Assembly: GCA_001002325.1 (NCBI GenBank)
Contig: LCNZ01000006.1
Location: forward strand, 130 to 64,129
Source of the DNA: Candidatus Amesbacteria bacterium GW2011_GWB1_47_19
GTDB taxonomy: Bacteria > Patescibacteriota > Microgenomatia > CAZETR01 > Amesbacteraceae
Length of the DNA stretch: 64,000 nt
Direction: 5' to 3'
Part shown: piece after piece, positions 1 to 64,000 of the stretch
Layout: the number at the start of each line of letters is the position of its first letter
How positions within the stretch are numbered: position 1 is the first letter of the stretch
Notes under the pieces: generated by a model
Seen by the model: the letters and a program-made list of their open reading frames with translations, nothing else
Databases searched by the model: none
What the model was told of the DNA's origin: nothing
Made by a program: the position numbers and the translations under genes

Positions 1-851
1 ATTTCGAGGACAAGACGGGGTCACCGGTGGAAACGATTGTAATCGATAACGCATCAACTGACGGATCGGCGGCGGCAATTAAGAAGAGGTATCCGAAAGT
101 AAAAGTCCTGATAAACAAAAAGAATACCGGATTTGCGGCGGCAAACAATCAAGGTATGGCAATAGCCCGGGGAGAATGGCTGCTGCTTTTGAATTCCGAC
201 GCTTTTGTCTTTCCGGACACATTGGTAAAAATGGTTGAGTTTACTGATACTAATCCGGAATGTGACGTGGCGGGATGCCAACTTTTAAATCAGGACTTAA
301 CCCTGCAACAATCGTGGGGATATTTTCCCACCCTGTCCCGCATTATCCTGTTTATGTCATTTATTGATAATTTTCCCGTCATCCGCAAGTATTTCAGGGC
401 TATTCATGTCCGGGATTTTTCCCGGTATACAAAGACCACGGAAGCGGACTGGGTGATGGGAGCGTTTGTCTGGTTAAAAAGAACGGTCCGGGAAAAGACC
501 GGCGGGTTGGATGAGAAGTATTTTATGTATGGGGAGGAAACGGAGTGGATGTACCGAATTAAAAAAGCGGGATTTAAAGTGTTCTTTACCCCGGCGGCAA
601 AATGTGTGCATCTTAAAGGTGCCAGTATCAAAAGCATGGCCAAAGCCTTTGCCGGGGAGGCAAAAGGTTATATCTACTGGTTTTCCAAACACAATCCGCG
701 GTGGCAGCAGATTATTCTGCCCTGGATCCTGATTTTCGGAGGGATTTATAAATCCATCGCCTGGAGAGTGTTGGATAATAAAGAATGGGCCGGGGCTAAT
801 TTTGCACTTTCCGGTGAAATATGGCGGGCCACTTTCGAGAAGTCCAGATAA
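1..851 (+). CDS. GT2 family glycosyltransferase, 5'-truncated by window edge
   Basis: The ORF is open back to nt 3. It begins inside the second GT2 motif (IVIDNASTDGS), so the N-terminal VIIPTYN-like motif lies upstream of the window. A DxD-type 'LLLNSDAF' motif is present. Confidence 0.75.
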   Translation, partial: FEDKTGSPVETIVIDNASTDGSAAAIKKRYPKVKVLINKKNTGFAAANNQGMAIARGEWLLLLNSDAFVFPDTLVKMVEFTDTNPECDVAGCQLLNQDLTLQQSWGYFPTLSRIILFMSFIDNFPVIRKYFRAIHVRDFSRYTKTTEADWVMGAFVWLKRTVREKTGGLDEKYFMYGEETEWMYRIKKAGFKVFFTPAAKCVHLKGASIKSMAKAFAGEAKGYIYWFSKHNPRWQQIILPWILIFGGIYKSIAWRVLDNKEWAGANFALSGEIWRATFEKSR

Positions 852-1695
852 TACCTGCAATGAGAGTGTGCTTTAGCCAACCGTTGTACCAGACTCCGGA
901 TTCGGTTTGATAACGCTGGAAGCTTTGAATCCGGTTGGGTAACTTCAGTAATTTTCGAAACGGATAAATTATTGATTCGATAAAATTCCGGTATTTTCCC
1001 TGACTCGATTTTCCGGAACTCATACCATGTTCATGAATTATGGATATACCCGGATGGAAGATAACCTGCAATCCTGAATTACGAATGCGGCGGCAATAAT
1101 CTAGGTCCTCATAGTACATAAATACACTTTCGGTAAAAGTACCGATCCTGGTAAAAGTGGATTTGGGTATAAACATACACCCCCCGGAGACGGCATTGAC
1201 GGTCACCGGAGAGTCCGAGTCGGGGGTAAATTTTGCAGTCAAGCCCTGTTGACCAAACCAATATTCGCGGATGGTATCGGAAACCGACGGTTCGGGGAAT
1301 ACCGATCCCTGGAGTGAGCCGTCAGGGTTTTTAAACCGCGGTCCGAGTACTCCCAGATCCGGATTAGTCCGGGCATATTCCAGAACAAAATCAAAAAAAT
1401 GCCGTGGAATTCGGGTATCCGGGTTCAATACCAGGTAATAATCACCGACAGCTGCAAAAATTCCCCGGTTGACGGCTTTCGGAAAACCGGAGTTTTCGGT
1501 ATTGGATATAAGTTTTACATTTTTGAATTTATCTTTTATCATTTGAACTGATCCGTCGGTAGAAGCATTGTCGACGACAATGACTTCCAGTCGGGGGTAA
1601 GCTGCTGCAAATACAGAATCCAGACAACGCGAAACAGACTCCCGGACATTCCAACTGACTATGATCACACTGATAACGGGACGGTTGACAACCAT
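796..1695 (-). CDS. GT2 family glycosyltransferase
   Basis: N-terminal 'ISVIIVSWN' and 'LEVIVVDNASTDGS' motifs and an 'YYEDLDY' motif are typical of GT-A fold GT2 enzymes. Confidence 0.8.
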   Translation of the reverse strand: MVVNRPVISVIIVSWNVRESVSRCLDSVFAAAYPRLEVIVVDNASTDGSVQMIKDKFKNVKLISNTENSGFPKAVNRGIFAAVGDYYLVLNPDTRIPRHFFDFVLEYARTNPDLGVLGPRFKNPDGSLQGSVFPEPSVSDTIREYWFGQQGLTAKFTPDSDSPVTVNAVSGGCMFIPKSTFTRIGTFTESVFMYYEDLDYCRRIRNSGLQVIFHPGISIIHEHGMSSGKSSQGKYRNFIESIIYPFRKLLKLPNRIQSFQRYQTESGVWYNGWLKHTLIAGIIWTSRKWPAIFHRKVQN

Positions 1696-1814
1696 TGGAA
1701 TATATTTTACTCTAGTGGCGGTATATCAGCGAAGTCTGTGCAACTCAGACACTGGGCCGCAACCGTAACAGCCGGGTCGCCTGATTACTTTAGCAACACC
1801 CCGTAGCCGGGTAT

Positions 1815-2219
1815 ATGAAAGTTAAAAAACTTCTTTTTCTTGTCGCGATACTGACGCTGGGGGTAGTGTTGTACAGGCCGATTACGGAGAATAGTTCAAG
1901 TCTGAGTCCAAGTCCGAAACCAAGTTTAAGTCAAAGTTCAAGTTTAAGAATAGACTACGGGGAAGGCAGAATAGTTGAAAATGTAATTACCGTTGCGTCG
2001 GAGGCATCGGTACTGGAGTCCCTCCGAAATTTACATGAAGTACAGATTAAGGAATTCGATTTCGGTAAACTGGTGGAGGTAATAGACGGAGTAAAATCCG
2101 GTGACGGAAAATATTGGATTTATTATGTAAACGGGACTATGGGACAGGTGGGAGCCAATCAATACCGGTTGAAACCGGGGGATAAAATTGAGTGGAAACT
2201 GGAGAAGGAGAAAAAATGA
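1815..2219 (+). CDS. secreted DUF4430-like (transcobalamin-like) small protein
   Basis: It has a signal peptide and a Ser/Pro-rich linker. The C-terminal 'YWIYYVNGTMGQVGANQYRLKPGDKIEWKL' matches the DUF4430 signature W.Y.VNG...G...Y.L..GD.I.W. Confidence 0.5.
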   Translation: MKVKKLLFLVAILTLGVVLYRPITENSSSLSPSPKPSLSQSSSLRIDYGEGRIVENVITVASEASVLESLRNLHEVQIKEFDFGKLVEVIDGVKSGDGKYWIYYVNGTMGQVGANQYRLKPGDKIEWKLEKEKK

Positions 2220-2755
2220 CAGTGTTGTTGATGATATGGGCGACGGTGGCTGTACGACTATTACCGCATCCGGCAAACTTCGCACCGATAGGTGCGATGG
2301 CATTGTTTTGCGGAACGTATTTGTCCGGAAAGAAAGCCCCGGCTGTCCCTTTGCTTGCCCTGCTGGTATCGGATGTTTTCCTGGGTTTCCATAGTACTAT
2401 GATCTGGGTTTACGGTAGTTTTTTTATGGGAGTCCTGATGGGGAAAAGACTTAAGAATCGGGTGAGTGCCTTACCGGTTGCCGGGGCAGCGATATTATTT
2501 TCCGTCCAGTTTTTTCTGATTACAAATTTCGGGGTGTGGGCGTCCTCCGGAATGTACCCCAAGACCATGATGGGTCTGGCGCAATCTTATGTGATGGGAA
2601 TTCCGTTTTTTAGAAATTCGCTGGCCGGTGATTTGTTTTACAGTGCGGTACTATTCGGAGGATATGCAGTTTGGGGACGGCTAAACTCTGTAAACAGCCG
2701 GTCGTCAGCGGTGCGGATGTATTTTTTCTCACGATTCCTGAAAATCAGAACCTGA
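2216..2755 (+). CDS. small polytopic membrane protein, ECF-transporter S-component-like
   Basis: About 180 aa with 5-6 predicted TM helices. The ATG at 2216 makes an ATGA overlap with the DUF4430 stop and follows a GGAGAAGGAG RBS. The ORF track's 2192 start is less likely. Confidence 0.4.
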   Translation: MTVLLMIWATVAVRLLPHPANFAPIGAMALFCGTYLSGKKAPAVPLLALLVSDVFLGFHSTMIWVYGSFFMGVLMGKRLKNRVSALPVAGAAILFSVQFFLITNFGVWASSGMYPKTMMGLAQSYVMGIPFFRNSLAGDLFYSAVLFGGYAVWGRLNSVNSRSSAVRMYFFSRFLKIRT

Positions 2756-3543
2756 GGCAGACGAACGACCGCCATTAATGCGGGGACGAGGAAGCCGGGG
2801 TGATGGGTGACACGGGAAATGAGAGATGAGATATGAGAAAGGAGATATTTGCGGTCCAGGTTTTTCCATTGGACCAGCAGAAAATTGCGTTCTTTTATCC
2901 GGTGTAAATACCCGGCAGGGAAAGCTTTGGGGTAGGCCGTTTCCCGAATATGGGATATTTTGGCCTCCGGGTCCCAGATAATGTTGTACCCCCGCTTGTG
3001 AGCCCTCCATCCCAGATCCAAATCCTCGTAATAACCCGGGGTAAGGCTTTCGTCAAATCCGCCCAATTCCCGCCACATCGATTTTCGAAACGCTGACCCC
3101 GCACCTGAAGCCCAAAACGAGGCGTGGATTCGATTGTCGCGGGTGCCGTCAGAAAATTCCAACATACCCTGATTTATATGAGCTGAAGCCCACGAATATT
3201 TTTGCTCATGGAAGGTGACGGCAAACAGACCAGATTGGGAAAAATGGGGAAGAACTGATTTTAAAAGATCAGATTCCGGCTTAACGTCCTGGTTTAAAAG
3301 GACAATAATATCTCCGGAGGCTTTTTTTACTCCTAAATTAACCGCTTTGGGGAAGCGGACGTTTTGCGACAGGGCGATAACTTTTACCAGCGGATAATTT
3401 CTCGTAATGTATCCGGCAGTTCCGTCTGTCGAGGCATCATCCACAACTATCACTTCCCCGGCTTTAAGGGCCAGCACTGTGTCCAAGTTGGACTTTATAA
3501 ATTCCAAGCCGTTATAGGCGGGAATTATAACAGATACTGTCAC
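2638..3543 (-). CDS. GT2 family glycosyltransferase
   Basis: 'VSVIIPAYNGLEFI', 'VIVVDDASTDGT' and 'YYEDLDLGWR' motifs. Confidence 0.8.
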   Translation of the reverse strand: MTVSVIIPAYNGLEFIKSNLDTVLALKAGEVIVVDDASTDGTAGYITRNYPLVKVIALSQNVRFPKAVNLGVKKASGDIIVLLNQDVKPESDLLKSVLPHFSQSGLFAVTFHEQKYSWASAHINQGMLEFSDGTRDNRIHASFWASGAGSAFRKSMWRELGGFDESLTPGYYEDLDLGWRAHKRGYNIIWDPEAKISHIRETAYPKAFPAGYLHRIKERNFLLVQWKNLDRKYLLSHISSLISRVTHHPGFLVPALMAVVRLPQVLIFRNREKKYIRTADDRLFTEFSRPQTAYPPNSTAL

Positions 3544-5921
3544 GATGCTGATTTTAGCTTTTTAAAAGCGATAAGCAAACTTACGACAGTGATCATGAAA
3601 CCGGCTGTGAAACTGGCGGGAAAGTAGGAAAAAGTGACCGTGTGAGTACCTGCCGGTAATAACACTGCCCGAAAGTTTCCGAATGCCGTCATGACGGTGG
3701 TGGGGTTTCCGTCGATATCGGCTTTCCAACCGGGATAATTGGAGTCTGTCAATAAAAGTAAGGAGTCAGCGCCGGTGGAGGCGGAGATACGGACCCTGTC
3801 CGGCTGATAGGAAGTGATTTCCACCCGGTCATTCTCCCCCACCCCCAGAGGTATACCGGGGTCGCGGTCAATAATAATCCTTTTGGTGAAATCATAACCT
3901 TGGGCGAGCAATTGGATTGCAGAAACGGAATCAGACCGGACATCAAATCCTGAATATAATTTGACCCGCGGTAAAACCCGGATATTTTCCAGAACTACCG
4001 AGGCTCCGTCCGTGAATTTGGGGATAAATTGGGCCGTGGATATCCGGTAATCGGTGAAAATACCGTCCGGGGTAACATGACCTTCCGCATCTTTTTTGAC
4101 TGCCAACAAATATTTGACGCCGGCCAGGTTCATTAATTGCGAATCATAACTATCATTTTCGGCATAACGGGTGAAATAGCGGGGAGGGAAATCTCTCATA
4201 GCCGACTGGGTAGCCGCCGGTCCGGTGGCATAAAGATGATAAAACCAGGCATAAGTTTTGGGATACAGCGGATCATATCCAGAGGGGGTCATGAGTCTGA
4301 AATAGGTCCAGGTATTGGGCGGCAGGGAAGTCTTTTTTTCCCGTTCCATCCGATAATTGCCGATATTTTGAGAAATATAATCGATCACCGGGAGGGATGT
4401 CTTTGTAAACCCGGCGGGCGAAAACGGGGTAAATTTGACTGCAAACCGCAATAAATCGAGAGAAATCAGCAGCATAAATAGCCAGGGCTTTAGACGTTTA
4501 GGCAGGGGCAGGAATAAAATTAAACACAATCCGGACAATAACATTACCGGAACCAGGGTATTGCGGAGTCCGATGCGGTAATGACCGGCCATGGCAACAA
4601 TCCCGGCAATGTCGGCACCCGAGGAGTTGAACGTCCTGACCACAAAATATAAACCGATGATCAAGCCGGATAAAGCAGCCACGGTAAACATCGGGATGCG
4701 GAAAAACCGGGCAGGTTTTTTGGACCAGGCATCAATACCCAAACCAGCTAATACGGCACCGGCAAAAGTAGTCAGAATCAACCATCGGGATGCATAACCG
4801 GTGGACAATCCCGGCAGGGAAAACCGGTAAACTGATTGGGACACCGGGTTTTTGAACGCCAGGAGCAGAGTAGCAAGAAATACCAGGGTGAAAAAGCGGC
4901 GGTGGAATCCGGTCTGAGCTTTTGTAATTCCCCAAACAGCGAAACATATGGCAATAACGGAAAAGTACCCGGCTGTCTCCTGATAACCCATAAATCCCCA
5001 AAAATTCTGAGTTGAAGGGTTACCGAAAAAATCCGGGGACCATAAAGTGATCAGATTTTTCAGCGGCAGAAGACCGTAAGAATACTCGATGATGTTGTGA
5101 TCCAGGCTGCGGATTGATAACCCCAACAGTTCCCAGGTTGGTAATAACTGCAAAGCTGCTGTGCCCACTCCCCAGAGCAAAATCAGCCCGGGGAGTATCA
5201 ATCGCGGCAGCCTGCGGGGGGAGGGTGACCGCCACATGAAGTAAACAGCGCAGACAATAAGGAAATAAACGGCAGGCTGGAAAAAACCTCCGGTAAAGAC
5301 GAAAAATAAAATCAGGGGTAGGATGTAGAGGAAGCGGAAATTACGGGTATTAACAAATTTTTCCCACAATAACAATGCCAACGGCAGCCACATGATAATC
5401 TGTCCGGTAGTAGCATATTCCAAATAAGTCATCATGAAGCCGGAAAAGGCGAATACGATACCTCCTGTAAGTGAGGCAGCACGGGACGCATGGATTACCC
5501 GCAGATAGAAATACATGAAGAGTACGGATAGCAGGAGCTGTAAAAAAAGAAGGGTCGACCAGCCCCATACCGGGCCCAGCAGCAGAAGGAATAGGTTAAG
5601 GGGATAGAACGGGGCGGACTGCCAATTGGCCAAAAGCGGAGTGCCGGAGAAGGAATAAGGATTCCATAACGGCAGGTGTCCATGGCGCATCATGTCCGCC
5701 GCCAGAGTTCGCCAGGGGTAGAGCTGGGAAAACACATCGCTGAGGGAGGCGTTCTTGTAGGGCACACCCACAACGTATCCCCATTTATAATCCAGCCAGG
5801 GATAATAACCCCCTACCATGACATCAAGCGGCAGGGGAATCCGACCGGAAAACACCGGGCGGAAAAATATGAGAGGCAGAAACAAGATAAATGTGACTAT
5901 CCAAAAAAGAGGTTTGCCCAT
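3540..5921 (-). CDS. YfhO-like large integral membrane protein (GT-C fold, putative lipid-linked sugar transferase)
   Basis: 793 aa. The N-terminal half has about 12 TM helices with a 'HGHLPLWNPYSFSGTPLLANWQSAPFYP' loop motif. A C-terminal extracytoplasmic domain is followed by a terminal TM. This architecture fits YfhO/PF10131-type proteins. Confidence 0.5.
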   Translation of the reverse strand: MGKPLFWIVTFILFLPLIFFRPVFSGRIPLPLDVMVGGYYPWLDYKWGYVVGVPYKNASLSDVFSQLYPWRTLAADMMRHGHLPLWNPYSFSGTPLLANWQSAPFYPLNLFLLLLGPVWGWSTLLFLQLLLSVLFMYFYLRVIHASRAASLTGGIVFAFSGFMMTYLEYATTGQIIMWLPLALLLWEKFVNTRNFRFLYILPLILFFVFTGGFFQPAVYFLIVCAVYFMWRSPSPRRLPRLILPGLILLWGVGTAALQLLPTWELLGLSIRSLDHNIIEYSYGLLPLKNLITLWSPDFFGNPSTQNFWGFMGYQETAGYFSVIAICFAVWGITKAQTGFHRRFFTLVFLATLLLAFKNPVSQSVYRFSLPGLSTGYASRWLILTTFAGAVLAGLGIDAWSKKPARFFRIPMFTVAALSGLIIGLYFVVRTFNSSGADIAGIVAMAGHYRIGLRNTLVPVMLLSGLCLILFLPLPKRLKPWLFMLLISLDLLRFAVKFTPFSPAGFTKTSLPVIDYISQNIGNYRMEREKKTSLPPNTWTYFRLMTPSGYDPLYPKTYAWFYHLYATGPAATQSAMRDFPPRYFTRYAENDSYDSQLMNLAGVKYLLAVKKDAEGHVTPDGIFTDYRISTAQFIPKFTDGASVVLENIRVLPRVKLYSGFDVRSDSVSAIQLLAQGYDFTKRIIIDRDPGIPLGVGENDRVEITSYQPDRVRISASTGADSLLLLTDSNYPGWKADIDGNPTTVMTAFGNFRAVLLPAGTHTVTFSYFPASFTAGFMITVVSLLIAFKKLKSAS

Positions 5922-5943
5922 AATATGAGATAATTCTACTATT

Positions 5944-6678
5944 ATGCCATTTTTAACTGTGGTGGTACCGGTTTATAACGAGAGTCAACGGGTGTGGCAT
6001 CTGCGTGAAATTCTGGCATATTTTTCAGGAAAAGGATTTAATTTTGAAGTGATTGTGGTTGATGACGGGAGCACGGACAATACAGCGGAGGAAGTCCGCC
6101 GGATCTTCAAAAAGTATCCTTCCAAGCTTGTAAAAATAGTATCATACCCGCATAACCGGGGTAAGGGATTTGCCGTCAAAACTGGGATGCTGGCCGGAAA
6201 AGGTAAATACAGCCTTTTTACCGACATTGACTTATCCACTCCGGTGAGTGAATGGGATAAGCTGGCGCCGTTTCTGACCAGTGACGATGTGATTATCGGA
6301 GTCAGACGCCGACCGGGAGCGAAAATACTGGTTCACCAACCTCTGATTCGGGAGTGGCTGGGGCGGGGATTTACGAAATTGTCCCAGTGGATAGCGGGTT
6401 ACCCGATTTCGGATTTCACTTGCGGGTTTAAATGTTTTAACCGCGAAGCAGTGGATTTGATCTTTCCTAAACTTACAATATCCGGGTGGGGTTTTGATAC
6501 CCAGGTACTATATCTGGCTGTGAAAAAGGGTCTGAAAATAAGAGAGGTGCCAATGGTATGGAAAAATGACGGTATGACTAAAGTTAAATTAGCCAAAGAT
6601 ATTTTCGGGTCGCTTCGTGATTTAATCAGAGTCCGGATGACGGATCTGAGAGACCAAAAACAATCCGGAAGCAGCTAA
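5944..6678 (+). CDS. Dpm1/GtrB-like GT2 polyprenol-phosphate glycosyltransferase, soluble
   Basis: 'LTVVVPVYNE', 'EVIVVDDGSTDNT' and 'FTDIDLSTP' (DxD) motifs. Confidence 0.75.
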   Translation: MPFLTVVVPVYNESQRVWHLREILAYFSGKGFNFEVIVVDDGSTDNTAEEVRRIFKKYPSKLVKIVSYPHNRGKGFAVKTGMLAGKGKYSLFTDIDLSTPVSEWDKLAPFLTSDDVIIGVRRRPGAKILVHQPLIREWLGRGFTKLSQWIAGYPISDFTCGFKCFNREAVDLIFPKLTISGWGFDTQVLYLAVKKGLKIREVPMVWKNDGMTKVKLAKDIFGSLRDLIRVRMTDLRDQKQSGSS

Positions 6679-7806
6679 TATTCCCCGGGCAATGGAGATT
6701 GCCGTACCCGCCGGATAGAACCGATTCATCCAATCAAAGAAACTAAAATTAATGCCGAATAATCCCAGATGTAATGAAGGTTCGAATCCCAGTATAATTA
6801 TTAAATAAGAGAGCATTATAATCAGAGTCGGAAATTTTAGACGAGGATTGCGAATATATAAAAGTAGAAGGAAAGGGGTAACCCAGACAAACCATTGGGG
6901 ATGAAAATGGGTAACCGAGTAAAACAGAAGAAGCAGTGCACTGAACCATCCGGAAAGTGATAAATCGCCAGGCTTTAACCATTGCCACCAGTAAATCAAT
7001 ACCAGACCCAATACAAAAAGGGGTATGAACTGAGATCCGGAGACCATAATTTTGGCATACACTATTTTGTCAGACAGGCCCGCCAGAAGCGCATATTGTC
7101 TGAATCCCGAAGATGCAAGATACGGAATTATAATCACCAGATAAGTCAATAGTCCGACAATAATATTTTTTAACTTTGGTCCGGGGAGCAGGGGTAGAAA
7201 AAACAACGGCAGGGGTTTGAAACCTGCAGCCAGTCCGATGCAGACGGCTGCCAGAAGTGATTTGCGTTTGGATAAATACACAGCCAACAGCAAGAATAAA
7301 GCGATAAAGATATCGAATTGGCCGATCATGTATGAGACGTAAATATTTACAGGGTTAAAAATCCAGAGCAAGCTGCCTGAAATTTTTAATTTGTCTGGTA
7401 ATAACCGGTAAATCAGCAGCAGACAGAGAATATCCGCCAGCAAATACGGCAGTTTTAATAACAGCAGCAAGAACGGCAACCCGGGATCCGATCTTAACTG
7501 ACCGATATCGGATATAAGGGTATTAAAAGCTGAGTGAGGATAAAGGGGTGATAGAAAAAAATTGAAAAGAGCATGGGTCAGATACGCTAAAGGCGGATAA
7601 ATAAACAGTCCGTCTCCATAAAGTTTTACCAAGGGATCGGTCCGCGGCTGACGGCTGAGATAGTTATAAAAATCTAAAATTTGACCTTTGTGAACGATTA
7701 TATCTGCGGCAAAATTAACAGCCCGGAAATCCGGATGCAGGGTAACGGGCATCAGTACCAACCTGAGACTAAGTCCGAGTATCAACCAGGGAAGCATATT
7801 TTTCAT
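6622..7806 (-). CDS. polytopic membrane protein, possible GT87/DUF2029-like GT-C glycosyltransferase
   Basis: 394 aa, at least 9 TM helices, N-terminal 'HPDFRAVNFAADII' loop. Confidence 0.4.
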   Translation of the reverse strand: MKNMLPWLILGLSLRLVLMPVTLHPDFRAVNFAADIIVHKGQILDFYNYLSRQPRTDPLVKLYGDGLFIYPPLAYLTHALFNFFLSPLYPHSAFNTLISDIGQLRSDPGLPFLLLLLKLPYLLADILCLLLIYRLLPDKLKISGSLLWIFNPVNIYVSYMIGQFDIFIALFLLLAVYLSKRKSLLAAVCIGLAAGFKPLPLFFLPLLPGPKLKNIIVGLLTYLVIIIPYLASSGFRQYALLAGLSDKIVYAKIMVSGSQFIPLFVLGLVLIYWWQWLKPGDLSLSGWFSALLLLFYSVTHFHPQWFVWVTPFLLLLYIRNPRLKFPTLIIMLSYLIIILGFEPSLHLGLFGINFSFFDWMNRFYPAGTAISIARGILAASGLFLVSQIRHPDSD

Positions 7807-8837
7807 AGTATTAAAAGTTCCTCAAATTTCCGATTAAACTTGCTGATATCGAATATTTTACTCCTGGTGCGGGCGGCAAGGGAAAGATGACCAAGTTTAT
7901 TTGGGTCTTTGATTATTTGAAGCGTTAAATCCGCGAGCTGACCGGGTTGATCCCACAAGAAACCGTTAAGATTATGGTCAACAATTTCCTTATGACCTCC
8001 GTGGTTGGTGACCAACGGCACACAACCGGCCGCCATAGCCTCGACCAGGCTGATTCCGAAATGTTCGGTTTTAGCCGGATCTTTAATTTCGTCTGCATAG
8101 TAACCACTGGCAGACCAGAAGATTTTTGAATGGGAATACATTTCCCGTATCCGGGTAAATTCCGGGTCGGTGATAATGGTTAAAGGGAGATTACCTGCCT
8201 GCTGCTGCAGCTTTTTTAATTGTCCCGGAGCTGTTCCTACCCTGGTACCACCGGCTATGATTAATTCCCAACCGGAAATTTTTGAGTAGATTTGTTTAAA
8301 GACGTCGATCAATAAGGCGTGACCTTTGGCCTGTGTCAAATCGGAAAAACGCCCTAAATAAAGAATAGTGTTTGTTTTTTTACCCGGTTTAAACTTTGAG
8401 GTATCTATTGGCGGGTATACGACTGTACTGTTAATCCTGAACTCAGGATCGACAACGGATTTGGTAAATTTAGAGTTGACAACAAAAGTATAGAAGCGTG
8501 ATTTAATCAGATTGGTAAATATTTTACCCCCGACGTTTTTAAACGGGAATTGAAAATGGATTAAAGTTTTTTTGGCCAGAGAGGTGGGCAGACTACCGTC
8601 AGAAAGCCAGAATACGAGTTGATAGTGATTAGTGATTAGTGAATAGGGGGTAGAAGAAATAAAATTTACTCCGGAGATGTCTATTCCGAAACGGAGATTA
8701 ATCTCAGGAGAAATGTCTCGCGGCCAGAGAATGTCCACCTGCCAACCGGAATCCTGTAGCAGTTTCACGAACGAGGCTGTGTACCGCTCTCCCCCTCCCA
8801 TGGTTTCCCAATAAGGATTGTAAACCGCCGCACGCAT
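7803..8837 (-). CDS. GT4 family glycosyltransferase (GT-B fold)
   Basis: C-terminal 'FGISLVEAMAAGCVPLVTNHGGHKEIV' carries the E-x7-E motif typical of GT4. Confidence 0.8.
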   Translation of the reverse strand: MRAAVYNPYWETMGGGERYTASFVKLLQDSGWQVDILWPRDISPEINLRFGIDISGVNFISSTPYSLITNHYQLVFWLSDGSLPTSLAKKTLIHFQFPFKNVGGKIFTNLIKSRFYTFVVNSKFTKSVVDPEFRINSTVVYPPIDTSKFKPGKKTNTILYLGRFSDLTQAKGHALLIDVFKQIYSKISGWELIIAGGTRVGTAPGQLKKLQQQAGNLPLTIITDPEFTRIREMYSHSKIFWSASGYYADEIKDPAKTEHFGISLVEAMAAGCVPLVTNHGGHKEIVDHNLNGFLWDQPGQLADLTLQIIKDPNKLGHLSLAARTRSKIFDISKFNRKFEELLIL

Positions 8838-8918
8838 GAATATATCTTAACAAAAAGTTACGACCAGAGAGGGATTATATAGGAGGCTCTGCCTGCCCGG
8901 GAAACGTAAATCGGTTGT

Positions 8919-9689
8919 TTAAGACTGGGGGGAATGATCTGATTTTACAATATTTTGCATTTCCCAGAGTCGGGCGTAAATTATAAACATATTGAAAACT
9001 TGAAAAATGCCGTCGATGACGCCTTCGGTTCCGTCCCGCCAGGCTCCCAGCTTTACAAACCGCAGCCAGAATTCCGTATACATGACCCGCAAAAACCTCC
9101 AGACTACCATCGGGGGATGACCGGAATCAAATCTTAGCCGGGCTTCGTATACCGTAAATAAGAGAGTTTTATCGACCATTGACGAAAGATCCCGGTGTGA
9201 GAAATGAATCAAGGCTTCTGAAAGTTTCTCCAACTTACCCGAATATACCGGCTGCTCGTGCAGGGGATACTGCCATTTTTCTAACTTTGATTTATTAAAC
9301 AATCTGATAACATAATCATTCCCCCAACCTCCATGTTGCATGTGACGACCCAGGTAGATATTTTTCCGCAATAGGGCATAAGCCCCCACAGGTGAACCGT
9401 CGGATATTGCAGTTTGTACCTCGCGACGCAGTAACGGACTGACGCGCTCATCGGCATCCACGTAAAGAATCCAGTCGCCTTCAGCCGCATACAGTCCCTT
9501 GTTTCTGAACGCGGAAAAATCATCACCCCGGACTTTGACTACGCGGGCACCGCGGGATTTCGCAACGGTAATCGTATTATCAGTACTGCCGCTGTCGACT
9601 ACTATGATTTCGTCGGCGAAAGAAAGCGACATCAGACAGTCACCGATCAATTTTTCCTCGTTTTCAGCGATAACAATTGCGGAAAGCAT
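8919..9689 (-). CDS. GT2 family glycosyltransferase
   Basis: 'LSAIVIAENEE', 'IIVVDSGSTDNT' and 'YVDADERV' motifs. The start was moved to the internal ATG at 9689 (MLSAIV), which abuts the upstream gene's stop. Confidence 0.7.
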   Translation of the reverse strand: MLSAIVIAENEEKLIGDCLMSLSFADEIIVVDSGSTDNTITVAKSRGARVVKVRGDDFSAFRNKGLYAAEGDWILYVDADERVSPLLRREVQTAISDGSPVGAYALLRKNIYLGRHMQHGGWGNDYVIRLFNKSKLEKWQYPLHEQPVYSGKLEKLSEALIHFSHRDLSSMVDKTLLFTVYEARLRFDSGHPPMVVWRFLRVMYTEFWLRFVKLGAWRDGTEGVIDGIFQVFNMFIIYARLWEMQNIVKSDHSPQS

Positions 9690-9690
9690 A

Positions 9691-10602
9691 TTATTCAGCC
9701 TGGAAAGAACCGAATCCCAGATTGCCGGTATAGTAATCCAACACCCCCCGCCGTTGCCAAGGCCGTCCGGACAGGTAGAGCCGGATGGATTCCCTAACCA
9801 GGGCAATTCTGGTTCTTAAAGGAGCATAGCGCAACCCGAACAGGAGACGATTACGGGCAATGTAGTAGTCCTGCAGGGAAGAGCCGACGCCTGCAGAGTG
9901 GGCATTGATATGCCAGGCTACGGCCTGGCTGACGTACATCAATTTCCAGTGATGCCTTTTGGCCTTCTGGCAGAAATCATTTTCCTCGTAATATAAAAAA
10001 TATTTCGGGTCGAAGAAGCCTATGTCATTTATTACCCGATTTCTAATAAACATACAGGCACCGGTAATGAAATCGGTCTCTATGTCGTGGTCATATTGGC
10101 CTTTGTCAACCTGATCGACTCCCCGGTGGGCGGCGATGAGATTCGGCCAATCCATATTCCCACCGGCATACCACAATACATTACCCCGGTCGCTATCAAG
10201 ATACCTTTCCTGATGGAACTCGTGGCCAGGGGAAAAATAGATTTTTGGGCCGAATATCCCCGCACTTCTGTCTTTTTCAGCTGCAGCCAGCAAGTGCAAT
10301 AAACAGTTTGTATCCACCGTAACATCCGGGTTGATAATCCAGATAAAAGAGGCCTTGTTTTCCAATGCATCACGGATACCAATGTTGTTGCCTTCAGCGT
10401 AACCCAGATTGCGGGTATTGGTAATTAGTTTGATGCGGGGAAATTTTTGTCTGACAACATCGGCAGATTGGTCAGAGGAATTGTTGTCTATGACGGTAAT
10501 TTGCAGATCGTGCGAAGCCGTTTTTACACGAAGCAGGGATTCGAGGCAGGCCGGGATATAATCACGGGAATTGTAAGCCAGTACTACGGCGGCTATGTTC
10601 AT
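9691..10602 (-). CDS. GT2 family glycosyltransferase
   Basis: 'AAVVLAYNSRDYI', 'ITVIDNNSSDQS' and 'YYEENDFC' motifs. The ATG at 10602 forms an ATGA overlap with the upstream gene's stop; the ORF track's GTG at 10629 is less likely. Confidence 0.75.
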   Translation of the reverse strand: MNIAAVVLAYNSRDYIPACLESLLRVKTASHDLQITVIDNNSSDQSADVVRQKFPRIKLITNTRNLGYAEGNNIGIRDALENKASFIWIINPDVTVDTNCLLHLLAAAEKDRSAGIFGPKIYFSPGHEFHQERYLDSDRGNVLWYAGGNMDWPNLIAAHRGVDQVDKGQYDHDIETDFITGACMFIRNRVINDIGFFDPKYFLYYEENDFCQKAKRHHWKLMYVSQAVAWHINAHSAGVGSSLQDYYIARNRLLFGLRYAPLRTRIALVRESIRLYLSGRPWQRRGVLDYYTGNLGFGSFQAE

Positions 10603-11501
10603 ACCTTCAGACGACGAATGAATTTCCACCAGGGTTTGAGAACAAAGGGAGCGGAGTCAATTTTTGACTGGTAATACCACCATGACAGCTCGTTATTCGT
10701 TTTTCGTAATTCGTTATTTAAATCCCCGGGAGTAAATTTATTTTGGGGGAATTTAAGTGTCTCCCAGAATTTTAAATACAAGACCAGTTCTGAATAAGCC
10801 TGCAGTAAAGACAAAGCCAAACCGTGTAGTCCTTCCGAGTACCCACGTCTGGCAAAGTACTGCGAGAGAAATTCTTTAACCGGATAAACGATCAGATCTG
10901 CAGGCGAAAAACGATGGTTATTGTCATGTAAATGCCGCAATTGGTGATCGGTATAGCGATTGATCCGATCCAGGTACTGGCTGACCGAATCGTAATGGTG
11001 ATGAATGATGGCTAAAGACTCATGTGACGGGAGATCCTCACCCCGACCTCTGGTAAACGGGACACTATGAATGGTATCTTCCCAGGTGATATGGCCTTTT
11101 TTGAATAATCGATAGACATAATCCGGCCACCAATGCTGGCTTTTAATCCATTTATTAAAAATAATATTTTTCCGGGGCAGGCGATAATAATCTACGTCAG
11201 ACCGGGAAATAAGCGATTTTATTTTTTGTCCTAGTCCGGAAGGAATCTCTTCATCAGCATCCAGGAGCAAAACCCAGTCATTTTTAGCTTTGGAGATAGA
11301 ATAATTGCGCATCGGCTCCACGAAGCCGGAATGAGCGTGGGAATATACCGTACAACCTAATTTTGTGGCGACTTGTTTAGTGCCGTCGGTCGATGACTGG
11401 TCCACAACTACTACTATTTCATCCGCCAGTTTGCGGACTGATTCAACAACCCGTGGGAGATTTTGGGCCTCATTCCAGGCAGTGATAACAACCGAAAGCA
11501 T
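10599..11501 (-). CDS. GT2 family glycosyltransferase
   Basis: 'LSVVITAWNEAQNL', 'IVVVVDQSSTDGT' and 'LLLDADEEI' motifs. Confidence 0.8.
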   Translation of the reverse strand: MLSVVITAWNEAQNLPRVVESVRKLADEIVVVVDQSSTDGTKQVATKLGCTVYSHAHSGFVEPMRNYSISKAKNDWVLLLDADEEIPSGLGQKIKSLISRSDVDYYRLPRKNIIFNKWIKSQHWWPDYVYRLFKKGHITWEDTIHSVPFTRGRGEDLPSHESLAIIHHHYDSVSQYLDRINRYTDHQLRHLHDNNHRFSPADLIVYPVKEFLSQYFARRGYSEGLHGLALSLLQAYSELVLYLKFWETLKFPQNKFTPGDLNNELRKTNNELSWWYYQSKIDSAPFVLKPWWKFIRRLKV

Positions 11502-11582
11502 AGCTTCTGACTTTGTATTATCGGTGTTTCTAATAAATAATTCAAATCGGCCCTAAGCCAAATCCGTTTTATAATACAGTTT

Positions 11583-13058
11583 ATGCGAATCATTAAAATT
11601 CTTATAACCGGAGTGGTTTGCGGTTTAATTTTATTTCACACCTGGCCGCTTAAAATAATCAGTGTCGACAGCATTCCCAAGGTGGGCGAAACGTTTGATG
11701 AATATGCCGTCCTGTGGTCAGGAATGAGCCTGGCAAACGGGGGGCTGCCTGTAGGGTGGACGACGAATTTGGGCGCGTACAGTCCGAATTTTCCGGGGAG
11801 CAGTCTGAAGGGTACGAATCTGGAAGTGCAGGGAAAAACACCGAATTGGACCCGGATTAAAAATGTTCCTATGCCGGGAATTGCGGTAGTGGAATATGAT
11901 TACGGTTTGGGGAAAAAACAGATTGCCCTTGTCCAGCCGTATTTTGACCATCCGCCGCTGGCGGGGCTGATTTACACATGGGGAGCGAAAAATGACAACA
12001 AATCCCTGATTGATATTACACCGGATCAATTGCGGGCGATCCCCCGTTACGTCAGTCTGGTAACTGCGGGTTTGACTGGTATTCTGGGATATCTGTTATA
12101 CGGAGCGACAGGCGGAATTGCTGCGGTCGCCCTTTATTCAACCATGCCGTCGACTGTATTTTCCGGTAGGATGGTGCTGACTGAGAACGTGATCAGCCCC
12201 CTGATGTTGCTGGCTATGATTATCCTGAAGCTGGCAAAAAGCCGCGGGAATGTCAAATTATTTGCCGGTGCGGGATTAGTATCCGGGGCGGCGATGCTGT
12301 CTAAATTCCCGGGAATAGGGGTGTTGGTAGCCGGTGTAGTCTGGGGAGTTAAAGAAAAAATCAGCTGGAAATACCTAATAATATTTCTAGCCAGCGGGCT
12401 GTTCATCGGAGGGTTATATGTCATATACGGTTTATGGATTGCCCCTCAACTATTTATACGGGTGATGCTGGCTCAAGCGGGCAGGGGACTGTGGGGGACT
12501 GTCAACCTCTGGGAAGCGGTTGGCAGGCTGTGGTTTTTGGATTTTCCCATCGACGGCTGGTGGATCGGAGGATGGCTGGTACTGATCTATCTGGGGACAA
12601 AAGCTGCCCATTTTTTGCCGGTGATTTTTGCTGCCACCTATATCCTGTCCGTCACCTTATTTGGCGGGGGAAATTCAGCCTGGTATTTCTTCCCTTTGGG
12701 GGCAGTGTTTTGCCTGTTGTGGGCGGGATTGATTAATGAAATCCGACTGAAACCGAACTGGATCAACTTGGGATTGCTTTTCTTTTTCGGATTTTCCAGC
12801 AGCTGGTATTGGGGTTACGCCCAGTATCACACGGCCGGCAATCCGACGAATATCATCCGGATAGGAGCATTAGTTCTGGTGATGCTAAAAATAATCGGGG
12901 AGAGATGGGGTAATAAATTTAATTGGAGCACCCTAATCTGGCCGATATTATTAGTGATTATTCTGCACCGGATGTATGTATGGAATTTCAGGGGTATCCA
13001 GTACCTGCTAACTAATTGGAGCCGACTCCCCTACCCCAGTGCATTTAGCAAACAATAG
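11583..13058 (+). CDS. GT-C fold membrane glycosyltransferase-like protein (ArnT/PMT-like)
   Basis: 491 aa. An N-terminal TM is followed by a ~110-aa extracytoplasmic segment and about 10 further TM helices. Confidence 0.4.
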   Translation: MRIIKILITGVVCGLILFHTWPLKIISVDSIPKVGETFDEYAVLWSGMSLANGGLPVGWTTNLGAYSPNFPGSSLKGTNLEVQGKTPNWTRIKNVPMPGIAVVEYDYGLGKKQIALVQPYFDHPPLAGLIYTWGAKNDNKSLIDITPDQLRAIPRYVSLVTAGLTGILGYLLYGATGGIAAVALYSTMPSTVFSGRMVLTENVISPLMLLAMIILKLAKSRGNVKLFAGAGLVSGAAMLSKFPGIGVLVAGVVWGVKEKISWKYLIIFLASGLFIGGLYVIYGLWIAPQLFIRVMLAQAGRGLWGTVNLWEAVGRLWFLDFPIDGWWIGGWLVLIYLGTKAAHFLPVIFAATYILSVTLFGGGNSAWYFFPLGAVFCLLWAGLINEIRLKPNWINLGLLFFFGFSSSWYWGYAQYHTAGNPTNIIRIGALVLVMLKIIGERWGNKFNWSTLIWPILLVIILHRMYVWNFRGIQYLLTNWSRLPYPSAFSKQ

Positions 13059-13076
13059 GGATTTACCGGAAAGGTG

Positions 13077-14741
13077 CTAGTTCCCGGCCCAGACGGCGAC
13101 TTGGGTGTTTTCAAAGACCGTCTTCATCCCCATTTCCCCTGCTCCCAGCCGCGGGTGCATACGGGCCACATCGGGAAGATACAGGTAGCGGATATTCCGG
13201 CCCTGGAGGAAGCCGCGGGCGGCGGAAGCATCGGTAGTGGTGAAAAAATCCTCGAGTTCCTGTCTGGCGGAACGCCAGTCGTAGCCGGTAATGTCCAGGT
13301 TGATTTCGTCCTCCAGAAAAACCGGGTGTCCCCCAAAAGCCGAAACGTAGGCTGTGGATTCATACAAGTAGAGAGGTTTGGGAGGGGGGAAATCAGACCG
13401 GGTGAAAACCGGAGTAAGGACCACTCCCGGAGGCTGACGGGAGAGAAAATCCAAGGCCAGGATTTCGGATTGGGGAATCATGGCCGGTGGTCGTGAAGGC
13501 AGGTAATGATGGAGAGTGTCATAGGTGGTGGGCAATGTCAGCCCAATTACCAATATCCAAATTCCAATTCTTAAAAAATTGCTAAATTTCACGATTTTCA
13601 AAATATTTGAGACGGCTACACCGGCGAGAATTCCTGCGAATACCTGGGAGTAATAGAAGAACTGGATGGTGTTCCAGGGGGTTCCGGTCTGAATAAAAAG
13701 TAGAGGGAACAAAATTCCCAATATTATCCCCTGCCCCAGAAAAACGTAGGGCAGAGACAGACCATGATTATCACGGATCAAACAGAAAATCGAAACGATT
13801 CTGGTACCTAAGTTGCCTACGATAAATATGCAAAATGCCGCTATAACTGCAATCGAATATTTCATCCAGTCGCCGGTGGCAAAGTTGTTTACCATGACCT
13901 GATGAAGATATGGCCAGTTCAGCCTGTCCGAAAATCCGGTAAGCGTTTCTAAAAACCAAAAGGGCTTCCAGACGAGCAAATTTGCAGAGGCCTGGTTGAA
14001 GGGGAAAAATAGCAGAGAAAAGATAGCACCGGAAGCCAGCAGTACCCGGAGCGTAAATGTCTCTCGATATCGAATCCAGTCAAACATACCCCATATCAAC
14101 AAACCAGAAAAACTGATCACACCGGCATAAATCTTTACCCAGCCGGTTACAGCGAAAACCAGGACCGCCGGCCAGAATCTCTTTCTTTGAAAGCTCAGCA
14201 AACCTATCAAAATCAGAAGAACGGATAAAGCAAACGGCGGATTGATAAGAGTGGAAATGGCTTGCTGGGACCAAAACATAGACTCACCTCCGAGACGACC
14301 AGAACGAAGCCAGGAAACCAGCCAACCCCAGCTGCCACCAAAATATATAAAAAAAGCGGACCACCAGGCGGCTGTTTTGTCTCTGCACCAGCGAAGAACC
14401 AGACTATAAACGGCTAAACCTGTCAAAATTGAAATTACGGGAGGTAATACCTGAAAATAGATCCTGGAGACAGGCAGGCTGGTCAGACGAAAAATGACTG
14501 CAAGAAGAAAGTCGAATCCCAGATGATAGTTGCGGATATTTTCACCCGCAAAGATCGGCATTTGCAGAGTTCCCCGGGAGAGACCTGAGGCCAGGGAAAT
14601 ATGCCACACCCCATCGTGGCCGTTTGGTCCCCAGAATCCAATACCGTAGTCATAAACCAGACCGCTTTTGACCATGGTGGCGGACCATACCAGGGAACCA
14701 CAGAGAATTAAACCCCATTTAGCTTTTTTTGACCAGGGCAT
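13077..14741 (-). CDS. polytopic membrane protein, putative GT-C glycosyltransferase
   Basis: 554 aa with about 12 TM helices. A C-terminal ~150-aa soluble domain is likely extracytoplasmic. Confidence 0.4.
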   Translation of the reverse strand: MPWSKKAKWGLILCGSLVWSATMVKSGLVYDYGIGFWGPNGHDGVWHISLASGLSRGTLQMPIFAGENIRNYHLGFDFLLAVIFRLTSLPVSRIYFQVLPPVISILTGLAVYSLVLRWCRDKTAAWWSAFFIYFGGSWGWLVSWLRSGRLGGESMFWSQQAISTLINPPFALSVLLILIGLLSFQRKRFWPAVLVFAVTGWVKIYAGVISFSGLLIWGMFDWIRYRETFTLRVLLASGAIFSLLFFPFNQASANLLVWKPFWFLETLTGFSDRLNWPYLHQVMVNNFATGDWMKYSIAVIAAFCIFIVGNLGTRIVSIFCLIRDNHGLSLPYVFLGQGIILGILFPLLFIQTGTPWNTIQFFYYSQVFAGILAGVAVSNILKIVKFSNFLRIGIWILVIGLTLPTTYDTLHHYLPSRPPAMIPQSEILALDFLSRQPPGVVLTPVFTRSDFPPPKPLYLYESTAYVSAFGGHPVFLEDEINLDITGYDWRSARQELEDFFTTTDASAARGFLQGRNIRYLYLPDVARMHPRLGAGEMGMKTVFENTQVAVWAGN

Positions 14742-16197
14742 GGAAAAATTTTTGACCGTCAGCTATCAAAGACGATCCGACCAATAAATAAACCGCCAGA
14801 ATGTATACAAGTCCGGAAATTAAACAATTTAAAATTAAATTAGTCAAAGTAGCGGAAAGAATAACAGATAAAGAAACTGATGCGGTCAACATGGAAAGGG
14901 TGGCAATAGCGGTCTTGCCGAAACTATTTAATATATTAAAGTGAGTGAGTCTAAGGGCGATTATTATCGGGACTATAGATGATAATGCAATAATACCTGA
15001 GGCGTATGCTACACCAATATATCCATATTTTACGGCAAAGGGCGGGATAAGAAGCCAAGTCAATACAGTCCACATCATCATCAGGAACGAATTGTACTTA
15101 ACCTTGCCGACGGCATTAAAATAATTGGTTATCGGGGTTGAAACCGCCGCCCAGGCGCTCCCGAAACAAAATATTATCAATGGGATCAGTGCCGCTTCCC
15201 ATTTACCGTACTGGGGAATTATCCGGATTAATTGAGGAGCAATGGCTGCCATACCACCAACTACAGGGAAAGTAATTAAAGTGATGAAAAAGAGAGTTTT
15301 TTCCAGAGCCGAACGCAGTTGTTGGGGCTGATCCTGAAGTCGGGCGTAGGCCGGAAACGTGACTTTGGTGACATTGTCCATTACAAACCGCAGGGGTTTT
15401 TGGGACCAGGTCTGAGCCCATCCGATGATTCCGATCCCATCCGCCCCAATTATCTTCCAGAGAAAAATGTTTAATAAACGGTCTTTGATAACAGCCATGA
15501 AAGTGTTGATCTGAAATGGTAAACCGAAAGACAAGAGGGTTTTGAGTGAAGTGACAGAGACGGACAATCCTAATTTCCAGGGGGCCAGCCAGTAGATTAG
15601 GATCGTTCCGACCAATCCCCGTAAAATAACAGCCCAGGCATATGCGGTAACTCCCCTGCCCTGCCAGGCTAACAGCACCGCAACAAAGTAGAAAACCAGA
15701 GTTTCCGCGACTTCGACCGCAGCCAATGTTTTGAATTGGAGATGACGCTCCAATATGACCGAGGGAATGGTTTTCAGGGAAGCCAGGAAGAACGCAGCTA
15801 ACAGCGAATATAAAAGCCACATGCCGGAGCCGGAGATGTGGTAATAAGCTGAAATCCGGGGGGTGAGTGAAAGAGTAATTATAAGAAGTAAAATTACCAA
15901 TACCTGCTGCAGGGTGAAGGTGGTGCGCAGGTCGGTGAGGGTGACTTTGGCTTTTTTCTGAATCAGAGAGGCAGCCAAACCGATGTCCGAAAAATAACCC
16001 AGTATTGACACCAAATCATTGACGGCAATAAAGAGACCGATTTCGGGACGACCTAAAAAGACGGACAACAGAAAAAAACCGATGGTGGAGACAATCTGCA
16101 GGATAAAAGAGCGGCTGATAAGGGTAACAACGCCGGATAAAGATCTGGCTTTGACAGTATCCAGATCGATGTCCACCAGGGTTATCTCATCATCCAT
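14719..16197 (-). CDS. Wzx-like oligosaccharide/polysaccharide flippase (MOP superfamily)
   Basis: 492 aa with 12-14 TM helices. The N-terminal pattern 'SRSFILQIVSTIGFFLLSVFLGRPEIGLF...SDIGLAASLIQ' is typical of PST/Wzx flippases. Confidence 0.65.
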   Translation of the reverse strand: MDDEITLVDIDLDTVKARSLSGVVTLISRSFILQIVSTIGFFLLSVFLGRPEIGLFIAVNDLVSILGYFSDIGLAASLIQKKAKVTLTDLRTTFTLQQVLVILLLIITLSLTPRISAYYHISGSGMWLLYSLLAAFFLASLKTIPSVILERHLQFKTLAAVEVAETLVFYFVAVLLAWQGRGVTAYAWAVILRGLVGTILIYWLAPWKLGLSVSVTSLKTLLSFGLPFQINTFMAVIKDRLLNIFLWKIIGADGIGIIGWAQTWSQKPLRFVMDNVTKVTFPAYARLQDQPQQLRSALEKTLFFITLITFPVVGGMAAIAPQLIRIIPQYGKWEAALIPLIIFCFGSAWAAVSTPITNYFNAVGKVKYNSFLMMMWTVLTWLLIPPFAVKYGYIGVAYASGIIALSSIVPIIIALRLTHFNILNSFGKTAIATLSMLTASVSLSVILSATLTNLILNCLISGLVYILAVYLLVGSSLIADGQKFFHALVKKS

Positions 16198-16219
16198 AGC
16201 TTCATTTTAACTCATAATT

Positions 16220-16468
16220 ATGATATTGTTCTTTCCCATGGAGAATGTACCATGTATCAGCAAACCTGAAATGGACTGTCGCCGGTGTCATAACAAAGGA
16301 GCTTCCGGAAACCTAATAAATTTTTTGGCAGTTAGATATGGGATTAGTGAAGATGAAGTGGTAGAGGGAATTCGAGCAGGGGGAGGATTATTAACTGAAT
16401 TTAAAAATCGAATAACAGAAGTGTTTCCTGATGGGGGCGCTTGCACACGCAAAGATTGTATAGATTAG
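16220..16468 (+). CDS. hypothetical small Cys-containing protein; uncertain ORF
   Basis: An 82-aa ORF in the gap between the flippase start and the left REP-like repeat. No family recognised. It may be spurious or element-associated. Confidence 0.2.
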   Translation: MILFFPMENVPCISKPEMDCRRCHNKGASGNLINFLAVRYGISEDEVVEGIRAGGGLLTEFKNRITEVFPDGGACTRKDCID

Positions 16469-16473
16469 CCTCA

Positions 16474-16515
16474 AAAGAGGTCCTCTTGTGAGGTTGACGC
16501 CTCCTATAGTATTAT
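16474..16515. repeat. REP-like repeat, left copy flanking the RAYT gene
   Basis: Contains 'aagaggtcctcttgtgagg', whose 'aagagg-tc-cctctt' is palindromic, followed by '..gcgcc..tatagtat'. A second copy lies at 17218-17257. Confidence 0.7.
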
Positions 16516-16523
16516 GGCTGATA

Positions 16524-17210
16524 TTAATCGAGTGTGAGGCGGGAAATTGTTTCTGATTCGACAGGTGACAAAATAAAATCTGCGTAGGAATTGGCGTATC
16601 TGTTTTTTGAAAAAAACTTCAGGAGAAACTCTTTACATATCCACTTTGACTGAAGACCGTTAATGTAATCGGCCAAAGAACTAGGATACGGCACCTCTCG
16701 CCATCTGGTTACGGGATAACTCATCCACTTAACAGGGTTCAGGTGAATATATTTTGACAGATACAATAGCTGCTCTTCGCTGGAAACCAGTACGGCTTTA
16801 TACACATCCTGGAATAATACACCGGTTCTTTGGTATTTCTTATTAAAGTACATAGCATACCTGGTACCAAGGGAATTGGTGAAACTATTAATAACACTTT
16901 CTTTCTGTTTAACCAGAAGATGGAAGTGGTTCGGTAGAAGGGCGTAGCTTAGTAATTCAATCTGACCGAAATAATTTTTAAGCCTGACTAATTTCTTGGC
17001 CTGGTCTTTTTGCTTCCCTGATGATCCTGGTGAAGTGACAATGTTTTGAAGCAAGGTATTGTCCTTGGGTGAAAGATAGTTTTCCAAGTAGGAAAGGAAG
17101 ACAGAATAATCCTGCTCGTCCAGAAATATACTGCGTTTTTCAACCCCACGATTGTAAATGTGGTAAAAGGAATCCTGGAGATATAATTTTACAGAGTTTT
17201 TTGAGGCCAT
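16524..17210 (-). CDS. IS200/IS605-type Y1 HUH transposase, RAYT-like
   Basis: 'YHIYNRGVEKRSIF' and the HuH motif 'LPNHFHLLV' are diagnostic of PF01797 / COG1943 transposases. Confidence 0.75.
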   Translation of the reverse strand: MASKNSVKLYLQDSFYHIYNRGVEKRSIFLDEQDYSVFLSYLENYLSPKDNTLLQNIVTSPGSSGKQKDQAKKLVRLKNYFGQIELLSYALLPNHFHLLVKQKESVINSFTNSLGTRYAMYFNKKYQRTGVLFQDVYKAVLVSSEEQLLYLSKYIHLNPVKWMSYPVTRWREVPYPSSLADYINGLQSKWICKEFLLKFFSKNRYANSYADFILSPVESETISRLTLD

Positions 17211-18865
17211 AGCTTCGCAAGAGGTCCTCTTGTGAGGCTGGGGGCGCCTATAGTATAGATGAGCAATAACCAGGACAGGAGGGAAAGGGAGTTGCCGATG
17301 GTGCGAACGGGAGTGTTGGTGAAACGGGCAGTTAAAATGTGAACGCCGGTGTTCATATCCACCTGCATCCGGCCTAATAATTTGTCCCGGGCGGGATCAA
17401 TTGGTACGGGACTGCCGTCTACCCAGATTTTCCAACCCGGAAAGTAAAAGGTTTGCAGTTCGACTACTGCCCCCGGGGAAGTGATGTCTATTTGATATTG
17501 CTGAAAATTAGTTTTTTTACTGATGCGTCGAAACGAACCCTCACCCCCGGTAATATTCAGGTCGTCACCGGCGGCATCCGGAGGCGGCAAGGGAGCCCAA
17601 ATCGGCAGGTAATCAAATATTCCGGACGTGACTAACAACCGCCACGAATTGCCGGAAAACTTAGTGGCATCGGTGGCATCAGGATACCAGAGACGGGGAC
17701 GGAAAAAGCCGGCATTAAGCAGGAGCAAGAGTAAGAATAAGAGGATGAGAATTTTTTTTGAAAATATCAAAATGACCGCCCCGGAAATAAAGGAGGTGAA
17801 AAAAACCGCCAGTGTCAGGAAACGCCAGGGGAACTGCAGATACTCCAGGGGTTTTATCAGCTGCCAAACAGGAATAGACCGGGTATGGGACATGAATAAG
17901 CTGAATAGCATAGTCAAGGTCAGTAATATCAACAAAGAAGCATGGCTTCGGATTTTTTTTGAAAACAGCAGGGAAATAATTATCACTGCCGGTATTATCC
18001 AGTGAAGATACCCCAGGGAAAAACTCATGGTGTCCCCCGGCCCGTTGATGGATTCGCCGTAACCCCAGTAATTACGGATGAATATCTGGTAGAGATTCAA
18101 AAAATGGGCCAGGTAATTGAAATAGCCGATGATCAGAGTCTGTACGTGGGCGTATTTTTGTTCGAATACTACCGGGAGAGTGAAAAAGGCTGATAAACCA
18201 GCTGCCCAGATGGCACTGACAGCCAGCGGAAATAAAGATCTGACTGACCTGAACTTCCACCACCAGTAAATAATCCAAATAAGCAAAAAGGGGGCAAAAA
18301 TCATCAGCATAGGATTATGGGATAGCATGAGACAGGCAACAGACAGCGAAAGAAGTGGAATCCACTTTTTTTGAGCGGTGGCTATAAGTTTATAGGAAGT
18401 GAAGAAAATCGCCGGGTAAAAAGCCATCGCCCAAAATTCGTTCATCGCTCCCCGGACATAGAAATCCAAAGAGTGGTACGGAGCGTAGGTATAAAAGGCC
18501 GCGCTGACCAGACCCCCCGAACGACCCCAAAACTTCTTCCCTAAAAGATACATAAACCAGGCTGTCAGAATAAAACCCAGGATACCTACAGCTTTGACAG
18601 TATCCAGATAGGACAATCCTGACCAGTGGAAGATTTGACCGATGTAATATGGTAAGGGAGGGTAATAGTTGAACAACGGATAGCCAAACCCATAACCTAA
18701 ATCCGAAACCCAGCGGCAGGGAATTTGTAAATCATTCAAACACTTTTGCATCTGAAGCTGGCGCATACCTTGCAGGTCATCGTGCATGGTGAAATATCCG
18801 GGCTGGATCAAGCCGGCGAAAGCCGGCAGAATCAGCAGTAACAGGATCAGCAGATCTTTTTTCAT
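17189..18865 (-). CDS. PF10131/COG5617-like integral membrane protein (GT-C fold, putative glycosyltransferase)
   Basis: 558 aa. It has an N-terminal 'HDDLQGMRQLQ...PCRWVSDLGYGFGYPLFNYYPPLPYY' hallmark loop and about 12 TM helices. The last ~15 codons overlap the REP-like repeat and the RAYT start. Confidence 0.5.
   Translation of the reverse strand: MKKDLLILLLLILPAFAGLIQPGYFTMHDDLQGMRQLQMQKCLNDLQIPCRWVSDLGYGFGYPLFNYYPPLPYYIGQIFHWSGLSYLDTVKAVGILGFILTAWFMYLLGKKFWGRSGGLVSAAFYTYAPYHSLDFYVRGAMNEFWAMAFYPAIFFTSYKLIATAQKKWIPLLSLSVACLMLSHNPMLMIFAPFLLIWIIYWWWKFRSVRSLFPLAVSAIWAAGLSAFFTLPVVFEQKYAHVQTLIIGYFNYLAHFLNLYQIFIRNYWGYGESINGPGDTMSFSLGYLHWIIPAVIIISLLFSKKIRSHASLLILLTLTMLFSLFMSHTRSIPVWQLIKPLEYLQFPWRFLTLAVFFTSFISGAVILIFSKKILILLFLLLLLLNAGFFRPRLWYPDATDATKFSGNSWRLLVTSGIFDYLPIWAPLPPPDAAGDDLNITGGEGSFRRISKKTNFQQYQIDITSPGAVVELQTFYFPGWKIWVDGSPVPIDPARDKLLGRMQVDMNTGVHILTARFTNTPVRTIGNSLSLLSWLLLIYTIGAPSLTRGPLAKLWPQKTL
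17218..17257. repeat. REP-like repeat, right copy flanking the RAYT gene
   Basis: 'caagaggtcctcttgtgaggctgggggcgcctatagtat' shares a 19-nt identical core plus the 'tatagtat' tail with the copy at 16474-16515, in direct orientation. Confidence 0.7.
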
Positions 18866-20370
18866 TTCCGCGGAAGAACTTCAAAAAACAGCAGATATTC
18901 CCGGTTGCCGTCGGGAGCGGCAGCCTTGGGGTAACTATAAATCAGCCTGAGTCCGAGTTTGTCGGGATCGGCGTGGAAGCGAGAAGAATTGACCACCAAA
19001 AACACCCGATTATCAACGAGTGCGGAAATTAATTTATCGTGCACAGAGTCGATCCAGACGCCAACTCCGACAATGCGGACGTTGGAAGCACCTTCGGTGT
19101 ACAGTTTCAATGCATCAAAGGGAGTACCGAAAAAGCCTTCCGAACCAACCAGAACCGGGCCCAGGGAGGCTTCGGCGCGCAAATATTCACCGATCTCTTT
19201 CAAGCCAAACCCCGCAGTCCATTCCTCCAAATATCCGGCCCGTTCTATCCGGGGAAGCGGGGCGGCTAAAGGAGAGAAAAGCAACTGATAATCAATAAAC
19301 AGCGAGGGCAGGATAATCAGAGCGGACCCGGCGTAGACCAGCAGATGTTTTTTGGTCCGTTCGCCGAGATGTTCCAGGGCATGGGTGATCAGAATCACGC
19401 CAAAAGGAACGGAAAACAAAAGATAACGGGCAGTAAAAGTAACAGCAACGAAACTCTGGACGATAACCGGTAACAACCACCAGGCAGACAAAACCAGTCT
19501 TTGCCGCCAGTGGGTAAACTTTTCAGCCAGCATGCCCCAGACTGCGAAAATCAGGCCGAAAGGAGTAGCCAGATACAGGTAAAATTGGAATGAGTCCCGG
19601 AGGTGTGGTACTAAAGGATCGAGAGGATGGCGCAATATTTCTGAAAGCGGATAAACATAATCCCGGTTCCGGATAGCGATCATATGAAATTCGGGTCCCA
19701 GACGGAGAATGTTATACATAGCAAAGGCGATAGCGAAAGCCGCAAGCCATAATCCACAAGCCACAAGAATGTTTTTTGGTTTGGGTTTGGGAAGAAACAG
19801 GACCAGGGACGGAGTCAAAGCGATCGCAAAAACCGCCGGTGATTTGGTCAACCAGGCAAATCCCAGACAAAAACCCCCTAACATGGCCATATCCAGACGT
19901 AAATACCTGGTGGCCAAATACATAAAATTAAACGCCCAAACGATAAACAACACCAGTAAGCTGTCACTTAAAGCCAGACGGTCAAAAAATACGGTATACG
20001 GGAGTACCGCCCACAATAATCCGGACATTACAGCCTGACGGGGCCGGTTAAATAATAAAAATGCCGCCAAGGCTACTCCCAGGGCAGAGCCGATTCCCGC
20101 CAGACCTGAAAAAAACCGGCCGGCCGCCAGCGGATCGGAGATTATTTTTAGAAAGGGAATCATTCCCCACATGTACAGAGGCTGCTTGCCGTCTGATAAG
20201 GGCAGGAAGCGCAGGGTGGCTTCGGATCGCATGACCTGAGCCCAACGGACATATATGGCTTCGTCGGCAAATACCGGAAATGAATTAATCCGCACAGTCC
20301 GCAGAATTCCGGCCAAACCCAGAACCAGCAACAGGACAACCGGCCAACGGCTTTTAATAACGGTAAACAT
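18862..20370 (-). CDS. GT39/ArnT-PMT-like GT-C membrane glycosyltransferase
   Basis: A 'VFADEAIYVRW' DE-motif lies in the first extracytoplasmic loop, followed by about 11 TM helices and a C-terminal soluble domain. Confidence 0.55.
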   Translation of the reverse strand: MFTVIKSRWPVVLLLVLGLAGILRTVRINSFPVFADEAIYVRWAQVMRSEATLRFLPLSDGKQPLYMWGMIPFLKIISDPLAAGRFFSGLAGIGSALGVALAAFLLFNRPRQAVMSGLLWAVLPYTVFFDRLALSDSLLVLFIVWAFNFMYLATRYLRLDMAMLGGFCLGFAWLTKSPAVFAIALTPSLVLFLPKPKPKNILVACGLWLAAFAIAFAMYNILRLGPEFHMIAIRNRDYVYPLSEILRHPLDPLVPHLRDSFQFYLYLATPFGLIFAVWGMLAEKFTHWRQRLVLSAWWLLPVIVQSFVAVTFTARYLLFSVPFGVILITHALEHLGERTKKHLLVYAGSALIILPSLFIDYQLLFSPLAAPLPRIERAGYLEEWTAGFGLKEIGEYLRAEASLGPVLVGSEGFFGTPFDALKLYTEGASNVRIVGVGVWIDSVHDKLISALVDNRVFLVVNSSRFHADPDKLGLRLIYSYPKAAAPDGNREYLLFFEVLPRK

Positions 20371-21121
20371 GGGTCAGTGAACGATAACGAATTAACAGTA
20401 ATTCTTTCAGACCCGAAACTGCATCATGAAAGAAGCGGACCCTTTTGGTTTCCTGATGTGTCCAGAGAACAGGGACTTCGGCAATTTTAAAACCCATTTT
20501 CCGGGCCAGATACAATATCTCCACATCGAATCCCGGGTTGACAGCCGGGCCGGAAATCGGCCGGGCAGGATGGACCAGGCTGAAGGCGGTGAAGATTTTC
20601 CGGCCTGCCTGAGAGGTAAAAGCTTTGAAGCCGCATTGAGTGTCCCTGACCGGCAAACGCAGAATCAAAGTCCTGACAATAATCATGCCGTAGGCGAGAA
20701 TCTGACGGAACACAGGGGCTCCCGGTCTGCCGCTTCTGGAACCGACCGCTAAATCAAAACCCCGGGTAAAAGCTTCCCGGAATTTGTCGAACTCAGTAAT
20801 CGGGGTAGCCTGATCCGTATCGGTGAACAGGATAATTTGTCCCGCAGAAGCAAAAACCCCGGCCATAACCGAGGCGGCTTTACCCTGATGAGGATTATCC
20901 AGTACCCGGGTATGAGGGTGGGTTGCTGAAAAATTCTGCAACAAGGACAGAGTACCATCCGTCGAACCGTCATTAACTAAAATAATTTCCCAGGAGAAGG
21001 GTTGCGAGGCCAGGTATGAATGAACACGGTTCAGTGAACCCCTACGAAAATTGGGAACTTCGTTATATATCGGAATAATGACTGAGAGGTAGGGTTCTTT
21101 GTCCATAGCTGCTGAAAACAT
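20354..21121 (-). CDS. Dpm1/GtrB-like GT2 polyprenol-phosphate glycosyltransferase
   Basis: 'LSVIIPIYNEVPN', 'EIILVNDGSTDGT' and 'FTDTDQATP' motifs. It is soluble and sits immediately upstream of a GT-C gene. Confidence 0.75.
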   Translation of the reverse strand: MFSAAMDKEPYLSVIIPIYNEVPNFRRGSLNRVHSYLASQPFSWEIILVNDGSTDGTLSLLQNFSATHPHTRVLDNPHQGKAASVMAGVFASAGQIILFTDTDQATPITEFDKFREAFTRGFDLAVGSRSGRPGAPVFRQILAYGMIIVRTLILRLPVRDTQCGFKAFTSQAGRKIFTAFSLVHPARPISGPAVNPGFDVEILYLARKMGFKIAEVPVLWTHQETKRVRFFHDAVSGLKELLLIRYRSLTHVYRY

Positions 21122-21143
21122 TTTACTTCATAAATAGTCAGAT

Positions 21144-22607
21144 TCACTTGGTGAAGCCAAACATGGGATCGGTTAAATTGGCATTGGCTCCGGAACAGCT
21201 TTGCCGGATGCTGTCAGGTGAATATTTGGCATAATCCGGCAAAATTAAACCCAGAGCGCCGAAAGTCCAATCCAAACGGTCGGCCCGGGTGTGGGGAAAA
21301 ACGACAGTATAAACCGGGCTTTGGCTTTTGGGCTGATTAACATGAAGCCGTGCCCGCCAAAAAAGGTAACGATAGCCGAGTTCATAACCGGGGTTGGTCA
21401 TATAGGATACGGAAACGCAGGGATAATCATGAGCCCGGGCGTCTGCTGAAATGGCATTAACCACGGCTGTCCGCTCCAAATAACCACTGCGGTTGATAGG
21501 GGATGTGAGAAATAATCCCAAATGATAGGCGACAAAACCGGCCAATGCGGCAGTGACCAAAATCCGGCCGGCGGGCCGGCGGTAAATATAAGTCAAAAAC
21601 AAAACGGCTGCAGCCAGCCAAAGAATATTCAAGCCGTTGAGATAATATTCGGATAAGTTGATGGGGTGGGCGGCGAAAAACAGCAGGAAGAGGATTATCC
21701 ACAGAGCATAAAGAAGCAGAGTATACCGGGGCAAAGTTTTTTTAAGTGATAGAAAAACCATTACCAACAGGCACAATGCGGGAATAATATAAACAGGCAG
21801 GATCGGCGGGCGGAACGGAACAAATAACCCCGTGCTGTTGCGGGAGGCATAGAGAATCACGTGGGATATTTTTTGCCACAGACTGCCGGACTTGGTACCG
21901 ATTGACGCCAAACTGGTAAGCAGGGCGGTAGTCTGTTGGAAATTGTGCCGGAGTTCAAAAATCAGCAGCGGGACGGAGAGAGAAATAAACACCGCTAAAG
22001 GCACCAAAAAATCCCGGGGTCGGTAAAGGCTGCGGTTTAGCCAGACCGCGACAAAAACCAGAGGAATAAGCAGAACTAATGCCAAATGCAGGTGCCAGAC
22101 GAGAGAAAATAAAACCGCCAATATCAGAAGTGATGATTTGTGACCGGAAAAAAGCCTGTTTAAAGCATAGAAAAACCAGACGGACCAGAGGAAAACGGGG
22201 GTGGTTGGTACCACTTCCCTCTCACCGGAGGAGATGGAAAAGGATACGGCATAAATCAGCGAAGCCAAACTTCCTGCCGGACGGGAATAGAGGCGGTTAA
22301 AAACCCAGTATATACTGGTAATGGCAGCCAATCCGACAATCAGAGAAAATCCCAAGGAGCCCACAGGATCCATCCCCGCTGCGAGGTAAAACGGAATGAG
22401 AATGTAGTAAAACAACGGTCCGATAAATATTCCCGGTGAGGAAGTCAGCTGGCCGATGAGCCGGGGATGCCTGTCGACAACTATATCTTTGACAATCCAC
22501 GAAGCCAGATCGTTGTCATGCCCGTACATGAACCGTTCCCGCAGCTGGTAGCCCCGGGTCACCATACCCAGCAGCAGGGCAATGATTAGCAGTGCAGAGA
22601 ATTTCAT
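21144..22607 (-). CDS. GT-C fold membrane glycosyltransferase-like protein, paralog group A
   Basis: 487 aa. It shares the 'GHDNDL...LIGQLTSSPGIFIGPLFYYILIP' motif with the two downstream paralogs. Confidence 0.5.
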   Translation of the reverse strand: MKFSALLIIALLLGMVTRGYQLRERFMYGHDNDLASWIVKDIVVDRHPRLIGQLTSSPGIFIGPLFYYILIPFYLAAGMDPVGSLGFSLIVGLAAITSIYWVFNRLYSRPAGSLASLIYAVSFSISSGEREVVPTTPVFLWSVWFFYALNRLFSGHKSSLLILAVLFSLVWHLHLALVLLIPLVFVAVWLNRSLYRPRDFLVPLAVFISLSVPLLIFELRHNFQQTTALLTSLASIGTKSGSLWQKISHVILYASRNSTGLFVPFRPPILPVYIIPALCLLVMVFLSLKKTLPRYTLLLYALWIILFLLFFAAHPINLSEYYLNGLNILWLAAAVLFLTYIYRRPAGRILVTAALAGFVAYHLGLFLTSPINRSGYLERTAVVNAISADARAHDYPCVSVSYMTNPGYELGYRYLFWRARLHVNQPKSQSPVYTVVFPHTRADRLDWTFGALGLILPDYAKYSPDSIRQSCSGANANLTDPMFGFTK

Positions 22608-22612
22608 GTCAG

Positions 22613-24064
22613 TTACATGCGGTTACGCCGCTGGACGGTAATGGTGTTAAAAACCCTGGTGTCAAGGACCGAACCGATGGCCGCCTGGCGGCGGAGCCAG
22701 GCGGAAAGGAACTGAGGATGCTGGTCATCGGGTTCATATAAAGTGTACAGCCTGGAAGTAAGCGACGACAGGGGAAGACTCGAATATTTTACCGTTCCCT
22801 GCCAGAGGAACAGATAGTCGTAGGCGTAGGGCACTACCGGAGGCACATAAACGTCGATGTTGAAATCGTTGCCCCCGGAATCGGAATATACCCAATCAAC
22901 AGCCGCCAATTCGGAAGAGTAATTCACCCAATCCGGACCGCGGCCGGTGAGATAAATTCCCAGCCGGGATAAATTATGCATCAGAAAAACGGCCATAAAT
23001 AATCCCGCGATGATCCGGGGTGCGTTTCCTGCTGTCCAAGCCCGGGCAAGGATGCAGGCGATAATCACGGCCATAACGGGGTAGATGCCGGTGAAATAAT
23101 AATCCCAGATATATCCGTGATTGCCGTGATAGAAAAGCAGTATTACCAGCGGAACCAGGCACCAGATCAACAGACTGATGAAGGGTACCCGGAATAATCG
23201 CCGGCCGGCGGTTAAGGCCAGCAGAAGAACCACACCAGCCGCGATCACCGCAATAATTGTATTTGTGAAAAACCGATCGGAGAATGCATGAAAGTAGAAC
23301 AATAATCTTTCGTAAATAAACCGGGTAATCCGGGGCTGGAAACTTTGTTCGGCGACCAAGAAACGTTGAAATGACTGCACTAACAGGTGCTGGTGACGCA
23401 GATCAAATATAACCTGGGGAGCGAGGGTCAATCCGAACAAAGCCAAACCGAAAAGAGTAGGCCTGATATGTTTCCAGATGAGAATTAGCAAAATAGCCGG
23501 GAGAAAGAAGATGGCTGAAGCTGCTTCCAACTGCAGGGATAACCCGGCACACAAACCTAAAACCCACCACCAACGGGGTTGGTTATGGATAACTTTCAGC
23601 AAGGCTAAAACCGTCAAAGCAGCAAATAGAGGTAGCGGGGTGGGATTTGAAAGCCAGCGATGGGATAATGCCAAACGGTAGGAAAATGCCAGAAACAGAA
23701 CGGAAATAATGGCCGTGGTCCGGGAAAAAAATGTATTGGCCAGATAATATGTAACACCGATGCCAGCGATATTCAGAACCGCCAGCCAGACGGCGGGAAA
23801 TACGGGGTTTCCCCCACCTAACAAATAAGCGGGAGCAATCAAATAATAATAAAAAGGGCCAAGGAATATGCCTTCGATGCCGGTGGTCGGTCCGATTAAA
23901 AAAAGTTTGCCTTTGTGCCAAAGATTCCAGACGACCAAGGCATCCCGTCCCTGGTCATACCAAAATCCCAGAAAATCGGGGGTGCGGTATACGCGAAGAG
24001 CCAATGCAGCTCCCAAGATAAAAAATATTCCGTAACGCCGGATAAGGCCGGAAAAAATTGTCAT
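22613..24064 (-). CDS. GT-C fold membrane glycosyltransferase-like protein, paralog group A
   Basis: 483 aa with the motif 'YDQGRDAL...LIGPTTGIEGIFLGPFYYYLIAP'. Confidence 0.5.
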   Translation of the reverse strand: MTIFSGLIRRYGIFFILGAALALRVYRTPDFLGFWYDQGRDALVVWNLWHKGKLFLIGPTTGIEGIFLGPFYYYLIAPAYLLGGGNPVFPAVWLAVLNIAGIGVTYYLANTFFSRTTAIISVLFLAFSYRLALSHRWLSNPTPLPLFAALTVLALLKVIHNQPRWWWVLGLCAGLSLQLEAASAIFFLPAILLILIWKHIRPTLFGLALFGLTLAPQVIFDLRHQHLLVQSFQRFLVAEQSFQPRITRFIYERLLFYFHAFSDRFFTNTIIAVIAAGVVLLLALTAGRRLFRVPFISLLIWCLVPLVILLFYHGNHGYIWDYYFTGIYPVMAVIIACILARAWTAGNAPRIIAGLFMAVFLMHNLSRLGIYLTGRGPDWVNYSSELAAVDWVYSDSGGNDFNIDVYVPPVVPYAYDYLFLWQGTVKYSSLPLSSLTSRLYTLYEPDDQHPQFLSAWLRRQAAIGSVLDTRVFNTITVQRRNRM

Positions 24065-26265
24065 TAGCCTGTCGGGTTATGAATCAATCTGAAAAGCCTG
24101 ACCCCCCAGGGAAAGTCCCACTCTTTGTCAATTTTAGCCCAACCGAATGCCGCGATTTCCCACAAGGGGTGATTGATGGGATTGCAGCCGTCAGGCGGCA
24201 ACCCCGCCGGTTCACAGATGACGAATAGCTGGTCTGAGAGGTGGTCGTGAATGGTGAAAAAGGGGGCCCGGTTTAAAAGCAGAAAATATCGGTATGAGGC
24301 GTCATAATTGCTTTTGGCTATCAATGCCAGATTAAACGGCCGGGAACCGGACTGAACGGCTATAAAATCCGATATGGATGCGGTTCGCTCCAGCTGGCGG
24401 TTGGGGGAAGAACGCAGCGGGCTGTAAACGAGATTGAAAGCCAGTAACAACAAAAGCAGCAGGATGACGGGGAAACGAGTGAGACGGTGGTGCATCAGGA
24501 ATCTGACCGCAAATCCCAGCAGTAAAAACGGAGCCGGAAATAAAAATCCGTAATAATGCGGATAAACGTGCTGTTTGTACAGGCCCAACCCGACTATTCC
24601 TGTTACCAGCCAGACCAGGCAGAAAACCAGATCGGGAGAAACTTTCTTTAGCCTAAGTCCAAGTCCTAGTTCAAGAGCTGTAAGAGTGGTAACAGCCAGT
24701 GCCACCCAGCGCCCTAACAGAGGGTTGCTGGCAGTCAGCAGAGTAGCGTTAACATCCTCCCAAAGGGGCCAGATATGGGGCAGGGCTTTGTAGGCTTTGA
24801 GGTTAACGGTTGTTTGCCGGTCGCTAAAAAATTTATACAGGGCGGAAAAGTTCGACCAGCCATGGCGGAGATCAAACAAAATCAGAGGAGATAATAATAT
24901 AACCAATATTACGATTGCGTAGTTGAGATATTTACCGGAATTTAAATTTTTCCGGGAAAGGGATATGAAAATTACCATGGGAAACAACAGCAGCAGACCC
25001 AGGTAATGGGAGTTGAGAACGAAAGCAAAGGAAATTGCGGATATCAGCAACCAGCGCCAATACCCCAGACGCCAGACTTTCCAGATGCCGTACATCGTAA
25101 GCAGGGCAAAGAAGGGCATTATGTTGGGGTTCCAAGAAGACCGGGAGTAAACAATTACCGTGGGGGACAGGGTATACAACGCCGATATAAAAAGCGCTGG
25201 TCTGCGGCCGAACCATTGCCGCCCGATCCACCACATTAAAGTTATTGCAGCCAAACCGGTGAGCCCGACAAATACAGCCGGTCCGACGGGAGAAAACCGG
25301 AAGAATGCCAGCCAGGGGGATACCAGGTAATAATAGAGAGGTCCCAGGTACATATTGCCGATGGAAGTCCCGGGTCCGATAAGCGGGAAGTGGCGGCCGG
25401 TGACAATCGCATGCATAACCAGAGCATCCCGGCCTTCATCCCCCAGAAAAGTCAGATATTGGCTGATGTGCCAAAAGCGGGAGATGGCTGCGCCCCCCAA
25501 TATGACAGCCAGGGTTAGTATTTCCCAACGAAAAACCGTACGGCCCTGTTCCACAAAAATTTCCCGGCGGAATTGCCACCAGAAGGTAAATAATTCCCGA
25601 AAGGCTTTGATAATTACCCGGGGGTCTGCCCCGGTGGAATGGCCGGCGGTGCGCAACAAGTGCGTGAGGGGAACCTCGACTACCGTGAATCCCCGGGTTC
25701 TGGCCTGGGCGAACAACTCGGTATCAATTAATGCCCCGTCAGAGTGAAGCTGGATCCGGGACAGAATTTCCCGGCGAAAAAGTTTGAATCCACAGTCGAT
25801 GTCCGTAGCCAGATATCCAAAAAGCGCCCTGACAGCTGTATTCCAACCCCAGCGGTTGAAACGCCGGACGTGTGATTCCCGGGTTTGTTGACGGATACCA
25901 CTGACGATATCGGCGCCGGTGGCCTGCTGTTTGGCAATTAATAGTCTAACCTGGGAAAAATCGAACTGGTTGTCTGCCGGGACAAACACAATAAAATCCT
26001 GTGTGGCAGCGGAGAAACCGGTTTTTAGCGCCCCACCGTATCCCTTGTTGGGAGAATTGGTAACTATACGTAGACGGGGGATTTTTTTTTGGAAACCTGC
26101 AGCAATGGCTCCGGTACGGTCACGGGAACCATCATTGACAACAATAATCTCCCAGTCCGAAAGCCGAAGCTGCCTGATGACAGTATGAACCGCAGTTAAA
26201 CAAGCGGCAATATTTTTCTCCTCGTTGTAAGCCGGAATTACCACGCTCAAACCGGGACTTTTCAT
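24064..26265 (-). CDS. fusion protein: N-terminal Dpm1/GtrB-like GT2 domain + C-terminal GT-C membrane domain (paralog group A)
   Basis: Residues 1-230 carry GT2 motifs ('LSVVIPAYNEEKN', 'EIIVVNDGSRDRT'). The C-terminal ~500 aa carry 'GDEGRDAL...LIGPGTSIGNMYLGPLYYYLVSP' and about 12 TM helices. Confidence 0.6.
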   Translation of the reverse strand: MKSPGLSVVIPAYNEEKNIAACLTAVHTVIRQLRLSDWEIIVVNDGSRDRTGAIAAGFQKKIPRLRIVTNSPNKGYGGALKTGFSAATQDFIVFVPADNQFDFSQVRLLIAKQQATGADIVSGIRQQTRESHVRRFNRWGWNTAVRALFGYLATDIDCGFKLFRREILSRIQLHSDGALIDTELFAQARTRGFTVVEVPLTHLLRTAGHSTGADPRVIIKAFRELFTFWWQFRREIFVEQGRTVFRWEILTLAVILGGAAISRFWHISQYLTFLGDEGRDALVMHAIVTGRHFPLIGPGTSIGNMYLGPLYYYLVSPWLAFFRFSPVGPAVFVGLTGLAAITLMWWIGRQWFGRRPALFISALYTLSPTVIVYSRSSWNPNIMPFFALLTMYGIWKVWRLGYWRWLLISAISFAFVLNSHYLGLLLLFPMVIFISLSRKNLNSGKYLNYAIVILVILLSPLILFDLRHGWSNFSALYKFFSDRQTTVNLKAYKALPHIWPLWEDVNATLLTASNPLLGRWVALAVTTLTALELGLGLRLKKVSPDLVFCLVWLVTGIVGLGLYKQHVYPHYYGFLFPAPFLLLGFAVRFLMHHRLTRFPVILLLLLLLAFNLVYSPLRSSPNRQLERTASISDFIAVQSGSRPFNLALIAKSNYDASYRYFLLLNRAPFFTIHDHLSDQLFVICEPAGLPPDGCNPINHPLWEIAAFGWAKIDKEWDFPWGVRLFRLIHNPTG

Positions 26266-26303
26266 GCCGTCTAATCATACCAGTATGCTAATATGATTGG
26301 TAG

Positions 26304-27383
26304 ATGACCGGGAATCTGAAACAGGTGTTGATTGTGGCGGTAGTGGCTTGTTTTTCGGTCTTCGGAGTATGGTGGGCAACGGGGATGGAAAAGATTTATG
26401 AAAATTTTGACGGACCGTATTATTTGGCAGTGGCTAAAAGCTGGTACAAACAGGATGTACTGCGGACTAATTTTTCTTTTCCCACGCCGCTGGAATACTA
26501 CCCGGCTCATTTTCCGGGATATCCGTTGCTGATAAACCTGGCGGCCTTAACGGGAATAAACCGGCCTCAGGCTATGCTGGCGGTGAACCTGGCAGCAGGA
26601 GTAACGGGAGCAATTTTTATGTTTGCGGCAGCCCAGCAGGCGGGAATGTCCAAACCGTGGGTGGCAGCTCTGGTGTGGCTGTTTTTTTGGCCAAGAATGT
26701 GGGCGGTGAGATCCGTGGGCAGCCCGGAGACATTATTTATAGCCGGAATTATCAGTTCCGTGTACTTCTTTAACCGGAAAATGTACTGGTGGTCGGCATT
26801 GGGGGCAATTGTGGCTGTGGTTACAAAAAGCCCGGGGATATTGTTAATTTTGGCGTATGGCTTGTGGGCAACAGAAGATTATCTGAAAAATAAAAGGTGG
26901 GAAAAGCGGATGTATCCGGTGTTTCTGGCGGGGTTGGCATTGGCAGGTGTGTTCTGTTTTTATAAATTGCAGACGGGAGACTTCTGGGCGTATTTCCATT
27001 CCGGGGATAACATCCATCTGCAGATACTGCCGTTTAAAGTCTTTGACAGCAATCAACCCTGGGTCGGAAATTTCTGGCTGGAGGATGTGCTGTGGATATA
27101 TCTGGCAGGAGCCTGGGGGGTACTGGCAGTATTCCGGTATAACCGGGTCTGGGGATGGTGGGGGTTGGTATTTTATATCAGTCTGTTGTTTGTTTCGCAT
27201 CGGGACATCAGCCGATATAGCCTGCCTCTGATTCCGGTAGTTTTAATCGGAGTCCATAAATGGCTGGAGAAAAAGGAGACTGTGTATATACTGGCGGGAT
27301 TATTGCTACCGGCGTTTTTGTATACCCTGAATTTTGTAAACCATAATTTCCTGCCGATTGCCAACTGGGCGCCTTTTCTTTAG
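26304..27383 (+). CDS. polytopic membrane protein, possible GT-C/DUF2029-like
   Basis: 359 aa with about 10 TM helices. Confidence 0.35.
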   Translation: MTGNLKQVLIVAVVACFSVFGVWWATGMEKIYENFDGPYYLAVAKSWYKQDVLRTNFSFPTPLEYYPAHFPGYPLLINLAALTGINRPQAMLAVNLAAGVTGAIFMFAAAQQAGMSKPWVAALVWLFFWPRMWAVRSVGSPETLFIAGIISSVYFFNRKMYWWSALGAIVAVVTKSPGILLILAYGLWATEDYLKNKRWEKRMYPVFLAGLALAGVFCFYKLQTGDFWAYFHSGDNIHLQILPFKVFDSNQPWVGNFWLEDVLWIYLAGAWGVLAVFRYNRVWGWWGLVFYISLLFVSHRDISRYSLPLIPVVLIGVHKWLEKKETVYILAGLLLPAFLYTLNFVNHNFLPIANWAPFL

Positions 27384-28522
27384 TCTTTCGTTTTCCAGAT
27401 GATTTTGTTGTAAATAATGTAGTTGGTAATTAAAACCAGAATTAAAGCGCCGAAGAAGAAAAACTGAATGACGAACGGGCTGCCTTGGGCGACATCTTCA
27501 CCGATTTTTAACACCGTGTACTGAATGCCCAGTGCAATGAAGGACGTTAAATTAAACTGGAGAAATTTGAAAATAATTTTGGATCCGGCAATCCGGTACT
27601 CTCTGAAGGTCCATAGATTGTTGAGGGAAAAGTTGCTGATGATGGCCATCTCACCCCCGATTACCGTGGCTATGGAGGGAGTGAGTAAATGCATAAAGAC
27701 TGATGTGACTTCGAAGAACGCAGTTTGAATGACTAAACCGGTACCACCGACAATTACGAATTTTATGAAGCGCATAATTTTGGGGTTTTGCATCTGCAGA
27801 CGGAAGATAACTCTCAGCGTCTCCTGCATTTCGTTTTTGATGATTTTTGATTCACCTGAAGTACGGTGGGCGAACAGGAAAGGGACTTCTTTTACTTTGG
27901 CGCCTTTCTGAACCATATAAAAAAGCAAATGAATCTTGTAAGCGAAACTTTTTGATAACAGTTTGGAAAAGTCGAATCCGTCCATGAATCCTTTTACCCT
28001 GGCCAGTTTGAAACCTCCTGTGACATCATGAATCTGCGGCAGGATCAGAAATACCCGGGCTACAATATTTCCGACAACGCTTAAAAACTTGCGTTTAAAA
28101 CTCCAGGCCACGGGAATCGAACCGCCGGGGATGTAACGGGAACCGATGATGTAGTCATAACCGTGATTAATTTCGGCAATCAGCCGGGGTATATCCTGTG
28201 GCGGGTGCTGGAAATCACTGTCGAATTCCATCAGATAATCCGCATCCAGCTTTTCCATAGCGTAACGCATACCTTTGGCGTACGCCATGCCCAAACCCTC
28301 CTTTTTGTTTTCGACCAACAGATGCAGCCAGGAATAAGTTTTTTGCAGAGAACGGATAAGTTCGGCAGTACCATCCGGGCTGTTACCGTCGACATAAAGG
28401 ACTTCGACAATATGGTCGGGAATACCGGGTAGAATTTCAGCCAGGGTCTCGATCATCCGGTCGGTATTTTCCCTCTCGTTGTAGGTGGGGATGATAATAA
28501 TTATTTTCATATTTATAATCAT
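27380..28522 (-). CDS. GtrB/Dpm1-like GT2 polyprenol-phosphate glycosyltransferase fused to a GtrA-like flippase domain
   Basis: An N-terminal 'IIIIIPTYNEREN ... VLYVDGNSPDGT ... EFDSDFQHPP' GT2 domain is followed by a C-terminal 4-TM GtrA-like domain with the 'NNLWTF' motif. Confidence 0.7.
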   Translation of the reverse strand: MIINMKIIIIIPTYNERENTDRMIETLAEILPGIPDHIVEVLYVDGNSPDGTAELIRSLQKTYSWLHLLVENKKEGLGMAYAKGMRYAMEKLDADYLMEFDSDFQHPPQDIPRLIAEINHGYDYIIGSRYIPGGSIPVAWSFKRKFLSVVGNIVARVFLILPQIHDVTGGFKLARVKGFMDGFDFSKLLSKSFAYKIHLLFYMVQKGAKVKEVPFLFAHRTSGESKIIKNEMQETLRVIFRLQMQNPKIMRFIKFVIVGGTGLVIQTAFFEVTSVFMHLLTPSIATVIGGEMAIISNFSLNNLWTFREYRIAGSKIIFKFLQFNLTSFIALGIQYTVLKIGEDVAQGSPFVIQFFFFGALILVLITNYIIYNKIIWKTKD

Positions 28523-28531
28523 AATCTTTTA

Positions 28532-28584
28532 AGTTAAGAAGTACCACCCCCTTCCCCCTCCTAATCTAGGAGTGGGAATTAAAG
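28532..28584. repeat. 53-nt imperfect palindromic repeat, copy 1
   Basis: 'taccacccccttccccctcctaatctaggagtgggaattaaagagggtggtaa'. Its arms 'taccaccc..ctcc' and 'ggag..gggtggta' can pair. It overlaps the last codons of the DUF559 gene. Confidence 0.7.
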
Positions 28585-28937
28585 AGGGTGGTAATAATTT
28601 TCTTAATCACTTTATTGATATCATTTTCCACTTCCGAATTCCAAAATCTAATTACCTTCATTTTGTAAATATGCAAAGTCCTGGTTCTATATTCATCAAG
28701 ATCTTTTTTCCGCTTATGTATACTCCCATCTAACTCTATTGCCAATTTTTTCTCCGGGCAATAAAAATCTAATATATATGGCCCAAGCCCGTATTGTCTT
28801 CTAAACTTAACCCCCAATTGACTTTTTTGTAACTTTTTCCAGAGCATTTTCTCGACCTCAGTTGAGAAGTTTCTGAGAGACTGTCGTCTCGTCTTAAATC
28901 TGGGATTGTTATAGATAAATCTGGTGTATGAATCCAT
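28566..28937 (-). CDS. DUF559 domain protein (Vsr/restriction-endonuclease-like fold)
   Basis: 'LGPYILDFYCPEKKLAIELDGSIH' is the DUF559 core. Confidence 0.65.
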   Translation of the reverse strand: MDSYTRFIYNNPRFKTRRQSLRNFSTEVEKMLWKKLQKSQLGVKFRRQYGLGPYILDFYCPEKKLAIELDGSIHKRKKDLDEYRTRTLHIYKMKVIRFWNSEVENDINKVIKKIITTLFNSHS

Positions 28938-28947
28938 TACTATAATT

Positions 28948-29000
28948 TACCACCCCCTTCCCCCTCCTAATCTAGGAGGGGGAGATAAAGAGGGTGGTAA
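28948..29000. repeat. 53-nt imperfect palindromic repeat, copy 2
   Basis: About 50 of 53 nt are identical to copy 1, in direct orientation. It lies between the DUF559 start and the trmD start, and supplies the GAGGGTGG Shine-Dalgarno for trmD. Confidence 0.7.
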
Positions 29001-29009
29001 AATCACGGC

Positions 29010-29696
29010 ATGAGAATCGATATTCTGACTTTGTTTCCCGAGCAGTTTGAGGGGGTGTTCAGTTACTCCATTATTAAAAGGGCTCAGGAAAAGGGATTGG
29101 CGGATATAAAACTGCATAATCTGAGAGACTGGGCGACGGATAAATATAAATCCGTTGATGACCGGCCGTACGGGGGAGGAGCGGGGATGATACTGCGAGT
29201 TGATGTAATTGACAAGGCAATAAAAAATATCAAAATTCAAAAACTAAAATTCAAATCAAATTCAAATCCCAAAACTCAAAAAGTAATATTGTTGGATGCG
29301 GGGGGAGATAAGTTTAACCAGAAAAAGGCAGAGGAGCTTTCCGGATGCGAGCATTTGATTATTATTTGCGGGCACTATGAGGGGGTGGATCACCGGGTAC
29401 ATGAGCACATCGCGCAAGAGGTGATTTCCGTCGGTGATTTCGTACTTTCCGGCGGAGAAATCCCGGCAATGATAATTGTAGATAGCGTAGTAAGGCTGAT
29501 ACCCGGAGTGCTGGGGAATCCCGAGTCGCTTTCTGAAGAGTCTTTTTCAGGAGTGACAAAGCAGCAAAGTAGCATAGTGACAGAGTACCCGCAGTATACC
29601 CGGCCGGAGAAATTTAAAGGCTGGAAAGTACCGGAGGTATTATTATCCGGAAACCATAAACAAATCAGAGAGTGGAGGGAGAATCCCCCAGGGTGA
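29010..29696 (+). CDS. trmD: tRNA (guanine37-N1)-methyltransferase
   Basis: '[15 protein letters not shown]', '[13 protein letters not shown]' and '[14 protein letters not shown]...[33 protein letters not shown]' are the TrmD SPOUT motifs. A low-complexity insertion '[20 protein letters not shown]' is present. Confidence 0.9.
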
Positions 29697-30249
29697 AGGT
29701 GCGCAGCCTTTGGTAGTGGCTACCGGCGCGGGAGAGAAAACTTTGGTAAAGAGCCAGGCTATCAACAGTAAATGCAGGCAGGGGAATAAATTCCCGGGTT
29801 CTTATCAGATCCATATATTTTTTAGTGGTAGTGGGATCAGTCCGCTTTAACCGGCCGATGGTCAAATGGGGCAGGAAGCGGCGGGGTTGGGGAAACGAGA
29901 GTTGAGATAGAGACAGAGAAAGAGATTTCTGCATCTGCCTGAGCTGTTTCAGGTCACCGGAAAAACCAATGTAAATAAGCGAATTGTCGTGGCGCTGATA
30001 GAGGGTTTCCAAAAACATCGGGGTAAGGGATAAGCCGGTACGGCTGCGGGCAAAGGCGGCCAGGTTCCGGATAACGGGAGTGAAATCATCATCGGCGACC
30101 CGGCCCAGGAAATTTAAGGTGATATGCAACTTTTCCCGGGGTTCCCAGTCGACGGGCAAATTCAGTGACTGCAGCTGTAACTGAAATTCACCCAGAGAGT
30201 CCAGAATAACCTGGGGAGGGGTGATGGCGATGAAAAGTCGGCGAGTCAA
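29665..30249 (-). CDS. thpR: 2H-phosphoesterase, RNA 2',3'-cyclic phosphodiesterase / 2'-5' RNA ligase-like
   Basis: Two H-x-T/S-x motifs ('HITLNF' and 'HLTIGR') about 80 aa apart, within a ~190-aa protein. Confidence 0.6.
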
Positions 30250-30524
30250 GAATTTATCAACAGCGTGCCGAAGATCAGGACAGCCAGGAGGGCGATTAAA
30301 ATATATTCGGCAATAATTTTAATATGCAAATCCCGGTGGTCATAGTGATGAATTATACCCCAGACTACATACGAAACCCCCATACTGATGATAATGGCTA
30401 ACTGCATGCGGGGCTGGTGGGCATACCAGAACAAACCCCACAAGCCAATAACCTGTACACACAATAAGGTGAAGTAATGCAGGGGGTGACGGGAGAAATC
30501 TTTTTCAAAAATAATTCTATTCAT
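30246..30524 (-). CDS. small 3-TM membrane protein, hypothetical
   Basis: ATGA overlaps at both ends (30521-30524 and 30246-30249) indicate translational coupling with the CAP-domain gene and thpR. Confidence 0.5.
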   Translation of the reverse strand: MNRIIFEKDFSRHPLHYFTLLCVQVIGLWGLFWYAHQPRMQLAIIISMGVSYVVWGIIHHYDHRDLHIKIIAEYILIALLAVLIFGTLLINS

Positions 30525-31363
30525 ATAATTTGGCCACGAATGAGAGTAATGGCAGCCAGGGCAACCACAGCCAGGAAAATAAAGTGGGCGAAACTTTTAC
30601 TGGTCCAGCGGACTAGCCGCCGACGGTTAACTATGACCACATCCAACAGCAGAACTGCTGCAAACAGTACCAGCAGACTGACGGAAAAAATTTTGGTCAA
30701 TGTAAAAGGTGAAGTGACCGGTGCGGATGTGGGCAGAACTTCCTGAGCTTTAACTGTAAAAGCCGAACCCACTGCCGCAGTCGCTGGAGCCTGCCCCAAA
30801 CGCGTACCGAACATCTGAACGACCAGAGTGGTTTCCCTCCCTCCTAAATTTCCGTCGGCCACAGCCACCCCCATATCCCGATAGCGGTTGGAAAGCATAT
30901 TTTCCCGGTGAGACGGTGAGTTCATCCAGGCTTGGACCACCGAGTCCGGATCCGAAAAATCCCGGGCCAGGTTTTCTCCGGCATAGCGGTAGGAGTAACC
31001 GGCGGCGGTTATAAAAGTCCAGGGCTGGGTTCCGGCAGGTGAGACGTGCGACCAATAATCCCGGGCAAACATATCCGCAGCTTTACGGGCGGCGGCGGCG
31101 GATAACTGCGGGTCCAGCTCCAGAGCCGGCAAGCCCTGGGACTGGCGCTGCTGATTGGTGAGTGTAAGTATCTGTACGGGTTGAATAACGGAGGCATAAC
31201 CCAAAATCCGGGGGTAACGGTAGGATATTTTTCCCACGGCCATCTGAAAAACCAGAACCAGTGACAGAACTACCAAAAGTGATGAAGGGTGGAGAATTTT
31301 TGCGCGCTGATTGTTAGTGTGATGCGGCAGAAAAAGATGCGTAATTACGGACATTAGCTCCAT
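30521..31363 (-). CDS. CAP/SCP/PR1-like (YkwD-type) domain protein, membrane-anchored
   Basis: 'YAGENLARDFSDPDSVVQAWMNSPSHRENMLSNRYRDMGVAV' is the CAP domain signature. N- and C-terminal hydrophobic segments are present. Confidence 0.65.
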   Translation of the reverse strand: MELMSVITHLFLPHHTNNQRAKILHPSSLLVVLSLVLVFQMAVGKISYRYPRILGYASVIQPVQILTLTNQQRQSQGLPALELDPQLSAAAARKAADMFARDYWSHVSPAGTQPWTFITAAGYSYRYAGENLARDFSDPDSVVQAWMNSPSHRENMLSNRYRDMGVAVADGNLGGRETTLVVQMFGTRLGQAPATAAVGSAFTVKAQEVLPTSAPVTSPFTLTKIFSVSLLVLFAAVLLLDVVIVNRRRLVRWTSKSFAHFIFLAVVALAAITLIRGQII

Positions 31364-31420
31364 TATTGGGACTATCTACATCAATGTCAATTGTGATGTA
31401 GTTTTTTGTATTTTGACCGG

Positions 31421-31451
31421 ATTGACAAAGTACCGGTTTCGAAATTATTCT
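31421..31451 (+). promoter_or_regulatory. candidate sigma70-type promoter for the 31548 repeat-protein gene
   Basis: TTGACA at 31421-31426, a 17-18-nt spacer, then TATTCT. Palindromes ctacatca/tgatgtag and tgtcaat/attgaca lie at 31376-31427 in a divergent intergenic region. Confidence 0.3.
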
Positions 31452-31547
31452 TTATAGGCCGACCGCCAACGGAGGCGAGAAACATTTCCTCAATTTTTGC
31501 CTAGAGGTGTTTTTTGGGATTTTTCCACAGAAAGGAGGTGATAAAAA

Positions 31548-32132
31548 ATGAAGTTAATCAAGACTGCTTTAATTTCCGGAGTCTTCGCTGCTTTTGCGGT
31601 ATTACCGGTAATGGCTGATGAGGTGACCATCGCCGACAACGGAGCCAAATCGGATAATACTGTAAAAATCGTTGACGAATCCAGCACCGGCGTATTACAG
31701 GGAAATGCGACCATCGTAGTGACCGTGGCCGAGGTTAAAAGCGACAGCGGTGATAACACTGCCAGCAAAAATACCGGCGGTGACACTACGGTCAAAACCG
31801 GTGACGCGTCCTCTCTTTTGAAAGTAAGTGTGGAAGGCGGATCGAACGAAGCCTCTCTGCCTGAGCCCTGCGGTTGCCCGGATTCCAACGTGGTCAAAAT
31901 CAAAGATAACGGCTACAAATCCGACAACAAAGTCGTAATCAAGGACTCATCGTCAACTTTTGTCGGCCAGGGAAACCTGACTGGAGTACTGACGCTGGCC
32001 AAAGTTGCTTCCGATACCGGAGACAATAAAGCCAATGCCAATACCGGCGGTAATACAAAAATCAAGACCGGTAAAGCCAGTTCCACTTTGAAAGTCAAAG
32101 TGACCGGATCGTCCAATACCATCAATCCGTAG
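31548..32132 (+). CDS. secreted protein with two copies of the ~73-aa TGNG/NTGG/TGDA repeat module (no anchor)
   Basis: Signal peptide 'MKLIKTALISGVFAAFAVLPVMADE', a strong RBS (aaaggaggtg) and two tandem module copies joined by a 'EPCGCPD' Cys pair. Confidence 0.8.
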   Translation: MKLIKTALISGVFAAFAVLPVMADEVTIADNGAKSDNTVKIVDESSTGVLQGNATIVVTVAEVKSDSGDNTASKNTGGDTTVKTGDASSLLKVSVEGGSNEASLPEPCGCPDSNVVKIKDNGYKSDNKVVIKDSSSTFVGQGNLTGVLTLAKVASDTGDNKANANTGGNTKIKTGKASSTLKVKVTGSSNTINP

Positions 32133-32154
32133 CAATACTCGGGTTACGGAAAAT

Positions 32155-32184
32155 AAAAGCCCTGCCCATGGTAGGGCTTTTTTT
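32155..32184. terminator. bidirectional rho-independent terminator
   Basis: The hairpin aaaagccc-tgcccatggta-gggctttt has A/T runs on both sides. It sits between convergent genes that end at 32132 (+) and 32187 (-). Confidence 0.65.
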
Positions 32185-32186
32185 GA

Positions 32187-32819
32187 TCACAAGCGCACGG
32201 GTTTAGCCCTGACAATCAATCGTTTGGAATCCAAAAATCCGGAACAGGTGAAGAGAGTCAAAATTTCGTCGGTGGCCGGGGATATTACTTCCGTCTGGTC
32301 GGGAGACACCAACTTTGTGGTATCCACTGAATACCGGTACCATCGACCCGATGTCAGTAAATATATCCGGTCGCCGGTTTTAATATTTCTCAGGGACACA
32401 AATAACCCTTCCCGAGCGTGGGCGAAAATGACGGTATTTCCGGATTGGCCGGGATTGGCAGAGCCTACACCGTGAGAAGCAGATGTTTCTGACAACTCCC
32501 AATAACCGTTAATGACTTTGGCTTCCACCACCGGCAGGTCGATGTTGATGCCGGGGATTAGAATCCGGACGGGCGGTTGGGGCGGATCGACCGGGGATAA
32601 TAAGCCGGGATCAATGCGGATGGGGCCGGCAACCGCCGGGAGAGAAGGAGCCGGGGAAGGAGCAGGTGATATCCCGGGTGTAGTAACTGAGATAACCGGT
32701 GCCGAATCTACCCGGCGGTATAGTTGGGGGAAGAAAGCCAGAAGAACGCCGGTGACGATCAGACTGATTTTGACAGCTTTTCGGGGAAAACGCTGTAATA
32801 TTTGGCGCAAATTAAGCAT
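32187..32819 (-). CDS. sortase (transpeptidase), membrane-anchored
   Basis: 'VIFAHA' His motif, 'LTLFTCSGF' (TLxTC active-site Cys) and a downstream Arg. The start is the ATG at 32819 (MLNLRQ...) rather than the long upstream extension. It overlaps the upstream gene's 3' end by 61 nt in another frame. Confidence 0.75.
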   Translation of the reverse strand: MLNLRQILQRFPRKAVKISLIVTGVLLAFFPQLYRRVDSAPVISVTTPGISPAPSPAPSLPAVAGPIRIDPGLLSPVDPPQPPVRILIPGINIDLPVVEAKVINGYWELSETSASHGVGSANPGQSGNTVIFAHAREGLFVSLRNIKTGDRIYLLTSGRWYRYSVDTTKLVSPDQTEVISPATDEILTLFTCSGFLDSKRLIVRAKPVRL

Positions 32820-33379
32820 AGCGCTCCAGCCAGATAAAAAGCGTATTCGGAAAATCCTGCGGGTCCAGCGGTAGCTGACAGGCCCAAAACCTGAGTACCC
32901 CCCGTCCCCCCTCCCCCATCTCCGGATGACGAGCCTCCGGATGAAGAAGGTGATGATGAACCGGTGTTGTTTTGGGGCAGGCTTCCCGGGTCCGGAACAG
33001 GTGTGGAAGTAGGGTTGACGGCCGATCCGGGATCGGGAGTGATCTCCGGTGCGGGAGTGGCACAGCAATCGGTTTTGACGAAATTGGTGTTGAAAAAGTT
33101 TTTGATATCCACCTCTGTAGTTGCATCCCCGGTTTGGATCACGGCGTTGCCGGAATTTCCCGAAGCGGAATTACCCCCGGTATTGGCTGATGATTTGATA
33201 TCGTTCACCACATCGATACTGTTTCCCTGCCGGACATTTATTGATGATCCCGACTGAACGACAATACTGTTTTCCGATCCGCCACCATTGCCGGTGATAG
33301 TCAGCTCCTGGGCAAAAACCAGGCGGGATATTCCGGAAAGAGTGAGAAGAAAAACTACAAAAATAATTATCCTTGGCAT
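32759..33379 (-). CDS. secreted repeat-module protein with C-terminal TM and charged tail (sortase-substrate-like)
   Basis: Signal peptide, one TGNG...NTGGN...TGDA...DCC module, a Pro/Ser/Gly linker, then 'LSATAGPAG'-[TM]-'KYYSVFPEKLSKSV'. Confidence 0.65.
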   Translation of the reverse strand: MPRIIIFVVFLLTLSGISRLVFAQELTITGNGGGSENSIVVQSGSSINVRQGNSIDVVNDIKSSANTGGNSASGNSGNAVIQTGDATTEVDIKNFFNTNFVKTDCCATPAPEITPDPGSAVNPTSTPVPDPGSLPQNNTGSSSPSSSGGSSSGDGGGGTGGTQVLGLSATAGPAGFSEYAFYLAGALCLICAKYYSVFPEKLSKSV

Positions 33380-33416
33380 ATGTCCGGCAGGTCCTCGACC
33401 GGCTCGGGCAAGAAGT

Positions 33417-35624
33417 TCAGAGGGGCAAGCGGCGAAGTTTGAGTAGGCCGAGTATACCAGCGGCCGGAATGATTAGCAACAACCAAGCTAAATTGATATG
33501 AATTATTTTTCGACTCAATCCGGAGGGTGCGGGGGTAATGATCACATCCCGCAGATCTCCGGCAGTGAAACTGGCGATCAAGGCGTCGGGTTTGGATTCA
33601 CTGTCGATCGCGAAAACTCCGGGTTTCCTGCCCAGGAGGCGGCGAATACCGGATTTGATTGTGGCTGTTTGGCCGGGGTTGGAAGGAGTTTGTGATGTCA
33701 GGACAGAAATAGCCGGTGCGGTAGTGGGAGCAGATGACTCCTGTAAATCGGCCCCACCGACGGCCGGTTCAGACACGGGATTAGAAATATTTTCGGATTG
33801 AGCAGTGACCGGTAGATCCGGGTTCGGGGTTTTCTTTTGTCCGGATGTAACAAAGTCTCCCAGCCAACTGCCGAAGACGTTGACTACCGATACCACCAGC
33901 CGGCCGCCTCCTGTAATGTTGTTGTTGACGAAATTAACCAGATTGGCAATTATCTGGGCGTCTCCGGTAAGAATTCCGTTGGAACCACCGGTGTTGTAGC
34001 TGGCGGAATTTCCGCCGGTATTGGCGGAAAGCTGTAAATTGTTATTCAGATCGGCAGTATTGGTCTGGGTTGTGGTGTTGGTAGTAGCGGTATCCACATT
34101 GGTGGTGTTGACCGAGCCGGCGCCGTTGCCGCTGTTAACGGCTGTAATTTCACCGTTGGGGCCGACGGCGAATTGGGTACCGGGAGAACCGGCATAATTG
34201 GTGCCGTCGGGTGATCCGAAAATCTTTCCGATCCAGTTTCCGGCTTCATTAACCAGCACCAGCCACCAAGTACTCCCGGACACGTTGGAATTGGCCACGT
34301 TCAGAACGGAGGCGGTGACGGAAGTGTCTCCCGTGGAAATCAGGTTGTCCCCGCCGGTGTTACCGGTGGTCTGGTTGGAACCGGTATCGGCATCCAGGAC
34401 CAGATTGTTATCGATATTAGCCAGGTTGGACTGATAGGTAGAGTCGGTGACGGTTGTATTGACGTTGGCGGTATTGACCGAACCAGCCCCATTATCCGTG
34501 TTGGCGACGGTAACATTCTGACCGCAGCAGGGGCCGAATTGTTCCTCCGGGAAGACGATGTCCCCTATCAGATCACCGTAAATATTAATCACACCGTAAA
34601 CCACATTACCGGTAATATTGTTGTTGGCAAAAGTTAAAGCGCTGGCGGAAACATTGGCATCACCGGTAGTGATCAGGTTATCACCTCCGGTGTTGAAGTT
34701 TGTCTGATTTCCTCCGGAATCCGCAGACAAGATCAGGTTGTTACCTACAGTGGCATCATTATTCTGGAATGTCGTGTTAGTGGTACTGGCTGTCAGATCG
34801 GTAGTATTGGTTGAATCCGCTCCATTCCCTGTATTGGCCAGTGTGACATCATTCCCCCCGCAGCCGGATATACAATTGGCTGCGAAGTCCAGCACATAGT
34901 CTCCCTGATGATCGTCAACAATGTTAAATTCAGATACGCTGACTCCGGCGAGATTGGTGTTCACCGAGGTGATGGCCGTGCCCGAAACATTGGCATTACC
35001 GGTTTGAATAAGCGAATTACCCACATTCATCGAGGCGGAATTGTCGCCGGTATTACTGGTCTGGTTTAAGTCGTTGGATACTGAAACGGAATTATTCTGG
35101 GTGGTGGAATTGGTGTCGGAAATCTGCATCGAGCCGGTGTTGTCCGAGCCGGCGCCATTGCCGGTGTTGGATATACTTATGCCTCCCCCGGTACCGGTGG
35201 GAGTTACAGCCAGGTTGGTGTTGGCTTCGGAAATGACGATGCCCGAATTGTCGGCATCGCCGGTAGCGATGATGGTATCTCCAGTCTGTCCATTTTGTAC
35301 CACGCCATCAACCGGCGTAGGTGTCGGGTTTGAATCGGATGCGATTACAACCGGTGCGGTGGTAGGTGCGGGGTCGGAAACTGCAGAAGTAGGAGAGGGA
35401 TCAGCGGGAGCGGGGGCAATAGTCGGGGAAGCCTGGGTGATAGTCGGCTGGGGAACAGCCGTGGGTGCGGGAGGGGGGGTATCCGCCGGCGGAGGCGGCG
35501 GGGGGGGCGGGGGAGGAGGGGCTTCCTGAGCCCGGATCGGAAGGACCTGAACCAGCAAAATGCCGCAGAGAGCGACGACAGACAGCAGTTGCTGAACAAA
35601 TCTCAATTGCTTTTTTATTAACAT
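33417..35624 (-). CDS. large secreted surface protein with about five TGNG/NTGG/TGDA modules, a poly-Pro N-terminal stalk, and a C-terminal TM plus basic tail
   Basis: 735 aa. Signal peptide, then 'PPPPPPPPPPPPADTPPPAP', then repeated 'NTGNGAGS.NT...Q.N....NTGG.N.I.TGDA.V.A....ANNNITG' units. The C-terminus is 'ITPAPSG..[TM]..KLRRLPL'. Confidence 0.75.
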   Translation of the reverse strand: MLIKKQLRFVQQLLSVVALCGILLVQVLPIRAQEAPPPPPPPPPPPADTPPPAPTAVPQPTITQASPTIAPAPADPSPTSAVSDPAPTTAPVVIASDSNPTPTPVDGVVQNGQTGDTIIATGDADNSGIVISEANTNLAVTPTGTGGGISISNTGNGAGSDNTGSMQISDTNSTTQNNSVSVSNDLNQTSNTGDNSASMNVGNSLIQTGNANVSGTAITSVNTNLAGVSVSEFNIVDDHQGDYVLDFAANCISGCGGNDVTLANTGNGADSTNTTDLTASTTNTTFQNNDATVGNNLILSADSGGNQTNFNTGGDNLITTGDANVSASALTFANNNITGNVVYGVINIYGDLIGDIVFPEEQFGPCCGQNVTVANTDNGAGSVNTANVNTTVTDSTYQSNLANIDNNLVLDADTGSNQTTGNTGGDNLISTGDTSVTASVLNVANSNVSGSTWWLVLVNEAGNWIGKIFGSPDGTNYAGSPGTQFAVGPNGEITAVNSGNGAGSVNTTNVDTATTNTTTQTNTADLNNNLQLSANTGGNSASYNTGGSNGILTGDAQIIANLVNFVNNNITGGGRLVVSVVNVFGSWLGDFVTSGQKKTPNPDLPVTAQSENISNPVSEPAVGGADLQESSAPTTAPAISVLTSQTPSNPGQTATIKSGIRRLLGRKPGVFAIDSESKPDALIASFTAGDLRDVIITPAPSGLSRKIIHINLAWLLLIIPAAGILGLLKLRRLPL

Positions 35625-35729
35625 TTTTTAAAAATTTATAATTTCTAATTACTAATTTCTAAATAATTTTTTTGAGTTTGCGAGGTGGTCTGTTGAAGTG
35701 CTAACAGACTCACCCCACAAACATCAAAA

Positions 35730-36986
35730 TTAGACTAAACCGAGCCAACCCATTAATTGACCCAGATTCAACGTGATGTTGAAATCGAAATCAAAATCGG
35801 ACCAGTTCGGTAATTCAGGCCAGTCAATGCCGGCACCTTCACCGTAAACGTTGACGTTACCGGAATTTTCTACAGCTACGTGATCCCAGGCATCACCTGT
35901 GAGTATTGCCGGATCTCCTTCCGGATCCCCGGTATTCTGATCAACATCGTTTTTGCCGGTATCAGAGTCGCCATCAAGGTAGTTTTTGAGGAGAGCAAAA
36001 TTGCCTGCCCCATCGTAACCTTGGTTAACCCACAAATCATTGCCCAATTTGGCGTAAATATCATTATCGGTTTCGGCTCCGTTCACACCGATCTTGGCGA
36101 GAAGATCGACTACACAACCACAATCAACGTCGGCTGAATTGAAGTTGACCATATTATCCACTTCAATCCAAGTCTTGGCGTTTCCGGTGTGAAGTAAAAC
36201 ATCACCTCCGGTATTCTGGTTGGCGTCGTTGTCGCCGGTATCGGCATCGGCATCAACTTCGTTGAATACTTTTGCTGAATTCTCCTGGTTCAGAGTTATG
36301 TCCTGATCCAGTTTGAGATAGATATCGTTGATGGATTTGTATCCGTTACCAACGATTTCAGCCGAAAGCTCTGAACCTGATTGGCCACCACTTCCAACCT
36401 GGACTTCGTTTGCGTTGGCGATAGTGGAGATTTCAACTTTGGCTTTGGCATTGCCGGTGGCTACCAGCACTTCACCCCCAGTATTCTGGTTGGCGTCGTT
36501 GTCGCCGGTATCGGCATCAGCATCTACATCATTCTTGACAAAAGCTTTGTTGTACTGATCAACATAAATGTCACCATAATCTTTGATCGTGGCGTCATTG
36601 TCTGTTTCAGCACCGTTTTCAGAAATGAGTATATGGGTATCCCCCAAGTCACAACAATCAACGCTGGCAATGTTGGAGTTTAAAAGGTTTGAAACCGCCA
36701 CTTTGGTGGAGGCATCACCTGTTAAAACACCCACGCTACCCCCGGTATTCTGATTTGCATCGTTATTCCCGGTATCGGCGTCGCTTTCAACTTTGTTGAT
36801 GACGATAGCTGTATTTTCCTGGTAAACCGTAGTGTCACCAGTAAACTTGACAGTTGCATCGTTTGTGGAGTTATACCCGTTTCCCGTTATTTCGATTGTG
36901 GTTTCAGCCAGTGCGGGAGTTACCAAGCTTAGAAACATGGTACCCGCAGAAGCTGCAGCCAACAATCTTTTTGAAAATTTTGTCAT
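35730..36986 (-). CDS. secreted protein with four TGNG...DADTG(D/N)NDANQNTGG...TG(D/N)A...DCC modules (no anchor)
   Basis: Signal peptide 'MTKFSKRLLAAASAGTMFLSLVTPALAE' and RBS aaaggaggtgag. The 'DADTGDNDANQNTGG' core recurs three times exactly. Confidence 0.8.
   Translation of the reverse strand: MTKFSKRLLAAASAGTMFLSLVTPALAETTIEITGNGYNSTNDATVKFTGDTTVYQENTAIVINKVESDADTGNNDANQNTGGSVGVLTGDASTKVAVSNLLNSNIASVDCCDLGDTHILISENGAETDNDATIKDYGDIYVDQYNKAFVKNDVDADADTGDNDANQNTGGEVLVATGNAKAKVEISTIANANEVQVGSGGQSGSELSAEIVGNGYKSINDIYLKLDQDITLNQENSAKVFNEVDADADTGDNDANQNTGGDVLLHTGNAKTWIEVDNMVNFNSADVDCGCVVDLLAKIGVNGAETDNDIYAKLGNDLWVNQGYDGAGNFALLKNYLDGDSDTGKNDVDQNTGDPEGDPAILTGDAWDHVAVENSGNVNVYGEGAGIDWPELPNWSDFDFDFNITLNLGQLMGWLGLV
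36210..36520. repeat. intragenic near-identical DNA repeats (39-nt identical cores at 36210-36248 and 36482-36520; diverged third copy at ~36744-36780)
   Basis: 'gtattctggttggcgtcgttgtcgccggtatcggcatc' occurs twice verbatim inside the 35730-36986 gene. It encodes the DADTGDNDANQNTGG core. Confidence 0.8.
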
Positions 36987-37279
36987 TTGTATTTTCTCAC
37001 CTCCTTTCGGTTTATGATTTTCCCCTTTGATAAACTCCGGGGAAGCACTTCGACTCCTCCAAATAAACGGAGGCCTCTTTTTCCTTCCGCCAGTTGGCGG
37101 GAAGACTAAGAAGCCTCCGTTTGCGGTCAGCTTTAATTTTTTAAAGTCGAGAGTCGTAACTTCTAAATCCGGGGCAGTTGATTCAGATTATGAAGTTTTT
37201 AACGCTTTTATATTTTGAATTATCTTATAATTGTTTAGTATATACCGGACCGTTTGTCAAGTATCAACAGACATTTCTG

Positions 37280-37480
37280 TTAGTGTGGCTTTGCCGTTAC
37301 CTGCGACTTACCAAGAGTTTTTTTTATATTGCGGACTGTAATTTGAGTAACCATGTTGTCCTGGACGAATATTTCCAGGCTGCCAAATCCCTGAATTGTT
37401 TTTAAAGAATGGATAATTTCATCAATTAAAGATTGTGACAAAATCTGAGTAGAGTACTTATTCAGGGGTTTGGCGCTCAT
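37280..37480 (-). CDS. YezD/DUF2292-like small protein
   Basis: The 66-aa 'IHSLKTIQGFGSLEIFVQDNMVTQITVRNIKK' resembles the YezD core. An ATGA overlap at 37477-37480 with the upstream gene supports it being translated. Confidence 0.45.
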   Translation of the reverse strand: MSAKPLNKYSTQILSQSLIDEIIHSLKTIQGFGSLEIFVQDNMVTQITVRNIKKTLGKSQVTAKPH

Positions 37481-38181
37481 TGTAAATTCAAATCCACTGT
37501 GGATTTTTCACCTTCAATTTCTCCGATCATAAGTTTTAAATTTTTATCCGAATCATTTATCGGAAACCCCAGTCGCGTGTATTTGGTGGAAGTGGGCTGG
37601 ATGATAACCGGATCGTTATGTATTTCCGGAGCTAATAATTCGGCAGTATTGTCATTGACGGTTAATCGGAAATAATCTTTGGCGTTGATTTCCAAAGCCC
37701 GGGCAAAAGTGCTGGTTATTTTTATCGTTAGTATAAGAAATGACCGGCCTTCGACCGATGTCGCTCTTTGACCTTTGACAATAATTTCATTGCGAAGTTC
37801 TGCCAATTCAAGCAGAAATTTCACCTCGGTTACTGTTTTTCCTTTTGAATCATTCAGTGGAAACAGAAATTCCTGATTCAGTTGCTGAGAAGCTGTAGGA
37901 CCCGCTATGACTACCCTGCCGTCTGCAGAAATGTTTGTCCTGGATATTGTTTTTTTGGCAGTTACCCTGCGTAATACTCCCAAAATCCACCAAATGGTAA
38001 TACCGGCAGTAATAATAAGGATAAGTAAAGGAAGAGTCTTTTTCAATCGCCAGCGTCGTAAATTTAGCCTGTAGGTTAAAGCCTGTCTGATGCGAACCGG
38101 ATAGTCTCTAAAAGATAAAGTCATGATCTGTCTAAAAAAACAAAAACTGCCTTTTGGCAGTTTGGGTCTGAATGCTAACAA
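37477..38181 (-). CDS. single-pass membrane protein with extracytoplasmic beta-rich domain, hypothetical
   Basis: One TM ('LPLLILIITAGITIWWILGVL') then ~170 aa. The start could also be the internal Met at 38124. Confidence 0.5.
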   Translation of the reverse strand: MLAFRPKLPKGSFCFFRQIMTLSFRDYPVRIRQALTYRLNLRRWRLKKTLPLLILIITAGITIWWILGVLRRVTAKKTISRTNISADGRVVIAGPTASQQLNQEFLFPLNDSKGKTVTEVKFLLELAELRNEIIVKGQRATSVEGRSFLILTIKITSTFARALEINAKDYFRLTVNDNTAELLAPEIHNDPVIIQPTSTKYTRLGFPINDSDKNLKLMIGEIEGEKSTVDLNLQ

Positions 38182-38186
38182 GAAGC

Positions 38187-38636
38187 TTATTGGTTGTCAA
38201 TAGTAACCCTGATGCGGGTAGTAACAGTACCTGCAGCTTTGGATATTTCGACGGAGATTTTGATGTTGTCAGCACCGGCACCAACTAATTTGTTCAAAAC
38301 CGAGTCGTTGGTTTTTGTCTGGACATAAGACCTGACATTAAGCCCTATGGCATTAATCTTTTCTTTATACCAGAGGGTAACTTTGTCCGGATCGTCAGGT
38401 GTCTCGTAAGTATCCGGTGATACCAAAACAGAGCCCGGATAGAACCAGATGGTTTCGGGGGGAGGGGCTATCGGCAAGACCGGGGTGGTGCGGGCGACCG
38501 GAACCGGGGTGCGGGAGGGTACAGGAAAAGGAGTCGGTGATAATTCCGGAGTTACCCGGGGGGGGATGCGAGGCGGACGGAAAACGATTCCGAAGACAAA
38601 TATCAGGGAGGCAGCTAATATTGCCAGTGCTTGCAT
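38187..38636 (-). CDS. membrane-anchored Pro-rich-linker protein, hypothetical
   Basis: An N-terminal TM is followed by 'PPRIPPRVTPELSPTPFPVPSRTPVPV' and a ~90-aa C-terminal domain. Confidence 0.5.
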   Translation of the reverse strand: MQALAILAASLIFVFGIVFRPPRIPPRVTPELSPTPFPVPSRTPVPVARTTPVLPIAPPPETIWFYPGSVLVSPDTYETPDDPDKVTLWYKEKINAIGLNVRSYVQTKTNDSVLNKLVGAGADNIKISVEISKAAGTVTTRIRVTIDNQ

Positions 38637-38669
38637 ATCCTCTCCAATTATGACACCAGAGTCAATTGT

Positions 38670-39212
38670 TCAGACGGGAGTAGCCGTGAGAATGAGGCGC
38701 TGGCGATCCAGAAAACCAGTGCAGGTATACAGAACCAATGCAGAATCAGCGGCGGTGACTGGTGAAAGGGCTGAAATTTCTTTGGGGCTGACTTTGGAAA
38801 TGTTGATTATTTTGAAATCGCGGGTGCGGCCGTTGGCAAAAGTTATACTAATAATCTGACCTGTTTTGGCCTGATGTAAGGGTTTTAAGAGACGCGGCCA
38901 GTTGTGGCCGTACATGATGGACACGCCTGATTGACCGGGAAGCGCTGTGGATAAAAGAAAAGTGACCCCGTCGGGAGTGGCGGGAAAACGGGAGCTGAAG
39001 ACATCGGCGGCATATACCGGCAAGTCGATGCCCACTTCCGGCAGTAAAATCCGGGAAGGAAGACTGGTAACACCCAGCTTTGAAGGCGGGTTACGGGTAA
39101 AGCCGGATGCAGGAATCGACAGTGGGGCGAATCTTTCCAGTATCAACAATCCGGCGGCAGCGAAAGCCAATAGCGAGAGGATAAAAAGAAGCAGGGGGAG
39201 TTTAGCGGTCAC
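38670..39212 (-). CDS. sortase (transpeptidase), membrane-anchored
   Basis: N-terminal TM, 'IMYGHNW' His motif, 'LVLYTCTGF' TLxTC motif and a downstream Arg. Confidence 0.8.
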   Translation of the reverse strand: MTAKLPLLLFILSLLAFAAAGLLILERFAPLSIPASGFTRNPPSKLGVTSLPSRILLPEVGIDLPVYAADVFSSRFPATPDGVTFLLSTALPGQSGVSIMYGHNWPRLLKPLHQAKTGQIISITFANGRTRDFKIINISKVSPKEISALSPVTAADSALVLYTCTGFLDRQRLILTATPV

Positions 39213-40053
39213 GGTTGTACTTTTTGGCAGCTAGGGACAGTACCAAGAGGAAAGATCCCAATCCCAGAAGAATGGAGATCATGACCTGATTACCTGTGGG
39301 AGCGAAAGAGGCGGTACCAAGGACGGCTCCGCCGACGGGTTTGTCAGAGGATGAATCAGAAGGCATACAATTATTGACCGCCTTCACGGCAAAGTAATAA
39401 GTCTGACCCGGATCCAGAGCATCAACGGTGTAGGAAGTGACTTGGCCGGTATTCGGGACACCATATATATAGTCTCCGGGTTTAAGACCGTAAAGAATGG
39501 TGTAGTGGGTGGCATTGTCTATCAGACTCCAGGCAAGAATAGCTTTGGTCCCCTGGCGCTCCACCGACAACAAAGTCGGAGGCTGAGGTTTGGCTGAATC
39601 ACATACCGGGGCACCGCCGGTTCCGGGAGGGCTGAAAGTGGGAGTAGGTTCGGTACCGCCTTCATGGCAGTTGTAGCCTGAATTACGAGCGACATAGGGA
39701 GCGGCATCCAGGCCCCAGACAGCACCGGAGGGGACGAATGTCCAACCCGCCGGGACAGATTCAGAATACTTCCACCAGTCTGTCTGAATACCTGAACCGG
39801 AACCTGCGGGACAAAAACACTGAATGAGTCTGGTGTCACTCAAGGTGTATACACTGTCGCTGCCCGAATAAACCCCTGGGTCACCCACAATACCATGAAT
39901 ACCCGAGTCGTAGGCTACTTTGAGGCTGCTGCCGGAAGGGTTGGTACAGGAAGGGAAATCCGGGACTGATTGTGAAGCTACAACCGGAGAGGCAGATAAG
40001 AGAAGTGACACTAGCAAGCTTAAAGCTAAAGTGATGAGCGATATATATTTCAT
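39202..40053 (-). CDS. secreted fibronectin-type-III-like surface protein with C-terminal sorting signal
   Basis: Signal peptide. The FN3-like segment is 'PQPPTLLSVERQGTKAILAW...YTILYGLKPGD...GQTYYFAVKAVN'. The C-terminus is 'SFAPTGN'-[TM 'VMISILLGLGSFLLVLSLAA']-'KKYNRDR', directly upstream of a sortase gene. Confidence 0.65.
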   Translation of the reverse strand: MKYISLITLALSLLVSLLLSASPVVASQSVPDFPSCTNPSGSSLKVAYDSGIHGIVGDPGVYSGSDSVYTLSDTRLIQCFCPAGSGSGIQTDWWKYSESVPAGWTFVPSGAVWGLDAAPYVARNSGYNCHEGGTEPTPTFSPPGTGGAPVCDSAKPQPPTLLSVERQGTKAILAWSLIDNATHYTILYGLKPGDYIYGVPNTGQVTSYTVDALDPGQTYYFAVKAVNNCMPSDSSSDKPVGGAVLGTASFAPTGNQVMISILLGLGSFLLVLSLAAKKYNRDR

Positions 40054-40148
40054 GAGACAGGGCAGAAGGTACCCTGAGGGCAGCCAGGAAGAATGTAGCC
40101 AGTAGTATACTACGGGCTAGTTTGAATTGCAAGTTTTTGTCTTAATTC

Positions 40149-41228
40149 TCATTGGACTATGGGTTTTCCGGTAAAAAATGTTTTGACAACATCCGCCGCC
40201 GGACGGTAGGTCAGATTGGAACCAAATTCGTCCCCGATCAGACTGGCGGTGTTACCCATGTGAACCCAATAGTTGACCCCTACCAGATACTGCTTTTCCC
40301 GCAGGCCGGAGTACATCAGGGTAATAACTTCCGCCTGCAGCTGGTCCGATACAGGCTGGAATATCTGATAACCCCATTCTCCCAGGAATACCGGTACCCG
40401 CCAGCGGCGGTAGAACTTGTCCAAATCAGCCAGAGTCTGGACCGTAACCATAAATGGATCATCCATCAGTCCAATGGTATTACTCTGACTGACGAAATGA
40501 TCCACGGTAATTATGCCCATCTTGTCTACCACTTCCTGAGTCAGCTGATTCTCCACCACCCAACCGTTGATTGATATCCAGTTGGTATGAATCTGTTGTT
40601 TGAGACCGATTGATGCAAATGCGCGGTTGGAAACCGTGATCTGAGACAGAAGAAAATGCCGGTATTGATCCCAATTGAGAAATCTTTTTCCCAAACCCAC
40701 TCCGACGTTTTCTGCCTCTACGGCCAAAGTAAAAGCATCTCCGGGTAAAAATAATCCGGGGTTAGCCTTGATAAAGCGCTCTGTCCGGGCGAGGTATTCT
40801 TCGGGATTGAGCGTTGCCGGCTGTCCTTCGTCCCCTTCCCAATCCGCCCAGTGGCTTCTGAACCAGACATGCAGACCACGGGCATGGATGGCATCCGCCC
40901 ACATATACAATTCATCCACCCGGTCATACGGTGTGCCGACAGCAATATAATTTACTCCCAAGTCCGCGACAAGTTTGACCTGTTCGGCTATAGCCCGGGC
41001 ACTGACGTCCGGCCAATGTTTACTGATAACCTGAGTGTCTATACTGCGGATGGACCAGGCAGAATCGGAAGCCGGTAGGGTTGGTTGGCTGTAATCTCCC
41101 TGGGGATAAATAACCCTCTGATGTAAGTAAATCAGTACGGCCTGAGACAAACCGCCAATAAGACAAGCTATCAGCACCGCCAGAGCAAAAAAGTCACGAC
41201 GGAAACTCTTTATTTTTGAATTGATCAT
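40149..41228 (-). CDS. membrane-anchored TIM-barrel glycoside hydrolase (clan GH-A; GH5/GH113-like)
   Basis: N-terminal TM, 'LVADLGVNYIAV' beta-strand motif, and a C-terminal 'VFLGEWGY' candidate nucleophile motif. Confidence 0.45.
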   Translation of the reverse strand: MINSKIKSFRRDFFALAVLIACLIGGLSQAVLIYLHQRVIYPQGDYSQPTLPASDSAWSIRSIDTQVISKHWPDVSARAIAEQVKLVADLGVNYIAVGTPYDRVDELYMWADAIHARGLHVWFRSHWADWEGDEGQPATLNPEEYLARTERFIKANPGLFLPGDAFTLAVEAENVGVGLGKRFLNWDQYRHFLLSQITVSNRAFASIGLKQQIHTNWISINGWVVENQLTQEVVDKMGIITVDHFVSQSNTIGLMDDPFMVTVQTLADLDKFYRRWRVPVFLGEWGYQIFQPVSDQLQAEVITLMYSGLREKQYLVGVNYWVHMGNTASLIGDEFGSNLTYRPAADVVKTFFTGKPIVQ

Positions 41229-41231
41229 AGG

Positions 41232-42878
41232 TCAGGGTAGGTCTTTGGGAGTCAGGGGAGTGGCTGTCCCGGGATCCAAACGGTAAATGTGCGAGAACGA
41301 ATCCTGATAAACCAATCTGTAATTATTAAGGAAATCGGGATTCTGGCGTAAGTGGTTGTCCACTATATCACCCCGGTGAGAGATGACATAAGCTGCGTAA
41401 GCCGAAGGTTCGGCCAAAGCTACATCCCAATAGCGCCTGACACCTTCGGTAATAAAACGCCGCAAAGGAAGCCCTGACCTGAAAAGGAGGGCATCGTTGC
41501 TGGAGGCAGCAACCAGAATCAAACCTTCCGGGGCGTGGTTTTGAATCCAGGCGGCGGCATCATCCAGATATTCTCCGCTGGCTCCCCGGACGCCATCTTC
41601 GATAGTGATAATGTTGTTACCTGTATACATAAGCGCAAACTGAATGACTATGACCGCCAGAGCCAATGCGGCAAATACTTTTTTCCTGCCGGCCAGAAAA
41701 CCGATAGCCAGTGCGGCTGCAGGCAGCATCATTACCCCGTAGCGATCGTTGAACCAGGTATAGGGAGGCAGATCCGGAAGATAAATAACGGAGTGTCCAA
41801 AAAAGAGACTGGTGACGTTGAAAACGAAAGGGGTTAACAGAGCGGCTACCGCCACTTTAACCATGCGTGAATACCGCCCGGAACTGAAGAACATTCCACT
41901 GCCTGCCAGGCTGAGAATGAGTATCCAGGTACCCAGGTTGTAACGGATCGTGAACAGGTAGACAAATAGGGAGTAAATGAAATCGAATTTGGTAGCCAGA
42001 CCGAGCTGGTACATAATGGCATCCTGCTGGGCTTTGGCGGAGAAAGGCCCGGTGACGAAGTAGAAAAAGTCTCCGAAAATTATCCGGTTCCAGAAAAGCC
42101 ATAAGACGATACCGAAACCAGCCAGTGTGCAAAAGAGAAAAAAATTGCCCTGGGCGAAAATCCACCCTTTTTTTTGTTTACCGATATAAGCCACGGCCAG
42201 CCCCATATATGCTAACAGAAACCAGCCGTCGTATCTGGTAATAGTCGTCAAAAAAGTAAAAAATGCCGCTTTGACAAGTGAAGATGTATTCAGGTCTTCG
42301 GTCCATGACAACAGGTAGAACACTGAGGCGATGGTTAAAAATAACAGCAAGGATTCCGTCATGGGGGTGGTTTGCAGGAAGATCAGGTTGGGATTGAGAC
42401 AATACACGGCCAGGCTGATGATAACTGCAGGTGTTGAAAAACGGAGCTTGCCGGAAATCCGAACCAGATAAATACCTCCGAGGACGTAGGAGACCATGGA
42501 AATCAAACTGCCGGCGATACCGCTGTGCCAGAGATAATCATTTGACACCAACGGCAATTCCAGGATGTGGAAAAGAGGCAACCAAACCGATCCGATCTGG
42601 GCAAACCCGGGCTGCAAACTGTCTACCATTCTGCGGGCGATGTTCAGATGAGAACGGGCATCGTTATAAGACAAAGTGAGATTCTGACGGAAATAAAATA
42701 TCCAGGCACCAATACTTATCAGGATCAAAAGGACCAGACACGCGGTCAGAAATCCGGCCGGGTTTCGGACCGGCTCGAGGCGAGTTGAACCAGACAGCGG
42801 CCAGGTTAACGTAATCCGGCGGGAGTTAAGACTGATCATAATCAGATGAGCGGTGGTGCAGATATACCAAGCAAACAC
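41232..42878 (-). CDS. GT-C fold membrane glycosyltransferase-like protein
   Basis: About 540 aa with about 12 TM helices and a C-terminal soluble domain. An alternative start is the ATG at 42839 (MISLNS). Confidence 0.45.
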   Translation of the reverse strand: MFAWYICTTAHLIMISLNSRRITLTWPLSGSTRLEPVRNPAGFLTACLVLLILISIGAWIFYFRQNLTLSYNDARSHLNIARRMVDSLQPGFAQIGSVWLPLFHILELPLVSNDYLWHSGIAGSLISMVSYVLGGIYLVRISGKLRFSTPAVIISLAVYCLNPNLIFLQTTPMTESLLLFLTIASVFYLLSWTEDLNTSSLVKAAFFTFLTTITRYDGWFLLAYMGLAVAYIGKQKKGWIFAQGNFFLFCTLAGFGIVLWLFWNRIIFGDFFYFVTGPFSAKAQQDAIMYQLGLATKFDFIYSLFVYLFTIRYNLGTWILILSLAGSGMFFSSGRYSRMVKVAVAALLTPFVFNVTSLFFGHSVIYLPDLPPYTWFNDRYGVMMLPAAALAIGFLAGRKKVFAALALAVIVIQFALMYTGNNIITIEDGVRGASGEYLDDAAAWIQNHAPEGLILVAASSNDALLFRSGLPLRRFITEGVRRYWDVALAEPSAYAAYVISHRGDIVDNHLRQNPDFLNNYRLVYQDSFSHIYRLDPGTATPLTPKDLP

Positions 42879-44325
42879 CGGAAAAAATTAATATGTATAA
42901 AATGATCGCAAAAATCTGCAAACTGAGGTAGGAAGACAGATAAGTCCGAAAAATAAATGAGCCGGATATCCCGGATTGAAGAAGTGAAAAATTGTGCAGA
43001 AAAGTCAGCCGGGGAATAAGGGAAGCGGATTCGGTTTCAACACTGGGTGGTATCTGGTTGGTAGTCAGAACCCCGGCCAAATTGATGGCCAGACTATAGA
43101 GAAACAGACTAAAAAACAATAAATTAAACCATAACTTCCGGCCATATTTTTCGATAGCTGTGCCTAAAGGCACAGCCAGAAAAGCCATTGCCGGAATCAG
43201 GTAGCGCGGACCAAAGGCCCATCCGCCCCAGGGGTCACCCCACATTCCATAAAGGGCTGTGACGGCAAAAATAACTCCGGCTGCAGTCCATCCGAGGGAC
43301 CGGTCCTTTTTTATCAGAGGAGCCAAACCCAGCAAACCCAATAATAGTACCGGGGTGAAGTAAATCAGCCCCCGGTCGCGGCTGGTTAACAGCACTGAAA
43401 GACTGGCCGGCAATTGCTGGTATTTAAAGAATCCGACAGCCCGGCTGTAATCGGATCCAGAATCCGACCATTCATCCAGAACTGGCTGACCGGTGGTGAT
43501 ATCAAACCGACGAACATTGGTCAAAGTCCCGGCTAACTGAAAAGGATTGTTGTAAGCCAGGCGGTTGTACCATAACAAGGGAATCAATCCCAGTACGAGA
43601 CCGGCAACAATAACCGTTAGTGAAAAGTTTAATGAAACGGAAATTTTGTCCCTAAATGATCGGATGTCCAGGTAGCGATAAGCCAGAAGCAGCAACAGCG
43701 GAATAAAGAAAATCACATTCGGATATTCAACAAAGATACTAAATCCGACCAGAATACCGATTAAAAAAGTCCGTGAGGGTGACCGGGTGAGTTGAAGCAT
43801 ATAAAAACAGGACAACAGCAAAAAAGTGGTCAGATGATGCTGGTAAAAAGTGGCCGAATAGGCCCAAGCCGGAGACGCAAAAGTGAATACCAATCCGGCA
43901 ACCAGACCGGGATACGGATTTCCCAGGAGCCGCCGCAGAATCAGAAATATTAATACCAGGTTAGCCCAGGCAAAAATAGCTGACAAGGAAAAAGTCATGA
44001 TTTGGGCTAACCCCAGGCTTTTGCCAAGTGAATACAGGGGTACCGCTAAAAGTGAAACTCCGGGGGCAAAAAGGGAAACGTATTTTCCCCCGATGTAACC
44101 CAGATCGGGAACCACAAACCGGGCAATAGGGGTGGTGAAGAAAAAAGAATTGTTTTCGACCACGGACATAGTCAGGGCATATCTACCGCGTTCCGGGGAC
44201 AATTCGAAAGGCTGGGACGGACCGCGCAAATTCTCCAATATTTCCTCAGGAGCCGGATTGCCCGGCCGGCCGTGTAAGGTCAGCATCAGGAGCAATCCCG
44301 GCAGGAGAAGGGCAAAGGTTTTCAT
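42826..44325 (-). CDS. GT-C fold membrane glycosyltransferase-like protein (PMT/ArnT-like)
   Basis: 499 aa with an N-terminal signal/TM, an 'ERGRYALTMSVVENNSFFF' loop and about 11 TM helices. Confidence 0.45.
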   Translation of the reverse strand: MKTFALLLPGLLLMLTLHGRPGNPAPEEILENLRGPSQPFELSPERGRYALTMSVVENNSFFFTTPIARFVVPDLGYIGGKYVSLFAPGVSLLAVPLYSLGKSLGLAQIMTFSLSAIFAWANLVLIFLILRRLLGNPYPGLVAGLVFTFASPAWAYSATFYQHHLTTFLLLSCFYMLQLTRSPSRTFLIGILVGFSIFVEYPNVIFFIPLLLLLAYRYLDIRSFRDKISVSLNFSLTVIVAGLVLGLIPLLWYNRLAYNNPFQLAGTLTNVRRFDITTGQPVLDEWSDSGSDYSRAVGFFKYQQLPASLSVLLTSRDRGLIYFTPVLLLGLLGLAPLIKKDRSLGWTAAGVIFAVTALYGMWGDPWGGWAFGPRYLIPAMAFLAVPLGTAIEKYGRKLWFNLLFFSLFLYSLAINLAGVLTTNQIPPSVETESASLIPRLTFLHNFSLLQSGISGSFIFRTYLSSYLSLQIFAIILYILIFSGVCLVYLHHRSSDYDQS

Positions 44326-45365
44326 ACGAACTTAAGCTTTAGTACCCTAGTAATGTTAAATAATCCGGGGCGGCTCTGCAAATAATTAAAAACCGTAATG
44401 GTCAACGACCACCAGGCACGGATCCATAAGTGAGAAGAGTAAATAACTGTAAATTGTGTATAGGAGTGGGGAGTAAAATCCTTTTTGTACCGGTTTGTAC
44501 CCCGGGAAAAATCCAGAGTGTGAAAATTACAGTTCATTGATGTCTGAAGCGATTGGTATAACAGGATACGACCGGGGATCAAATGGGCATATTCGGCTAA
44601 AAAAGCTATTTGATAACAATGGTATGTGCCGTGACTCGCGAAACCAACCTGATAGCTTACCGGCCGGTTCCGGTAATACAATAAATTAACCAGGATAGTC
44701 CCGGGGCGGTATTGATCGATCAGGTTAAAAAGGCGGGCGATGGCCGGTTGGGAAAAGACTTCCTTGTGTTCAGATTTCTTGGTACTGCGTCTCTCGATAT
44801 CCAAAATAACCGGAAGTATGTCAGCGAAGCTCCCGGCGGAAGTTTCCAGGCGGAAACCGTCAGGGTCTGCAGAGATGACTTTACGGATTTGTTTTTTGTG
44901 CTTGGAATTTAAGAAACGGTATGGGTCCGGCTGCAGGGGAAGAATCCAACCGACCGAAGAAAAAAAGATTTTCATACAGGGATCCGACGAAAAGAGAGAT
45001 TTATGAATCTCGGGAGTTTCACTAAGATAGACATTTCGTAATTCTTTTAATTTGATTAACAACTCCCCGGTTATCAGAGGGTCCCGCTCCAGCAACAGAA
45101 GGGACGACCGATCCAGATATTGGTTACCGGGAGGAATAAAGCACTTAATACCCCATTTGCGGGTTTGGACCAACGGCAGGACGGCAACCAGCGCCGAATT
45201 CCGATATACAGCCAAAATGGCTAACATGGAGTAATTGAAAACTGAACGGCAGGCAAGAAACCAAGCGGGAGAGTTGAAAAGATGACCGGAGTCCGACCGA
45301 TCCCACAGGTCCTGCCAGGATGTAAGCAACCCGGCGGTTAAAGAATAGTAAATTTCAGACTGCAT
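44322..45365 (-). CDS. GNAT-fold FemAB/CelD-like acyl/aminoacyl-transferase (uncertain)
   Basis: 347-aa soluble protein. Its size and two-lobed pattern resemble Acetyltransf_6/FemAB-like proteins. No strong motif was seen. Confidence 0.3.
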   Translation of the reverse strand: MQSEIYYSLTAGLLTSWQDLWDRSDSGHLFNSPAWFLACRSVFNYSMLAILAVYRNSALVAVLPLVQTRKWGIKCFIPPGNQYLDRSSLLLLERDPLITGELLIKLKELRNVYLSETPEIHKSLFSSDPCMKIFFSSVGWILPLQPDPYRFLNSKHKKQIRKVISADPDGFRLETSAGSFADILPVILDIERRSTKKSEHKEVFSQPAIARLFNLIDQYRPGTILVNLLYYRNRPVSYQVGFASHGTYHCYQIAFLAEYAHLIPGRILLYQSLQTSMNCNFHTLDFSRGTNRYKKDFTPHSYTQFTVIYSSHLWIRAWWSLTITVFNYLQSRPGLFNITRVLKLKFV

Positions 45366-46113
45366 AGTAATAAATTTCCCGGGATAAAGGAGGGATACCT
45401 GCAGGAAAAACCGCCGGAGTTTGAGAACGGTAACCGGAAATAAGCCGGTGTCTGACCGTCGGACTCACGGGTAATACACTTTTGTGAAGGTGGTGCTGAC
45501 CGATAAATTTCATGTCAGGGCGAAATTTCTGATTGTAGGGGAAATCACACCAGTAAATTACCCTGTTAGGCAACTGAGAACATATATTCCGAATAATGAC
45601 ATGGTCTACATGACGGCCGATTGACAGGGGAGCGAAAACCACTGCCTCTGAAGGTACCGCCCGTGACAGCCGGTGTGATAATTTATCTATTAGACCGGAA
45701 TCAGCGGGTGACGATTTTCCGGTAACTACATGCCAGCGATAGGTGGGATAGACGGCTCCAAGCTCGGGAATGAAACTGCCCGGGAATCGTTTTTTTCGGC
45801 GCCAGAGAGCGTCCGTATAATCCAGATCAATTGGTTTTATTCCCAATGTTTTTAGAATCCCGGCATCTTCCCGTTTGCGGATGATAAACAACCGCCGGGC
45901 ATCCGGGCTGCCGCACTGGCGGAGGTAGACGGCGGCTGACAAAGTCGGACGGAGGTTATCCGCACGGGTAAAAACGTTAATAATTTTCACCTGGGTTTTG
46001 CGGGAAAGCCGCGAAATCAGTCCACCCGCGGAGAAAACTGCATCATCCAGATGTGGAGAAATGAAGTAAACTGGTAAACGATGCTCAATAATGCGATCTA
46101 TCAATTTTTTCAT
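45355..46113 (-). CDS. PIG-L/LmbE family N-acetylglucosaminyl deacetylase
   Basis: The N-terminal 'YFISPHLDDAVFSAGGLI' matches the PIG-L 'HPDD' zinc-binding motif. Confidence 0.6.
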   Translation of the reverse strand: MKKLIDRIIEHRLPVYFISPHLDDAVFSAGGLISRLSRKTQVKIINVFTRADNLRPTLSAAVYLRQCGSPDARRLFIIRKREDAGILKTLGIKPIDLDYTDALWRRKKRFPGSFIPELGAVYPTYRWHVVTGKSSPADSGLIDKLSHRLSRAVPSEAVVFAPLSIGRHVDHVIIRNICSQLPNRVIYWCDFPYNQKFRPDMKFIGQHHLHKSVLPVSPTVRHRLISGYRSQTPAVFPAGIPPLSREIYYYAV

Positions 46114-48116
46114 AACAAAGCTTTGTTTAAATAATCAGAGTAACTGACAGCGGTTTTTTTCCACGAAAATTTCTCCGCTAATAACTTTGCCCGGTGGGAC
46201 AACTTTTGTCTTAAATGCGGATCGTTAACCAATTTTATCAAAGCTTCACCAAATGCCCGGTGATCGAAAGCACGGACCTTTATACCGCAGTTGTCAGGAA
46301 GCCACTTCAAACCATCGATATCGAAGCAGACGAAAGGAATACCTGAAGCCAGTGTTTCCAGAGCTACAAGTGGAAAGGTTTCAAACCGGGACGGCAAAGC
46401 CATAACCAAAGTCCGGGCAAAAAAGCGTGACCGCTCTCTCCCGCGTACTAATCCTGTCAGTTTTGCCCGGGAGTCCAGATGAAGATGGTTGATCAGTGAT
46501 TTGAGGCGGTTTATTTCACCCCGGCTGCCGCTTCCGGCGATATACAGGTCATGAGGCAAGTTACCGGTGATGTGTTTGAAAGACTGCAATAAAAGATCCA
46601 ATCCTTTCTGGTTGACTTCAATCCGGCCGATAAACGAAATATTCCTGGGGCGGTAAGCCGAATCCGCGGGATAGACGGGAGAAGTGACTCCGTTGGGAAT
46701 CCACACCACATCTGTTTGAGGACTAATTTTTTTAATCTGTTTGCTGTAGAAAGGGGAGGGGGAAATAATCCGACGGTACAGCCTGAGTCCCAGGTTTTCA
46801 ACACTGACAAACGGAAGAAGATATTTACGCTGCATATCCGCTCCGGCCAGCATATGAGCCAGTCCAATGACCGGTTTACGGGTGAAAAGCGGAAGAAAAG
46901 CCGTGGAAAAGGGAGGGGTAAAACTTTCCATCCAGATATCATATCGGCCAAACATAACTCTGAAAGGAATCAGACACAAAAATGCCAGCTGACCGAATTT
47001 CCCTCCCAAAACGGAAATTCCTATCCGGCGATAAGAAACCCCATCCAGTATCAGGTCTGAGGAAAAGGGGTATTTTCCCGTGATGACCGTGATATCAAAG
47101 TGACCTGCCAATCTTTTGGCAATCTCGTGAACAGCGACCGCTCCCCCACCACCATACCAGGGATTGCGAAGATCGTCGTATGAGGAAATTACAAGAACAG
47201 GTTTGAAACTTCTCTTGGTGGAACCGGCCATTTCCCATGGCAGGCGGGTGCGGTTCTTGTTCACCCTGGTGAAACGGCTTAGGAAAAAAATCATAAACAG
47301 AGCGAGCGGAAAAGATAGAGGCCGGTGCCGCAAGGACTTGAGAATTCCTGATAGGAGGTATTTCCTGGGAATTACATAATCGGAAACGGTAGGGTAACCG
47401 AACAGTCTGTCCAGTTCAGGCTGGGGTTTGGAAAAAGAGCGGTTGGCCAACTTAAAATAATCGCTCCAGGTTGAAGGAGGCCAGTAGGTTATGACTGCGG
47501 ACCGGCAATAGCGGAACGCTCCCGCTTTTACGGCTGTGAGATAGATGTATAAGCGCAGTTCGGAGGACTCTACTGGTATGCGTAGAGTATCTGAGAAAGA
47601 TTTTCTGAAGGCGGTGGCGGCACCATAGAAATTTTGAACATGGTTAAAACCTGGAACGCTTAAGCGAATATCGTCCCACATGGCGAAACTGGAATGAATC
47701 AACCCGCCCGCAATGCCCGGCGGCCGGAGCGGAATCTGATGTGCGGCCATCATACCCGCCCGGGGATCGGCAACAATTGCCGAAACCAGTGTGGTCAAGA
47801 ATTTGCGCCCTACCAGATTTATGTCCGCGTCCAAAGCTACTAAAATATCGCTGTGATTAAGCCGGAATAGCTGATTTAAACGGAAGGGTTTTCCCTTACG
47901 GGTCCGGGCTGATACCAACTGTACCAAGGGAAAACGGTGACTGAATTGCCTGACTAAATCCTGTGTGGTATCAGAACTGCCGTCGGAAATCACCAGTATT
48001 CGTTCCAACGTGAAGCCTGTCCGGTTTTGGCCGAGGACTGATTCCAAAATATGTCCGATGTTCCCGGCCTCGTTGAAAGCAATGATTCCCACAGTGAGGG
48101 AAGGAATACGGGCCAT
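46110..48116 (-). CDS. bifunctional glycosyltransferase: N-terminal GT2 + C-terminal GT4
   Basis: The N-terminus has 'LTVGIIAFNEAGN ... ILVISDGSSDTT ... ALDADINL'. The C-terminus has 'FETFPLVALETLASGIPFVCFDIDG' (E-x7-E). An ATGA overlap joins it to PIG-L. Confidence 0.7.
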   Translation of the reverse strand: MARIPSLTVGIIAFNEAGNIGHILESVLGQNRTGFTLERILVISDGSSDTTQDLVRQFSHRFPLVQLVSARTRKGKPFRLNQLFRLNHSDILVALDADINLVGRKFLTTLVSAIVADPRAGMMAAHQIPLRPPGIAGGLIHSSFAMWDDIRLSVPGFNHVQNFYGAATAFRKSFSDTLRIPVESSELRLYIYLTAVKAGAFRYCRSAVITYWPPSTWSDYFKLANRSFSKPQPELDRLFGYPTVSDYVIPRKYLLSGILKSLRHRPLSFPLALFMIFFLSRFTRVNKNRTRLPWEMAGSTKRSFKPVLVISSYDDLRNPWYGGGGAVAVHEIAKRLAGHFDITVITGKYPFSSDLILDGVSYRRIGISVLGGKFGQLAFLCLIPFRVMFGRYDIWMESFTPPFSTAFLPLFTRKPVIGLAHMLAGADMQRKYLLPFVSVENLGLRLYRRIISPSPFYSKQIKKISPQTDVVWIPNGVTSPVYPADSAYRPRNISFIGRIEVNQKGLDLLLQSFKHITGNLPHDLYIAGSGSRGEINRLKSLINHLHLDSRAKLTGLVRGRERSRFFARTLVMALPSRFETFPLVALETLASGIPFVCFDIDGLKWLPDNCGIKVRAFDHRAFGEALIKLVNDPHLRQKLSHRAKLLAEKFSWKKTAVSYSDYLNKALL

Positions 48117-48119
48117 AGA

Positions 48120-51100
48120 TCAGGAAGCGGGGACAAAAGCCTGTCCCGGGTGGCGGTCGGATAATTTTTCCCCGAAACGGGAGCGGATGAGACATAGCAA
48201 CGATGCCGCCTGGATATCCCAATCGAAATGCCGGGCCCAAATACCAGCCTGGGCGGACAACTGACGGCGAACGTCTGAGTGACGGATAAGAAAACCCATG
48301 GCCGCAGTCAAGGCCGAGACGTCGGCGTTGGGCACCAGCAGCCCGGTCTGGCCATCCCGGACGGAATCACGCAAACCGACTACATTTGAAGCAATGACCG
48401 GAGTGGAACAAATATTGGCCTCGATGACGGTTATACCCCAGCCTTCAAAAGAAGAGGGCTGGAGCATTGCCCAAGATGAAGATAATAAATGGATCCTCTC
48501 TTTGTCACTGACACGGCCGAGAAAACTGACCCGCGTTTCTATGCCCAGACGGTCGGTTAAAGCCCGTAGGGATTTGATGCTTTCTCCATCACCTGCGATA
48601 TTCAGCCTGGCGTCGGGGTGATCCGTTAATATCCGGGCGAAAGCCCTGACAGCAATATCAATCTGCTTGTAAGGACGGACCCGACCTAAATACAGGAAAG
48701 AGGGGTAACTGGTTTTTGGAGACTGGTAAAGGAACTGCCGGAGATCTATTCCGGGGTTAATGACGGAAATATTCTCTGTCCGAGCCAAACCGAGGGCGGC
48801 AATATCTTTACGAGATGATTCGGAAACGGTGATGACCGGCTGGTTATGATAGACCAGAGGGGCAATCCCGGCTTCCAGGAATTTGGCAATCTGAGCCAGC
48901 GGGAAACGGACATGGCGGATGAAATAATCCTGATGGACATGGTGGATGAGTAAAAATTTGGGAATCCGGGAATAGAGGGGGGTAAAAAACGGAATACCGT
49001 TTTCGCTGTCGATGATAATGTCATAGTGACCCCGGAACCGGAAGAGATAATATAAAACCGCCCAGATATACACGGTATAGAAGCCTCCCCGGCGGATGAT
49101 CCGGATTCCGTCGATGACTTCGGTACCGGGATGCTGCCGGTCGTTGCCGCAAAAGAGCGTTACTTCATGTCCGGCAGTCACCCAGCGTCTGGCCAGTTCG
49201 TGCAAATATACCTCGGCGCCTCCGGCCCAGACATGGCGGATATCGCGCCAGTTGAAAATAAGGATCCTGATATTGCCACCGGTTCCGGCGGCAGGCGCCG
49301 GCAGAAGGCGGAAAAGTCCGGCTAAATCCCGCAGAGCCAGGGTAACATCGGCCAGTTTGGCTTGTATGCCGTGACAGATCAGGACCAGCCCGAGATACAA
49401 ACCGGAGGATATGAGGATAATGGTAGAAAAATCCCTGATATTCCGGTGATAAAGGGTGATTCCCGCCAGCAACAGAATGGCTAGGAAGACGGATAGCAGG
49501 GAGAAATAGTAATGCTTTCTGGCCTGGTGGTAGCTGACGATGGCTCCGGCCATAGCAAAACTGCACATAGCCAGACAGTAACCGGTCAGATAGGGAATTA
49601 TCGGTATTGCCCTGGACCCCAGGATAAAAGGAACGGTGTATCTACCCAACGGCCCTAAAATAATCAGGGCAATAGAGGAACTGAAAATTGTAGCCCCGAG
49701 AAGCCTGTAAAAAGTCCGGTTGGGGTTTTGTTGTGCGCCTTCAGAATGGCTGACCAGCGGGTTGACGAACTGACTGAAAAGTGTGCCGGCGAAAAAGACA
49801 ATTTTTCCGATCAGGGACAACAGGGTATAGTAACCGGCCTGTTCGGGAGAAAGATAGTGTTTGGCCAGTATCACATCCAAGCTTAAGAAAATCAGGGAGG
49901 AGAGAGACACCAAAGCCGATGAGCTGAAAAACTTGCCGGGAAAAGTAAGAAAATTCCGGGGCAAATCATATGTGACAGATTTAGCACTGAAACGTTTGAC
50001 CATGATAAAAGCAATGAGCAGGGCGCCGAACGTGGCCAGGGGGATTGCGATATAAATGTATCTTTCCCAGCCTGCCGTGACCAGAAAAACAGTCAGCAGA
50101 AGCTTGATTACCGACTCGGCCAGAATAACCGCAGACAAAGAAATAAAGCGGAGATTTCCGGATAAGAAACCGGAATCGACGGCCAGTAACGCGGCTATGG
50201 GCCAAAGCGGGGTGATCAGCAGCAGTGGTAAGACTGATTCCAGCCGGAAAAAATACGAGATGCCAGGAATCGTGATAATCCATGCCACAGTAACCAACAG
50301 GGAAATGGTCAATGCCCGACTACGGGTGAATAACCAGAACTGCAGGGTGGGAAGACGGTGGCGACCCAGCAGATATGCACTGCGATGTGAAACAGTCCGC
50401 GCCACGGCACCCAAAGGGATTTGACTGATATAGATCAAACCCGCTGCAAAACCGATAAGGCCGTAATCGGCAACAGACAATACCCTGCCCAAGAATACGT
50501 TGTATACAAAATTGATAAAGTTGGCGATGATTGTGGCTGTCACCAGAACCAGACCCGGTGACGGCTGCGGCCGCCAACCTCCCGGAACCGGCACGTGCGG
50601 TAAAGAGATGCCGAGACGAAAAGTCCGGCTTTTTTGCCGCGGCGCCAAATGCAAACCATGATGGGTCTTTTCCCAATAATGAGGCTTGACTATGAGCTGG
50701 TATACTGCTTTCAGGCCGGCCAGACTGATGAGAAACCAATACACGGGAATTAAATAAACGTATTTGATCTGATCCCACAAACCCCGCCGGGCACAGCCCA
50801 GCATGTAATAGTAGAGGAAAATAAAATTTCCAAAGATGGTACAGAGGACAGCCAGATAGTAAATCGGACCGGAATAGAGAGTTTCCATGAGGGGGCCGGC
50901 CTGGGCACGGAAAACGAAATATGACAGGGTAGCCAGCCACAGCAGCGGATTTATCAGCATGAAGAGAATCTTGCCGCCGATTACCAACTGAAAAATAAGA
51001 GCATGAATACCCCGGGTTTTCCAAAATCTCAGAGGGTGGCGGTTGTGGACTAAATAGGTCTGGATGTAACCTTTTATCCACCTGGAACGCTGGCGCATCC

Positions 51101-52121
51101 AGTTTCCCAGATGGCTGTTGGCTTCCTCCAGGGTAGTAGAGTCGATCATGGCTGTCCGATAGCCCTTTAAAAATAACCTTATTCCCAAATCGCAATCTTC
51201 AGTAACATTAAAAGCGTCCCACCCAGCCAGCTGGCGAAGTATGTGGGTACGGAAATGATTGGAAGTGCCACCCAGGGGGATGGTGGTGCCCAGAGACTGA
51301 AGGCCGGGTAAAATTATGTCAAACCACAGTGAATATTCGGCGGTAAACAGCCGGGTGAGTAAGTTGTGGTTGGGGTTATAGTAATTCAATTTGGCTTGTA
51401 GGCAAACCACCTTCGGGTTGACTTGCTGAAAAGCCAGATATGCCTTTTTTAGCTGTTGGGGGTCCGGTTGATCTTCGGCATCGTAGATAACCACGTATTT
51501 TCCCCGGGCGATTGCCAGCCCGTAATTACAGGCTTTGGGTTTGGTTTTTGGCAGAGTATCGGGTACAATTACTACTCTGATGTGTTTTGGCAAATTGATA
51601 GCAGATACTGCCCGAAAAGTCTCAGAATCGTCTGCTTCCAATAACAAGATTACGTCAAGTTTTGATTTGGGCCAATCCAAACGGTTGATAGAAGTCAAAA
51701 AGTGCCTAAATACCGCTGATTCCTTGTACATGGGACACAGGATGGAATAAACAGGCAGATCGGACTCATCAAGCTTTTTCAGCCGTTGGGGCGAAAAAGT
51801 GATCTCCTGTGAGCGGTGCATACTGCGGCTGACCAAAGCTAAATTAAAAAGGCCATCGATGAAATAAATTAGACTCAGAACTGTGACTGTGAAAATTCCC
51901 GTGGAAATAGGATTGAACCATAACGATAAGAGAAAAGCCAAGGTTGTAACGGTGAGCAATAGTTTCTGCCATCCGACCAGGGTAATCAGGGCAGAACTAT
52001 CCACGGGTAGAACTGTATGGGTGATGAACCGGCGCATTTTCCAGGCTACACCCGCACCTAACTGGGACGAAACAGTGGAGGGAGGAATCGGGGTAACCAC
52101 ATTCAGACGGTGAGATGACAT
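48120..52121 (-). CDS. 1333-aa tri-domain protein: processive GT2 synthase-like domain + MOP/Wzx-like multi-TM domain + C-terminal GT4 domain
   Basis: The GT2 domain has 'VYSILCPMYKE', 'VIYDAEDQPDP', 'TEDCDLGIRL' and 'QRSRW' (QxxRW). The middle domain has about 14 TM helices with Wzx-like 'LVTATIIANFINFVYNVFLGRVLSVADYGLIGF'. The GT4 domain has 'FEGWGITVIEANICSTPVIASNVVGLRDSV'. Confidence 0.7.
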   Translation of the reverse strand: MSSHRLNVVTPIPPSTVSSQLGAGVAWKMRRFITHTVLPVDSSALITLVGWQKLLLTVTTLAFLLSLWFNPISTGIFTVTVLSLIYFIDGLFNLALVSRSMHRSQEITFSPQRLKKLDESDLPVYSILCPMYKESAVFRHFLTSINRLDWPKSKLDVILLLEADDSETFRAVSAINLPKHIRVVIVPDTLPKTKPKACNYGLAIARGKYVVIYDAEDQPDPQQLKKAYLAFQQVNPKVVCLQAKLNYYNPNHNLLTRLFTAEYSLWFDIILPGLQSLGTTIPLGGTSNHFRTHILRQLAGWDAFNVTEDCDLGIRLFLKGYRTAMIDSTTLEEANSHLGNWMRQRSRWIKGYIQTYLVHNRHPLRFWKTRGIHALIFQLVIGGKILFMLINPLLWLATLSYFVFRAQAGPLMETLYSGPIYYLAVLCTIFGNFIFLYYYMLGCARRGLWDQIKYVYLIPVYWFLISLAGLKAVYQLIVKPHYWEKTHHGLHLAPRQKSRTFRLGISLPHVPVPGGWRPQPSPGLVLVTATIIANFINFVYNVFLGRVLSVADYGLIGFAAGLIYISQIPLGAVARTVSHRSAYLLGRHRLPTLQFWLFTRSRALTISLLVTVAWIITIPGISYFFRLESVLPLLLITPLWPIAALLAVDSGFLSGNLRFISLSAVILAESVIKLLLTVFLVTAGWERYIYIAIPLATFGALLIAFIMVKRFSAKSVTYDLPRNFLTFPGKFFSSSALVSLSSLIFLSLDVILAKHYLSPEQAGYYTLLSLIGKIVFFAGTLFSQFVNPLVSHSEGAQQNPNRTFYRLLGATIFSSSIALIILGPLGRYTVPFILGSRAIPIIPYLTGYCLAMCSFAMAGAIVSYHQARKHYYFSLLSVFLAILLLAGITLYHRNIRDFSTIILISSGLYLGLVLICHGIQAKLADVTLALRDLAGLFRLLPAPAAGTGGNIRILIFNWRDIRHVWAGGAEVYLHELARRWVTAGHEVTLFCGNDRQHPGTEVIDGIRIIRRGGFYTVYIWAVLYYLFRFRGHYDIIIDSENGIPFFTPLYSRIPKFLLIHHVHQDYFIRHVRFPLAQIAKFLEAGIAPLVYHNQPVITVSESSRKDIAALGLARTENISVINPGIDLRQFLYQSPKTSYPSFLYLGRVRPYKQIDIAVRAFARILTDHPDARLNIAGDGESIKSLRALTDRLGIETRVSFLGRVSDKERIHLLSSSWAMLQPSSFEGWGITVIEANICSTPVIASNVVGLRDSVRDGQTGLLVPNADVSALTAAMGFLIRHSDVRRQLSAQAGIWARHFDWDIQAASLLCLIRSRFGEKLSDRHPGQAFVPAS

Positions 52122-52176
52122 GTGTATCAGTTAAAAAAACAAACCAGCTAAAGCCAGTCTGATGTCAAAAATTATA

Positions 52177-52581
52177 CTACAGGTCTATCAGAATGTCTAA
52201 TTTCCGGAGGCTGATAAGGACCGAGGCCGTAACAACTCCGAGACTGTCAATGGCGACATCCCGATACCGGGGCTCACGCCCGGGAACAAGGCTCTGGTGG
52301 TATTCATCGGTGGAGGCGTAAACTACAGTTACCAGCAGGGTGAGTAATATCAATACCACCCGGGAATATTCGGTACTTTGTTTGAGCGCCCGGAATATCA
52401 GGACTGCCAAAATAAAATACTCTATAAAATGAGCTGTTTTTTTGACGATGAAATCCTGCCAGTAGATTTGGGAAGTATGCATTGCAGGGCGGGAGGAAAA
52501 CCAGAAAATAAGACACATCCATAAAACAACAGGTATCCAGCCATAAATTTTGTGGTAGGAAATCATCTTTCGAGTATACAA
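52177..52581 (-). CDS. VanZ-like family membrane protein
   Basis: 'HFIEYFILAVL...DEYHQSLVPGREPRYRDVAIDSLGVV' matches the VanZ (PF04892) pattern. Confidence 0.65.
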   Translation of the reverse strand: MYTRKMISYHKIYGWIPVVLWMCLIFWFSSRPAMHTSQIYWQDFIVKKTAHFIEYFILAVLIFRALKQSTEYSRVVLILLTLLVTVVYASTDEYHQSLVPGREPRYRDVAIDSLGVVTASVLISLRKLDILIDL

Positions 52582-53472
52582 CTAAAGCACGGAAGGGGGG
52601 GAAGCTTTGCGGAATACCAACAACAGACCGGATGTAACAAGAGCCACAATTCCCGCTCCGATGAGCAGCCAACCACCCAGGTTTGAAGATGAATCATTTG
52701 CTCCGGTAACAGGCTCATCCGCACGCAAAGCGATGTCCGAATCCCCCAACACCACGGGTGTGGGAGTATTGAGCACCTCCCGGTCCGCATTCTCTAGTAA
52801 GCTTTGGAAATCCGGCCAGGTAGGTTCCGCCAGCGACCGGATGGGGGAGGCGGTGCTGCGGTTCACGACCGGGGTAAGTGTGGATGTGGCCGATGGTTTG
52901 GGAGTGGAGGTGGGTTTGGGAGTGGAAGACGGTTTGGGGGTGGATGAAGGAGCGGTGGTGGGAGTGGAGGTGGGCGGAACGGGGGTATTTGTGGGGCCAG
53001 TAGTGGGGGTAGGGGTGAGAGAGGGACCGGTAATGATTATTGCCTGTTCGGGGCTCCACTCGGCAGAACTGTTTTCCCCGGCTGTATAGCGGCCGACTTT
53101 GAAAAAATAACCACCGGGACCGGCGTATTTTGAGTCAGTGGGCTCAGGTTTGATTTTCAATTTTCCGCTCCATGAACCCTCGGTCAAATCGCTCTCCCCC
53201 ACCCGAAAATATTGAGTCCGGTCGGAAGAGGTGCCGATCCAGCTGCCGGAATTGTTTTGGGTCAGACCGAAGTAATTTGATCCCGATGGATAAAATGCAC
53301 CCCGCAGATACGAATCCTTACACCCCGAACAGGACATGTTTACTATGATTTCTGTTTCCTGATCCTTATCAATAGATGCAGGCAAACCTGAAAAATTTAC
53401 TGTAACGGCATAGACAGAAAGAGGGAAAAAAAGAAAGGAGAATACAATGATTAACTTCTCACCCCATTTCAT
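52582..53472 (-). CDS. secreted protein with Pro/Thr-rich linker and C-terminal TM anchor, hypothetical
   Basis: Signal peptide, a ~150-aa domain, '(TPKPSS)n'-like linker, then C-terminal 'LGGWLLIGAGIVALVTSGLLLVFRK'. Confidence 0.55.
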   Translation of the reverse strand: MKWGEKLIIVFSFLFFPLSVYAVTVNFSGLPASIDKDQETEIIVNMSCSGCKDSYLRGAFYPSGSNYFGLTQNNSGSWIGTSSDRTQYFRVGESDLTEGSWSGKLKIKPEPTDSKYAGPGGYFFKVGRYTAGENSSAEWSPEQAIIITGPSLTPTPTTGPTNTPVPPTSTPTTAPSSTPKPSSTPKPTSTPKPSATSTLTPVVNRSTASPIRSLAEPTWPDFQSLLENADREVLNTPTPVVLGDSDIALRADEPVTGANDSSSNLGGWLLIGAGIVALVTSGLLLVFRKASPPSVL

Positions 53473-53535
53473 AATTCCAACTATACACCAGCATTATTAC
53501 ATTGGTGTTCCGCAGATACAGACGATGGTTTTTTT

Positions 53536-53564
53536 AGCCTTCACACTCCCGGTGTGTGAAGGCT
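53536..53564. terminator. strong hairpin downstream of the M23 peptidase gene (non-canonical terminator candidate)
   Basis: An 11-bp stem, agccttcacac / gtgtgaaggct, with loop tcccggt. The run on the minus-strand transcript is A7, not U, so function is uncertain. Confidence 0.3.
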
Positions 53565-53566
53565 GA

Positions 53567-54646
53567 TTACTGTACGTGGAGAAAGAAGGTCTTGAGACCG
53601 GAACCGTGGTCGATGTACTTAATTTTGAGATCGGAAGACCCGCATTTCTGGGTGGAAGAATATAAAATTCCGTCGGCAACGGCTTTGATGACGTCCTGAT
53701 TGCTGACCATGTCGATGCCGGTATGGGTACCACCGCTGTAAATATAGCGGTATGAATACGGAGTTTTTCCGTAGCGTTGAGTGATTTCGATGTCCCCGGA
53801 AATTGGCCAGTTCCAGTTGCCTGAACCAATATTTAAGCCCCATTTATCGGATATCTTCTTTAAATATAACTCGGCGTTGACCCAGGTATCATTAAGCCGG
53901 ACTTCAAAATGCAGGTGTTTGCCGGTGCTGCAGCTGGGATAACCGGTATTACCTACCAGAGCGATGGGGTCACCGGCTTTGACCGGGCCTTCTCTGATAC
54001 CGGTAGCCAACGCGGTCTGAATAGCCGCCAGCTCCAACCGGGCGGACTCCAGCTGTTTCTCGTAAACAGCCTCGCTATTTTTGGTCTGCAGAAGAAGATT
54101 ATCTTTTTCCTCCCTCAACCCTGCCAGAGTTTTTTTCTGAACTTCCAGCTTTTTTTGGGCATCTTCGACTAAGGTTTTTTGGCGGGCATAATTTAGTTGA
54201 ATAACCTGGGTATCATGCAAAATACGGCGGTTGTTGGCCTGAACGGTCTGGGCATATTTTAGTCTGGATAATAGAAGAGAAAAGTTTGTACTCGATAACA
54301 TTATTTGAAGTGGATCCAATGACCCTTGTTTATAGGTATGCACTATTTGTTTTTCCAATATTAACGACCGTTGCAACAGGCGTGTCTCTAAAATATTTAT
54401 TTTTCCGGATAATGAGGCAATCATGTCCTCGGTTTGTGATATTTTTAGCGTATTCAGGGCAATTTGAACATCATAGTAGGTGACCTGATCTGCCAGAGTT
54501 TTAGCCTGTGTCTGGAGTTCGGTGATTTTCTTTTCTAATTCTTTGATCTGATTTTCCTTGTCTTCGAGTTCGGAGGCCCGGACGACCGGCAAAGCAAGCG
54601 TCAGAATACAAAGCAAACTAATGCAAAAAATACGAATATTCTTCAT
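53567..54646 (-). CDS. M23/LytM family peptidoglycan metalloendopeptidase with N-terminal coiled coil (EnvC/PcsB-like)
   Basis: N-terminal signal/TM, a long heptad-rich region, and C-terminal 'GKHLHFEV' plus 'HTGIDM' M23 motifs. It lies directly downstream of ftsX. Confidence 0.75.
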   Translation of the reverse strand: MKNIRIFCISLLCILTLALPVVRASELEDKENQIKELEKKITELQTQAKTLADQVTYYDVQIALNTLKISQTEDMIASLSGKINILETRLLQRSLILEKQIVHTYKQGSLDPLQIMLSSTNFSLLLSRLKYAQTVQANNRRILHDTQVIQLNYARQKTLVEDAQKKLEVQKKTLAGLREEKDNLLLQTKNSEAVYEKQLESARLELAAIQTALATGIREGPVKAGDPIALVGNTGYPSCSTGKHLHFEVRLNDTWVNAELYLKKISDKWGLNIGSGNWNWPISGDIEITQRYGKTPYSYRYIYSGGTHTGIDMVSNQDVIKAVADGILYSSTQKCGSSDLKIKYIDHGSGLKTFFLHVQ

Positions 54647-55521
54647 GATTTAAGGAAACGCCGGGTAGCAAGCAACCCGCCCAGGCCACCAACCAGCGAT
54701 CCCAAAATCAGTTCACCGCCCAGGACTTCCAGCATAAATACCGGGGTAGGATAAAGTTCCGGAATCTGAAAAATGAAAGTGGACAAAAACGGTGTGGAGT
54801 AAAGAAAAGCCAGATAAGTGATCCCCCAGGCAATAGATGCTCCCAGGAAACCGTATAACATGCCTTCGAGAATGAAAGGAGCGGTCACGAAGCTCCGGGT
54901 GGCACCCATTAGCTGAAGGATGGTTATTTCTTCCTTGCGGCTGGTAACCCGGGCTCCGATCACCGAAAGAATAACTATAAAAGTGATAAATATCTGGGAG
55001 GAAGTCAGGGCGATGCGTGCGGTACGGACAGATCGGGTCCAGCGGATAAGAGTAAATACCACATCTTCCGCAAACCGGACTTCCTCGATCCCCTCCTCCT
55101 TTTTGAGTTGGTCGGCCAGAGTTTTGAGCTGGGCGGGATCTTTGGCCGAAACTTCCAGGGAAGCGGGTAACATGTTGGAGGTGACTGCTTCCAATAGCAG
55201 GGGGTCGGTGGAATTAAGTTCTTTGTAGATGCGCAGTGCGTCTTCTTTGGAAATATATTTGAAATTTTCCACCAGGCCGGTAGATTCCAAGCGGGAGCGA
55301 ATAAGCTCCACCTGCTGGGAGGTGGGGGTGATATCAGCTTTGAAGAAAGCATTAACCTGGGGCCGGGTTTCAAAAAAGCGGAGGATCTTGTGAGCTGCTG
55401 CAGCGTCCAAAAAAAAGACGGTGGCAGAAAAAAGGGTCAGTGAAACTACTAATAGGGAGATGAGAGTCTGGTACGGAGTGCGGCGCAGGCGCTGCCAGGC
55501 TGTTTTGAAATATTTATTCAT
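54643..55521 (-). CDS. ftsX: cell division permease-like protein FtsX
   Basis: Topology of TM1, a large extracytoplasmic loop, then three C-terminal TM helices. The gene overlaps ftsE. Confidence 0.8.
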   Translation of the reverse strand: MNKYFKTAWQRLRRTPYQTLISLLVVSLTLFSATVFFLDAAAAHKILRFFETRPQVNAFFKADITPTSQQVELIRSRLESTGLVENFKYISKEDALRIYKELNSTDPLLLEAVTSNMLPASLEVSAKDPAQLKTLADQLKKEEGIEEVRFAEDVVFTLIRWTRSVRTARIALTSSQIFITFIVILSVIGARVTSRKEEITILQLMGATRSFVTAPFILEGMLYGFLGASIAWGITYLAFLYSTPFLSTFIFQIPELYPTPVFMLEVLGGELILGSLVGGLGGLLATRRFLKS

Positions 55522-56233
55522 ATTTACCTTTGGGTGTATCTTTGGTTAATTTACCGTTTTCCAATGTAATCACCCGCAACCCATAACGGTTGACGATATC
55601 CGCGTTGTGGGTGGCCATAATTACCGTTGTTTTCAGCTCTGAATGGATATCTTTTAAAAGCGAGACAATGCTCCGGGCAGTTTTAGGATCCAGATTTCCG
55701 GTGGGCTCATCCGCCAAAAGCAGTTTGGGTTTGCCGACTATTGCCCTGGCAATGGCTACCCGTTGGAGTTCACCTCCGGATAGTTGACTGGGAAAAAGTG
55801 AACTGCGGTCGGACAGACCAACCATCTGCAAAGCAATCTTGACCGCTGCAAAAACATCACCTGGTTTGGCAAACCTAACCTCAAGTGGCAGGGAGACATT
55901 TTCCCAAACACTGCGGTCCGGGAGAAGCTTGAAGTCCTGAAAAATCGGTCCCAAATGACGGCGATAATGAGGCAGATCCCGGGTGGAAAGTCTGGACAGA
56001 TGGTGGCCGTCAACAACCAATTCCCCGGAATTCGGCTTCAGATCGCGTAGAATCAGACGAAATATGGTAGTTTTTCCAGATCCGGAGGCTCCGGTTAAGA
56101 AAACAAATTCACCCGCATCAACAGAGAAGGAGACGTCACCCAAAGCTGTGATATTTCCGAATTTCTTGGTGACATTACGGGCAGTTACCATGTCTAGTCC
56201 AAAATTTTGACGCGACCTACGTCCATTAGCCAA
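55514..56233 (-). CDS. ftsE: cell division ABC ATPase FtsE
   Basis: Walker A 'GASGSGKTT', signature 'LSGGELQRVAIARA', Walker B 'LLLADEPTGNLD'. It is paired with ftsX. The true start may be the Met at 56191. Confidence 0.85.
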   Translation of the reverse strand: MANGRRSRQNFGLDMVTARNVTKKFGNITALGDVSFSVDAGEFVFLTGASGSGKTTIFRLILRDLKPNSGELVVDGHHLSRLSTRDLPHYRRHLGPIFQDFKLLPDRSVWENVSLPLEVRFAKPGDVFAAVKIALQMVGLSDRSSLFPSQLSGGELQRVAIARAIVGKPKLLLADEPTGNLDPKTARSIVSLLKDIHSELKTTVIMATHNADIVNRYGLRVITLENGKLTKDTPKGKYE

Positions 56234-56634
56234 CCGACTTTTTGAGCTTTCATGGTTTCTCCCCAGACTTCTAATTTCTTACCTACAAATTCGTCCAAAT
56301 CAACGATTGAAGAAACCAGATAAGCTGTTTTGGAAGGCCCGCCCTCACGAATTAGTTTGTGTGTTCCCTCCCCGTTGAAACCGCCTAGTTCCAAAACTCC
56401 CTGGGCTGAATCACGAAAAGTCTTGGTGTCTGTGGAACCCACCTCCGTGGCAGATTTGACCATCCCCGCGGAAGTATCGGATGGGGCTGACGGCCGACGG
56501 CCGCGCTGCAGGAAAAAACCCGTACCTATACCGGCCAAAACAATGATCAATCCGGTGATAATCAGGGGTAATTTAGCGGATTTTTTTGGTGCCGGTTCGA
56601 GAGGGGAAACCAGGCCGGGGACAGGCTGATCCAT
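56194..56634 (-). CDS. single-pass membrane protein, hypothetical
   Basis: 146 aa with one TM ('LPLIITGLIIVLAGIGTGFFL') and a C-terminal soluble domain. Confidence 0.45.
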   Translation of the reverse strand: MDQPVPGLVSPLEPAPKKSAKLPLIITGLIIVLAGIGTGFFLQRGRRPSAPSDTSAGMVKSATEVGSTDTKTFRDSAQGVLELGGFNGEGTHKLIREGGPSKTAYLVSSIVDLDEFVGKKLEVWGETMKAQKVGWLMDVGRVKILD

Positions 56635-56647
56635 GGAGATCAGTATA

Positions 56648-57727
56648 TCATATGTTGAGATACCTGACTTCCGATTCTATGAATTCGTCCAGGTCCCCGT
56701 CCAGGACCGCAAATGCCGCTGAAGTTTCGGTTCCCGTACGCAAATCTTTGACCATTTTGTAAGGATGCAAAACATAGGATCGGATCTGATTACCCCAGGA
56801 AGCGGCTTTGTAAATTCCTTTCAATTCTTTTTGGGCGTCAGTTTTTTCCTGAAGTTTGAGGGCCCAAAGTTTGGATTTTAACAACGCCAGAGCAATTTTC
56901 CGGTTTTGTTCCTGATAACGCTGGGTCTGGCAGGCTACGGTCATACCGGTAGGTTTGTGGGTAAGCCGGACTGCTGTGGATACCTTGTTGACGTTCTGGC
57001 CACCATGACCTGTTGCCCGGTAAGCTTCGAACTCAATGTCGTCGGGGGAAATTTCTATTTCCGCATTGGTTTCCGGCAATTCGGGTAAAATTTCCACCAG
57101 AGCAAATGACGTCTGACGCAAATTGTCGGCATTAAACGGAGACTGGCGCACCAAACGATGAGTACCTTTTTCACCTGACAAATATCCATATGCATACGGA
57201 CCTGAAACGGTAAACGTTACTGATTTGAATCCGGTTTCTTCCCCGGGAATCTGTTCCACAACCTCCGTATCCCAGCCCCGCTTTTCGCAAAACCTTAGAT
57301 ACATCCGTAGCAGCATTGCCACCCAATCCATGGCTTCGACACCGCCCTGACCGGCATGGATGGATACTATGGCGTTATTTATATCGTACTTACCGCCAAG
57401 AAAGGTCCTGATTTCCACGAGACTCAGCCTGCGGTCAACTTTTTTGACTTCCTTTTCCAGATCGTTAATATCCGCCTGTAAATCCGCCAATCCGGACAAG
57501 TCTGAAATTTCTCCATCGAGGCGGGAAAGCTGGTCCTGCTGGTCTTTTAAATCAGACAGACGTTTCATGGCAGTTTTGGCGGCAGACGTGTCGGTCCAAA
57601 AATCCGGATCGGCGGTTTTGGTTTCCAGATCCCGGATCTGACCGGCTACAACTTCAGGATTTAATTTTATCCGGATCTGGTCCAGCCGGGACCGTAAATC
57701 AGTAATTTGGGTTTTAATATCGGCCAT
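56648..57727 (-). CDS. prfB: peptide chain release factor 2
   Basis: The GGQ motif ('[20 protein letters not shown]') and the 'SPF' tripeptide identify RF2. It is encoded in a single frame with no programmed +1 frameshift. Confidence 0.85.
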
Positions 57728-57755
57728 GAGGAGATTATACCCGCCGGACAGTGAT

Positions 57756-58133
57756 TTACCTGCCGGAAGAAGTAGCCGGGGTGCAAAGCAGGGCTTTTAT
57801 CTGGTTAACCTGATCCGGAGGCAGATTCTGAATGACGTCGACGACGGTATTGAGGCTGTCGTTGGTAATTTTTACACCCAGAACCACCGGAGAGTTGCGG
57901 TCCGGATGGGTGACCAGTGAATCCAGAGCGGAACTCAAATTACGGCTGACGGATCCCATATTTACATTTTTTATTTTTGACAATGCTTCCCGGTTTAAAG
58001 AAGAAGCAACCCATAAAGTCAGGTTGCGGGCTGAAGGCAGCCGAACCTGACCGGTGCGGCGCCAGGAGACGAGAGTGAATACACCGACAACCACCGCGGC
58101 GATAATTCCAACCTTGAGCAGGAAACCAAACAT
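57756..58133 (-). CDS. N-terminally membrane-anchored hypothetical protein
   Basis: 125 aa. One N-terminal TM, then a soluble domain. Confidence 0.4.
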
Positions 58134-58341
58134 ACGTCTAGGTTCTTGTGACTAGGTTATAGGTTCTAGGAGATAGAGTCAAATTCTGTCAACTGATATT
58201 TTCACTGATAAATTTGTATATTACCACTGTTCCAGCCCCAGGTCAGAATCTCTTAGTATACGCATATCGTTTGAGCTTGGTGATAAGACTAGCATTGTGG
58301 AAAGGCAAAACGAAGGGATCAATCAGCATTTGCCAATTTTA

Positions 58342-58887
58342 TCACCGGGGTTTGAGGTGGGGGGAGGCAGCGGCTATAACGGATGCCAGACGGTGGCGGG
58401 CCCGGTAGAGGCGGCCTTCGATTTTACGCGGGGATAGGTTCAGACGGAGGCTAATTTCCCGATTAGATAACTGCTGATAATACTTGAGATGCAACAACCG
58501 GCGATAATCTTCCGGCAACAAATTAAGACTACGGTTGACATCATTACGTAACTCCTCCAGAACCAGTCTTTCCTCCGAAGTCAGAGCGGGGTCGATAAGG
58601 GTGTTAAACTGAGCAATGGTGGGGATTACTATACGGGAATTTTGATGAACTTGCTGACGATAATAATCGGCGAGTTTATTGAGGGCGATTTTACATAACC
58701 AGGTAAAATATGTACTCTTGTGGTGAAAAGTGTGAAATGAAGTGTAAGCAGAAACAAACGTGTCCTGGAGAACCTGCTCGGCTGCTGCCAGATTTCCTCC
58801 GTTTCTTTTGAGAACCAACTTGAGGATGCGTTGACCGAAGACCCGGTAGAGATAGGTCAGCGTGGCGTGGGATTTATTGTCACTCAC
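58342..58887 (-). CDS. ECF-subfamily RNA polymerase sigma-70 factor
   Basis: Region 2 'AEQVLQDTFVSAYTSFHTF..YFTWLCKIALNKLADYYR' and region 4 'LLPEDYRRLLHLKYYQQLSNREISLRLNLSPRKIEGRLYRARHRL'. It appears to start at the GTG at 58887, with an in-frame stop two codons upstream and TATAAT 10 nt upstream. Confidence 0.75.
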   Translation of the reverse strand: MSDNKSHATLTYLYRVFGQRILKLVLKRNGGNLAAAEQVLQDTFVSAYTSFHTFHHKSTYFTWLCKIALNKLADYYRQQVHQNSRIVIPTIAQFNTLIDPALTSEERLVLEELRNDVNRSLNLLPEDYRRLLHLKYYQQLSNREISLRLNLSPRKIEGRLYRARHRLASVIAAASPHLKPR

Positions 58888-59028
58888 CGTCTAATGATTA
58901 TATGGCGTTATTCAGAGGAGAATCAACTGTTAAAAGGCCGGAGTTCCAATACATTACCGGTAATCAGATTTCCCCGGAGACACAGAAACAAATAGCGCGA
59001 ATTGCATTGGCACTATACATCGCAGAAT

Positions 59029-59619
59029 CTAAACAAGTTCAAAAAGACGGGAAACTTCCGCCCAGTTAACGACATTCCACCAGGCGGTGATGTAATCCGC
59101 CCGGCGGTTTTGGTATTTGAGATAGTACGCGTGTTCCCAAACGTCAAGCGCCAGTACCGGCACTTTCCCCAGGGACAAAGGTGAATCCTGGTTCGGGGTA
59201 TTTATAATATCCATTTTGCCGTCGGCAACAACCAGCCATGCCCAACCGCTGCCAAACTGACCCAATGCCCGAGTGGAAAATTTTCCTTTGAAGTTATCGA
59301 AACTTCCGAATACGGAATTTATGGCAGTCAAAATTTTTCCTGCAGGCGAGCCGGGTTTTGGGGTCATTAAGGGCCAGAATAAGGAATGGTTGGCGTGTCC
59401 ACCACCCATATTTCGGACTTTGGTGCGAATAGTTTCGGGTAAAGCATTCAGTTTTTGTAAGATAACAGTCAGGTCAGATTCAGACTTGTCGGGAAGAGCT
59501 TCGGAAAGACCTTTGACATAGGCGGCATGATGTTTGGAGTGGTGGATTTCCATAGTTTGAGCGTCGATATAGGGCTCGAGAGCTGAAACCGAGTAGGGCA
59601 GTTTCGGAAGTGTAAACAT
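59029..59619 (-). CDS. Fe/Mn-family superoxide dismutase
   Basis: '[15 protein letters not shown]' and '[21 protein letters not shown]' metal-ligand motifs. Confidence 0.9.
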
Positions 59620-59639
59620 AGTCCCAATATATTACCGGG

Positions 59640-62081
59640 CTAGGTCAAGGGTTGCAAGAGATATTCTCCTGTCCCCGGCCCGGCTGTAAGTAGTGTCTTG
59701 TCTCCGGGTTTGAGGGTACCGGACAGAATCGCTTTACCAAACAGATCACCCAGAGTAATGTCCACTATCCGGCGCATGGGTCTGGCTCCCAGCTCGGGTT
59801 GGTAACCTTCACGGGCGAGTTTGGCTAAAGCCTGAGGAGAGTCTTCCAATACAATGTTTTTTTGCAGAAGATTGGCTTTGAGTTCATCCAAAAGCAGGCC
59901 GGCGATCAGGATCAGCTGATCTTCCGTCAGGGGTTCATAAACCACCACTCCGTCGAAACGATTAAGAAACTCCGGCGAAAAAATACCCCGGGTCTGGATG
60001 TATTCCAGAACCTGTTTCTGTAAAGGTTCGCCTGAAACCTGATTTTTGACCTGCCGGCGGATGAATTCCGCACCGGCATTGGAGGTGGCTATGACAAATA
60101 AATGCCGACAATCGATTTTTTTGCCGAACGCATCGGAAATACTGCCTTCGTCGAGAAGCGACAGAAACAGGTTATATACGTCCGGTGGAGCTTTTTCGAT
60201 TTCATCCAGCAAAAGCAGGCTGGCCGGACGATTGATTATGGCTGTGGTCAATAGGCCGGGTTGATTTTGGGCTACTGAGCCGATTAAACGGGCGACTCCC
60301 TCGGTCCCGGAAAATTCCGCCATATCGAAACGGATGATTTGCTTGTGACTACCGTAATATATTTTGGCCAGGGTTTTGGCGGTTTCGGTTTTACCCACAC
60401 CAGTGGGACCCAAAAATAGAAATGAGCCGATAGGCCGGGTGTCATCCTTTGTGCCTATAGTCCTGGCCCGCAATGTTTTGGCGATCAAGGAAACTGCCGG
60501 GTCCTGACCCACCAGGCGGGAATGTAAAACTTCTTCCAGATTACCCAACAAATCCTTTTCTTTTTGGGTAAGACGAGCCAAAGAGATTCCGGTTTTTTCC
60601 GATAAGACGGCATTAACAGTATCTTTGTCCATGAAGTATTTGTTGTTGCTCTCCAGATAGACGATGACATGATCCAATAATTCCAGGGCTTTTTCGGGGA
60701 ACGGAGTATCGGTGACGTAACGATCACTGCCATCAAGAATCGCTCTGATAGCCTGGACGGAAATAAGGACATGCTTTTGTTTTTCCCAGTCGGCTGAGGA
60801 TTCAAACAAAATTTGCAGGGCGGTATCTTTGCCGGGAGCGGTGGCTTCTATGGTTTCAAAATATTTCCGTAAACGGGAATTGACAGCTAAAAACCGTTCA
60901 TAATCAACCTGGGCAGATATGGCGATGATAAGCAATTTACGTTTTTCCAGATATTTATCCAGCACGTCCGTGAAATCCATGCCCTCGACGGCAGAATTGG
61001 TGATGCGGTGCAGATCTTTGACTACCAGAATTACATTTCCGGCGGCCGCTGCCTCCTGAAGCAAAAGCGAGAATTTAGCTTTTTTCTGATTGAGGTCAAT
61101 GCTTTCCGACAGCAGGAAATTGAAATCCAATTCCAATACTCTTTTGTATACCATCCGGGGGCCCAACTCTCCGGACATAGCCCGACGGGCAAATTCCAGA
61201 ATAATGGTTTTTTTACCCACTCCCGGCAGGCCGGTCAAAATTACGCTCTGACCGGAAGTCAGGCTGCGTTCGATCCGGGAAACTAGTTCCTGGCGACCGA
61301 TCAGATGGTGGGAAAACTGCCGGTTTACGGACAGATCTTCTGAAATTTGGTTCAGCTGCGGAGTATACCCGTAAAGCAGCTCCAATCCGACTCCCGGCCG
61401 ACCGTACCGTAAGGGAACAGGGTTACCGGGTAAATTCAGAAAATCCCACCAGGAAGCCCCGGTCTTTATATCTTCAAAATCCGTTCCCAAAGAGCGGAGA
61501 TGCTGTTCGTCCCAAACGCCGGCATTGATGAAGGAAGAAATAATATCAATCAGTGAGGCGGGGGAAAACGCGGTCAGATCCGGTTTGTTTCCGGCCAGCT
61601 GATCGGGATCCAGACCTAAATGAAACAATAGGAATTTTCCGGGAACCGTTGTCCACAACTCCTGAACCGGGGAAGCGGACTCGCGCAGCCGGATGGCCAG
61701 ATTTTTGAAAAACCGGGGGCCAAAACGGTCCGTAAGATAGTAATAAGGCAGGCCGATGGCCGGCAGGCAAATCCAGCAGATCAAGCCTGCGATACCGGCA
61801 AAAAACACCGGGATCAGCAGCAAAGTCCCACAGATAAACAAGAACAACCGCACGATGGCTCCGATACAGCGGGAAATCAGGTTAAAGGTCAGCTGGCGGA
61901 AAAATACGTCGGGACGGAAACCTATATAAGCTTCCTCGTCTAAAAGTCTTTTGTACGGGGAAAATAACGTAGGTAACAACAGGGGCAGGGAAAAATAATG
62001 CACAACCCAACCCATCAGGAAAACCCAGCGGGAAAGGTAAAGCCTGAGACCGGAAGAATAGTGCCAGAAAAGGTATTCCAT
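59640..62081 (-). CDS. membrane-anchored Clp/Hsp100-like double AAA+ ATPase (ClpA/B/C D2-type C-terminal domain, N-domain replaced by TM helices)
   Basis: The N-terminal ~130 aa are hydrophobic with 3-4 TM helices. AAA-1 has Walker A 'GLPGVGKKT'. AAA-2 has 'FLGPTGVGKTETAKTLA', 'LLLDEIEKA' and the sensor-2 'GARPMRR' typical of Clp D2 domains. Confidence 0.7.
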   Translation of the reverse strand: MEYLFWHYSSGLRLYLSRWVFLMGWVVHYFSLPLLLPTLFSPYKRLLDEEAYIGFRPDVFFRQLTFNLISRCIGAIVRLFLFICGTLLLIPVFFAGIAGLICWICLPAIGLPYYYLTDRFGPRFFKNLAIRLRESASPVQELWTTVPGKFLLFHLGLDPDQLAGNKPDLTAFSPASLIDIISSFINAGVWDEQHLRSLGTDFEDIKTGASWWDFLNLPGNPVPLRYGRPGVGLELLYGYTPQLNQISEDLSVNRQFSHHLIGRQELVSRIERSLTSGQSVILTGLPGVGKKTIILEFARRAMSGELGPRMVYKRVLELDFNFLLSESIDLNQKKAKFSLLLQEAAAAGNVILVVKDLHRITNSAVEGMDFTDVLDKYLEKRKLLIIAISAQVDYERFLAVNSRLRKYFETIEATAPGKDTALQILFESSADWEKQKHVLISVQAIRAILDGSDRYVTDTPFPEKALELLDHVIVYLESNNKYFMDKDTVNAVLSEKTGISLARLTQKEKDLLGNLEEVLHSRLVGQDPAVSLIAKTLRARTIGTKDDTRPIGSFLFLGPTGVGKTETAKTLAKIYYGSHKQIIRFDMAEFSGTEGVARLIGSVAQNQPGLLTTAIINRPASLLLLDEIEKAPPDVYNLFLSLLDEGSISDAFGKKIDCRHLFVIATSNAGAEFIRRQVKNQVSGEPLQKQVLEYIQTRGIFSPEFLNRFDGVVVYEPLTEDQLILIAGLLLDELKANLLQKNIVLEDSPQALAKLAREGYQPELGARPMRRIVDITLGDLFGKAILSGTLKPGDKTLLTAGPGTGEYLLQPLT

Positions 62082-62095
62082 TCCTTAAAATGATA

Positions 62096-63136
62096 TCACA
62101 GGGGAGAGGCAAAAATTTCCCGGGTTTTGACCGCAAAAAGCGGATAGAAAAAGGGGGATACCTGCAGCATTAACCGGTCGGCCGTGGAGGAAACATAACC
62201 TGCGGTGGAAATGGTGGAAAATAAATAATTGATGAAAAAAAGTCCCGTAACGGATAATAATACCCGGTTGGTGATTCGCAAATAATCCCGTGAGTTTGAG
62301 GTGTGAATCGGTAAAATAAGCCAGAACAGAGGCCAAAATATATACCAATTACGAAAGTTCAGCATATGCCTGAGGACTCCCTGAAAAATTATTACTGACC
62401 TGGATAACAGGACGGTAACGGAGGGCAAAAAAACAAAATAATCCGGAATGATACCAAACGAGCGCTGGGCCAGATACCAGGCAACAGCAGGCAAACCGAT
62501 CAGAATCAACCAACCCAGCCGGAATCTGAACCGGACGGGGATAAAAATAATTAATACAGCCAGAAAAGCGCCTTCGATTTTGATCTGAGAGGATACGATT
62601 ACCAGCAACGTCAGAAGCCAGCCCAAAAGTACGGGGCCGCGGCGGTATAAACGGAAAAAAAGAAGGATAGCCAGCCAGTAGAGAGCACAGATAATAATAT
62701 CGGCATTACCGGCGTGTTTTCGTCCGGCCTGGGCCAAAAGAGGTGACAACATGGAATAGATGTAAGTAAAAAATAACCCTGCCGGGCGTGAGAATTCTAA
62801 ATGCAGCAGTACCCGGTAAACCATAAGCAAAATTAGAGCATATACCAGCGGATATACCGCTAAAACCGCCATTTCCCGGTAACTTCCGGCTAACCGGAAA
62901 AGGTTAACGAATAAATACGGCAATAGCAGGGGGTACTGTGGATGGGAATAACTGTAAACGGGATTTGTTAAATCCGCCAGGGGAAAACCCTGATGCAGAT
63001 ACCAGGCTTTGGCTTTGAACATCCAGATACCATAAACATCAACGCTGTTTAGGGGGTAGCTTCTGACTCCGGAAATGACATATGCCAGGTTAATACCCAG
63101 CAAACACACCAATATTGCTGAAGCTATTTTGGACAT
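62096..63136 (-). CDS. polytopic membrane protein, possible GT-C-like
   Basis: 346 aa with about 10 TM helices. Confidence 0.35.
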   Translation of the reverse strand: MSKIASAILVCLLGINLAYVISGVRSYPLNSVDVYGIWMFKAKAWYLHQGFPLADLTNPVYSYSHPQYPLLLPYLFVNLFRLAGSYREMAVLAVYPLVYALILLMVYRVLLHLEFSRPAGLFFTYIYSMLSPLLAQAGRKHAGNADIIICALYWLAILLFFRLYRRGPVLLGWLLTLLVIVSSQIKIEGAFLAVLIIFIPVRFRFRLGWLILIGLPAVAWYLAQRSFGIIPDYFVFLPSVTVLLSRSVIIFQGVLRHMLNFRNWYIFWPLFWLILPIHTSNSRDYLRITNRVLLSVTGLFFINYLFSTISTAGYVSSTADRLMLQVSPFFYPLFAVKTREIFASPL

Positions 63137-63339
63137 ACGACTCCCAGACTGCGGTAGTAATATAATTGTCGGTCTTCCCCGTCAAGCTGGTCGGGATTTG
63201 AACTGCAGGGGATGACTTCGGAATGATACACCGGCGGGGGAGAAGTAAATTCCCGGTAAGTCCTGAAAACATATTGGGCTGAACGCAGAAACAGCACTCC
63301 GACCCAGATTAAAAATAAAAACCGGTAGAGATTTCGCAT
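63124..63339 (-). CDS. possible small membrane protein (uncertain)
   Basis: A 71-aa ORF that exactly fills the gap between FKBP and the downstream gene. It has one hydrophobic segment. Confidence 0.2.
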   Translation of the reverse strand: MRNLYRFLFLIWVGVLFLRSAQYVFRTYREFTSPPPVYHSEVIPCSSNPDQLDGEDRQLYYYRSLGVVCPK

Positions 63340-63840
63340 TTACTGCCCTGATTCTACTCCCATCAGTTCTACGGTAAAGATGAGGGTGGAGTCGGGAGGA
63401 ATTACTCCGGGAACCCCGCCGGAGCCATAAGCCAATTCCGGAGGGATAGTCAGCCGGCGTTTGCCCCCGACCTGCATCCCGGAAACTCCCAGTTCCCAAC
63501 CGGGAATGACCTGGCGGGCGCCGAGTTTGAAAGAAAACGGAACGCCCCGGCCATAGGAGCTGTCAAACTGGGTGCCGTCGGTGAGGGTACCGGAGTAATG
63601 GACGGTTACAGACGCACCCGGGGTGGCGGTTGCCCCGGTTCCGGTAACCAGATCTTCAAACCTGAGCTGTATTCCCGGGGTGGATGTGGGTGTGGTATTC
63701 ATATTTGTTTCAAGACCGGCATCAATAGCCGGTGTGGGAGCAGGTAGAGTGGTTTTGCCCCCGGGTGCCAGCCTGATGAGGACAAAAACCGCCGGAACAG
63801 CCAACAGAAGTACTATAACAACCATCAGCCAATTTTTCAT
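63340..63840 (-). CDS. FKBP-type peptidyl-prolyl cis-trans isomerase, N-terminally membrane-anchored
   Basis: 'VTVHYSGTLTDGTQFDSSYGRGVPFSFKLGARQVIPGWELGVSGMQVGGKRRLTIPPELAYG' is the FKBP domain signature. Confidence 0.85.
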   Translation of the reverse strand: MKNWLMVVIVLLLAVPAVFVLIRLAPGGKTTLPAPTPAIDAGLETNMNTTPTSTPGIQLRFEDLVTGTGATATPGASVTVHYSGTLTDGTQFDSSYGRGVPFSFKLGARQVIPGWELGVSGMQVGGKRRLTIPPELAYGSGGVPGVIPPDSTLIFTVELMGVESGQ

Positions 63841-63864
63841 ATACTTTAGAATTTTATCAGAAGA

Positions 63865-64000
63865 TTATTCGGGGCGGGTGCGGTAGATGAAGAGGACCGG
63901 AACACCGTTGATATCCGTAACCTGATCCACTAGCTGCAGGTGATGTTCGGCAACCTGGCCGGGAGAAACCGCTAGCTGGTCGCCTATAAGGAACTGGTTC
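63865..64000 (-). CDS. 3' end of an unidentified gene (5' part beyond the window)
   Basis: An open frame runs into the window edge and ends at the TAA at 63865-63867 ('...LVDQVTDINGVPVLFIYRTRPE*'). Confidence 0.3.
   Translation of the reverse strand, partial: NQFLIGDQLAVSPGQVAEHHLQLVDQVTDINGVPVLFIYRTRPE

What the first reader, a model, noticed from the sequence alone, without database searches (positions are those of the whole stretch)
31421..40053. Sortase-linked locus encoding five secreted proteins built from one ~73-aa Asn/Thr/Gly-rich repeat module I do not recognise as a described family
Five genes encode signal-peptide proteins made almost entirely of one module: 31548-32132 (+), 32759-33379, 33417-35624, 35730-36986 and, in part, the 39202-40053 gene. 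Consensus by eye: I-(T/S)-G-N-G-x2-S-x-N-x(12-15)-Q-x-N-x-A/S-x-V-x-N-x4-(S/A)-D-(A/S)-D-T-G-(D/N)-N-x-A-x-x-N-T-G-G-x5-T-G-(D/N)-A-x(10)-N-x-N, usually closed by a D-C-C or C-G-C pair. Examples are 'IADNGAKSDNTVKIVDESSTGVLQGNATIVVTVAEVKSDSGDNTASKNTGGDTTVKTGDASSLLKVSVEGGSN' and 'ITGNGYNSTNDATVKFTGDTTVYQENTAIVINKVESDADTGNNDANQNTGGSVGVLTGDASTKVAVSNLLNSN', which align without gaps. I count about 12 copies across the locus. Two sortase genes (TLxTC motifs) are interleaved. Three of the proteins end in a motif-TM-basic tail, and two are anchorless. The Asp/Asn loop 'DADTGDNDANQNTGG' resembles Ca2+-binding Dx[DN]xDG-type loops; that is an inference. I do not recognise this module as a described domain family. 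Together the locus looks like a dedicated sortase-assembled surface layer, fibre or adhesin system.
Basis: partly seen in the sequence, partly recalled or inferred. Interest (0 to 1): 0.85.

Follow-up and report, generated by a model that had tools for sequence, protein, structure and literature searches.

The report
Sortase-linked beta-solenoid surface protein cluster
A gene cluster conserved across Microgenomates (ultra-small candidate-phyla-radiation bacteria) encodes four secreted proteins built from one uncatalogued Asn/Gly/Thr-rich repeat predicted to fold as a beta-solenoid, with one protein wall-anchored by the adjacent sortase; it probably builds a cell-surface coat or fibre, but that function is inferred, not shown.

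Summary
The repeat is real, but it occurs in four proteins, not five: A (2 copies), B (1), C (4 plus a fragment) and D (4). The 39202-40053 gene has none; it carries an FN3 domain. The period is 88-90 aa in D and about 111-122 aa in C. The module matches nothing in Pfam, NCBIfam or PDB sequences. About 3,255 protein clusters carry it, and every named one is "hypothetical". The window is from Candidatus Amesbacteria. An AlphaFold2 model of D (pLDDT 72.8) resembles only beta-helix/solenoid proteins, and only weakly. In 80 other species-level genomes the order g149-g234-DUF2292-D-C-B-sortase-A(opposite strand) is conserved. B carries an LPxTG-type sorting signal, a variant LSATAG here. C has a different conserved membrane anchor, INLAW. 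D and A have no anchor. My best reading is that anchored paralogues tether or nucleate an assembly of secreted paralogues, as in chaplins or curli. This is inferred. The Ca2+-binding idea is not supported, because the acidic residues are not conserved across paralogues. I also found a conserved, covarying terminator-type RNA leader upstream of D. It occurs once per locus in about 72 genomes and is absent from Rfam.

The parts
35730..36986 (-). D: signal peptide plus 4 modules (nt 36651-36896, 36393-36632, 36120-36359, 35835-36095). No anchor. The C-terminus is an aromatic/acidic strand-like motif plus a short hydrophobic end (DFDFDFNITLNLGQLMGWLGLV). The mature protein is acidic (pI 4.05). Cys at 111/112 and 289/291. 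Proposed major secreted subunit.
33417..35624 (-). C: signal peptide, poly-Pro/Thr spacer, a module fragment (35205-35291), then 4 modules (34935-35174, 34602-34838, 34263-34508, 33906-34139). Each module is followed by a hydrophobic hairpin insert (for example RLVVSVVNVFGSWLGDFV). A ~100-aa Ser/Thr/Pro stalk follows, then the conserved juxtamembrane KIIHINLAW, a transmembrane segment and a basic tail. Proposed membrane-anchored paralogue.
   Evidence: An INLAW-type tail is present in at least 65 of 72 orthologues. It is not LPxTG-like.
32759..33379 (-). B: signal peptide, 1 module (33062-33301), DCC, a Pro/Ser/Gly spacer, then VLGLSATAGP plus a hydrophobic segment and a basic tail. Proposed sortase substrate attached to the cell wall.
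   Evidence: Of 60 orthologues, most end in (V/I)LP(A/V/I)TG plus a transmembrane segment plus YLR(F/L)xSGxSP, and a minority end in (V/I)(L/M)GL(S/A)xT(S/A)G as here. B is followed by the sortase gene in most loci that are long enough.
32187..32819 (-). Sortase 1 (210 aa from ATG 32819; the mechanical ORF runs to 33068). N-terminal transmembrane segment, Pro-rich linker, catalytic His (FAHAREG), Cys (LTLFTCSG) and Arg (KRLIVRA). Class unassigned.
   Evidence: Pfam Sortase 3e-25. TIGR01076 59 bits, above its cutoff, but all class models fall far below their cutoffs. A 210-aa gene with this exact sequence is called in public Amesbacteria MAGs. Adjacent to B in 45+ loci.
31548..32132 (+). A: signal peptide plus 2 modules (31623-31856, 31893-32126) joined by a CGC linker. 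It ends directly after module 2. Transcribed divergently. Proposed minor secreted subunit or cap.
   Evidence: About 200-aa, 2-module orthologues sit on the opposite strand after the sortase in 41 loci.
37062..37135 (-). Conserved RNA leader element of the D gene. The invariant sequence GCUGACCGCAAACGGAGGC is followed by a long hairpin with base ACGGAGGC/GCCUCCGU and a U-run (terminator-like). The 5' part can instead fold into a small hairpin that uses the 5' half of the terminator stem. The full leader runs from about 37225 to 36987 and also holds a GAAGUGC motif, a second hairpin and the Shine-Dalgarno site. A candidate promoter TTGACA-17-TAAACA lies at about 37250-37222.
   Evidence: 67 of 69 loci; 94.6% of cells paired, 11 of 18 pairs with compensatory changes, 0 of 500 shuffles reach this; the alternative hairpin is 95.8% paired but almost invariant; the covariance model finds one strong hit per locus, 100-190 nt upstream of D, and the window hit scores 63.2 bits; no Rfam family; exact TTGACA promoter-like sites 40-139 nt upstream of the element in 54 of 73 loci.
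37280..37480 (-). Small DUF2292 (YezD-like) protein, 66 aa, with no signal peptide. Always immediately upstream of the D leader.
   Evidence: Pfam DUF2292 7.8e-6. Present in 69-70 loci, median 55% identity, the most conserved gene of the cluster. No solved relative.
37477..38124 (-). g234 (215 aa from ATG 38124; the ORF runs to 38181). N-terminal transmembrane helix plus an extracytoplasmic beta-sandwich of the MPT63/YjhA/YcdA type. Accessory protein of unknown role.
38187..38636 (-). g149: N-terminal transmembrane segment, Pro-rich linker, and a ~85-aa C-terminal domain of unknown family. Accessory protein.
   Evidence: no family. Upstream of g234 in 44-48 loci.
38670..39212 (-). Sortase 2 (180 aa; His in YGHNWP, Cys in LVLYTCTG, Arg in QRLILTA). 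Paired with E.
   Evidence: Pfam Sortase 7.4e-17. Below all NCBIfam cutoffs. The E plus sortase-2 pair is seen only in L001, L005, L006, L007 and L017.
39202..40053 (-). E: signal peptide, a Cys-containing N-terminal domain, FN3, then VLGTASFAPTGN plus a transmembrane segment and KKYNRDR. A separate sortase substrate that carries no module.
   Evidence: Orthologue tails read VLGLATTGN or FAPTGN/D plus a transmembrane segment and a basic tail.

Best explanation
The locus is the Amesbacteria copy of a cell-envelope gene cluster found throughout Microgenomates. It encodes a family of paralogous surface proteins built from one beta-solenoid-type module. I propose that these proteins form one composite surface structure, either a coat or a fibre.

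In this model B is cleaved at its LPxTG-type signal (LSATAG here) by the adjacent sortase and linked covalently to peptidoglycan. C is held in the membrane by its C-terminal anchor and reaches through the wall on a Ser/Thr/Pro stalk. The anchorless proteins, D (major, 4 modules) and A (minor, 2 modules), are exported by Sec and dock onto the homologous modules of B and C by beta-solenoid stacking or sheet extension. The inter-module Cys pairs may add disulfide links.

The logic is that of Streptomyces chaplins (sortase-anchored long forms plus secreted short forms) and of curli CsgB/CsgA (nucleator plus major subunit sharing one repeat). D is transcribed from a near-consensus promoter through a conserved leader whose terminator hairpin makes its expression conditional. 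g149, g234 (an MPT63-like beta-sandwich) and DUF2292 are conserved accessory or regulatory genes of unknown role.

Shown here: the module, its distribution, the synteny, the sorting signals, the predicted fold class and the leader structure. Inferred: sortase cleavage of B, co-assembly of the paralogues, the disulfides, the attenuation mechanism and the biological role.
For: (1) One module is shared by four Sec-signal proteins with complementary anchoring: LPxTG-type (B), a transmembrane anchor (C), and none (D, A).
(2) The gene order g149-g234-DUF2292-D-C-B-sortase-A is conserved in 80 species-level genomes of Ames-, Gottesman-, Levy-, Woese-, Davies- and Chisholmbacteria.
(3) Module number and protein length are fixed across species. 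D has 4 modules in 406-474 aa, C has 4-5, and A has 2. D and C are as conserved as the accessory genes (median 46-47% identity). This fits a subunit of defined architecture better than a variable stalk or a fast-evolving adhesin.
(5) The invariant residues are Asn, Gly, Gln and Thr, with a strong period-2 signal. From general knowledge, this is typical of the ladders and arcs of beta-solenoids.
(6) Cys pairs always lie between modules. CPR genomes are enriched in MdbA-like oxidoreductases and VKOR, which make extracytoplasmic disulfides, and sortase is near-ubiquitous in Microgenomates (PMC6744442).
(7) D has a consensus Shine-Dalgarno site, a near-consensus promoter and a dedicated conserved leader, which suggests a strongly expressed and regulated product.
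(8) The chaplin precedent for anchored plus secreted paralogues is documented in PMC5618241.
Against: There is no direct evidence of any interaction or polymerisation. No multimer prediction was possible, and there are no expression or proteomic data.

No shorter coil-length sub-repeat is detectable inside the module, so the solenoid geometry is not confirmed from sequence.

The proteins are hydrophilic and acidic, unlike chaplins, and they show no sequence relation to curli.

C is not a recognisable sortase substrate, and D carries no known docking motif.

A set of independently acting beta-helical adhesins would show the same gene content.
Confidence: 0.45

Rival explanations
1. The proteins are independent adhesins. 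Each module protein is a monomeric beta-helical surface adhesin or host-attachment protein, with some anchored and some released. They are clustered because they are paralogues, not because they co-assemble.
Against: D and A have no anchor, so they could not hold a cell to a host. Module number and length are fixed, and identity is 45-47% across class-level lineages. That is atypical for host-specific adhesins, which usually vary in repeat number and diverge quickly. The strict co-occurrence of all four paralogues in one order suggests a joint function.
Confidence: 0.25
2. The locus encodes a covalent sortase-polymerised pilus, as in Gram-positive bacteria, with D as the shaft pilin.
For: One or two sortases lie inside a cluster of secreted proteins.
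Against: D and A lack any sorting signal, so they cannot form the acyl-enzyme intermediate needed for polymerisation. Only B (and E) has such a signal. No Cna-B, Ig-like pilin or pilin-motif family is detected. The sortase does not reach the class C cutoff (53 bits against 160).
Confidence: 0.04
3. The module is a ligand-binding or catalytic beta-helix that acts on the environment or on the host wall rather than as a structural subunit. Candidate activities are Ca2+/mineral, ice, polysaccharide binding, or a lyase-like function.
Confidence: 0.12
4. The ORFs are not real genes; the repeat is a compositional artefact.
For: None found. The sequences are low in complexity (rich in N, T, G, S and D).
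Against: Long ORFs with signal peptides are conserved as proteins at 30-64% identity in at least 80 genomes. The repeat copies share only 60-77% DNA identity with each other, so the duplications are old. About 3,255 clusters at 50% identity carry the module in 1.84 billion representatives.
Confidence: 0.01

Closest known systems
Streptomyces chaplins (ChpA-H) with class E sortases
   Same: Both are paralogous secreted proteins that share one domain. The long forms carry a C-terminal sortase signal and are fixed to the wall. The short forms have only a signal peptide and co-assemble with the anchored forms into a surface layer. Conserved Cys pairs are present. The sorting motifs of B and E in this window (LSATAG, FAPTG; LATTG in relatives) resemble the LAxTG of class E substrates (PMC5618241).
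   Different: There is no sequence relation: Pfam PF03777 is not matched. The chaplin domain is about 40 aa and hydrophobic, whereas this module is 73-90 aa, hydrophilic and acidic. Here the anchorless protein is the largest in module number. The sortases do not reach the class E cutoff. Amyloid formation has not been tested.
Curli CsgA/CsgB and Fap functional amyloids
   Different: The unit is 88-90 aa rather than 19-23 aa, and no sub-repeat is visible. There are no CsgG/E/F or FapF secretion genes, as expected for a monoderm-type envelope. Anchoring is by a sortase and a transmembrane tail.
Gram-positive sortase-dependent pili and LPxTG surface proteins
   Same: A sortase gene lies next to its substrate. 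B family tails have the canonical tripartite signal of LPxTG, a hydrophobic segment and basic residues.
   Different: The major conserved protein lacks a signal. There are no pilin folds or motifs. The sortases belong to no defined class.
Beta-helical S-layer proteins (RsaA type) and RTX beta-rolls
   Different: There are no GGxGxD nonapeptides and no HemolysinCabind match. There are no type I secretion genes and no SLH or other known S-layer anchor. A 2-D lattice has not been tested.
RAT/terminator antitermination leaders (BglG/SacY type) and riboswitch expression platforms (comparison for the D leader only)
   Same: A promoter-proximal leader carries an intrinsic-terminator hairpin. The 5' half of that hairpin can instead join a conserved small upstream hairpin.
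   Different: There is no sequence or Rfam match. No PRD/CAT antiterminator gene was seen. The ligand or protein partner is unknown, and the alternative hairpin is too invariant to be proven by covariation.

Membership tests
Sortase (Pfam PF04203 / TIGR01076) | Sortase domain above the curated cutoff, with catalytic His, the Cys of the TLxTC motif, and Arg | tested here: met
   Sortase 1 scores 88.8 bits (cutoff 26.6) and sortase 2 scores 61.7 bits. His, Cys and Arg motifs can be read in both translations. TIGR01076 is passed by sortase 1 only.
Sortase classes A-F (NCBIfam class models) | Score above the class-specific cutoff (140-166 bits) | tested here: not met
   The best score is class C at 53 bits (sortase 1) and 33.8 bits (sortase 2), against a cutoff of 160. 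The class is unassigned.
LPxTG-type cell-wall sorting signal (B protein) | An LPxTG-like pentapeptide directly followed by a hydrophobic segment and a basic tail at the C-terminus | tested here: met
   Most of the 60 B orthologues have (V/I)LP(A/V/I)TG, a transmembrane segment and a basic tail. Window B has the variant VLGLSATAG plus a hydrophobic segment and K-rich tail, which a minority of orthologues share. Cleavage itself is not testable here.
LPxTG-type cell-wall sorting signal (C protein) | An LPxTG-like motif adjacent to the C-terminal transmembrane segment | tested here: not met
   The conserved juxtamembrane motif is KKxx(I/V/L)NLAW (at least 65 of 72 orthologues). The window's SFTAG lies about 30 aa upstream and is not conserved.
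Gram-positive sortase-assembled pilus | A major subunit with a sorting signal and pilin (CnaB/Ig-like) domains | tested here: not met
   D and A have no sorting signal. No pilin domain is found in Pfam or NCBIfam.
Curli (CsgA/CsgB) | Curlin repeat (Pfam PF07012), about 20 aa, S-x5-Q-x-G-x-G-N-x-A-x3-Q | tested here: not met
   No Pfam hit at E<=1. hhalign of the module profile against E. coli CsgA gives probability 0.2%.
Curli (CsgA/CsgB) | Cross-beta amyloid fibre nucleated by a surface-bound paralogue | not testable with these tools
   This needs fibre assays such as ThT, EM or X-ray diffraction.
Chaplins | Chaplin domain (Pfam PF03777) | tested here: not met
   No Pfam hit for any of A-D or for 62 D-family members.
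RTX / Ca2+-binding beta-roll | GGxGxDxUx nonapeptide repeats (Pfam HemolysinCabind), with Asp conserved | tested here: not met
Right-handed beta-helix / beta-solenoid fold class | A predicted structure that superposes on solved beta-helices | tested here: inconclusive
MPT63 / YjhA / YcdA-type beta-sandwich (g234) | A fold match to solved members | tested here: met
Any Rfam family (D leader RNA) | A covariance-model match at the gathering score | tested here: not met
   No hits at gathering over the whole window. Only chance-level hits (E>=0.12) in 36950-37320.

The most novel reading that the evidence does not exclude
The cluster encodes a previously unrecognised, lineage-wide surface organelle of Microgenomates. 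This would be a self-templating beta-solenoid (functional-amyloid-like) coat or fibre, whose secreted subunits (D, A) polymerise on homologous anchors: B, fixed to the wall by the sortase, and C, fixed in the membrane by a new INLAW-type anchor. Synthesis of its major subunit would be gated by a new class of antiterminator or riboswitch-like leader RNA, possibly read by the adjacent DUF2292 protein. It could be the molecular identity of the regular surface layer seen by cryo-EM on ultra-small groundwater bacteria. That last link rests on my recollection of Luef et al. 2015, which I could not read here.
Probability: 0.25. Interest if true: 0.8.

Novelty: new variant of a known kind. Interest (0 to 1): 0.6.

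Why it matters
Microgenomates and other CPR bacteria are abundant and almost entirely uncultivated. They are thought to live attached to other cells, yet apart from type IV pili their envelope proteins are essentially unknown. Meheust et al. 2019 report that sortase is near-ubiquitous in Microgenomates and that the families enriched there are mostly hypothetical membrane or surface proteins (PMC6744442).

This locus gives that sortase a concrete, conserved substrate family. It also defines an uncatalogued repeat domain found in about 3,255 protein clusters at 50% identity. Finally, it supplies a testable model for a major surface structure: D, A and the module regions of B and C can be made recombinantly without cultivating the organism.

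The conserved leader upstream of D is a candidate new cis-regulatory RNA in a phylum where very few are known. If the co-assembly model is right, the anchored-plus-secreted-paralogue strategy of chaplins and curli would extend to a third, unrelated domain family in a deep-branching lineage.

Tried and rejected
- Module in the fifth gene (E): rejected.
- Match of the module to a known family: none. I scanned all ten locus proteins against Pfam and NCBIfam at E<=1, scanned 62 D-family members against Pfam, and searched PDB sequences with the module profile at E<=10.
- Curli relationship by profile comparison: none.
- Shorter coil sub-repeat (about 18 aa) inside the module: I suspected one by eye from recurring N-x-A-x-V motifs, but profile autocorrelation shows only lag 2 and lag 88/90, so I make no such claim.
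- C as a sortase substrate through SFTAG: this motif is not conserved. A loose (V/L)(A/L)G(I/F)S motif occurs 14-48 aa upstream of the transmembrane segment in only 30 of 65 orthologues. This remains unexplained.
- AFDB Foldseek search: the library was unavailable.
- Literature search for a prior description (Microgenomates/Patescibacteria with sortase, S-layer, beta-helix, curli or amyloid): nothing describes this module or locus. Luef et al. 2015 could not be retrieved.
- DUF2292 structure by PDB sequence search: only chance hits.
- Rfam match for the leader: none.
- The leader hairpin as a plain terminator of the upstream genes: this is disfavoured. The flank and stem base are invariant in about 70 species, and a TTGACA promoter lies between DUF2292 and the hairpin in most loci. 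It is not excluded.

Full report
**Observation**

A profile of all copies (alignment A1) gives 1e-22 to 1e-33 per copy and finds nothing else in a six-frame translation of the 64-kb window.

The four proteins and their copy numbers are:
- A (31548-32132, +): 2 copies.
- B (32759-33379, -): 1 copy.
- C (33417-35624, -): 4 copies plus a C-terminal fragment of a fifth at aa 113-141.
- D (35730-36986, -): 4 copies.

The gene at 39202-40053 (E) contains no copy (E=9; hhalign probability 0.1%). It has an FN3 domain instead (2.3e-8).

Twelve columns are invariant over the 11 copies, all Asn, Gly, Gln or Thr. The repeat period is 88-90 aa in D, from profile autocorrelation, which also shows a strong lag-2 signal, and from DNA repeats spaced 264-279 nt at 60-77% identity. 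In C it is about 111-122 aa, because each module is followed by a hydrophobic hairpin such as VVYGVINIYGDLIGDIVF or RLVVSVVNVFGSWLGDFV. I looked for a shorter coil-length sub-repeat and did not find one.

**Where it comes from, and whether it is known**

Every protein of the locus is present, residue for residue, in public Candidatus Amesbacteria MAGs. All are annotated "hypothetical", apart from one spurious automatic name.

D has at least 351 homologues, nearly all 400-440 aa. They come from Ames-, Gottesman-, Woese- and Levybacteria and other Microgenomates, and none has a Pfam domain. A search of 1.84 billion representative proteins with the module profile finds 3,255 clusters at E<=1e-3 and 693 at E<=1e-30. 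These are mostly D-like (about 410-440 aa, 4 copies) or C-like (700-800 aa, 5 stretches), with a few holding up to 10 copies. One 9-copy protein is labelled Parcubacteria.

The module matches nothing in Pfam-A, NCBIfam or PDB sequences, whether queried as single proteins, as 62 family members or as a profile. My literature searches found no description of it. Meheust et al. 2019 do report that sortase is near-ubiquitous in Microgenomates, and that the families enriched there are mostly hypothetical membrane or surface proteins (PMC6744442).

**Predicted structure**

An AlphaFold2 model of D, built from a 62-sequence alignment, is all-beta with pLDDT 72.8 and pTM 0.61. The signal peptide and residues 386-406 are disordered.

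So the fold class is probably a beta-solenoid, with no close solved relative. This is a prediction of moderate confidence.

**Genomic context**

Two look-ups of distant homologues and a scan of one genome per species (80 loci) show a conserved order, which I mapped with my own ORF calling plus phmmer/hmmsearch:

g149 - g234 - DUF2292 - D (4 modules, 406-474 aa) - C (4-5 modules, about 700-800 aa) - B (1 or 3 modules, 182-408 aa) - sortase - A (2 modules, about 200 aa, opposite strand)

A CAP-domain protein often follows. The window has exactly this arrangement on the minus strand. E, the second sortase and a 359-aa protein occur only in a few Amesbacteria-like genomes (L001, L005, L006, L007, L017), so they form an add-on cassette.

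Median identity to the window proteins is 55% for DUF2292, 47% for D and g234, 46% for C, 34-36% for B, A and g149, and 31% for the sortase. Many of the MAG records carry the placeholder title "uncultured Gammaproteobacteria", which is clearly wrong for these loci.

**Anchors**

- B family. Most tails read (V/I)LP(A/V/I)TG, then a hydrophobic segment, then YLR(F/L)xSGxSP, which is a textbook sortase signal. A minority, including window B (VLGLSATAGP…), read (V/I)(L/M)GL(S/A)xT(S/A)G.
- E family. Tails read VLGLATTGN or FAPTGN, then a transmembrane segment and basic residues.
- C family. Tails are different. A basic stretch and (I/V/L)NLAW run directly into the transmembrane segment in at least 65 of 72 orthologues.
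- D family. Proteins end in a conserved NSGNxNxYG…WP(E/D)F(D/N)F(N/D)F(N/S)LSLxLSxLLxxLGL, with no basic tail. A ends immediately after its second module.

Both sortases have the His, Cys and Arg catalytic motifs and pass the Pfam threshold, but neither reaches any class-specific NCBIfam cutoff. The start of sortase 1 at 32819 matches a 210-aa gene called in a public MAG.

**Accessory genes**

**A conserved RNA leader in front of D**

The gap between DUF2292 and D is long, with a median of 241 nt. In 67 of 69 loci it contains the near-invariant sequence GCUGACCGCAAACGGAGGC. A long hairpin follows, with base ACGGAGGC/GCCUCCGU and a variable distal part, and then a U-run.

On an alignment of 36 leaders, this 18-bp stem is 94.6% paired, and 11 pairs show compensatory changes. 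None of 500 shuffles reaches this, and slid registers fall to 43-57% paired. The invariant 5' part can fold instead into a small hairpin (AGCU-GA-CCG-[CAAA]-CGG-A-GGCU). That hairpin uses the 5' half of the terminator stem, so the two structures exclude each other. It is 95.8% paired but too invariant for covariation to prove it.

By eye, the 3' half (CCUCCGUUUU…) can also pair with a downstream AAAACGG/GGAGG segment that precedes a conserved GAAGUGC motif, a second hairpin and the Shine-Dalgarno site.

A covariance model built from the terminator stem finds exactly one strong hit per locus (47-79 bits) in 1.5 Mb. The hit always lies 100-190 nt upstream of D, and this holds for loci not used to build the model. 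The window hit is 37062-37135 (-) at 63.2 bits. The only other hit is a weak one upstream of the A gene in L010.

An exact TTGACA plus a -10-like box lies 40-139 nt upstream of the element in 54 of 73 loci. I saw no promoter-like sequence between the U-run and D. Rfam has no match.

I therefore read the element as a transcription-attenuation leader of D whose effector is unknown. A plain terminator for the upstream genes, or a separate small RNA, is not excluded. The suggestion that DUF2292 is the trans-acting factor is pure speculation based on adjacency.

**Mechanism**

The evidence supports a dedicated cell-surface system. It has one module in four exported proteins, complementary modes of retention (wall, membrane, none), strict co-occurrence and gene order across a whole superphylum-level lineage, and fixed module counts.

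My preferred model is that the anchored paralogues B and C present modules at the surface, and that the anchorless D and A dock or polymerise on them through solenoid stacking or sheet extension. The inter-module Cys pairs may add cross-links. CPR genomes are enriched in MdbA-like oxidoreductases and VKOR.

Two known systems work this way: chaplins, with sortase-anchored long forms plus secreted short forms (PMC5618241), and curli CsgB/CsgA. Membership in either family was tested and fails. The resemblance is functional only, and it is inferred. I cannot decide between a fibre and a two-dimensional layer.

The main rival is a set of independently acting beta-helical adhesins. Against this, D and A have no anchor, and the architecture is unusually constant. 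A covalent sortase pilus is unlikely because the major protein has no sorting signal. The Ca2+-binding idea rests on Asp residues that B and C do not conserve.

**Verdict**

The module is uncatalogued in the libraries available here. The sortase link is real for B. The "sortase-assembled" reading is only partly supported.

This is a new domain family and a new variant of the anchored-plus-secreted surface-paralogue theme, together with an uncatalogued leader RNA. Its function remains inferred.

Noticed in passing
window 36987-37250 (-), core 37062-37135: A conserved leader RNA lies upstream of D. It has the invariant sequence GCUGACCGCAAACGGAGGC, a covarying 18-bp terminator-like hairpin with a U-run, a mutually exclusive small 5' hairpin, and a downstream GAAGUGC motif. 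There is one copy per locus in about 72 genomes, a TTGACA promoter upstream, and no Rfam match. It is a candidate attenuator or riboswitch-like element.
   Followed up: yes
window 33417-33530 (C tail); C orthologues in L001-L084: The C family ends in a conserved KKxx(I/V/L)NLAW motif that runs directly into the transmembrane segment and basic tail (at least 65 of 72 orthologues). The tripartite layout recalls a sorting signal, but it is unlike LPxTG or any motif I know. It may be a plain anchor or the signal of an unknown sorting enzyme.
   Followed up: partly
window 35730-35830 (D C-terminus): The D family C-terminus is conserved as WP(E/D)F(D/N)F(N/D)F(N/S)LSLxLSxLLxxLGL, an alternating aromatic/acidic strand-like stretch plus a short hydrophobic end with no basic tail. 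AF2 models it with low confidence. It could be a docking or donor strand.
   Followed up: partly
window 33906-35174 (C): Each C module is followed by a hydrophobic, aromatic hairpin insert of pattern (V/L)VxVxNxxGxWxGxI(F/V). The other paralogues lack it, and it lengthens the C repeat to about 111-122 aa.
   Followed up: partly
B orthologues in L003-L084: The B family is bimodal, with forms of 1 module (about 190-240 aa) and 3 modules (about 350-410 aa). The 1-module forms and one Woesebacteria-type group use GLSxT(S/A)G-type signals, and most 3-module forms use LPxTG. I did not examine whether the sortase clade tracks the motif.
   Followed up: no
window 38670-40053: E (FN3 plus an unknown Cys-containing N-terminal domain, with an LAxTG-like FAPTG signal) and a second sortase form a separate substrate-sortase cassette. 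Among the fetched loci it is found only in a few Amesbacteria-like genomes.
   Followed up: partly
window 24064-28522 and 40149-52121: The locus is flanked by envelope glycosylation genes: GT2+GtrA, PMT_2-like membrane glycosyltransferases, a 1333-aa GT2/GT4 fusion, a GNAT and PIG-L. The same neighbours occur in L001. They might glycosylate the Ser/Thr-rich stalks, but this was not examined.
   Followed up: no
window 30521-31363 (-): A CAP/SCP-domain protein with a C-terminal membrane segment, followed by a 92-aa membrane protein, lies next to the cluster here and in at least 12 other loci (extended synteny).
   Followed up: partly
whole window: Almost all genes of at least 150 aa are on the minus strand. 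GC skew on the plus strand is positive in nearly every 2-kb bin, so cumulative skew rises monotonically. A strong strand-composition disparity has been reported for another Microgenomates genome (PMC7143001).
   Followed up: no
loci L008, L011, L015, L019 and others: Many MAG records that carry this Microgenomates-type locus are titled 'uncultured Gammaproteobacteria bacterium'. These are placeholder or wrong taxonomic labels in the public records.
   Followed up: no
L025 11311-14451; protein P0389: In a Woesebacteria genome, the C position holds a 1046-aa, 7-module protein that ends in …AILGLSATSSE with no INLAW tail. It is apparently a C-B fusion or a truncated form.
   Followed up: no
L010 15451-15528 (-): A weak second match to the leader covariance model (31.8 bits) lies about 100 nt upstream of the A gene in one Gottesmanbacteria genome.
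   Followed up: no

Follow-up and report, generated by a model that had tools for sequence, protein, structure and literature searches.

The stretch of DNA analysed here, referred to as the window, comprises 64,000 nucleotides from Candidatus Amesbacteria bacterium GW2011_GWB1_47_19 (contig LCNZ01000006.1). It encodes two sortases, each of which overlaps the gene of a secreted protein that is its predicted substrate. The features of interest are the following, in window coordinates:

39202..40053 (−): predicted substrate 1, fn3 protein of 283 aa (ORF; PF00041, E 2.3e-8)
39292..39306 (−): FAPTG, residues 250–254 of substrate 1 (codons ttc gct ccc aca ggt)
38670..39212 (−): sortase 1, clade T1 (YGHNW type), 180 aa (PF04203, E 7e-17)
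38187..38636 (−): membrane-anchored protein of 149 aa (ORF; homologues in related loci)
37477..38181 (−): protein of 234 aa with an N-terminal membrane helix (position and C-terminal domain both conserved)
37280..37480 (−): DUF2292 protein of 66 aa, conserved cassette member (PF10055, E 7.8e-6)
35730..36986 (−): secreted protein of 418 aa, four orphan domains of about 83 aa, no anchor (domain search)
33417..35624 (−): large protein, secreted, 735 aa, four or five orphan domains (domain search)
32759..33379 (−): predicted substrate 2, secreted repeat protein of 206 aa, one orphan domain (ORF; homologue alignment)
32864..32881 (−): LSATAG, residues 167–172 of substrate 2 (codons ctg tca gct acc gct gga)
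32187..32819 (−): sortase 2, clade T2 (FAHAR type), 210 aa (PF04203, E 1.9e-25)
31548..32132 (+): secreted protein of 194 aa, two orphan domains, no anchor (domain search)
30521..31363 (−): CAP/YkwD-like protein with C-terminal membrane helices (PF00188, E 5e-22)

At the related loci L001 and L003 the gene order is fn3, sortase, CAP, 92-aa protein and LigT. Since the CAP gene directly follows sortase 1 in these relatives, the segment 31548–38636 looks like a cassette that was inserted between them. The 149-aa protein, for which no Pfam or NCBIfam family was matched, has homologues in loci L007–L009, L095, L098, L099, L104, L105 and L144, and opens the sortase-2 cassette in several loci; the 234-aa protein is likewise a conserved member of the cassette. 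The gene of the 194-aa protein is convergent with sortase 2, and its position on the opposite strand is conserved in related loci. Also conserved in the cassette are four secreted proteins built from one orphan domain of about 83 residues, which occurs in more than 3000 protein clusters. FtsX and a PcsB-like M23 hydrolase are encoded within the window as well, and from these two a cell wall is likely to be present.

Both sortases are above the cutoff of Pfam PF04203, the cysteine transpeptidases of MEROPS C60 (61.7 and 89.5 bits versus 26.6); with TIGR01076 (cutoff 39.35), sortase 2 scores 60.2 bits and sortase 1 just 30.4. They are 37% identical to each other, and each has an N-terminal membrane anchor, followed in sortase 2 by a long Pro-rich linker. 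The catalytic residues His103, Cys164 and Arg172 of sortase 1 are invariant in 35 T1 sequences, as are His134, Cys192 and Arg200 of sortase 2 in 31 T2 sequences, and the cysteine lies in the TLxTC-like motif [LI][YF]TC[ST]GF[LF]D. The catalytic domain is compact in both cases, about 125 residues, with His and Cys 61 (sortase 1) or 58 (sortase 2) residues apart, and both proteins stop a few residues past the catalytic Arg. The GTG start of sortase 1 overlaps the last 11 nt of the fn3 gene, while the ATG of sortase 2 at 32819 gives a 61-nt overlap with the gene of substrate 2 (52 nt from the alternative TTG at 32810). The initial annotation had reported both overlaps along with the tails of the two substrates, and we find all of these in the DNA. 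The overlaps suggest translational coupling of substrate and sortase.

It is important to point out that neither sortase reaches any curated sortase-class cutoff in NCBIfam. Class B was rejected (TIGR03064, 15 bits versus 154), and so was class C (NF033745, 33.8 and 54.2 bits versus 160), as well as class D for sortase 2 (NF033746 and NF058671, 50.9 and 53.5 bits versus 165 and 140), whose substrates lack the Pro. Class E membership was also rejected, as NF033747 (cutoff 160) does not match sortase 1 and scores sortase 2 at 51.8 bits. Against solved structures, the T1 profile finds no class E enzyme (SrtE1 5cuw, 5go5) at E <= 1e-3, its nearest structures being of classes A and C. The T2 profile does match SrtE1 with an E of 7e-5, as the last but one of 58 matches, and 90 of its positions align to 103 SrtE1 residues, versus 71 to 72 class A residues. 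The β6/β7 loop of class E has about 21 extra residues compared to class A (PMC5148588); this insertion appears to be absent here, which fits the lengths of the T2 alignments. In class E, a conserved Tyr in the β3/β4 loop reads the P3 alanine (PMC5148588). Before this loop the T1 consensus is GVSYL and the window's sortase 1 has GVTFL. The class E type of substrate, LAXTG, is found for clade T1 only, by gene adjacency, in 78 of 78 upstream tails. The likeness to class E noted in the initial annotation thus holds for the motif of the fn3 family, which is LAxTG, but not for the sortases.

We now turn our attention to the fn3 protein. It consists of a signal peptide, a Cys-containing N-terminal β-sandwich, the fn3 domain, a disordered linker, the sorting signal, a membrane helix and the basic tail KKYNRDR, and its C-terminus reads ...LGTASFAPTGNQVMISILLGLGSFLLVLSLAAKKYNRDR both in the ORF list and in the DNA. 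In an AlphaFold2 model (pLDDT 86), residues 242–251 are disordered and residues 256–282 form the helix. A search with this sequence yielded 88 homologues, and a protein of Amesbacteria GW2011_GWB1_47_19 is 100% identical to it. Across the 59 that were aligned, A251, T253 and G254 are invariant and V244, L245 and G246 are conserved to at least 90%, which gives the family motif (G-x-V-L-G)-[L>F]-A-x-T-G-[N/D], that is, LAxTG. At position −3 to the Thr, the sequences tabulated (n=76) have Leu in 67 cases, Phe in 6, Ile in 2 and Met in 1, and the Phe of the window's FAPTG is thus a minority variant of the family's Leu. Amesbacteria, Woesebacteria and further groups keep the order of fn3 gene and sortase, with the genes overlapping or abutting. 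Where a T1 sortase was found in species-representative genomes (n=80), the adjacent upstream gene ends in (VLG)LAxTG[NDST], a membrane segment and a basic tail.

The repeat protein is arranged similarly, with a signal peptide, the orphan domain, a low-complexity Pro/Ser/Gly linker, the sorting signal, a short polar spacer, then a hydrophobic segment and a tail that contains Lys. Its C-terminus reads ...LSATAGPAGFSEYAFYLAGALCLICAKYYSVFPEKLSKSV, and the hydrophobic segment is short, about 13–17 residues, followed by Lys. The family motif is Q-V-L-G-L-S-x-T-[S/A]-G, with G166, L167 and T170 invariant in 16 aligned sequences. The motif columns of 27 sequences are occupied by Leu (27), Ser or Ala (22 and 5), Thr or Ala (24 and 3), Ser, Ala or Asp (19, 7 and 1) and Gly or Ser (24 and 3); a few T2 substrates have LSYTG or LSFTG. 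On metagenome contigs, the genes preceding T2 sortases end in VLG-L[S/A]xT[S/A]G. Aligning the invariant Thr sets L-S-x-T-[SA] onto L-P-x-T-G, and because the register L-S-x-T-[SA]-G is conserved, the motif in the window is LSATA(G) and not SATAG, the string originally proposed, which is one residue off register.

The tripartite signal (signal peptide, motif, hydrophobic segment with positive tail) is thus present in both substrates. Canonical LPXTG is absent from them and also from the large protein, as had been stated at the outset, and no NCBIfam model, including that of the LPXTG anchor, matches either substrate tail at E <= 0.01. Among the ORFs in about 1.6 Mb of related loci, LPxTG occurs once, and the last 45 residues are enriched per residue over the rest of the ORFs by a factor of 5.5 for hAxTG (h = L/F/I/M) and 22 for LSxT[SA]G. 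The homologue alignments support the proposal of lineage-conserved sorting signals other than LPXTG, and conserved adjacency across related loci supports the pairing of each sortase with its neighbour.

The relation between sortase and motif was quantified by sorting the sortases with profile HMMs and tabulating the non-redundant upstream tails, the sampling covering about 12 kb around each sortase. A T1 sortase was accompanied by an hAxTG tail in all 78 pairs and a T2 sortase by an L[S/A]xT[S/A]G-type tail in all 31, so that no crossover and no ambiguous sortase was seen in the 109 related loci. These counts are to be read with the fact that subsets of the classified sequences had themselves served to build the HMMs, and that the regular expressions for the motifs were picked after inspection of the data. 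The Fisher p of 6e-28 ignores shared ancestry and therefore overstates independence. Since substrate and sortase are co-inherited as an operon, the perfect covariation could partly reflect shared descent rather than specificity. There are also cases where related substrates adjoin different enzymes. Next to a T2 sortase, substrates with an fn3 module (L124, L135) and substrates with the GDGRSDG..SCPSCTQAP linker (L112, L115, L123) have LS[ST]TS[GS], whereas the relatives that share these modules have LAxTGN beside a T1 sortase. Similarly, among repeat-domain proteins, one member (L171) with canonical LPATG adjoins a third, divergent sortase, and another (L172) with LSDTSS adjoins a T2 sortase. 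The motif thus tracks the sortase clade and not the neighbouring sequence modules.

The initial annotation had included the large protein among the candidates, on the basis of an APSG string. Its C-terminus reads ...ITPAPSGLSRKIIHINLAWLLLIIPAAGILGLLKLRRLPL, and the quoted tail had left out LSRKIIH, a stretch with two basic residues that separates APSG from the hydrophobic segment. The anchor is an ordinary C-terminal membrane segment that starts with [K/R]-x(2-4)-INLAW and has basic residues before it, and none of 12 homologues carries hAxTG, LSxT[SA]G, LPxTG or the originally proposed motif. Judged by these tails, we do not count the large protein among the sortase substrates. The possibility, raised from the beginning, that the terminal segments are ordinary anchors thus applies to this protein, while the two sortase-adjacent tails carry conserved motifs. 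The 418-aa protein has an acidic and aromatic ending (DFDFDFNITLNLGQLMGWLGLV) that is kept in many homologues. Elsewhere in the window, an EPVTG string in the protein encoded at 52582–53472 was dismissed as chance, as 0 of 120 homologues have xPxTG, hAxTG, LSxT[SA]G or LPxTG in the tail.

We consider it likely that two dedicated sortase-substrate modules of a Microgenomates bacterium are present in the window, each with its own variant of the tripartite LPXTG-type signal. In the mechanism that we propose, the signal peptide would direct the export of the fn3 protein, and the C-terminal helix and the basic tail would keep it in the membrane. Sortase 1 would read (V-L-G)-[L/F]-A-x-T-G-N, here FAPTGN, cut after Thr253 and, with the substrate bound to Cys164 as a thioester, transfer it to an amine of a peptidoglycan precursor. 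Sortase 2 is expected to act alike on Q-V-L-G-L-S-x-T-[S/A]-G, here LSATAG, with cleavage after Thr170. With the two motifs as specificity partners of the two clades, the enzymes would probably sort without cross-talk. The wall-anchored substrate 2 would then probably be the base of a surface structure made of the cassette paralogues, the parts of which could be the secreted 418-aa and 194-aa proteins and the membrane-anchored 735-aa protein. AlphaFold2 does not model the repeat domain with confidence (pLDDT 51), and this role of the cassette is accordingly a guess from gene content. Curli were also considered and rejected; hhalign of the repeat alignment against E. coli CsgA gives a probability of 0.6%, and Pfam Curlin_rpt does not match the repeat proteins even at E <= 10.

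Three other explanations have to be weighed against the two-module reading. According to the initial annotation, one pentapeptide close to [FST]-A-[PT]-[TAS]-G would be common to the FAPTG, SATAG and APSG proteins and be read by the local sortases. All three strings do lie upstream of hydrophobic C-termini in the window, and the composite pattern is 3.7-fold enriched in the ORF tails of related loci, but it is the FAPTG-type members of the LAxTG family that account for this enrichment. The conserved columns differ between the families, being A, T and G in the fn3 proteins and a shifted set of G, L and T in the repeat proteins, and the motif types never cross the sortase clades. In addition, APSG is unconserved in the 12 homologues of the large protein, where Arg and Lys also separate it from the membrane segment. 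Of the three strings, only FAPTG therefore survives, and we find the common pentapeptide hardly credible. It is also very unlikely, although slightly less so, that the C-terminal segments are plain stop-transfer anchors, with VLG-L-A/S-x-T-G as a linker or structural element and the sortases serving other substrates. What speaks for this, besides the silence of the LPXTG-anchor model on both tails, is that [VI]LG precedes the anchor in families without a sortase motif (89 of 120 in the 52582–53472 family, 6 of 11 in the large-protein family), and part of the conserved block is thus not specific to sortase substrates. However, only the sortase-abutting genes have an invariant x-T-G or x-T-[SA]-G, which the VLG-only families lack, the motif type changes with the sortase clade despite shared neighbouring modules, homologues in the repeat family have canonical LPxTG at the same place, and the overlapping genes suggest coupled translation.

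A third option is that the enzymes are class C-like pilus or fibre polymerases, which would join the Thr to a Lys side chain and so make covalent fibres of the fn3 protein or of the repeat-domain proteins. Like pilus sortases, each enzyme is indeed dedicated to the substrate next to it, both have class C as their best or near-best NCBIfam and PDB match, the sortase-2 cassette has several paralogous secreted proteins, and bacteria of the candidate phyla radiation are known for surface appendages (PMC6744442). Yet the class C scores of 34 and 54 bits are far under the cutoff of 160, neither sortase has the DP[FWY] lid or a C-terminal membrane helix, and substrates 1 and 2 lack a YPKN-type pilin motif. 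Moreover, each module has just one protein with a sorting signal, and the window shows no additional housekeeping sortase. Polymerization is thus unlikely, but less so than the two preceding explanations.

One can also go beyond the two dedicated modules and speculate that T1 and T2 are two unnamed sortase classes of Microgenomates with orthogonal extended specificities, VLG as a determinant, and a new fibre or coat anchored by sortase 2. We regard this as possible, though with somewhat more doubt than confidence. The extended motifs would be G-x-V-L-G-L-A-x-T-G-N and Q-V-L-G-L-S-x-T-[S/A]-G-E, the second of which would be a natural sequence new for sortases, without the P3 Pro and the P1' Gly. 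The fibre or coat would be made of the orphan 83-residue domain, with sortase 2 anchoring its base. A lineage-specific recognition of VLG would furthermore account for the relic VLG in anchor proteins that are not sorted.

Sortases are near-ubiquitous in Microgenomates (PMC6744442), but in the literature searched there is no report on what they recognise or anchor, and no natural sortase motif of LSxT[SA]G form is described; their substrates are annotated as hypothetical or just as fn3-domain proteins. With the two signals known, one could predict from sequence which surface proteins are wall-anchored in these bacteria, which are uncultivated and probably episymbiotic; host-attachment factors are expected among such proteins. 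LAxTG recognition outside class E would mean that it arose more than once or predates this class. The sortase-2 cassette suggests a surface structure, so far unstudied, whose building blocks belong to a large orphan domain family. Finally, the two sortases are very compact and may act orthogonally to one another as well as to LPXTG enzymes, which makes them candidates for dual-label sortase ligation.

As to known systems, SrtB and IsdC (NPQTN) of Staphylococcus aureus are a dedicated sortase-substrate pair. As there, each sortase gene in the window lies beside a single predicted substrate with an unusual motif, and the two sortases of the genome differ in this motif; the motif itself is not that of SrtB, and the Amesbacteria modules have no link to iron uptake. 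Class E and LAXTG are represented by SrtE1 and SrtE2 of Streptomyces coelicolor with the long chaplins ChpA-C, and by SrtF of Corynebacterium (PMC5148588). The predicted T1 motif L-A-x-T-G has the same Ala for Pro at P3, the signal is tripartite and the sortase has an N-terminal membrane anchor; module 2, with a short anchored family member among unanchored paralogues, also resembles the chaplins. Unlike the class E enzymes compared, which are from Actinobacteria, the T1 and T2 sortases belong to hosts of the candidate phyla radiation, and the T1 sortase is dedicated to one adjacent substrate instead of being a housekeeping enzyme, with a motif whose flanks are conserved (VLG upstream, Asn/Asp downstream). 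For class D and LPXTA(ST), the known cases are Bacillus anthracis SrtC with LPNTA and Streptococcus pyogenes SrtA, which tolerates LPXTA and LPXTS (PMC5148588, PMC9520033). The T2 motif shares with LPNTA, LPXTA and LPXTS the Ser or Ala instead of Gly after the putative scissile Thr, and class D models are among the top NCBIfam matches of sortase 2. It differs in that Pro is swapped for Ser or Ala (L-S-x-T-[SA]), in the nearly invariant Gly one position on, followed by an acidic residue, and in the almost invariant Q-V-L-G that precedes it.

The two sortases of this region fall into separate clades, T1 for sortase 1 and T2 for sortase 2, and each clade is predicted to have its own variant sorting signal. 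Catalysis by the two enzymes is inferred from their sequences. In the ORF list of the window, all genes of the region lie on the minus strand, with one convergent exception:

39202-40053, minus strand: fn3 protein, 283 aa, first in transcription order
38670-39212, minus strand: sortase 1 (Pfam PF04203, E 7e-17)
38187-38636, minus strand: membrane protein, 149 aa
37477-38181, minus strand: membrane protein, 234 aa
37280-37480, minus strand: DUF2292 protein, 66 aa
35730-36986, minus strand: repeat protein, 418 aa
33417-35624, minus strand: repeat protein, 735 aa (the large protein)
32759-33379, minus strand: repeat protein, 206 aa
32187-32819, minus strand: sortase 2 (Pfam PF04203, E 2e-25)
31548-32132, plus strand: repeat protein, 194 aa, convergent
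30521-31363, minus strand: CAP/YkwD-like protein

Candidatus Amesbacteria bacterium GW2011_GWB1_47_19 (Microgenomates, candidate phyla radiation) has a protein with 100% identity to the fn3 protein. The two sortases share 37% identity. The initial annotation had described both sortase genes as overlapping their substrate genes, which is borne out by the DNA: sortase 1 starts with a GTG, 11 nt within the fn3 gene, and sortase 2 with the ATG at 32819, 61 nt within the 206-aa gene. The C-termini quoted there for the fn3 and 206-aa proteins agree with the ORF list, and LPXTG is indeed absent from all three proposed substrates, the third being the large protein. The tail quoted for the latter was incorrect, with LSRKIIH missing between APSG and the hydrophobic segment. 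The AlphaFold2 model of the fn3 protein is confident (pLDDT 86) and shows two beta-sandwich domains, a terminal helix and, immediately ahead of the motif, a disordered linker; a fold search matched generic tandem fn3/Ig proteins only.

The tails of the 88 homologues of the fn3 protein read G-(G)-Q-V-L-G-[L/F]-A-x-T-G-[N/D/T], with some 20 hydrophobic residues directly after it and then a basic tail. In a 59-sequence alignment of this family, the A, T and G of the motif are invariant, while V, L and G are conserved to at least 90%. Given the invariant A, T and G, the FAPTG of the window can be regarded as a minority form of LAxTG. For the 206-aa protein, 20 homologues were found, with Q-V-L-G-L-S-A-T-[S/A]-G common to their tails and LPATGS, LPPTSG and LAATSG as rarer variants. 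Here, the SATAG element reported earlier was misread by one residue. G166, L167 and T170 are invariant in the family alignment, and L-S-A-T-A and L-P-x-T-G are in register when aligned on the invariant Thr.

The single composite motif [FST]A[PT][TAS]G, which had been suggested for all three proteins, is contradicted by the three family alignments. The fn3 and 206-aa proteins are retained as substrates, while the large protein is rejected: in 12 homologues no conserved motif was found, be it hAxTG (h being L, F, I or M), LSxT[SA]G, LPxTG or one of the composite type. Their membrane segment instead begins with a shared [K/R]-x(2-4)-INLAW, and the C-terminus is an ordinary membrane anchor. The finding is real, and more orderly than the one first proposed.

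One genome per GTDB species was scanned with a sortase alignment, giving 216 relatives, of which 80 were kept, nearly all of them from Microgenomates. In nearly all of these 80, the gene directly upstream ends with (VLG)LAxTG[NDST] followed by a membrane segment and then by a basic tail. The order of fn3 gene and sortase is kept in Amesbacteria, Woesebacteria and others, frequently with a gene overlap of 8 nt. A metagenome scan with the sortase 2 alignment yielded 80 loci, in which the upstream genes end with VLG-L[S/A]xT[S/A]G. The sortases were sorted by profile HMMs of the two clades, with a score gap of at least 25 bits for every sortase, and the upstream tails were tabulated non-redundantly.

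Upstream tails by sortase clade (sample: neighbourhoods of sortase genes only; motif classes defined after inspection of the data)
Clade T1 (YGHNW around the catalytic His): hAxTG 78; L[S/A]xT[S/A]G type 0
Clade T2 (FAHAR): hAxTG 0; L[S/A]xT[S/A]G type 31

The pairing of motif and clade has a Fisher p of 6e-28, a value that overstates independence because the sequences are related. Around the Thr, the T1 signals have L67/F6/I2/M1, then A, x, T and G, then N56/D7, with the membrane segment following directly. The T2 signals have V24, L23, G26, L27, S22/A5, x, T24/A3, S19/A7 and G24/S3, then mainly Glu, and 5-8 polar residues separate the motif from the hydrophobic segment. In the fetched loci (about 12 kb each around sortase genes, numbered with the prefix L), hAxTG is enriched 5.5 times in ORF tails and LSxT[SA]G 22 times, while LPxTG is nearly unused, with one tail occurrence. 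Only two plausible additional substrates were found away from the sortases in these loci, with LPATG in L095 (16-675) and VPQTG in L137 (9037-9381).

It is important to point out that such a pairing could also arise if each substrate family were simply inherited together with its sortase. Shared fn3 modules, shared linkers and repeat-family members that switch motif with the sortase argue that the motif follows the enzyme, and that co-inheritance alone is not the explanation. The substrates of L124 and L135 contain an fn3 module homologous to that of the window (E 5e-11 and 1e-14), and they adjoin a T2 sortase and carry LSTTSG or LSTTSS. The linker GDGRSDG..SCPSCTQAP directly precedes LASTGN in a T1 context (L040) and LS[ST]TS[GS] in T2 contexts (L112, L115 and L123). 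The profile of the 206-aa family matched 3232 clusters of a representative library clustered at 50% identity (752 at E <= 1e-30), and among the best 142 of these 3232 matches, 30 end with a canonical (I/V)LPxTG and about 27 with the LS[A/D]TS[G/S] type. A repeat-family member with LPATG adjoins a sortase of neither clade (44 and 54 bits), and one with LSDTSS adjoins a T2 sortase (242 bits).

This LPATG member, a three-domain protein, lies in L171 (678-1817), and the 203-aa sortase beside it (1937-2548; LFAHSSD ... LQTCTP) also scores below every NCBIfam class cutoff. Related bacteria may thus have a third pairing of sortase and motif.

Even where a family has no sortase motif, its C-terminal membrane anchor may be preceded, at a distance of about 25-30 residues, by a recurrent [VI]LG tripeptide whose next residue is usually E, D, A, S or T. 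Examples are found in 52582-53472 and 33417-35624 (both minus strand), L020 6625-9471 and L043 4973-7327. In the family of 52582-53472, it occurs in the last 70 aa of 89 out of 120 homologues (12.6 per 1000 aa vs 0.36 in the body), and in the large-protein family in 6 out of 11. In the sortase substrates, no residue separates VLG from the motif (VLG-LAxTG, VLG-LSxTSG), and many fn3 homologues have an extra QVLGAST copy just upstream. The 52582-53472 protein, which ends with EPVTGANDSSSNLGG, a membrane segment and RK, was also considered as a fourth substrate, and was dismissed as a chance match since none of the 120 homologues keeps an xPxTG-like motif of any kind.

In relatives lacking the block 31548-38636, sortase 1 directly precedes the CAP gene, the 92-aa gene and LigT, which makes the block look like an inserted cassette. 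More than 15 loci keep the same gene order (149-aa, 234-aa, DUF2292, ~418-aa, ~735-aa, ~200-aa substrate, sortase 2 and reversed ~194-aa gene). A single orphan domain of about 83 residues makes up four of the cassette proteins, with four copies in the 418-aa protein, four or five in the 735-aa, one in the 206-aa and two in the 194-aa protein. Each of the four ends in its own way: the 418-aa protein with an acidic/aromatic segment, the 735-aa with a plain membrane anchor, the 206-aa with a sortase signal and the 194-aa with none of these. The domain has the pattern GNG..S.N...Q.N...N...A.TGGN.A.GN.G..I.TGDA...V.I.N..N.N...CC, and in many members with several copies the C-terminus is a conserved acidic/aromatic segment, for example DFDFxFxLSxxxLLxxLG. 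Neither Pfam nor NCBIfam has a model for the domain, and searches of the cassette proteins against both libraries at relaxed thresholds returned DUF2292 only. A curlin-like nature of the repeat proteins received no support from profile comparison or the Pfam search, and the AlphaFold2 model of the repeat-domain substrate is unusable (pLDDT 51). From the gene content, one might guess that the cassette encodes a surface structure with the wall-anchored one-domain protein as its base.

The CAP/YkwD-like protein (30521-31363) has C-terminal membrane helices and is followed by a 92-aa membrane protein (30246-30524) and a LigT-like 2'-5' RNA ligase (29665-30249), all on the minus strand. In most related loci, those with a T1 as well as those with a T2 sortase, these genes come after the sortase gene, which suggests a conserved envelope gene neighbourhood. 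On the other side, 40149-56233 is a long minus-strand run of envelope genes: a 1333-aa GT2+GT4 fusion (48120-52121), a 668-aa GT2+GT4 protein, a PMT_2-like membrane protein, a PIG-L deacetylase, a GNAT acetyltransferase, VanZ, a PcsB-like M23 hydrolase and FtsX. Its large membrane proteins at 41232-42878 and 40149-41228 have no family match. The envelope glycosyltransferases, VanZ, FtsX and M23 hydrolase encoded at 40-56 kb fit a wall-bearing cell.

In L019 (contig CAZDOJ010000001.1, labelled 'uncultured Gammaproteobacteria'), a 152-aa protein (8352-8810) some 2.3 kb downstream of the T1 sortase ends with NVPEFGLLPGAIAALGSAGAFLAIRRRKI, a tail that looks like a PEF/PEP-CTERM signal. Directly after it, 8817-9755 encodes an exosortase/archaeosortase family protein (TIGR04178, 61 bits vs a cutoff of 23), and some relatives may thus run both sortase and exosortase systems. 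The 'uncultured Gammaproteobacteria' titles on many Microgenomates-like contigs from the genome scan look like mislabels.

Finally, we compare the two clades with known sortases. The family is reported to be near-ubiquitous in Microgenomates (PMC6744442), and other literature mentions sortases in passing. In the literature searched, no sorting motif, LAXTG or other, is described for or linked to candidate phyla radiation bacteria, and no natural motif of the LSxT[SA]G form is described. Neither sortase reaches the cutoff of any NCBIfam class (best 34 and 54 bits vs cutoffs of 140-166). With the T1 profile, class A and class C structures match best and class E gives none at E <= 1e-3; with the T2 profile, class A is best and SrtE1 nearly last (E 7e-5), and the alignment lengths are consistent with a lack of the beta6/beta7 insertion of class E. 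Class E membership of both sortases is ruled out by these scores and structure matches. The class C lid motif and C-terminal membrane helix are absent from both sortase sequences, as is the YPKN pilin motif from both substrates. In Actinobacteria, LAXTG is what marks the substrates of class E sortases (PMC5148588). T1 is class E-like in its predicted motif without being a member of the class. The T2 motif resembles LAXTG in its non-Pro P3, and resembles the class D motif LPXTA, and the LPXTA/LPXTS tolerated by S. pyogenes SrtA, in its Ala/Ser at P1'. The predicted T2 motif is a combination of features that are known separately.

Follow-up and report, generated by a model that had tools for sequence, protein, structure and literature searches.

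A conserved fusion of a synthase-type GT2 core, a MOP-superfamily transporter module and a GT4 glycosyltransferase in Microgenomates

The window analysed here, a DNA stretch of 64,000 nucleotides, encodes a single polypeptide that combines a GT2 glycan synthase core, a MOP-superfamily transporter module and a GT4 glycosyltransferase domain, and sequence comparison indicates that this three-module fusion is a genuine, conserved protein of Microgenomates (Candidate Phyla Radiation, CPR). The fusion ties together two usually separate routes of cell-surface glycan assembly in an uncultured CPR bacterium. Our favoured reading, which we hold tentatively, is that a backbone synthase shares one chain with two components of a lipid-linked glycosylation branch, its flippase and one of its glycosyltransferases, and that genes downstream in the operon complete this branch. 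We found no description of the architecture in the literature, in line with the preliminary description, which knew of none; the sequence itself is already in public databases. The features of the protein are as follows.

48120..52121, minus strand: whole ORF, 1333 aa plus stop, in the order GT2 synthase core (GT2syn), linker, MOP module, GT4 domain
50652..51980, minus strand: GT2 synthase core, aa ~48–490 (Pfam, BcsA match, AF2/Foldseek, standalone alignment)
51078..51092, minus strand: QRSRW, aa 344–348, the QxxRW motif that marks synthase-type GT2 enzymes
50655..50678, minus strand: YWEKTHHG, aa 482–489, nearly invariant, closing the synthase core
50565..50651, minus strand: inter-module linker, aa ~491–519, Pro/Gly/Arg-rich and predicted to be disordered
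49332..50564, minus strand: MOP-superfamily (Wzx/PST-like) 12-TM module, aa ~520–930 (hydropathy, AF2, Foldseek, relatives)
48177..49268, minus strand: GT4 (GT-B fold) domain, aa ~952–1315 (Pfam), starting at the conserved RILIFNWRD
48420..48446, minus strand: EX7E motif EGWGITVIE, aa 1226–1234, found in 111 of the 120 listed homologs

The ORF is a single uninterrupted frame without internal stops, and its product matches an NCBI protein from Candidatus Amesbacteria bacterium GW2011_GWB1_47_19 at 100% identity. A large fusion of this kind could arise as an artefact, if a sequencing, assembly or gene-calling error at the junctions joined two or three adjacent genes in frame, and some genomes do contain split versions broken at the GT2syn/MOP junction. 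Against this, the identical 1333-aa protein is present on 11 contigs from several sources, and the collinear architecture recurs in at least 120 protein clusters (at least 119 besides this one; 48–61% identity, 91–100% coverage, with coverage of at least 97% in 117 of the 120 listed) drawn from independent assemblies (NCBI, JGI, ENA and Logan) across Microgenomates. GT2syn and MOP are contiguous in dozens of GTDB species-representative genomes, the catalytic motifs are found in 111–120 of the 120 listed homologs, and conservation spans both junctions, with YWEKTxHG upstream and RILIFNWRD downstream. This recurrence is far beyond chance, and conservation in independent assemblies makes a frame-fusing artefact extremely improbable. 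Pfam, fold and relatives bear out the earlier proposal that the one polypeptide holds three genuine domains. The deposited identical protein is annotated merely as 'Family 2 glycosyl transferase'.

The first module is, by sequence and structural models, a complete membrane-integrated GT2 synthase core of the HAS/BcsA type, as the preliminary description had proposed. It is built of two N-terminal TM helices (aa ~54–97), a GT-A catalytic domain, the QRSRW interface helix and C-terminal TM/interface helices. Pfam assigns Glyco_tranf_2_3 at aa 125–351 (E 1.7e-21) and Glyco_trans_2_3 at aa 209–429 (E 2.4e-25), and a sequence match to BcsA is detected (E 2e-8). The D, DxD, TED and QxxRW motifs read from the sequence earlier are all present (EADD 162–165, YDAED 213–217, TEDCD 307–311, QRSRW 344–348); the core motifs are invariant across 80 aligned sequences and found in 117–120 of the 120 listed homologs, QRSRW being kept in all 120 listed close homologs and invariant in alignment A2. 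After QRSRW, three long helices are predicted, for which the number of membrane crossings is ambiguous but has to be even. The core closes with KPHYWEKTHHG, of which YWEKTHHG is kept in 119 of the 120 listed homologs and which may resemble the BcsA gating loop FxVTxK. In the AF2 and Foldseek comparison, the best PDB folds were XlHAS1 (Xenopus), CvHAS (Chlorella virus), BcsA and PcManGT (415–506 alignment columns), with the XlHAS1, CvHAS and BcsA matches extending over ~450–500 columns and PcManGT giving the highest target-normalised TM-score (TMt 0.70). PcManGT is an enzyme of N-glycan biosynthesis and is not known as a polymer synthase. Because it has both QxxRW and a cellulose-synthase-like fold, these features do not by themselves prove that the GT2 core is processive.

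The characterized synthases HAS, BcsA and PgaC/IcaA share with this core the GT-A domain with D, DxD, TED and QxxRW, two N-terminal TM helices and interface/TM helices after QxxRW, but their identity to it is just 13–19%, and its scores against NCBIfam CelA and PgaC fall far under the cut-offs. Unlike them, the window protein has no PilZ domain, its operon has no BcsB or PgaD partner, and its core is extended by the MOP and GT4 modules. The true sequence family of the core is a group of uncharacterised standalone MshEN-GT2 synthases from Firmicutes, Actinomycetota and Chloroflexi, which share every motif, the terminal YWEKTxHG included. This group, with relatives in GTDB genomes, is 46–57% identical to the core over aa ~41–490, and standalone proteins of Paenibacillus and Desulforamulus align end to end with the core at 47–48% identity. 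Standalone homologs terminate ~12 aa past YWEKTHHG, whereas the CPR protein adds MOP and GT4 and its relatives usually carry an N-terminal GT2 as well. In both cultured Firmicute genomes examined, the standalone synthase has an N-terminal DUF4388+MshEN c-di-GMP receptor, which is absent from the CPR protein. Its neighbours are a BcsB-like subunit, a GT2-GtrA fusion, ManC and ManB in Desulforamulus, and an NTP-transferase, a GT2 and a PMT_2 GT-C protein in Paenibacillus; a DPM1-like GT2 occurs in both operons, in one of them fused to a GtrA domain. Since MshEN and a BcsB-like neighbour are hallmarks of synthase-dependent secretion, the standalone relatives point to that process, and their gene neighbourhoods are of the kind in which synthase-dependent exopolysaccharide production is coupled to lipid-linked glycosylation. 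E. coli NfrB is more distant, with 23% identity and MshEN at its C terminus (PMC8669469).

The synthase core is followed by a positively charged linker with pLDDT below 50 (model residues 453–479, protein aa 492–518); the equivalent spacing is 25–82 aa among homologs, and split genes break here. In the AF2 model (pTM 0.65), the two membrane modules are not confidently docked, so there is no sign of physical cooperation between them beyond tethering. The GT2 module has its own TM region, which ends at aa ~490 where standalone homologs end, and the block beyond the linker is therefore not the channel of the synthase. This block, previously described as a flippase-like region of ~450 aa and ~14 TM helices, retains its MOP/Wzx-like transporter character but measures ~410 aa and has 12 TM helices by hydropathy and AF2. 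Its AF2 model (pLDDT 93, pTM 0.90) gave top Foldseek PDB matches that are all MATE, WzxE or MurJ structures (TMq 0.53–0.77), with TM-scores to WzxE and MurJ of 0.65–0.71. Because the module alone scores under the Pfam threshold (Polysacc_synt 16.6 versus 28.2 bits), its identity was established through relatives and fold: in alignment A1 (n = 44), Polysacc_synt was matched by 19 sequences and Polysacc_synt_3 by 11, reaching 7e-18 and 3e-19, respectively, in the best relatives. These comparisons and models indicate a real MOP-superfamily module. Its conserved polar residues are N537, R546, D749, K754 and K773; the four charged ones lie in TM1/2 and TM7/8 and are comparable in kind to Arg, Asp and Lys residues of demonstrated importance in WzxE (PMC11706664). 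WzxE, MurJ and GacK share the 12-TM two-lobed MOP fold, and GacK, like the window module, is encoded alongside glycosyltransferases and GT-C-like proteins (PMC8035078); the window module is instead covalently fused between two glycosyltransferase modules. A canonical Wzx elsewhere in the window shows merely marginal kinship to it (hhalign E 1e-3).

The 12 TM helices bring the chain back to the cytoplasm, so that the GT4 domain can be reached there; both glycosyltransferase domains must be cytoplasmic. As had been proposed, the GT4 domain is complete, with Glyco_transf_4 at aa 967–1128, Glycos_transf_1 at aa 1137–1292 (E 1.4e-35) and the E-x7-E motif EGWGITVIE. Its best NCBIfam matches are MshA, Agl16, EpsE and BshA, all far under the cut-offs. 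Fusion of MOP to GT4 is the commonest in this MOP subfamily (35 of 149 representatives), beside MOP-GT2 (12), MOP-GT4-GT2, MOP-GT2-GT4 and MOP-GT4-Acetyltransf_6, the last seen in P0162. The survey of fused and split relatives called for earlier found, next to the fused clusters, an operon of the form GT2n-GT2syn / MOP-GT4 and another, GT2n-GT2syn / GT-C / MOP-GT4-Acetyltransf_6 / GT2+GT4 / PIG-L, with the same gene content as the window. These Rosetta-stone fusions and split operons indicate that the MOP subfamily works with cytoplasmic glycosyltransferases.

The pairing also recalls the Pel pathway, in which a GT4 (PelF), a MOP-type membrane protein (PelG) and a deacetylase likewise serve one polysaccharide. 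If the MOP and GT4 modules corresponded to PelG and PelF, they would make and export a polymer and flip no lipid-linked units, the protein would hold two tandem synthase machines for two polymers or a block copolymer, and the operon deacetylase would be PelA-like. The frequency of the MOP-GT4 fusion, a deacetylase in every operon inspected and a PelF match of the GT4 domain (E 2.5e-10) would agree with this. That match is weak, however, scoring 40 bits where the cut-off is 100, with many other GT4 families scoring higher, and no PelD-, PelE- or PelA-like partner was detected in the operon scan; in the window, MOP and GT4 are moreover covalently fused and joined to a GT2 synthase. MOP-GT2 fusions that carry a GT2 of the polyprenyl-phosphate-sugar-synthase type better suit the flipping of lipid-linked sugars. 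To our knowledge, a transport role of PelG is itself unproven. We consider a Pel-like second synthase very unlikely.

The fusion gene is the first of a multi-gene operon conserved across lineages, in which the following genes lie downstream.

46110..48116, minus strand: GT2+GT4 two-domain glycosyltransferase, 668 aa (Pfam), the next gene downstream
45355..46113, minus strand: PIG-L family de-N-acetylase, 252 aa (Pfam E 7e-11)
44322..45365, minus strand: Acetyltransf_6 (FemAB-like GNAT) acyltransferase, 347 aa (Pfam E 6e-17)
42826..44325, minus strand: polytopic GT-C-like membrane protein, 499 aa (weak PMT_2, E 1.7e-4), first of the terminal pair
41232..42878, minus strand: second polytopic membrane protein, 548 aa, ~9 hydrophobic segments, of the same conserved terminal pair

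At locus L089, the same GT2+GT4 gene comes after MOP-GT4-Acetyltransf_6. The 499-aa protein matches the LA_3751/LA_3752 family under the cut-off (E 2.4e-14) and has orthologs at loci L001, L003, L004 and L087 (33–38% identity). The 548-aa protein has no Pfam or NCBIfam match of its own but is 38% identical to L001_523 and 23% identical to L089_572, which itself has a weak PMT_2 match; we call both proteins GT-C-like, an assignment based on sub-threshold matches. Most relatives of the fusion protein carry a fourth, N-terminal domain of the polyprenyl-phosphate-sugar-synthase type, which matches Pyrococcus DPMS (1.6e-19), ArnC (1e-15) and GtrB (3e-10). The window protein is without it, and the activity would have to be supplied by other window genes. 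The operon, the fourth domain, the split forms and the undocked membrane modules show that a 'self-contained' glycan synthesis and export machine, as suggested at the outset, was an overstatement.

In the synthase-plus-glycosylation reading that we favour, module 1 would draw on a nucleotide sugar at the cytoplasmic face, polymerise it into a backbone glycan and extrude this through its own TM region, while the flexible cytoplasmic linker would tether the synthase to the MOP transporter, which would flip a polyprenyl-phosphate-linked sugar or short oligosaccharide. The cytoplasmic GT4 domain would help to make this lipid-linked substrate, partnered by the GT2+GT4, PIG-L and FemAB-like enzymes of the genes just downstream, and in most relatives the N-terminal GT2 would contribute to it too. 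On the outer side of the membrane, the two GT-C-like proteins may take sugars from these flipped donors and with them decorate the polymer, lengthen it or anchor it. What we infer in this scheme is that the synthase is processive, what the MOP module flips, which sugars are involved and what the GT-C-like proteins do. For the Wzx-type flippase GacK, a comparable partnership has been proposed (PMC8035078), its partners being a C55-P-sugar synthase and a GT-C transferase.

A less likely but credible reading is a pure Wzx/Wzy-like line, in which all glycosyltransferase domains, the synthase-like GT2 included, would be non-processive and add single sugars in turn, the MOP module would flip a finished polyprenyl-(di)phosphate-linked oligosaccharide built at the cytoplasmic face, the terminal proteins would polymerise or ligate it outside, and the fusion would merely concatenate consecutive steps. 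The top target-normalised fold, PcManGT, is a minimal cellulose-synthase-like GT2; WzxE and MurJ, the structure-solved MOP flippases of known substrate, act on lipid-linked oligosaccharides; the operon is rich in extra GT2 and GT4 genes; and no BcsB-like partner or c-di-GMP receptor was found in the CPR operons inspected. Yet the GT2 module has its HAS-like TM region intact, unlike a peripheral glycosyltransferase, and its standalone relatives have MshEN in two cultured genomes and a BcsB-like neighbour in one. No initiating phosphoglycosyl transferase (Pfam Glycos_transf_4, Bac_transf) was present in any of the seven operons inspected, the window operon among them, and the terminal proteins match PMT_2/GT-C but neither Wzy nor O-antigen-ligase families; the window operon yielded no Wzy.

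The operon could also serve a glycolipid or lipoglycan anchor of the PIM/LAM or GPI kind, in which GT4 would place GlcNAc on a membrane lipid, PIG-L would de-N-acetylate it, the FemAB-like enzyme would acylate it and MOP would flip the glycolipid, which the GT-C proteins would extend outside with polyprenyl-phosphate sugars from the DPMS-like GT2; the product of the synthase-like GT2 would be either the initial glycolipid or a polymer linked to it. The PIG-L gene adjoins GT4 enzymes whose best NCBIfam matches include the GlcNAc transferases MshA and BshA, the neighbouring GT4 weakly matches GlcNAc-phosphatidylglycerol synthase, the long forms have a DPMS-like domain and GT-C-like proteins are in the operon. 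These family matches are, however, all far under curated cut-offs, and other lineages swap PIG-L for a Polysacc_deac_1 deacetylase, which favours generic N-deacetylation over a specific GlcNAc-lipid deacetylase. We know of no MOP transporter that flips diacylglycerol- or phosphatidyl-linked glycolipids, and we regard such an anchor as quite unlikely.

The lipid-linked branch of the favoured reading has parallels in systems that pair GtrB/CsbB with GtrA/Wzx and GT-C proteins: the long-form relatives unite a DPMS/ArnC/GtrB-like GT2 with a module of the flippase type in a single polypeptide, and the window operon likewise ends with GT-C-like proteins, by sub-threshold assignment. The window protein differs in having no GtrB-like domain and in the synthase core and GT4 fused into it. 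Elsewhere in the window, GT2-GtrA and GT2-PMT_2 fusions follow a similar logic.

The minus strand of the window at positions 48120–52121 holds one ORF of 1333 codons that starts with ATG and is free of stops within. It encodes a synthase-type family 2 glycosyltransferase core (GT2syn), a linker, a MOP-like transmembrane (TM) block and a GT4 domain. The preliminary description had read this ORF as a single polypeptide joining these three domains, and the intact frame, Pfam, the motifs and the fold agree with that reading. The protein is 100% identical to the deposited 'Family 2 glycosyl transferase [Candidatus Amesbacteria bacterium GW2011_GWB1_47_19]' and lies on 11 contigs, the longest of 357 kb, which places the window in a Microgenomates (Candidate Phyla Radiation, CPR) genome. 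At least 120 homologous protein clusters are listed from NCBI, JGI, ENA and Logan assemblies, with 48–61% identity and 91–100% query coverage (at least 97% in 117 of the 120), and the listed clusters come from Ames-, Gottesman-, Woese-, Roizman-, Beckwith-, Shapiro-, Curtiss- and Levybacteria. An architecture census of these 120 clusters with one HMM built per module assigned 105 to a longer form with an extra N-terminal GT2 domain (GT2n-GT2syn-MOP-GT4), 14 to the type found in the window (GT2syn-MOP-GT4) and one to a form with a duplicated first domain; the catalytic motifs were found in 111–120 of the 120 listed homologs. The sequence next to each junction is conserved: YWEKTxHG precedes the first, and RILIFNWRD opens the GT4 domain. 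Among species-representative genomes, GT2syn and MOP are contiguous in many Patescibacteria-type MAGs, including those of Dojka- and Daviesbacteria. Because the collinear fusion recurs in independent assemblies and in species-representative genomes, a frame-fusing assembly error is ruled out. Many MAGs with the full Patescibacteria-type GT2syn and MOP fusion at 44–57% identity (loci L010, L013, L015–L017, L021 and others) are assigned to 'uncultured Gammaproteobacteria', 'Bdellovibrionales' or 'Pseudomonadales'; these taxonomic labels are probably wrong.

In the GT2 module, Pfam places a family 2 glycosyltransferase at residues ~125–429, and the D, DxD, TED and QxxRW motifs proposed earlier could all be located, as EADD (162–165), YDAED (213–217), TEDCD (307–311) and QRSRW (344–348). 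They are invariant in an alignment of 80 synthase-core sequences and present in 117–120 of the 120 listed homologs. By hydropathy, the GT2 domain is preceded by two TM helices, and three or four follow QRSRW, a count whose parity is ambiguous by hydropathy and secondary structure. An AlphaFold2 model of residues 40–960 (pLDDT 88.5, pTM 0.65) showed a GT-A domain flanked by an N-terminal helical pair and a C-terminal helix set, so that hydropathy and model both give the synthase a TM region of its own: an N-terminal TM pair, an interface helix with QxxRW and C-terminal TM helices. The best GT2 match of this model to the PDB by Foldseek was Xenopus HAS1 (E 4e-10, 484 columns), and the further best folds were Chlorella-virus HAS, E. 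coli and Rhodobacter BcsA, and PcManGT (TMt 0.70); the alignments to XlHAS1, CvHAS and BcsA span 447–506 columns. Sequence and model identify the GT2 module as a complete membrane-integrated synthase-type core of the BcsA/HAS/PgaC kind. PcManGT is a minimal cellulose-synthase-like enzyme, and because the module resembles it in fold, the fold by itself does not prove processivity. We consider a purely lipid-linked assembly line, in which the GT2 would be non-processive, rather unlikely.

The synthase core closes with the motif YWEKTxHG (50655–50678, residues 482–489), which is found in 119 of the 120 CPR fusions listed. Its pattern, aromatic-x-(K)-T-x-(H)-G, may echo the FxVTxK gating loop of cellulose synthases. 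A genome scan revealed that the GT2 core alone (query residues ~2–452) is a separate gene elsewhere, at 46–57% identity, in the cultured hosts Paenibacillus, Nocardioides, Paraconexibacter and Desulforamulus as well as in Chloroflexi, Ktedonobacteria, Kiritimatiellae and Aquificota. In the homologs from Paenibacillus macquariensis and Desulforamulus aeronauticus (745–765 aa), the C-terminal ~450 residues correspond end to end to residues ~48–490 of the window protein; both share every synthase motif, including YWEKTxHG, and stop ~12 residues past YWEKTxHGL. The middle TM block is thus not the synthase's own channel, as the GT2 core has its TM region and ends at residue ~490 like its standalone homologs, and the fold search places the block elsewhere. 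The N-termini of both Firmicute homologs contain DUF4388 and MshEN, a c-di-GMP receptor domain, and their loci comprise the following genes.

L061, Desulforamulus aeronauticus, 9191–17740: DUF4388+MshEN+GT2 synthase; BcsB-domain protein (E 7e-45), GT2-GtrA fusion, ManC and ManB
L068, Paenibacillus macquariensis, 3625–14471: DUF4388+MshEN+GT2 synthase; NTP-transferase, DPM1-like GT2 and PMT_2 GT-C

A DPM1-like GT2 thus accompanies the core family in both relatives examined, far outside the CPR; one of them also has a GtrA-type flippase domain and the other a PMT_2 GT-C. The two loci have the hallmarks of a synthase-dependent exopolysaccharide system under c-di-GMP control, combined with a system of lipid-linked glycosylation. 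In the Desulforamulus locus, ManB and ManC suggest GDP-mannose as a candidate nucleotide sugar for the synthase. This Firmicute MshEN-GT2 system is apparently uncharacterised. E. coli NfrB is a characterised MshEN-GT2 synthase (PMC8669469); at only 23% identity to the GT2 core, it lies outside the family and is a functional analogue of the MshEN-regulated relatives. Judged from ORF sizes alone, Paenibacillus apparently has two tandem copies of a triplet of NTP-transferase, ~765-aa and ~340-aa genes. Neither a BcsB-like subunit nor a c-di-GMP receptor was detected by Pfam among the neighbours in the operon of the window or in those of the CPR relatives.

The Wzx/MOP-like identity proposed for the middle block was upheld by fold search and relatives, and its size was revised: hydropathy, in agreement with AlphaFold2, gave 12 TM helices between residues 524 and 916 in place of about 14. 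The sequence itself (residues 515–950) scored 16.6 bits against Pfam Polysacc_synt, below the threshold of 28.2 (E 0.005), and was collinear with profile positions 6–247 of 274. When 1.84 billion representative proteins were searched exhaustively with the block by phmmer, 2718 of them matched at E≤1e-3, many being standalone proteins of 410–470 aa. When the 44 sequences of an alignment of the block and 43 relatives (22–37% identity) were scanned individually, 19 matched Polysacc_synt (best 7e-18), 11 Polysacc_synt_3 (best 3e-19), four MatE and one MurJ, all of the MOP superfamily. Structure prediction of the block on this alignment gave a confident MOP fold (AlphaFold2, pLDDT 93.1, pTM 0.90). 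Foldseek returned 56 PDB matches at E≤1e-3, and the best 50 of the 56 were all MOP transporters (MATE, WzxE, MurJ), among them MATE1 of human (TMq 0.77), WzxE, which flips lipid III (TMq 0.68, TMt 0.70), and MurJ, which flips lipid II (TMq 0.71), each aligned over ~420–440 columns. The MOP half of the model of residues 40–960 independently matched MATE, Wzx and MurJ. A single-sequence search of the PDB with the block returned nothing meaningful, and profile matches to orexin and cholecystokinin GPCRs (E down to 5e-6) were dismissed as compositional resemblance of TM helices. The polar residues N537, R546, D749, K754 and K773 are 91–100% conserved in the 44-sequence alignment and sit in TM1/2 and TM7/8. 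In WzxE, K17, R44, R239 and D262 are functionally important (PMC11706664); they lie on TM1/2 and TM7/8, and the charged R546, D749, K754 and K773 are analogous in kind. The block is no recent copy of the canonical Wzx encoded at 14719–16197 in the window, since their similarity is marginal (hhalign E 1e-3), which makes it a divergent subfamily.

Between GT2syn and MOP, residues 453–479 of the model (492–518 of the protein) have pLDDT below 50, and this, with the overall pTM of 0.65, indicates that the two membrane modules are tethered and not confidently docked. Counted between the last residue of WEKTxHG and the conserved Asn in MOP TM1, the tether measures 25–82 aa in homologs. Our survey found split as well as fused forms, the latter in the 120 listed clusters. 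At locus L087, GT2n-GT2syn (747 aa) and MOP-GT4 (831 aa) are two genes, the first overlapping the start of the second, with the usual operon after them; the four-domain protein is thus split exactly at the disordered linker. A second split locus, L089, encodes in order GT2n-GT2syn, a PMT_2-like GT-C, MOP-GT4-Acetyltransf_6, GT2+GT4 and PIG-L, and is the gene content of the window in another fusion state. Across the 149 representatives found of the MOP subfamily, MOP stood alone in 76, as MOP-GT4 in 35 and as MOP-GT2 in 12, and further fusions included MOP-GT4-GT2, MOP-GT2-GT4, MOP-GT4-Acetyltransf_6 and three- and four-domain forms. Odd architectures among three relatives of the block (P0248, P0163 and P0157), namely MOP-MOP-GT4, GT2syn-MOP-GT4-GT4 of only 896 aa and GT2n-MOP, may in part be fragments or HMM over-calls.

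The C-terminal GT4 domain is complete, as had been proposed: both Pfam halves, Glyco_transf_4 (E 5e-18) and Glycos_transf_1 (E 1.4e-35), match at residues 967–1292, and the EX7E motif, EGWGITVIE (1226–1234), is kept in 111 of the 120 listed homologs. A 'GT4-conflict' Pfam match was rejected as a sign of a defence system because it overlaps the far stronger Glycos_transf_1 in a context of glycan biosynthesis. The pairing of MOP with GT4 also raises a Pel-like polymer exporter as an explanation; the GT4 domain scored 40 bits against the PelF equivalog model (cut-off 100), and no PelD/PelE-type partner families occurred among the scanned neighbours, and we regard this alternative as very unlikely.

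In the long forms, the additional ~230 residues at the N-terminus constitute a full PF00535 GT2 domain (E 6e-24), present in 106 of the 120 listed close homologs, whose best PDB relatives are the polyprenyl-phosphate-sugar synthases Pyrococcus DPMS (1.6e-19), ArnC (1e-15) and GtrB (3e-10). A synthase of this kind (GtrB/CsbB/DPMS-type GT-A) is absent from the window protein, which starts ~45 residues before its first TM helix with a VanZ gene 55 bp upstream; DPM1-like GT2 genes exist as separate copies elsewhere in the window. The neighbouring GT2+GT4 gene is not a displaced GT2n, as the two share only 21% identity over 94 aa.

Downstream of the fusion gene, the operon continues on the same strand.

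46110–48116, minus strand: GT2+GT4 glycosyltransferase, the next gene after the fusion
45355–46113, minus strand: PIG-L deacetylase
44322–45365, minus strand: Acetyltransf_6 (FemAB-like acyltransferase)
42826–44325, minus strand: polytopic protein; PMT_2 (E 1.7e-4) below the gathering score, LA_3751 family (2.4e-14) below the cut-off
41232–42878, minus strand: polytopic protein without a direct family match; one homolog gives a weak PMT_2 match

An operon of this kind is conserved among Ames-, Woese- and other Microgenomates. Related operons hold a methyltransferase, GT2s, a deacetylase (PIG-L or Polysacc_deac_1) and a GT4, sometimes with an APH-type kinase and a hexapeptide acyltransferase, and those compared always close with two unannotated proteins of ~500–545 aa. 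This terminal pair is polytopic and orthologous across loci at 33–38% identity; given the sub-threshold matches, we describe the proteins as GT-C-like and do not call them GT-C. The MOP subfamily is thus recurrently linked, covalently or in operons, to cytoplasmic GT4/GT2, deacetylase, FemAB-like acyltransferase and GT-C-like proteins. As a PIM/GPI-like glycolipid or lipoglycan pathway, the system appears improbable. Glycos_transf_4, Bac_transf and Wzy families, which would mark the initiating phosphoglycosyl transferase and the polymerase of a Wzx/Wzy pathway, were not detected among the scanned operon genes of the window and six related loci.

We tentatively propose, as a reading that could well be correct, that a backbone synthase has been fused to the flippase and GT4 of a lipid-linked glycosylation branch. 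The GT2 core would polymerise a backbone glycan and extrude the polymer, and the GT4, the neighbouring enzymes and, in long forms, the GtrB-like domain would assemble a polyprenyl-phosphate-linked sugar or oligosaccharide. This unit would be flipped by the MOP module, and the terminal GT-C-like proteins would transfer it outside. The topology is consistent with this model: the two GT domains have to lie in the cytoplasm, the linker is basic and 12 helices bring the chain back to the cytoplasmic side. In transmembrane glycosylation systems made of several components, the Wzx-type GacK was proposed to flip C55-P-GlcNAc between GacI and GacL (PMC8035078). Such systems mirror the proposed pathway, except that here the backbone synthase is additionally attached.

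Upstream of the fusion gene lies a second gene set on the same strand.

55514–56233, minus strand: FtsE
54643–55521, minus strand: FtsX
53567–54646, minus strand: coiled-coil M23/PcsB-like peptidase
52582–53472, minus strand: unannotated protein of 296 aa, both ends of which have a hydrophobic segment
52177–52581, minus strand: VanZ, directly upstream of the fusion gene

This set (52177–56233) matches the 'patescibacterial VanZ-2 operon' of an ABC system, coiled-coil peptidase, TM protein and VanZ, and VanZ families have been reported to associate with MviN_MATE-clan flippases (PMC12419801). The related Amesbacteria locus L001 has no VanZ gene. In a stronger version of the proposal, which we think unlikely, the machine would be a hybrid route that holds synthase channel and MOP flippase together, so that the emerging backbone is modified or anchored by adjacent flipped lipid-linked units, and would produce the main envelope polymer of Microgenomates other than peptidoglycan. 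If so, the FtsEX-PcsB-like division/hydrolase genes alongside would tie it to cell-surface growth in ultra-small, host-dependent bacteria.

Surface polysaccharide routes are usually described apart, as synthase-dependent, Wzx/Wzy-dependent or ABC-transporter-dependent, and consecutive pathway steps are commonly found fused. Every module here is of a known kind and no principle is overturned; the fusion places a complete synthase and a Wzx-type flippase in one chain, conserved across a whole class of CPR bacteria, and the split and re-fused variants show that the parts belong to one pathway. The architecture had been thought undescribed, and a search of the full-text literature outside subscription journals likewise found no paper describing or interpreting a synthase-MOP-GT4 fusion. 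The sequence itself is public under a generic name, automatic JGI names already juxtapose 'cellulose synthase/PNAG synthase-like' with 'glycosyltransferase', and the name of one relative combines 'O-antigen/teichoic acid export' with 'glycosyltransferase'. As a Rosetta stone, the fusion could help to assign partners and substrates for the otherwise unannotated MOP subfamily with its 2718 representatives, and it links the pathway to widespread, apparently uncharacterised standalone GT2 synthases. Because such synthases exist with a c-di-GMP-receptor domain in two cultured Firmicutes, those organisms could serve to work out the chemistry. The fusion is also a testable candidate for the source of a CPR envelope glycan in organisms whose surface chemistry is essentially unknown.

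Following the glycan operon, a fibronectin-type-III-domain protein (39202–40053, minus strand) and a sortase (38670–39212, minus strand) suggest a co-located surface-protein anchoring function; the same two genes follow in L001. A second glycosylation island occupies 13077–28522 of the minus strand.

14719–16197, minus strand: canonical Wzx/PST flippase (Polysacc_synt_3, E 1e-45)
16524–17210, minus strand: IS200-like Y1 transposase (PF01797, E 6e-10), inside the island
18862–20370, 21144–22607 and 22613–24064, minus strand: three PMT_2-type GT-C proteins
20354–21121, minus strand: DPM1-like GT2
24064–26265, minus strand: GT2+PMT_2 fusion
27380–28522, minus strand: GT2+GtrA fusion

The genome is heavily invested in lipid-linked extracytoplasmic glycosylation, with consecutive steps repeatedly fused.
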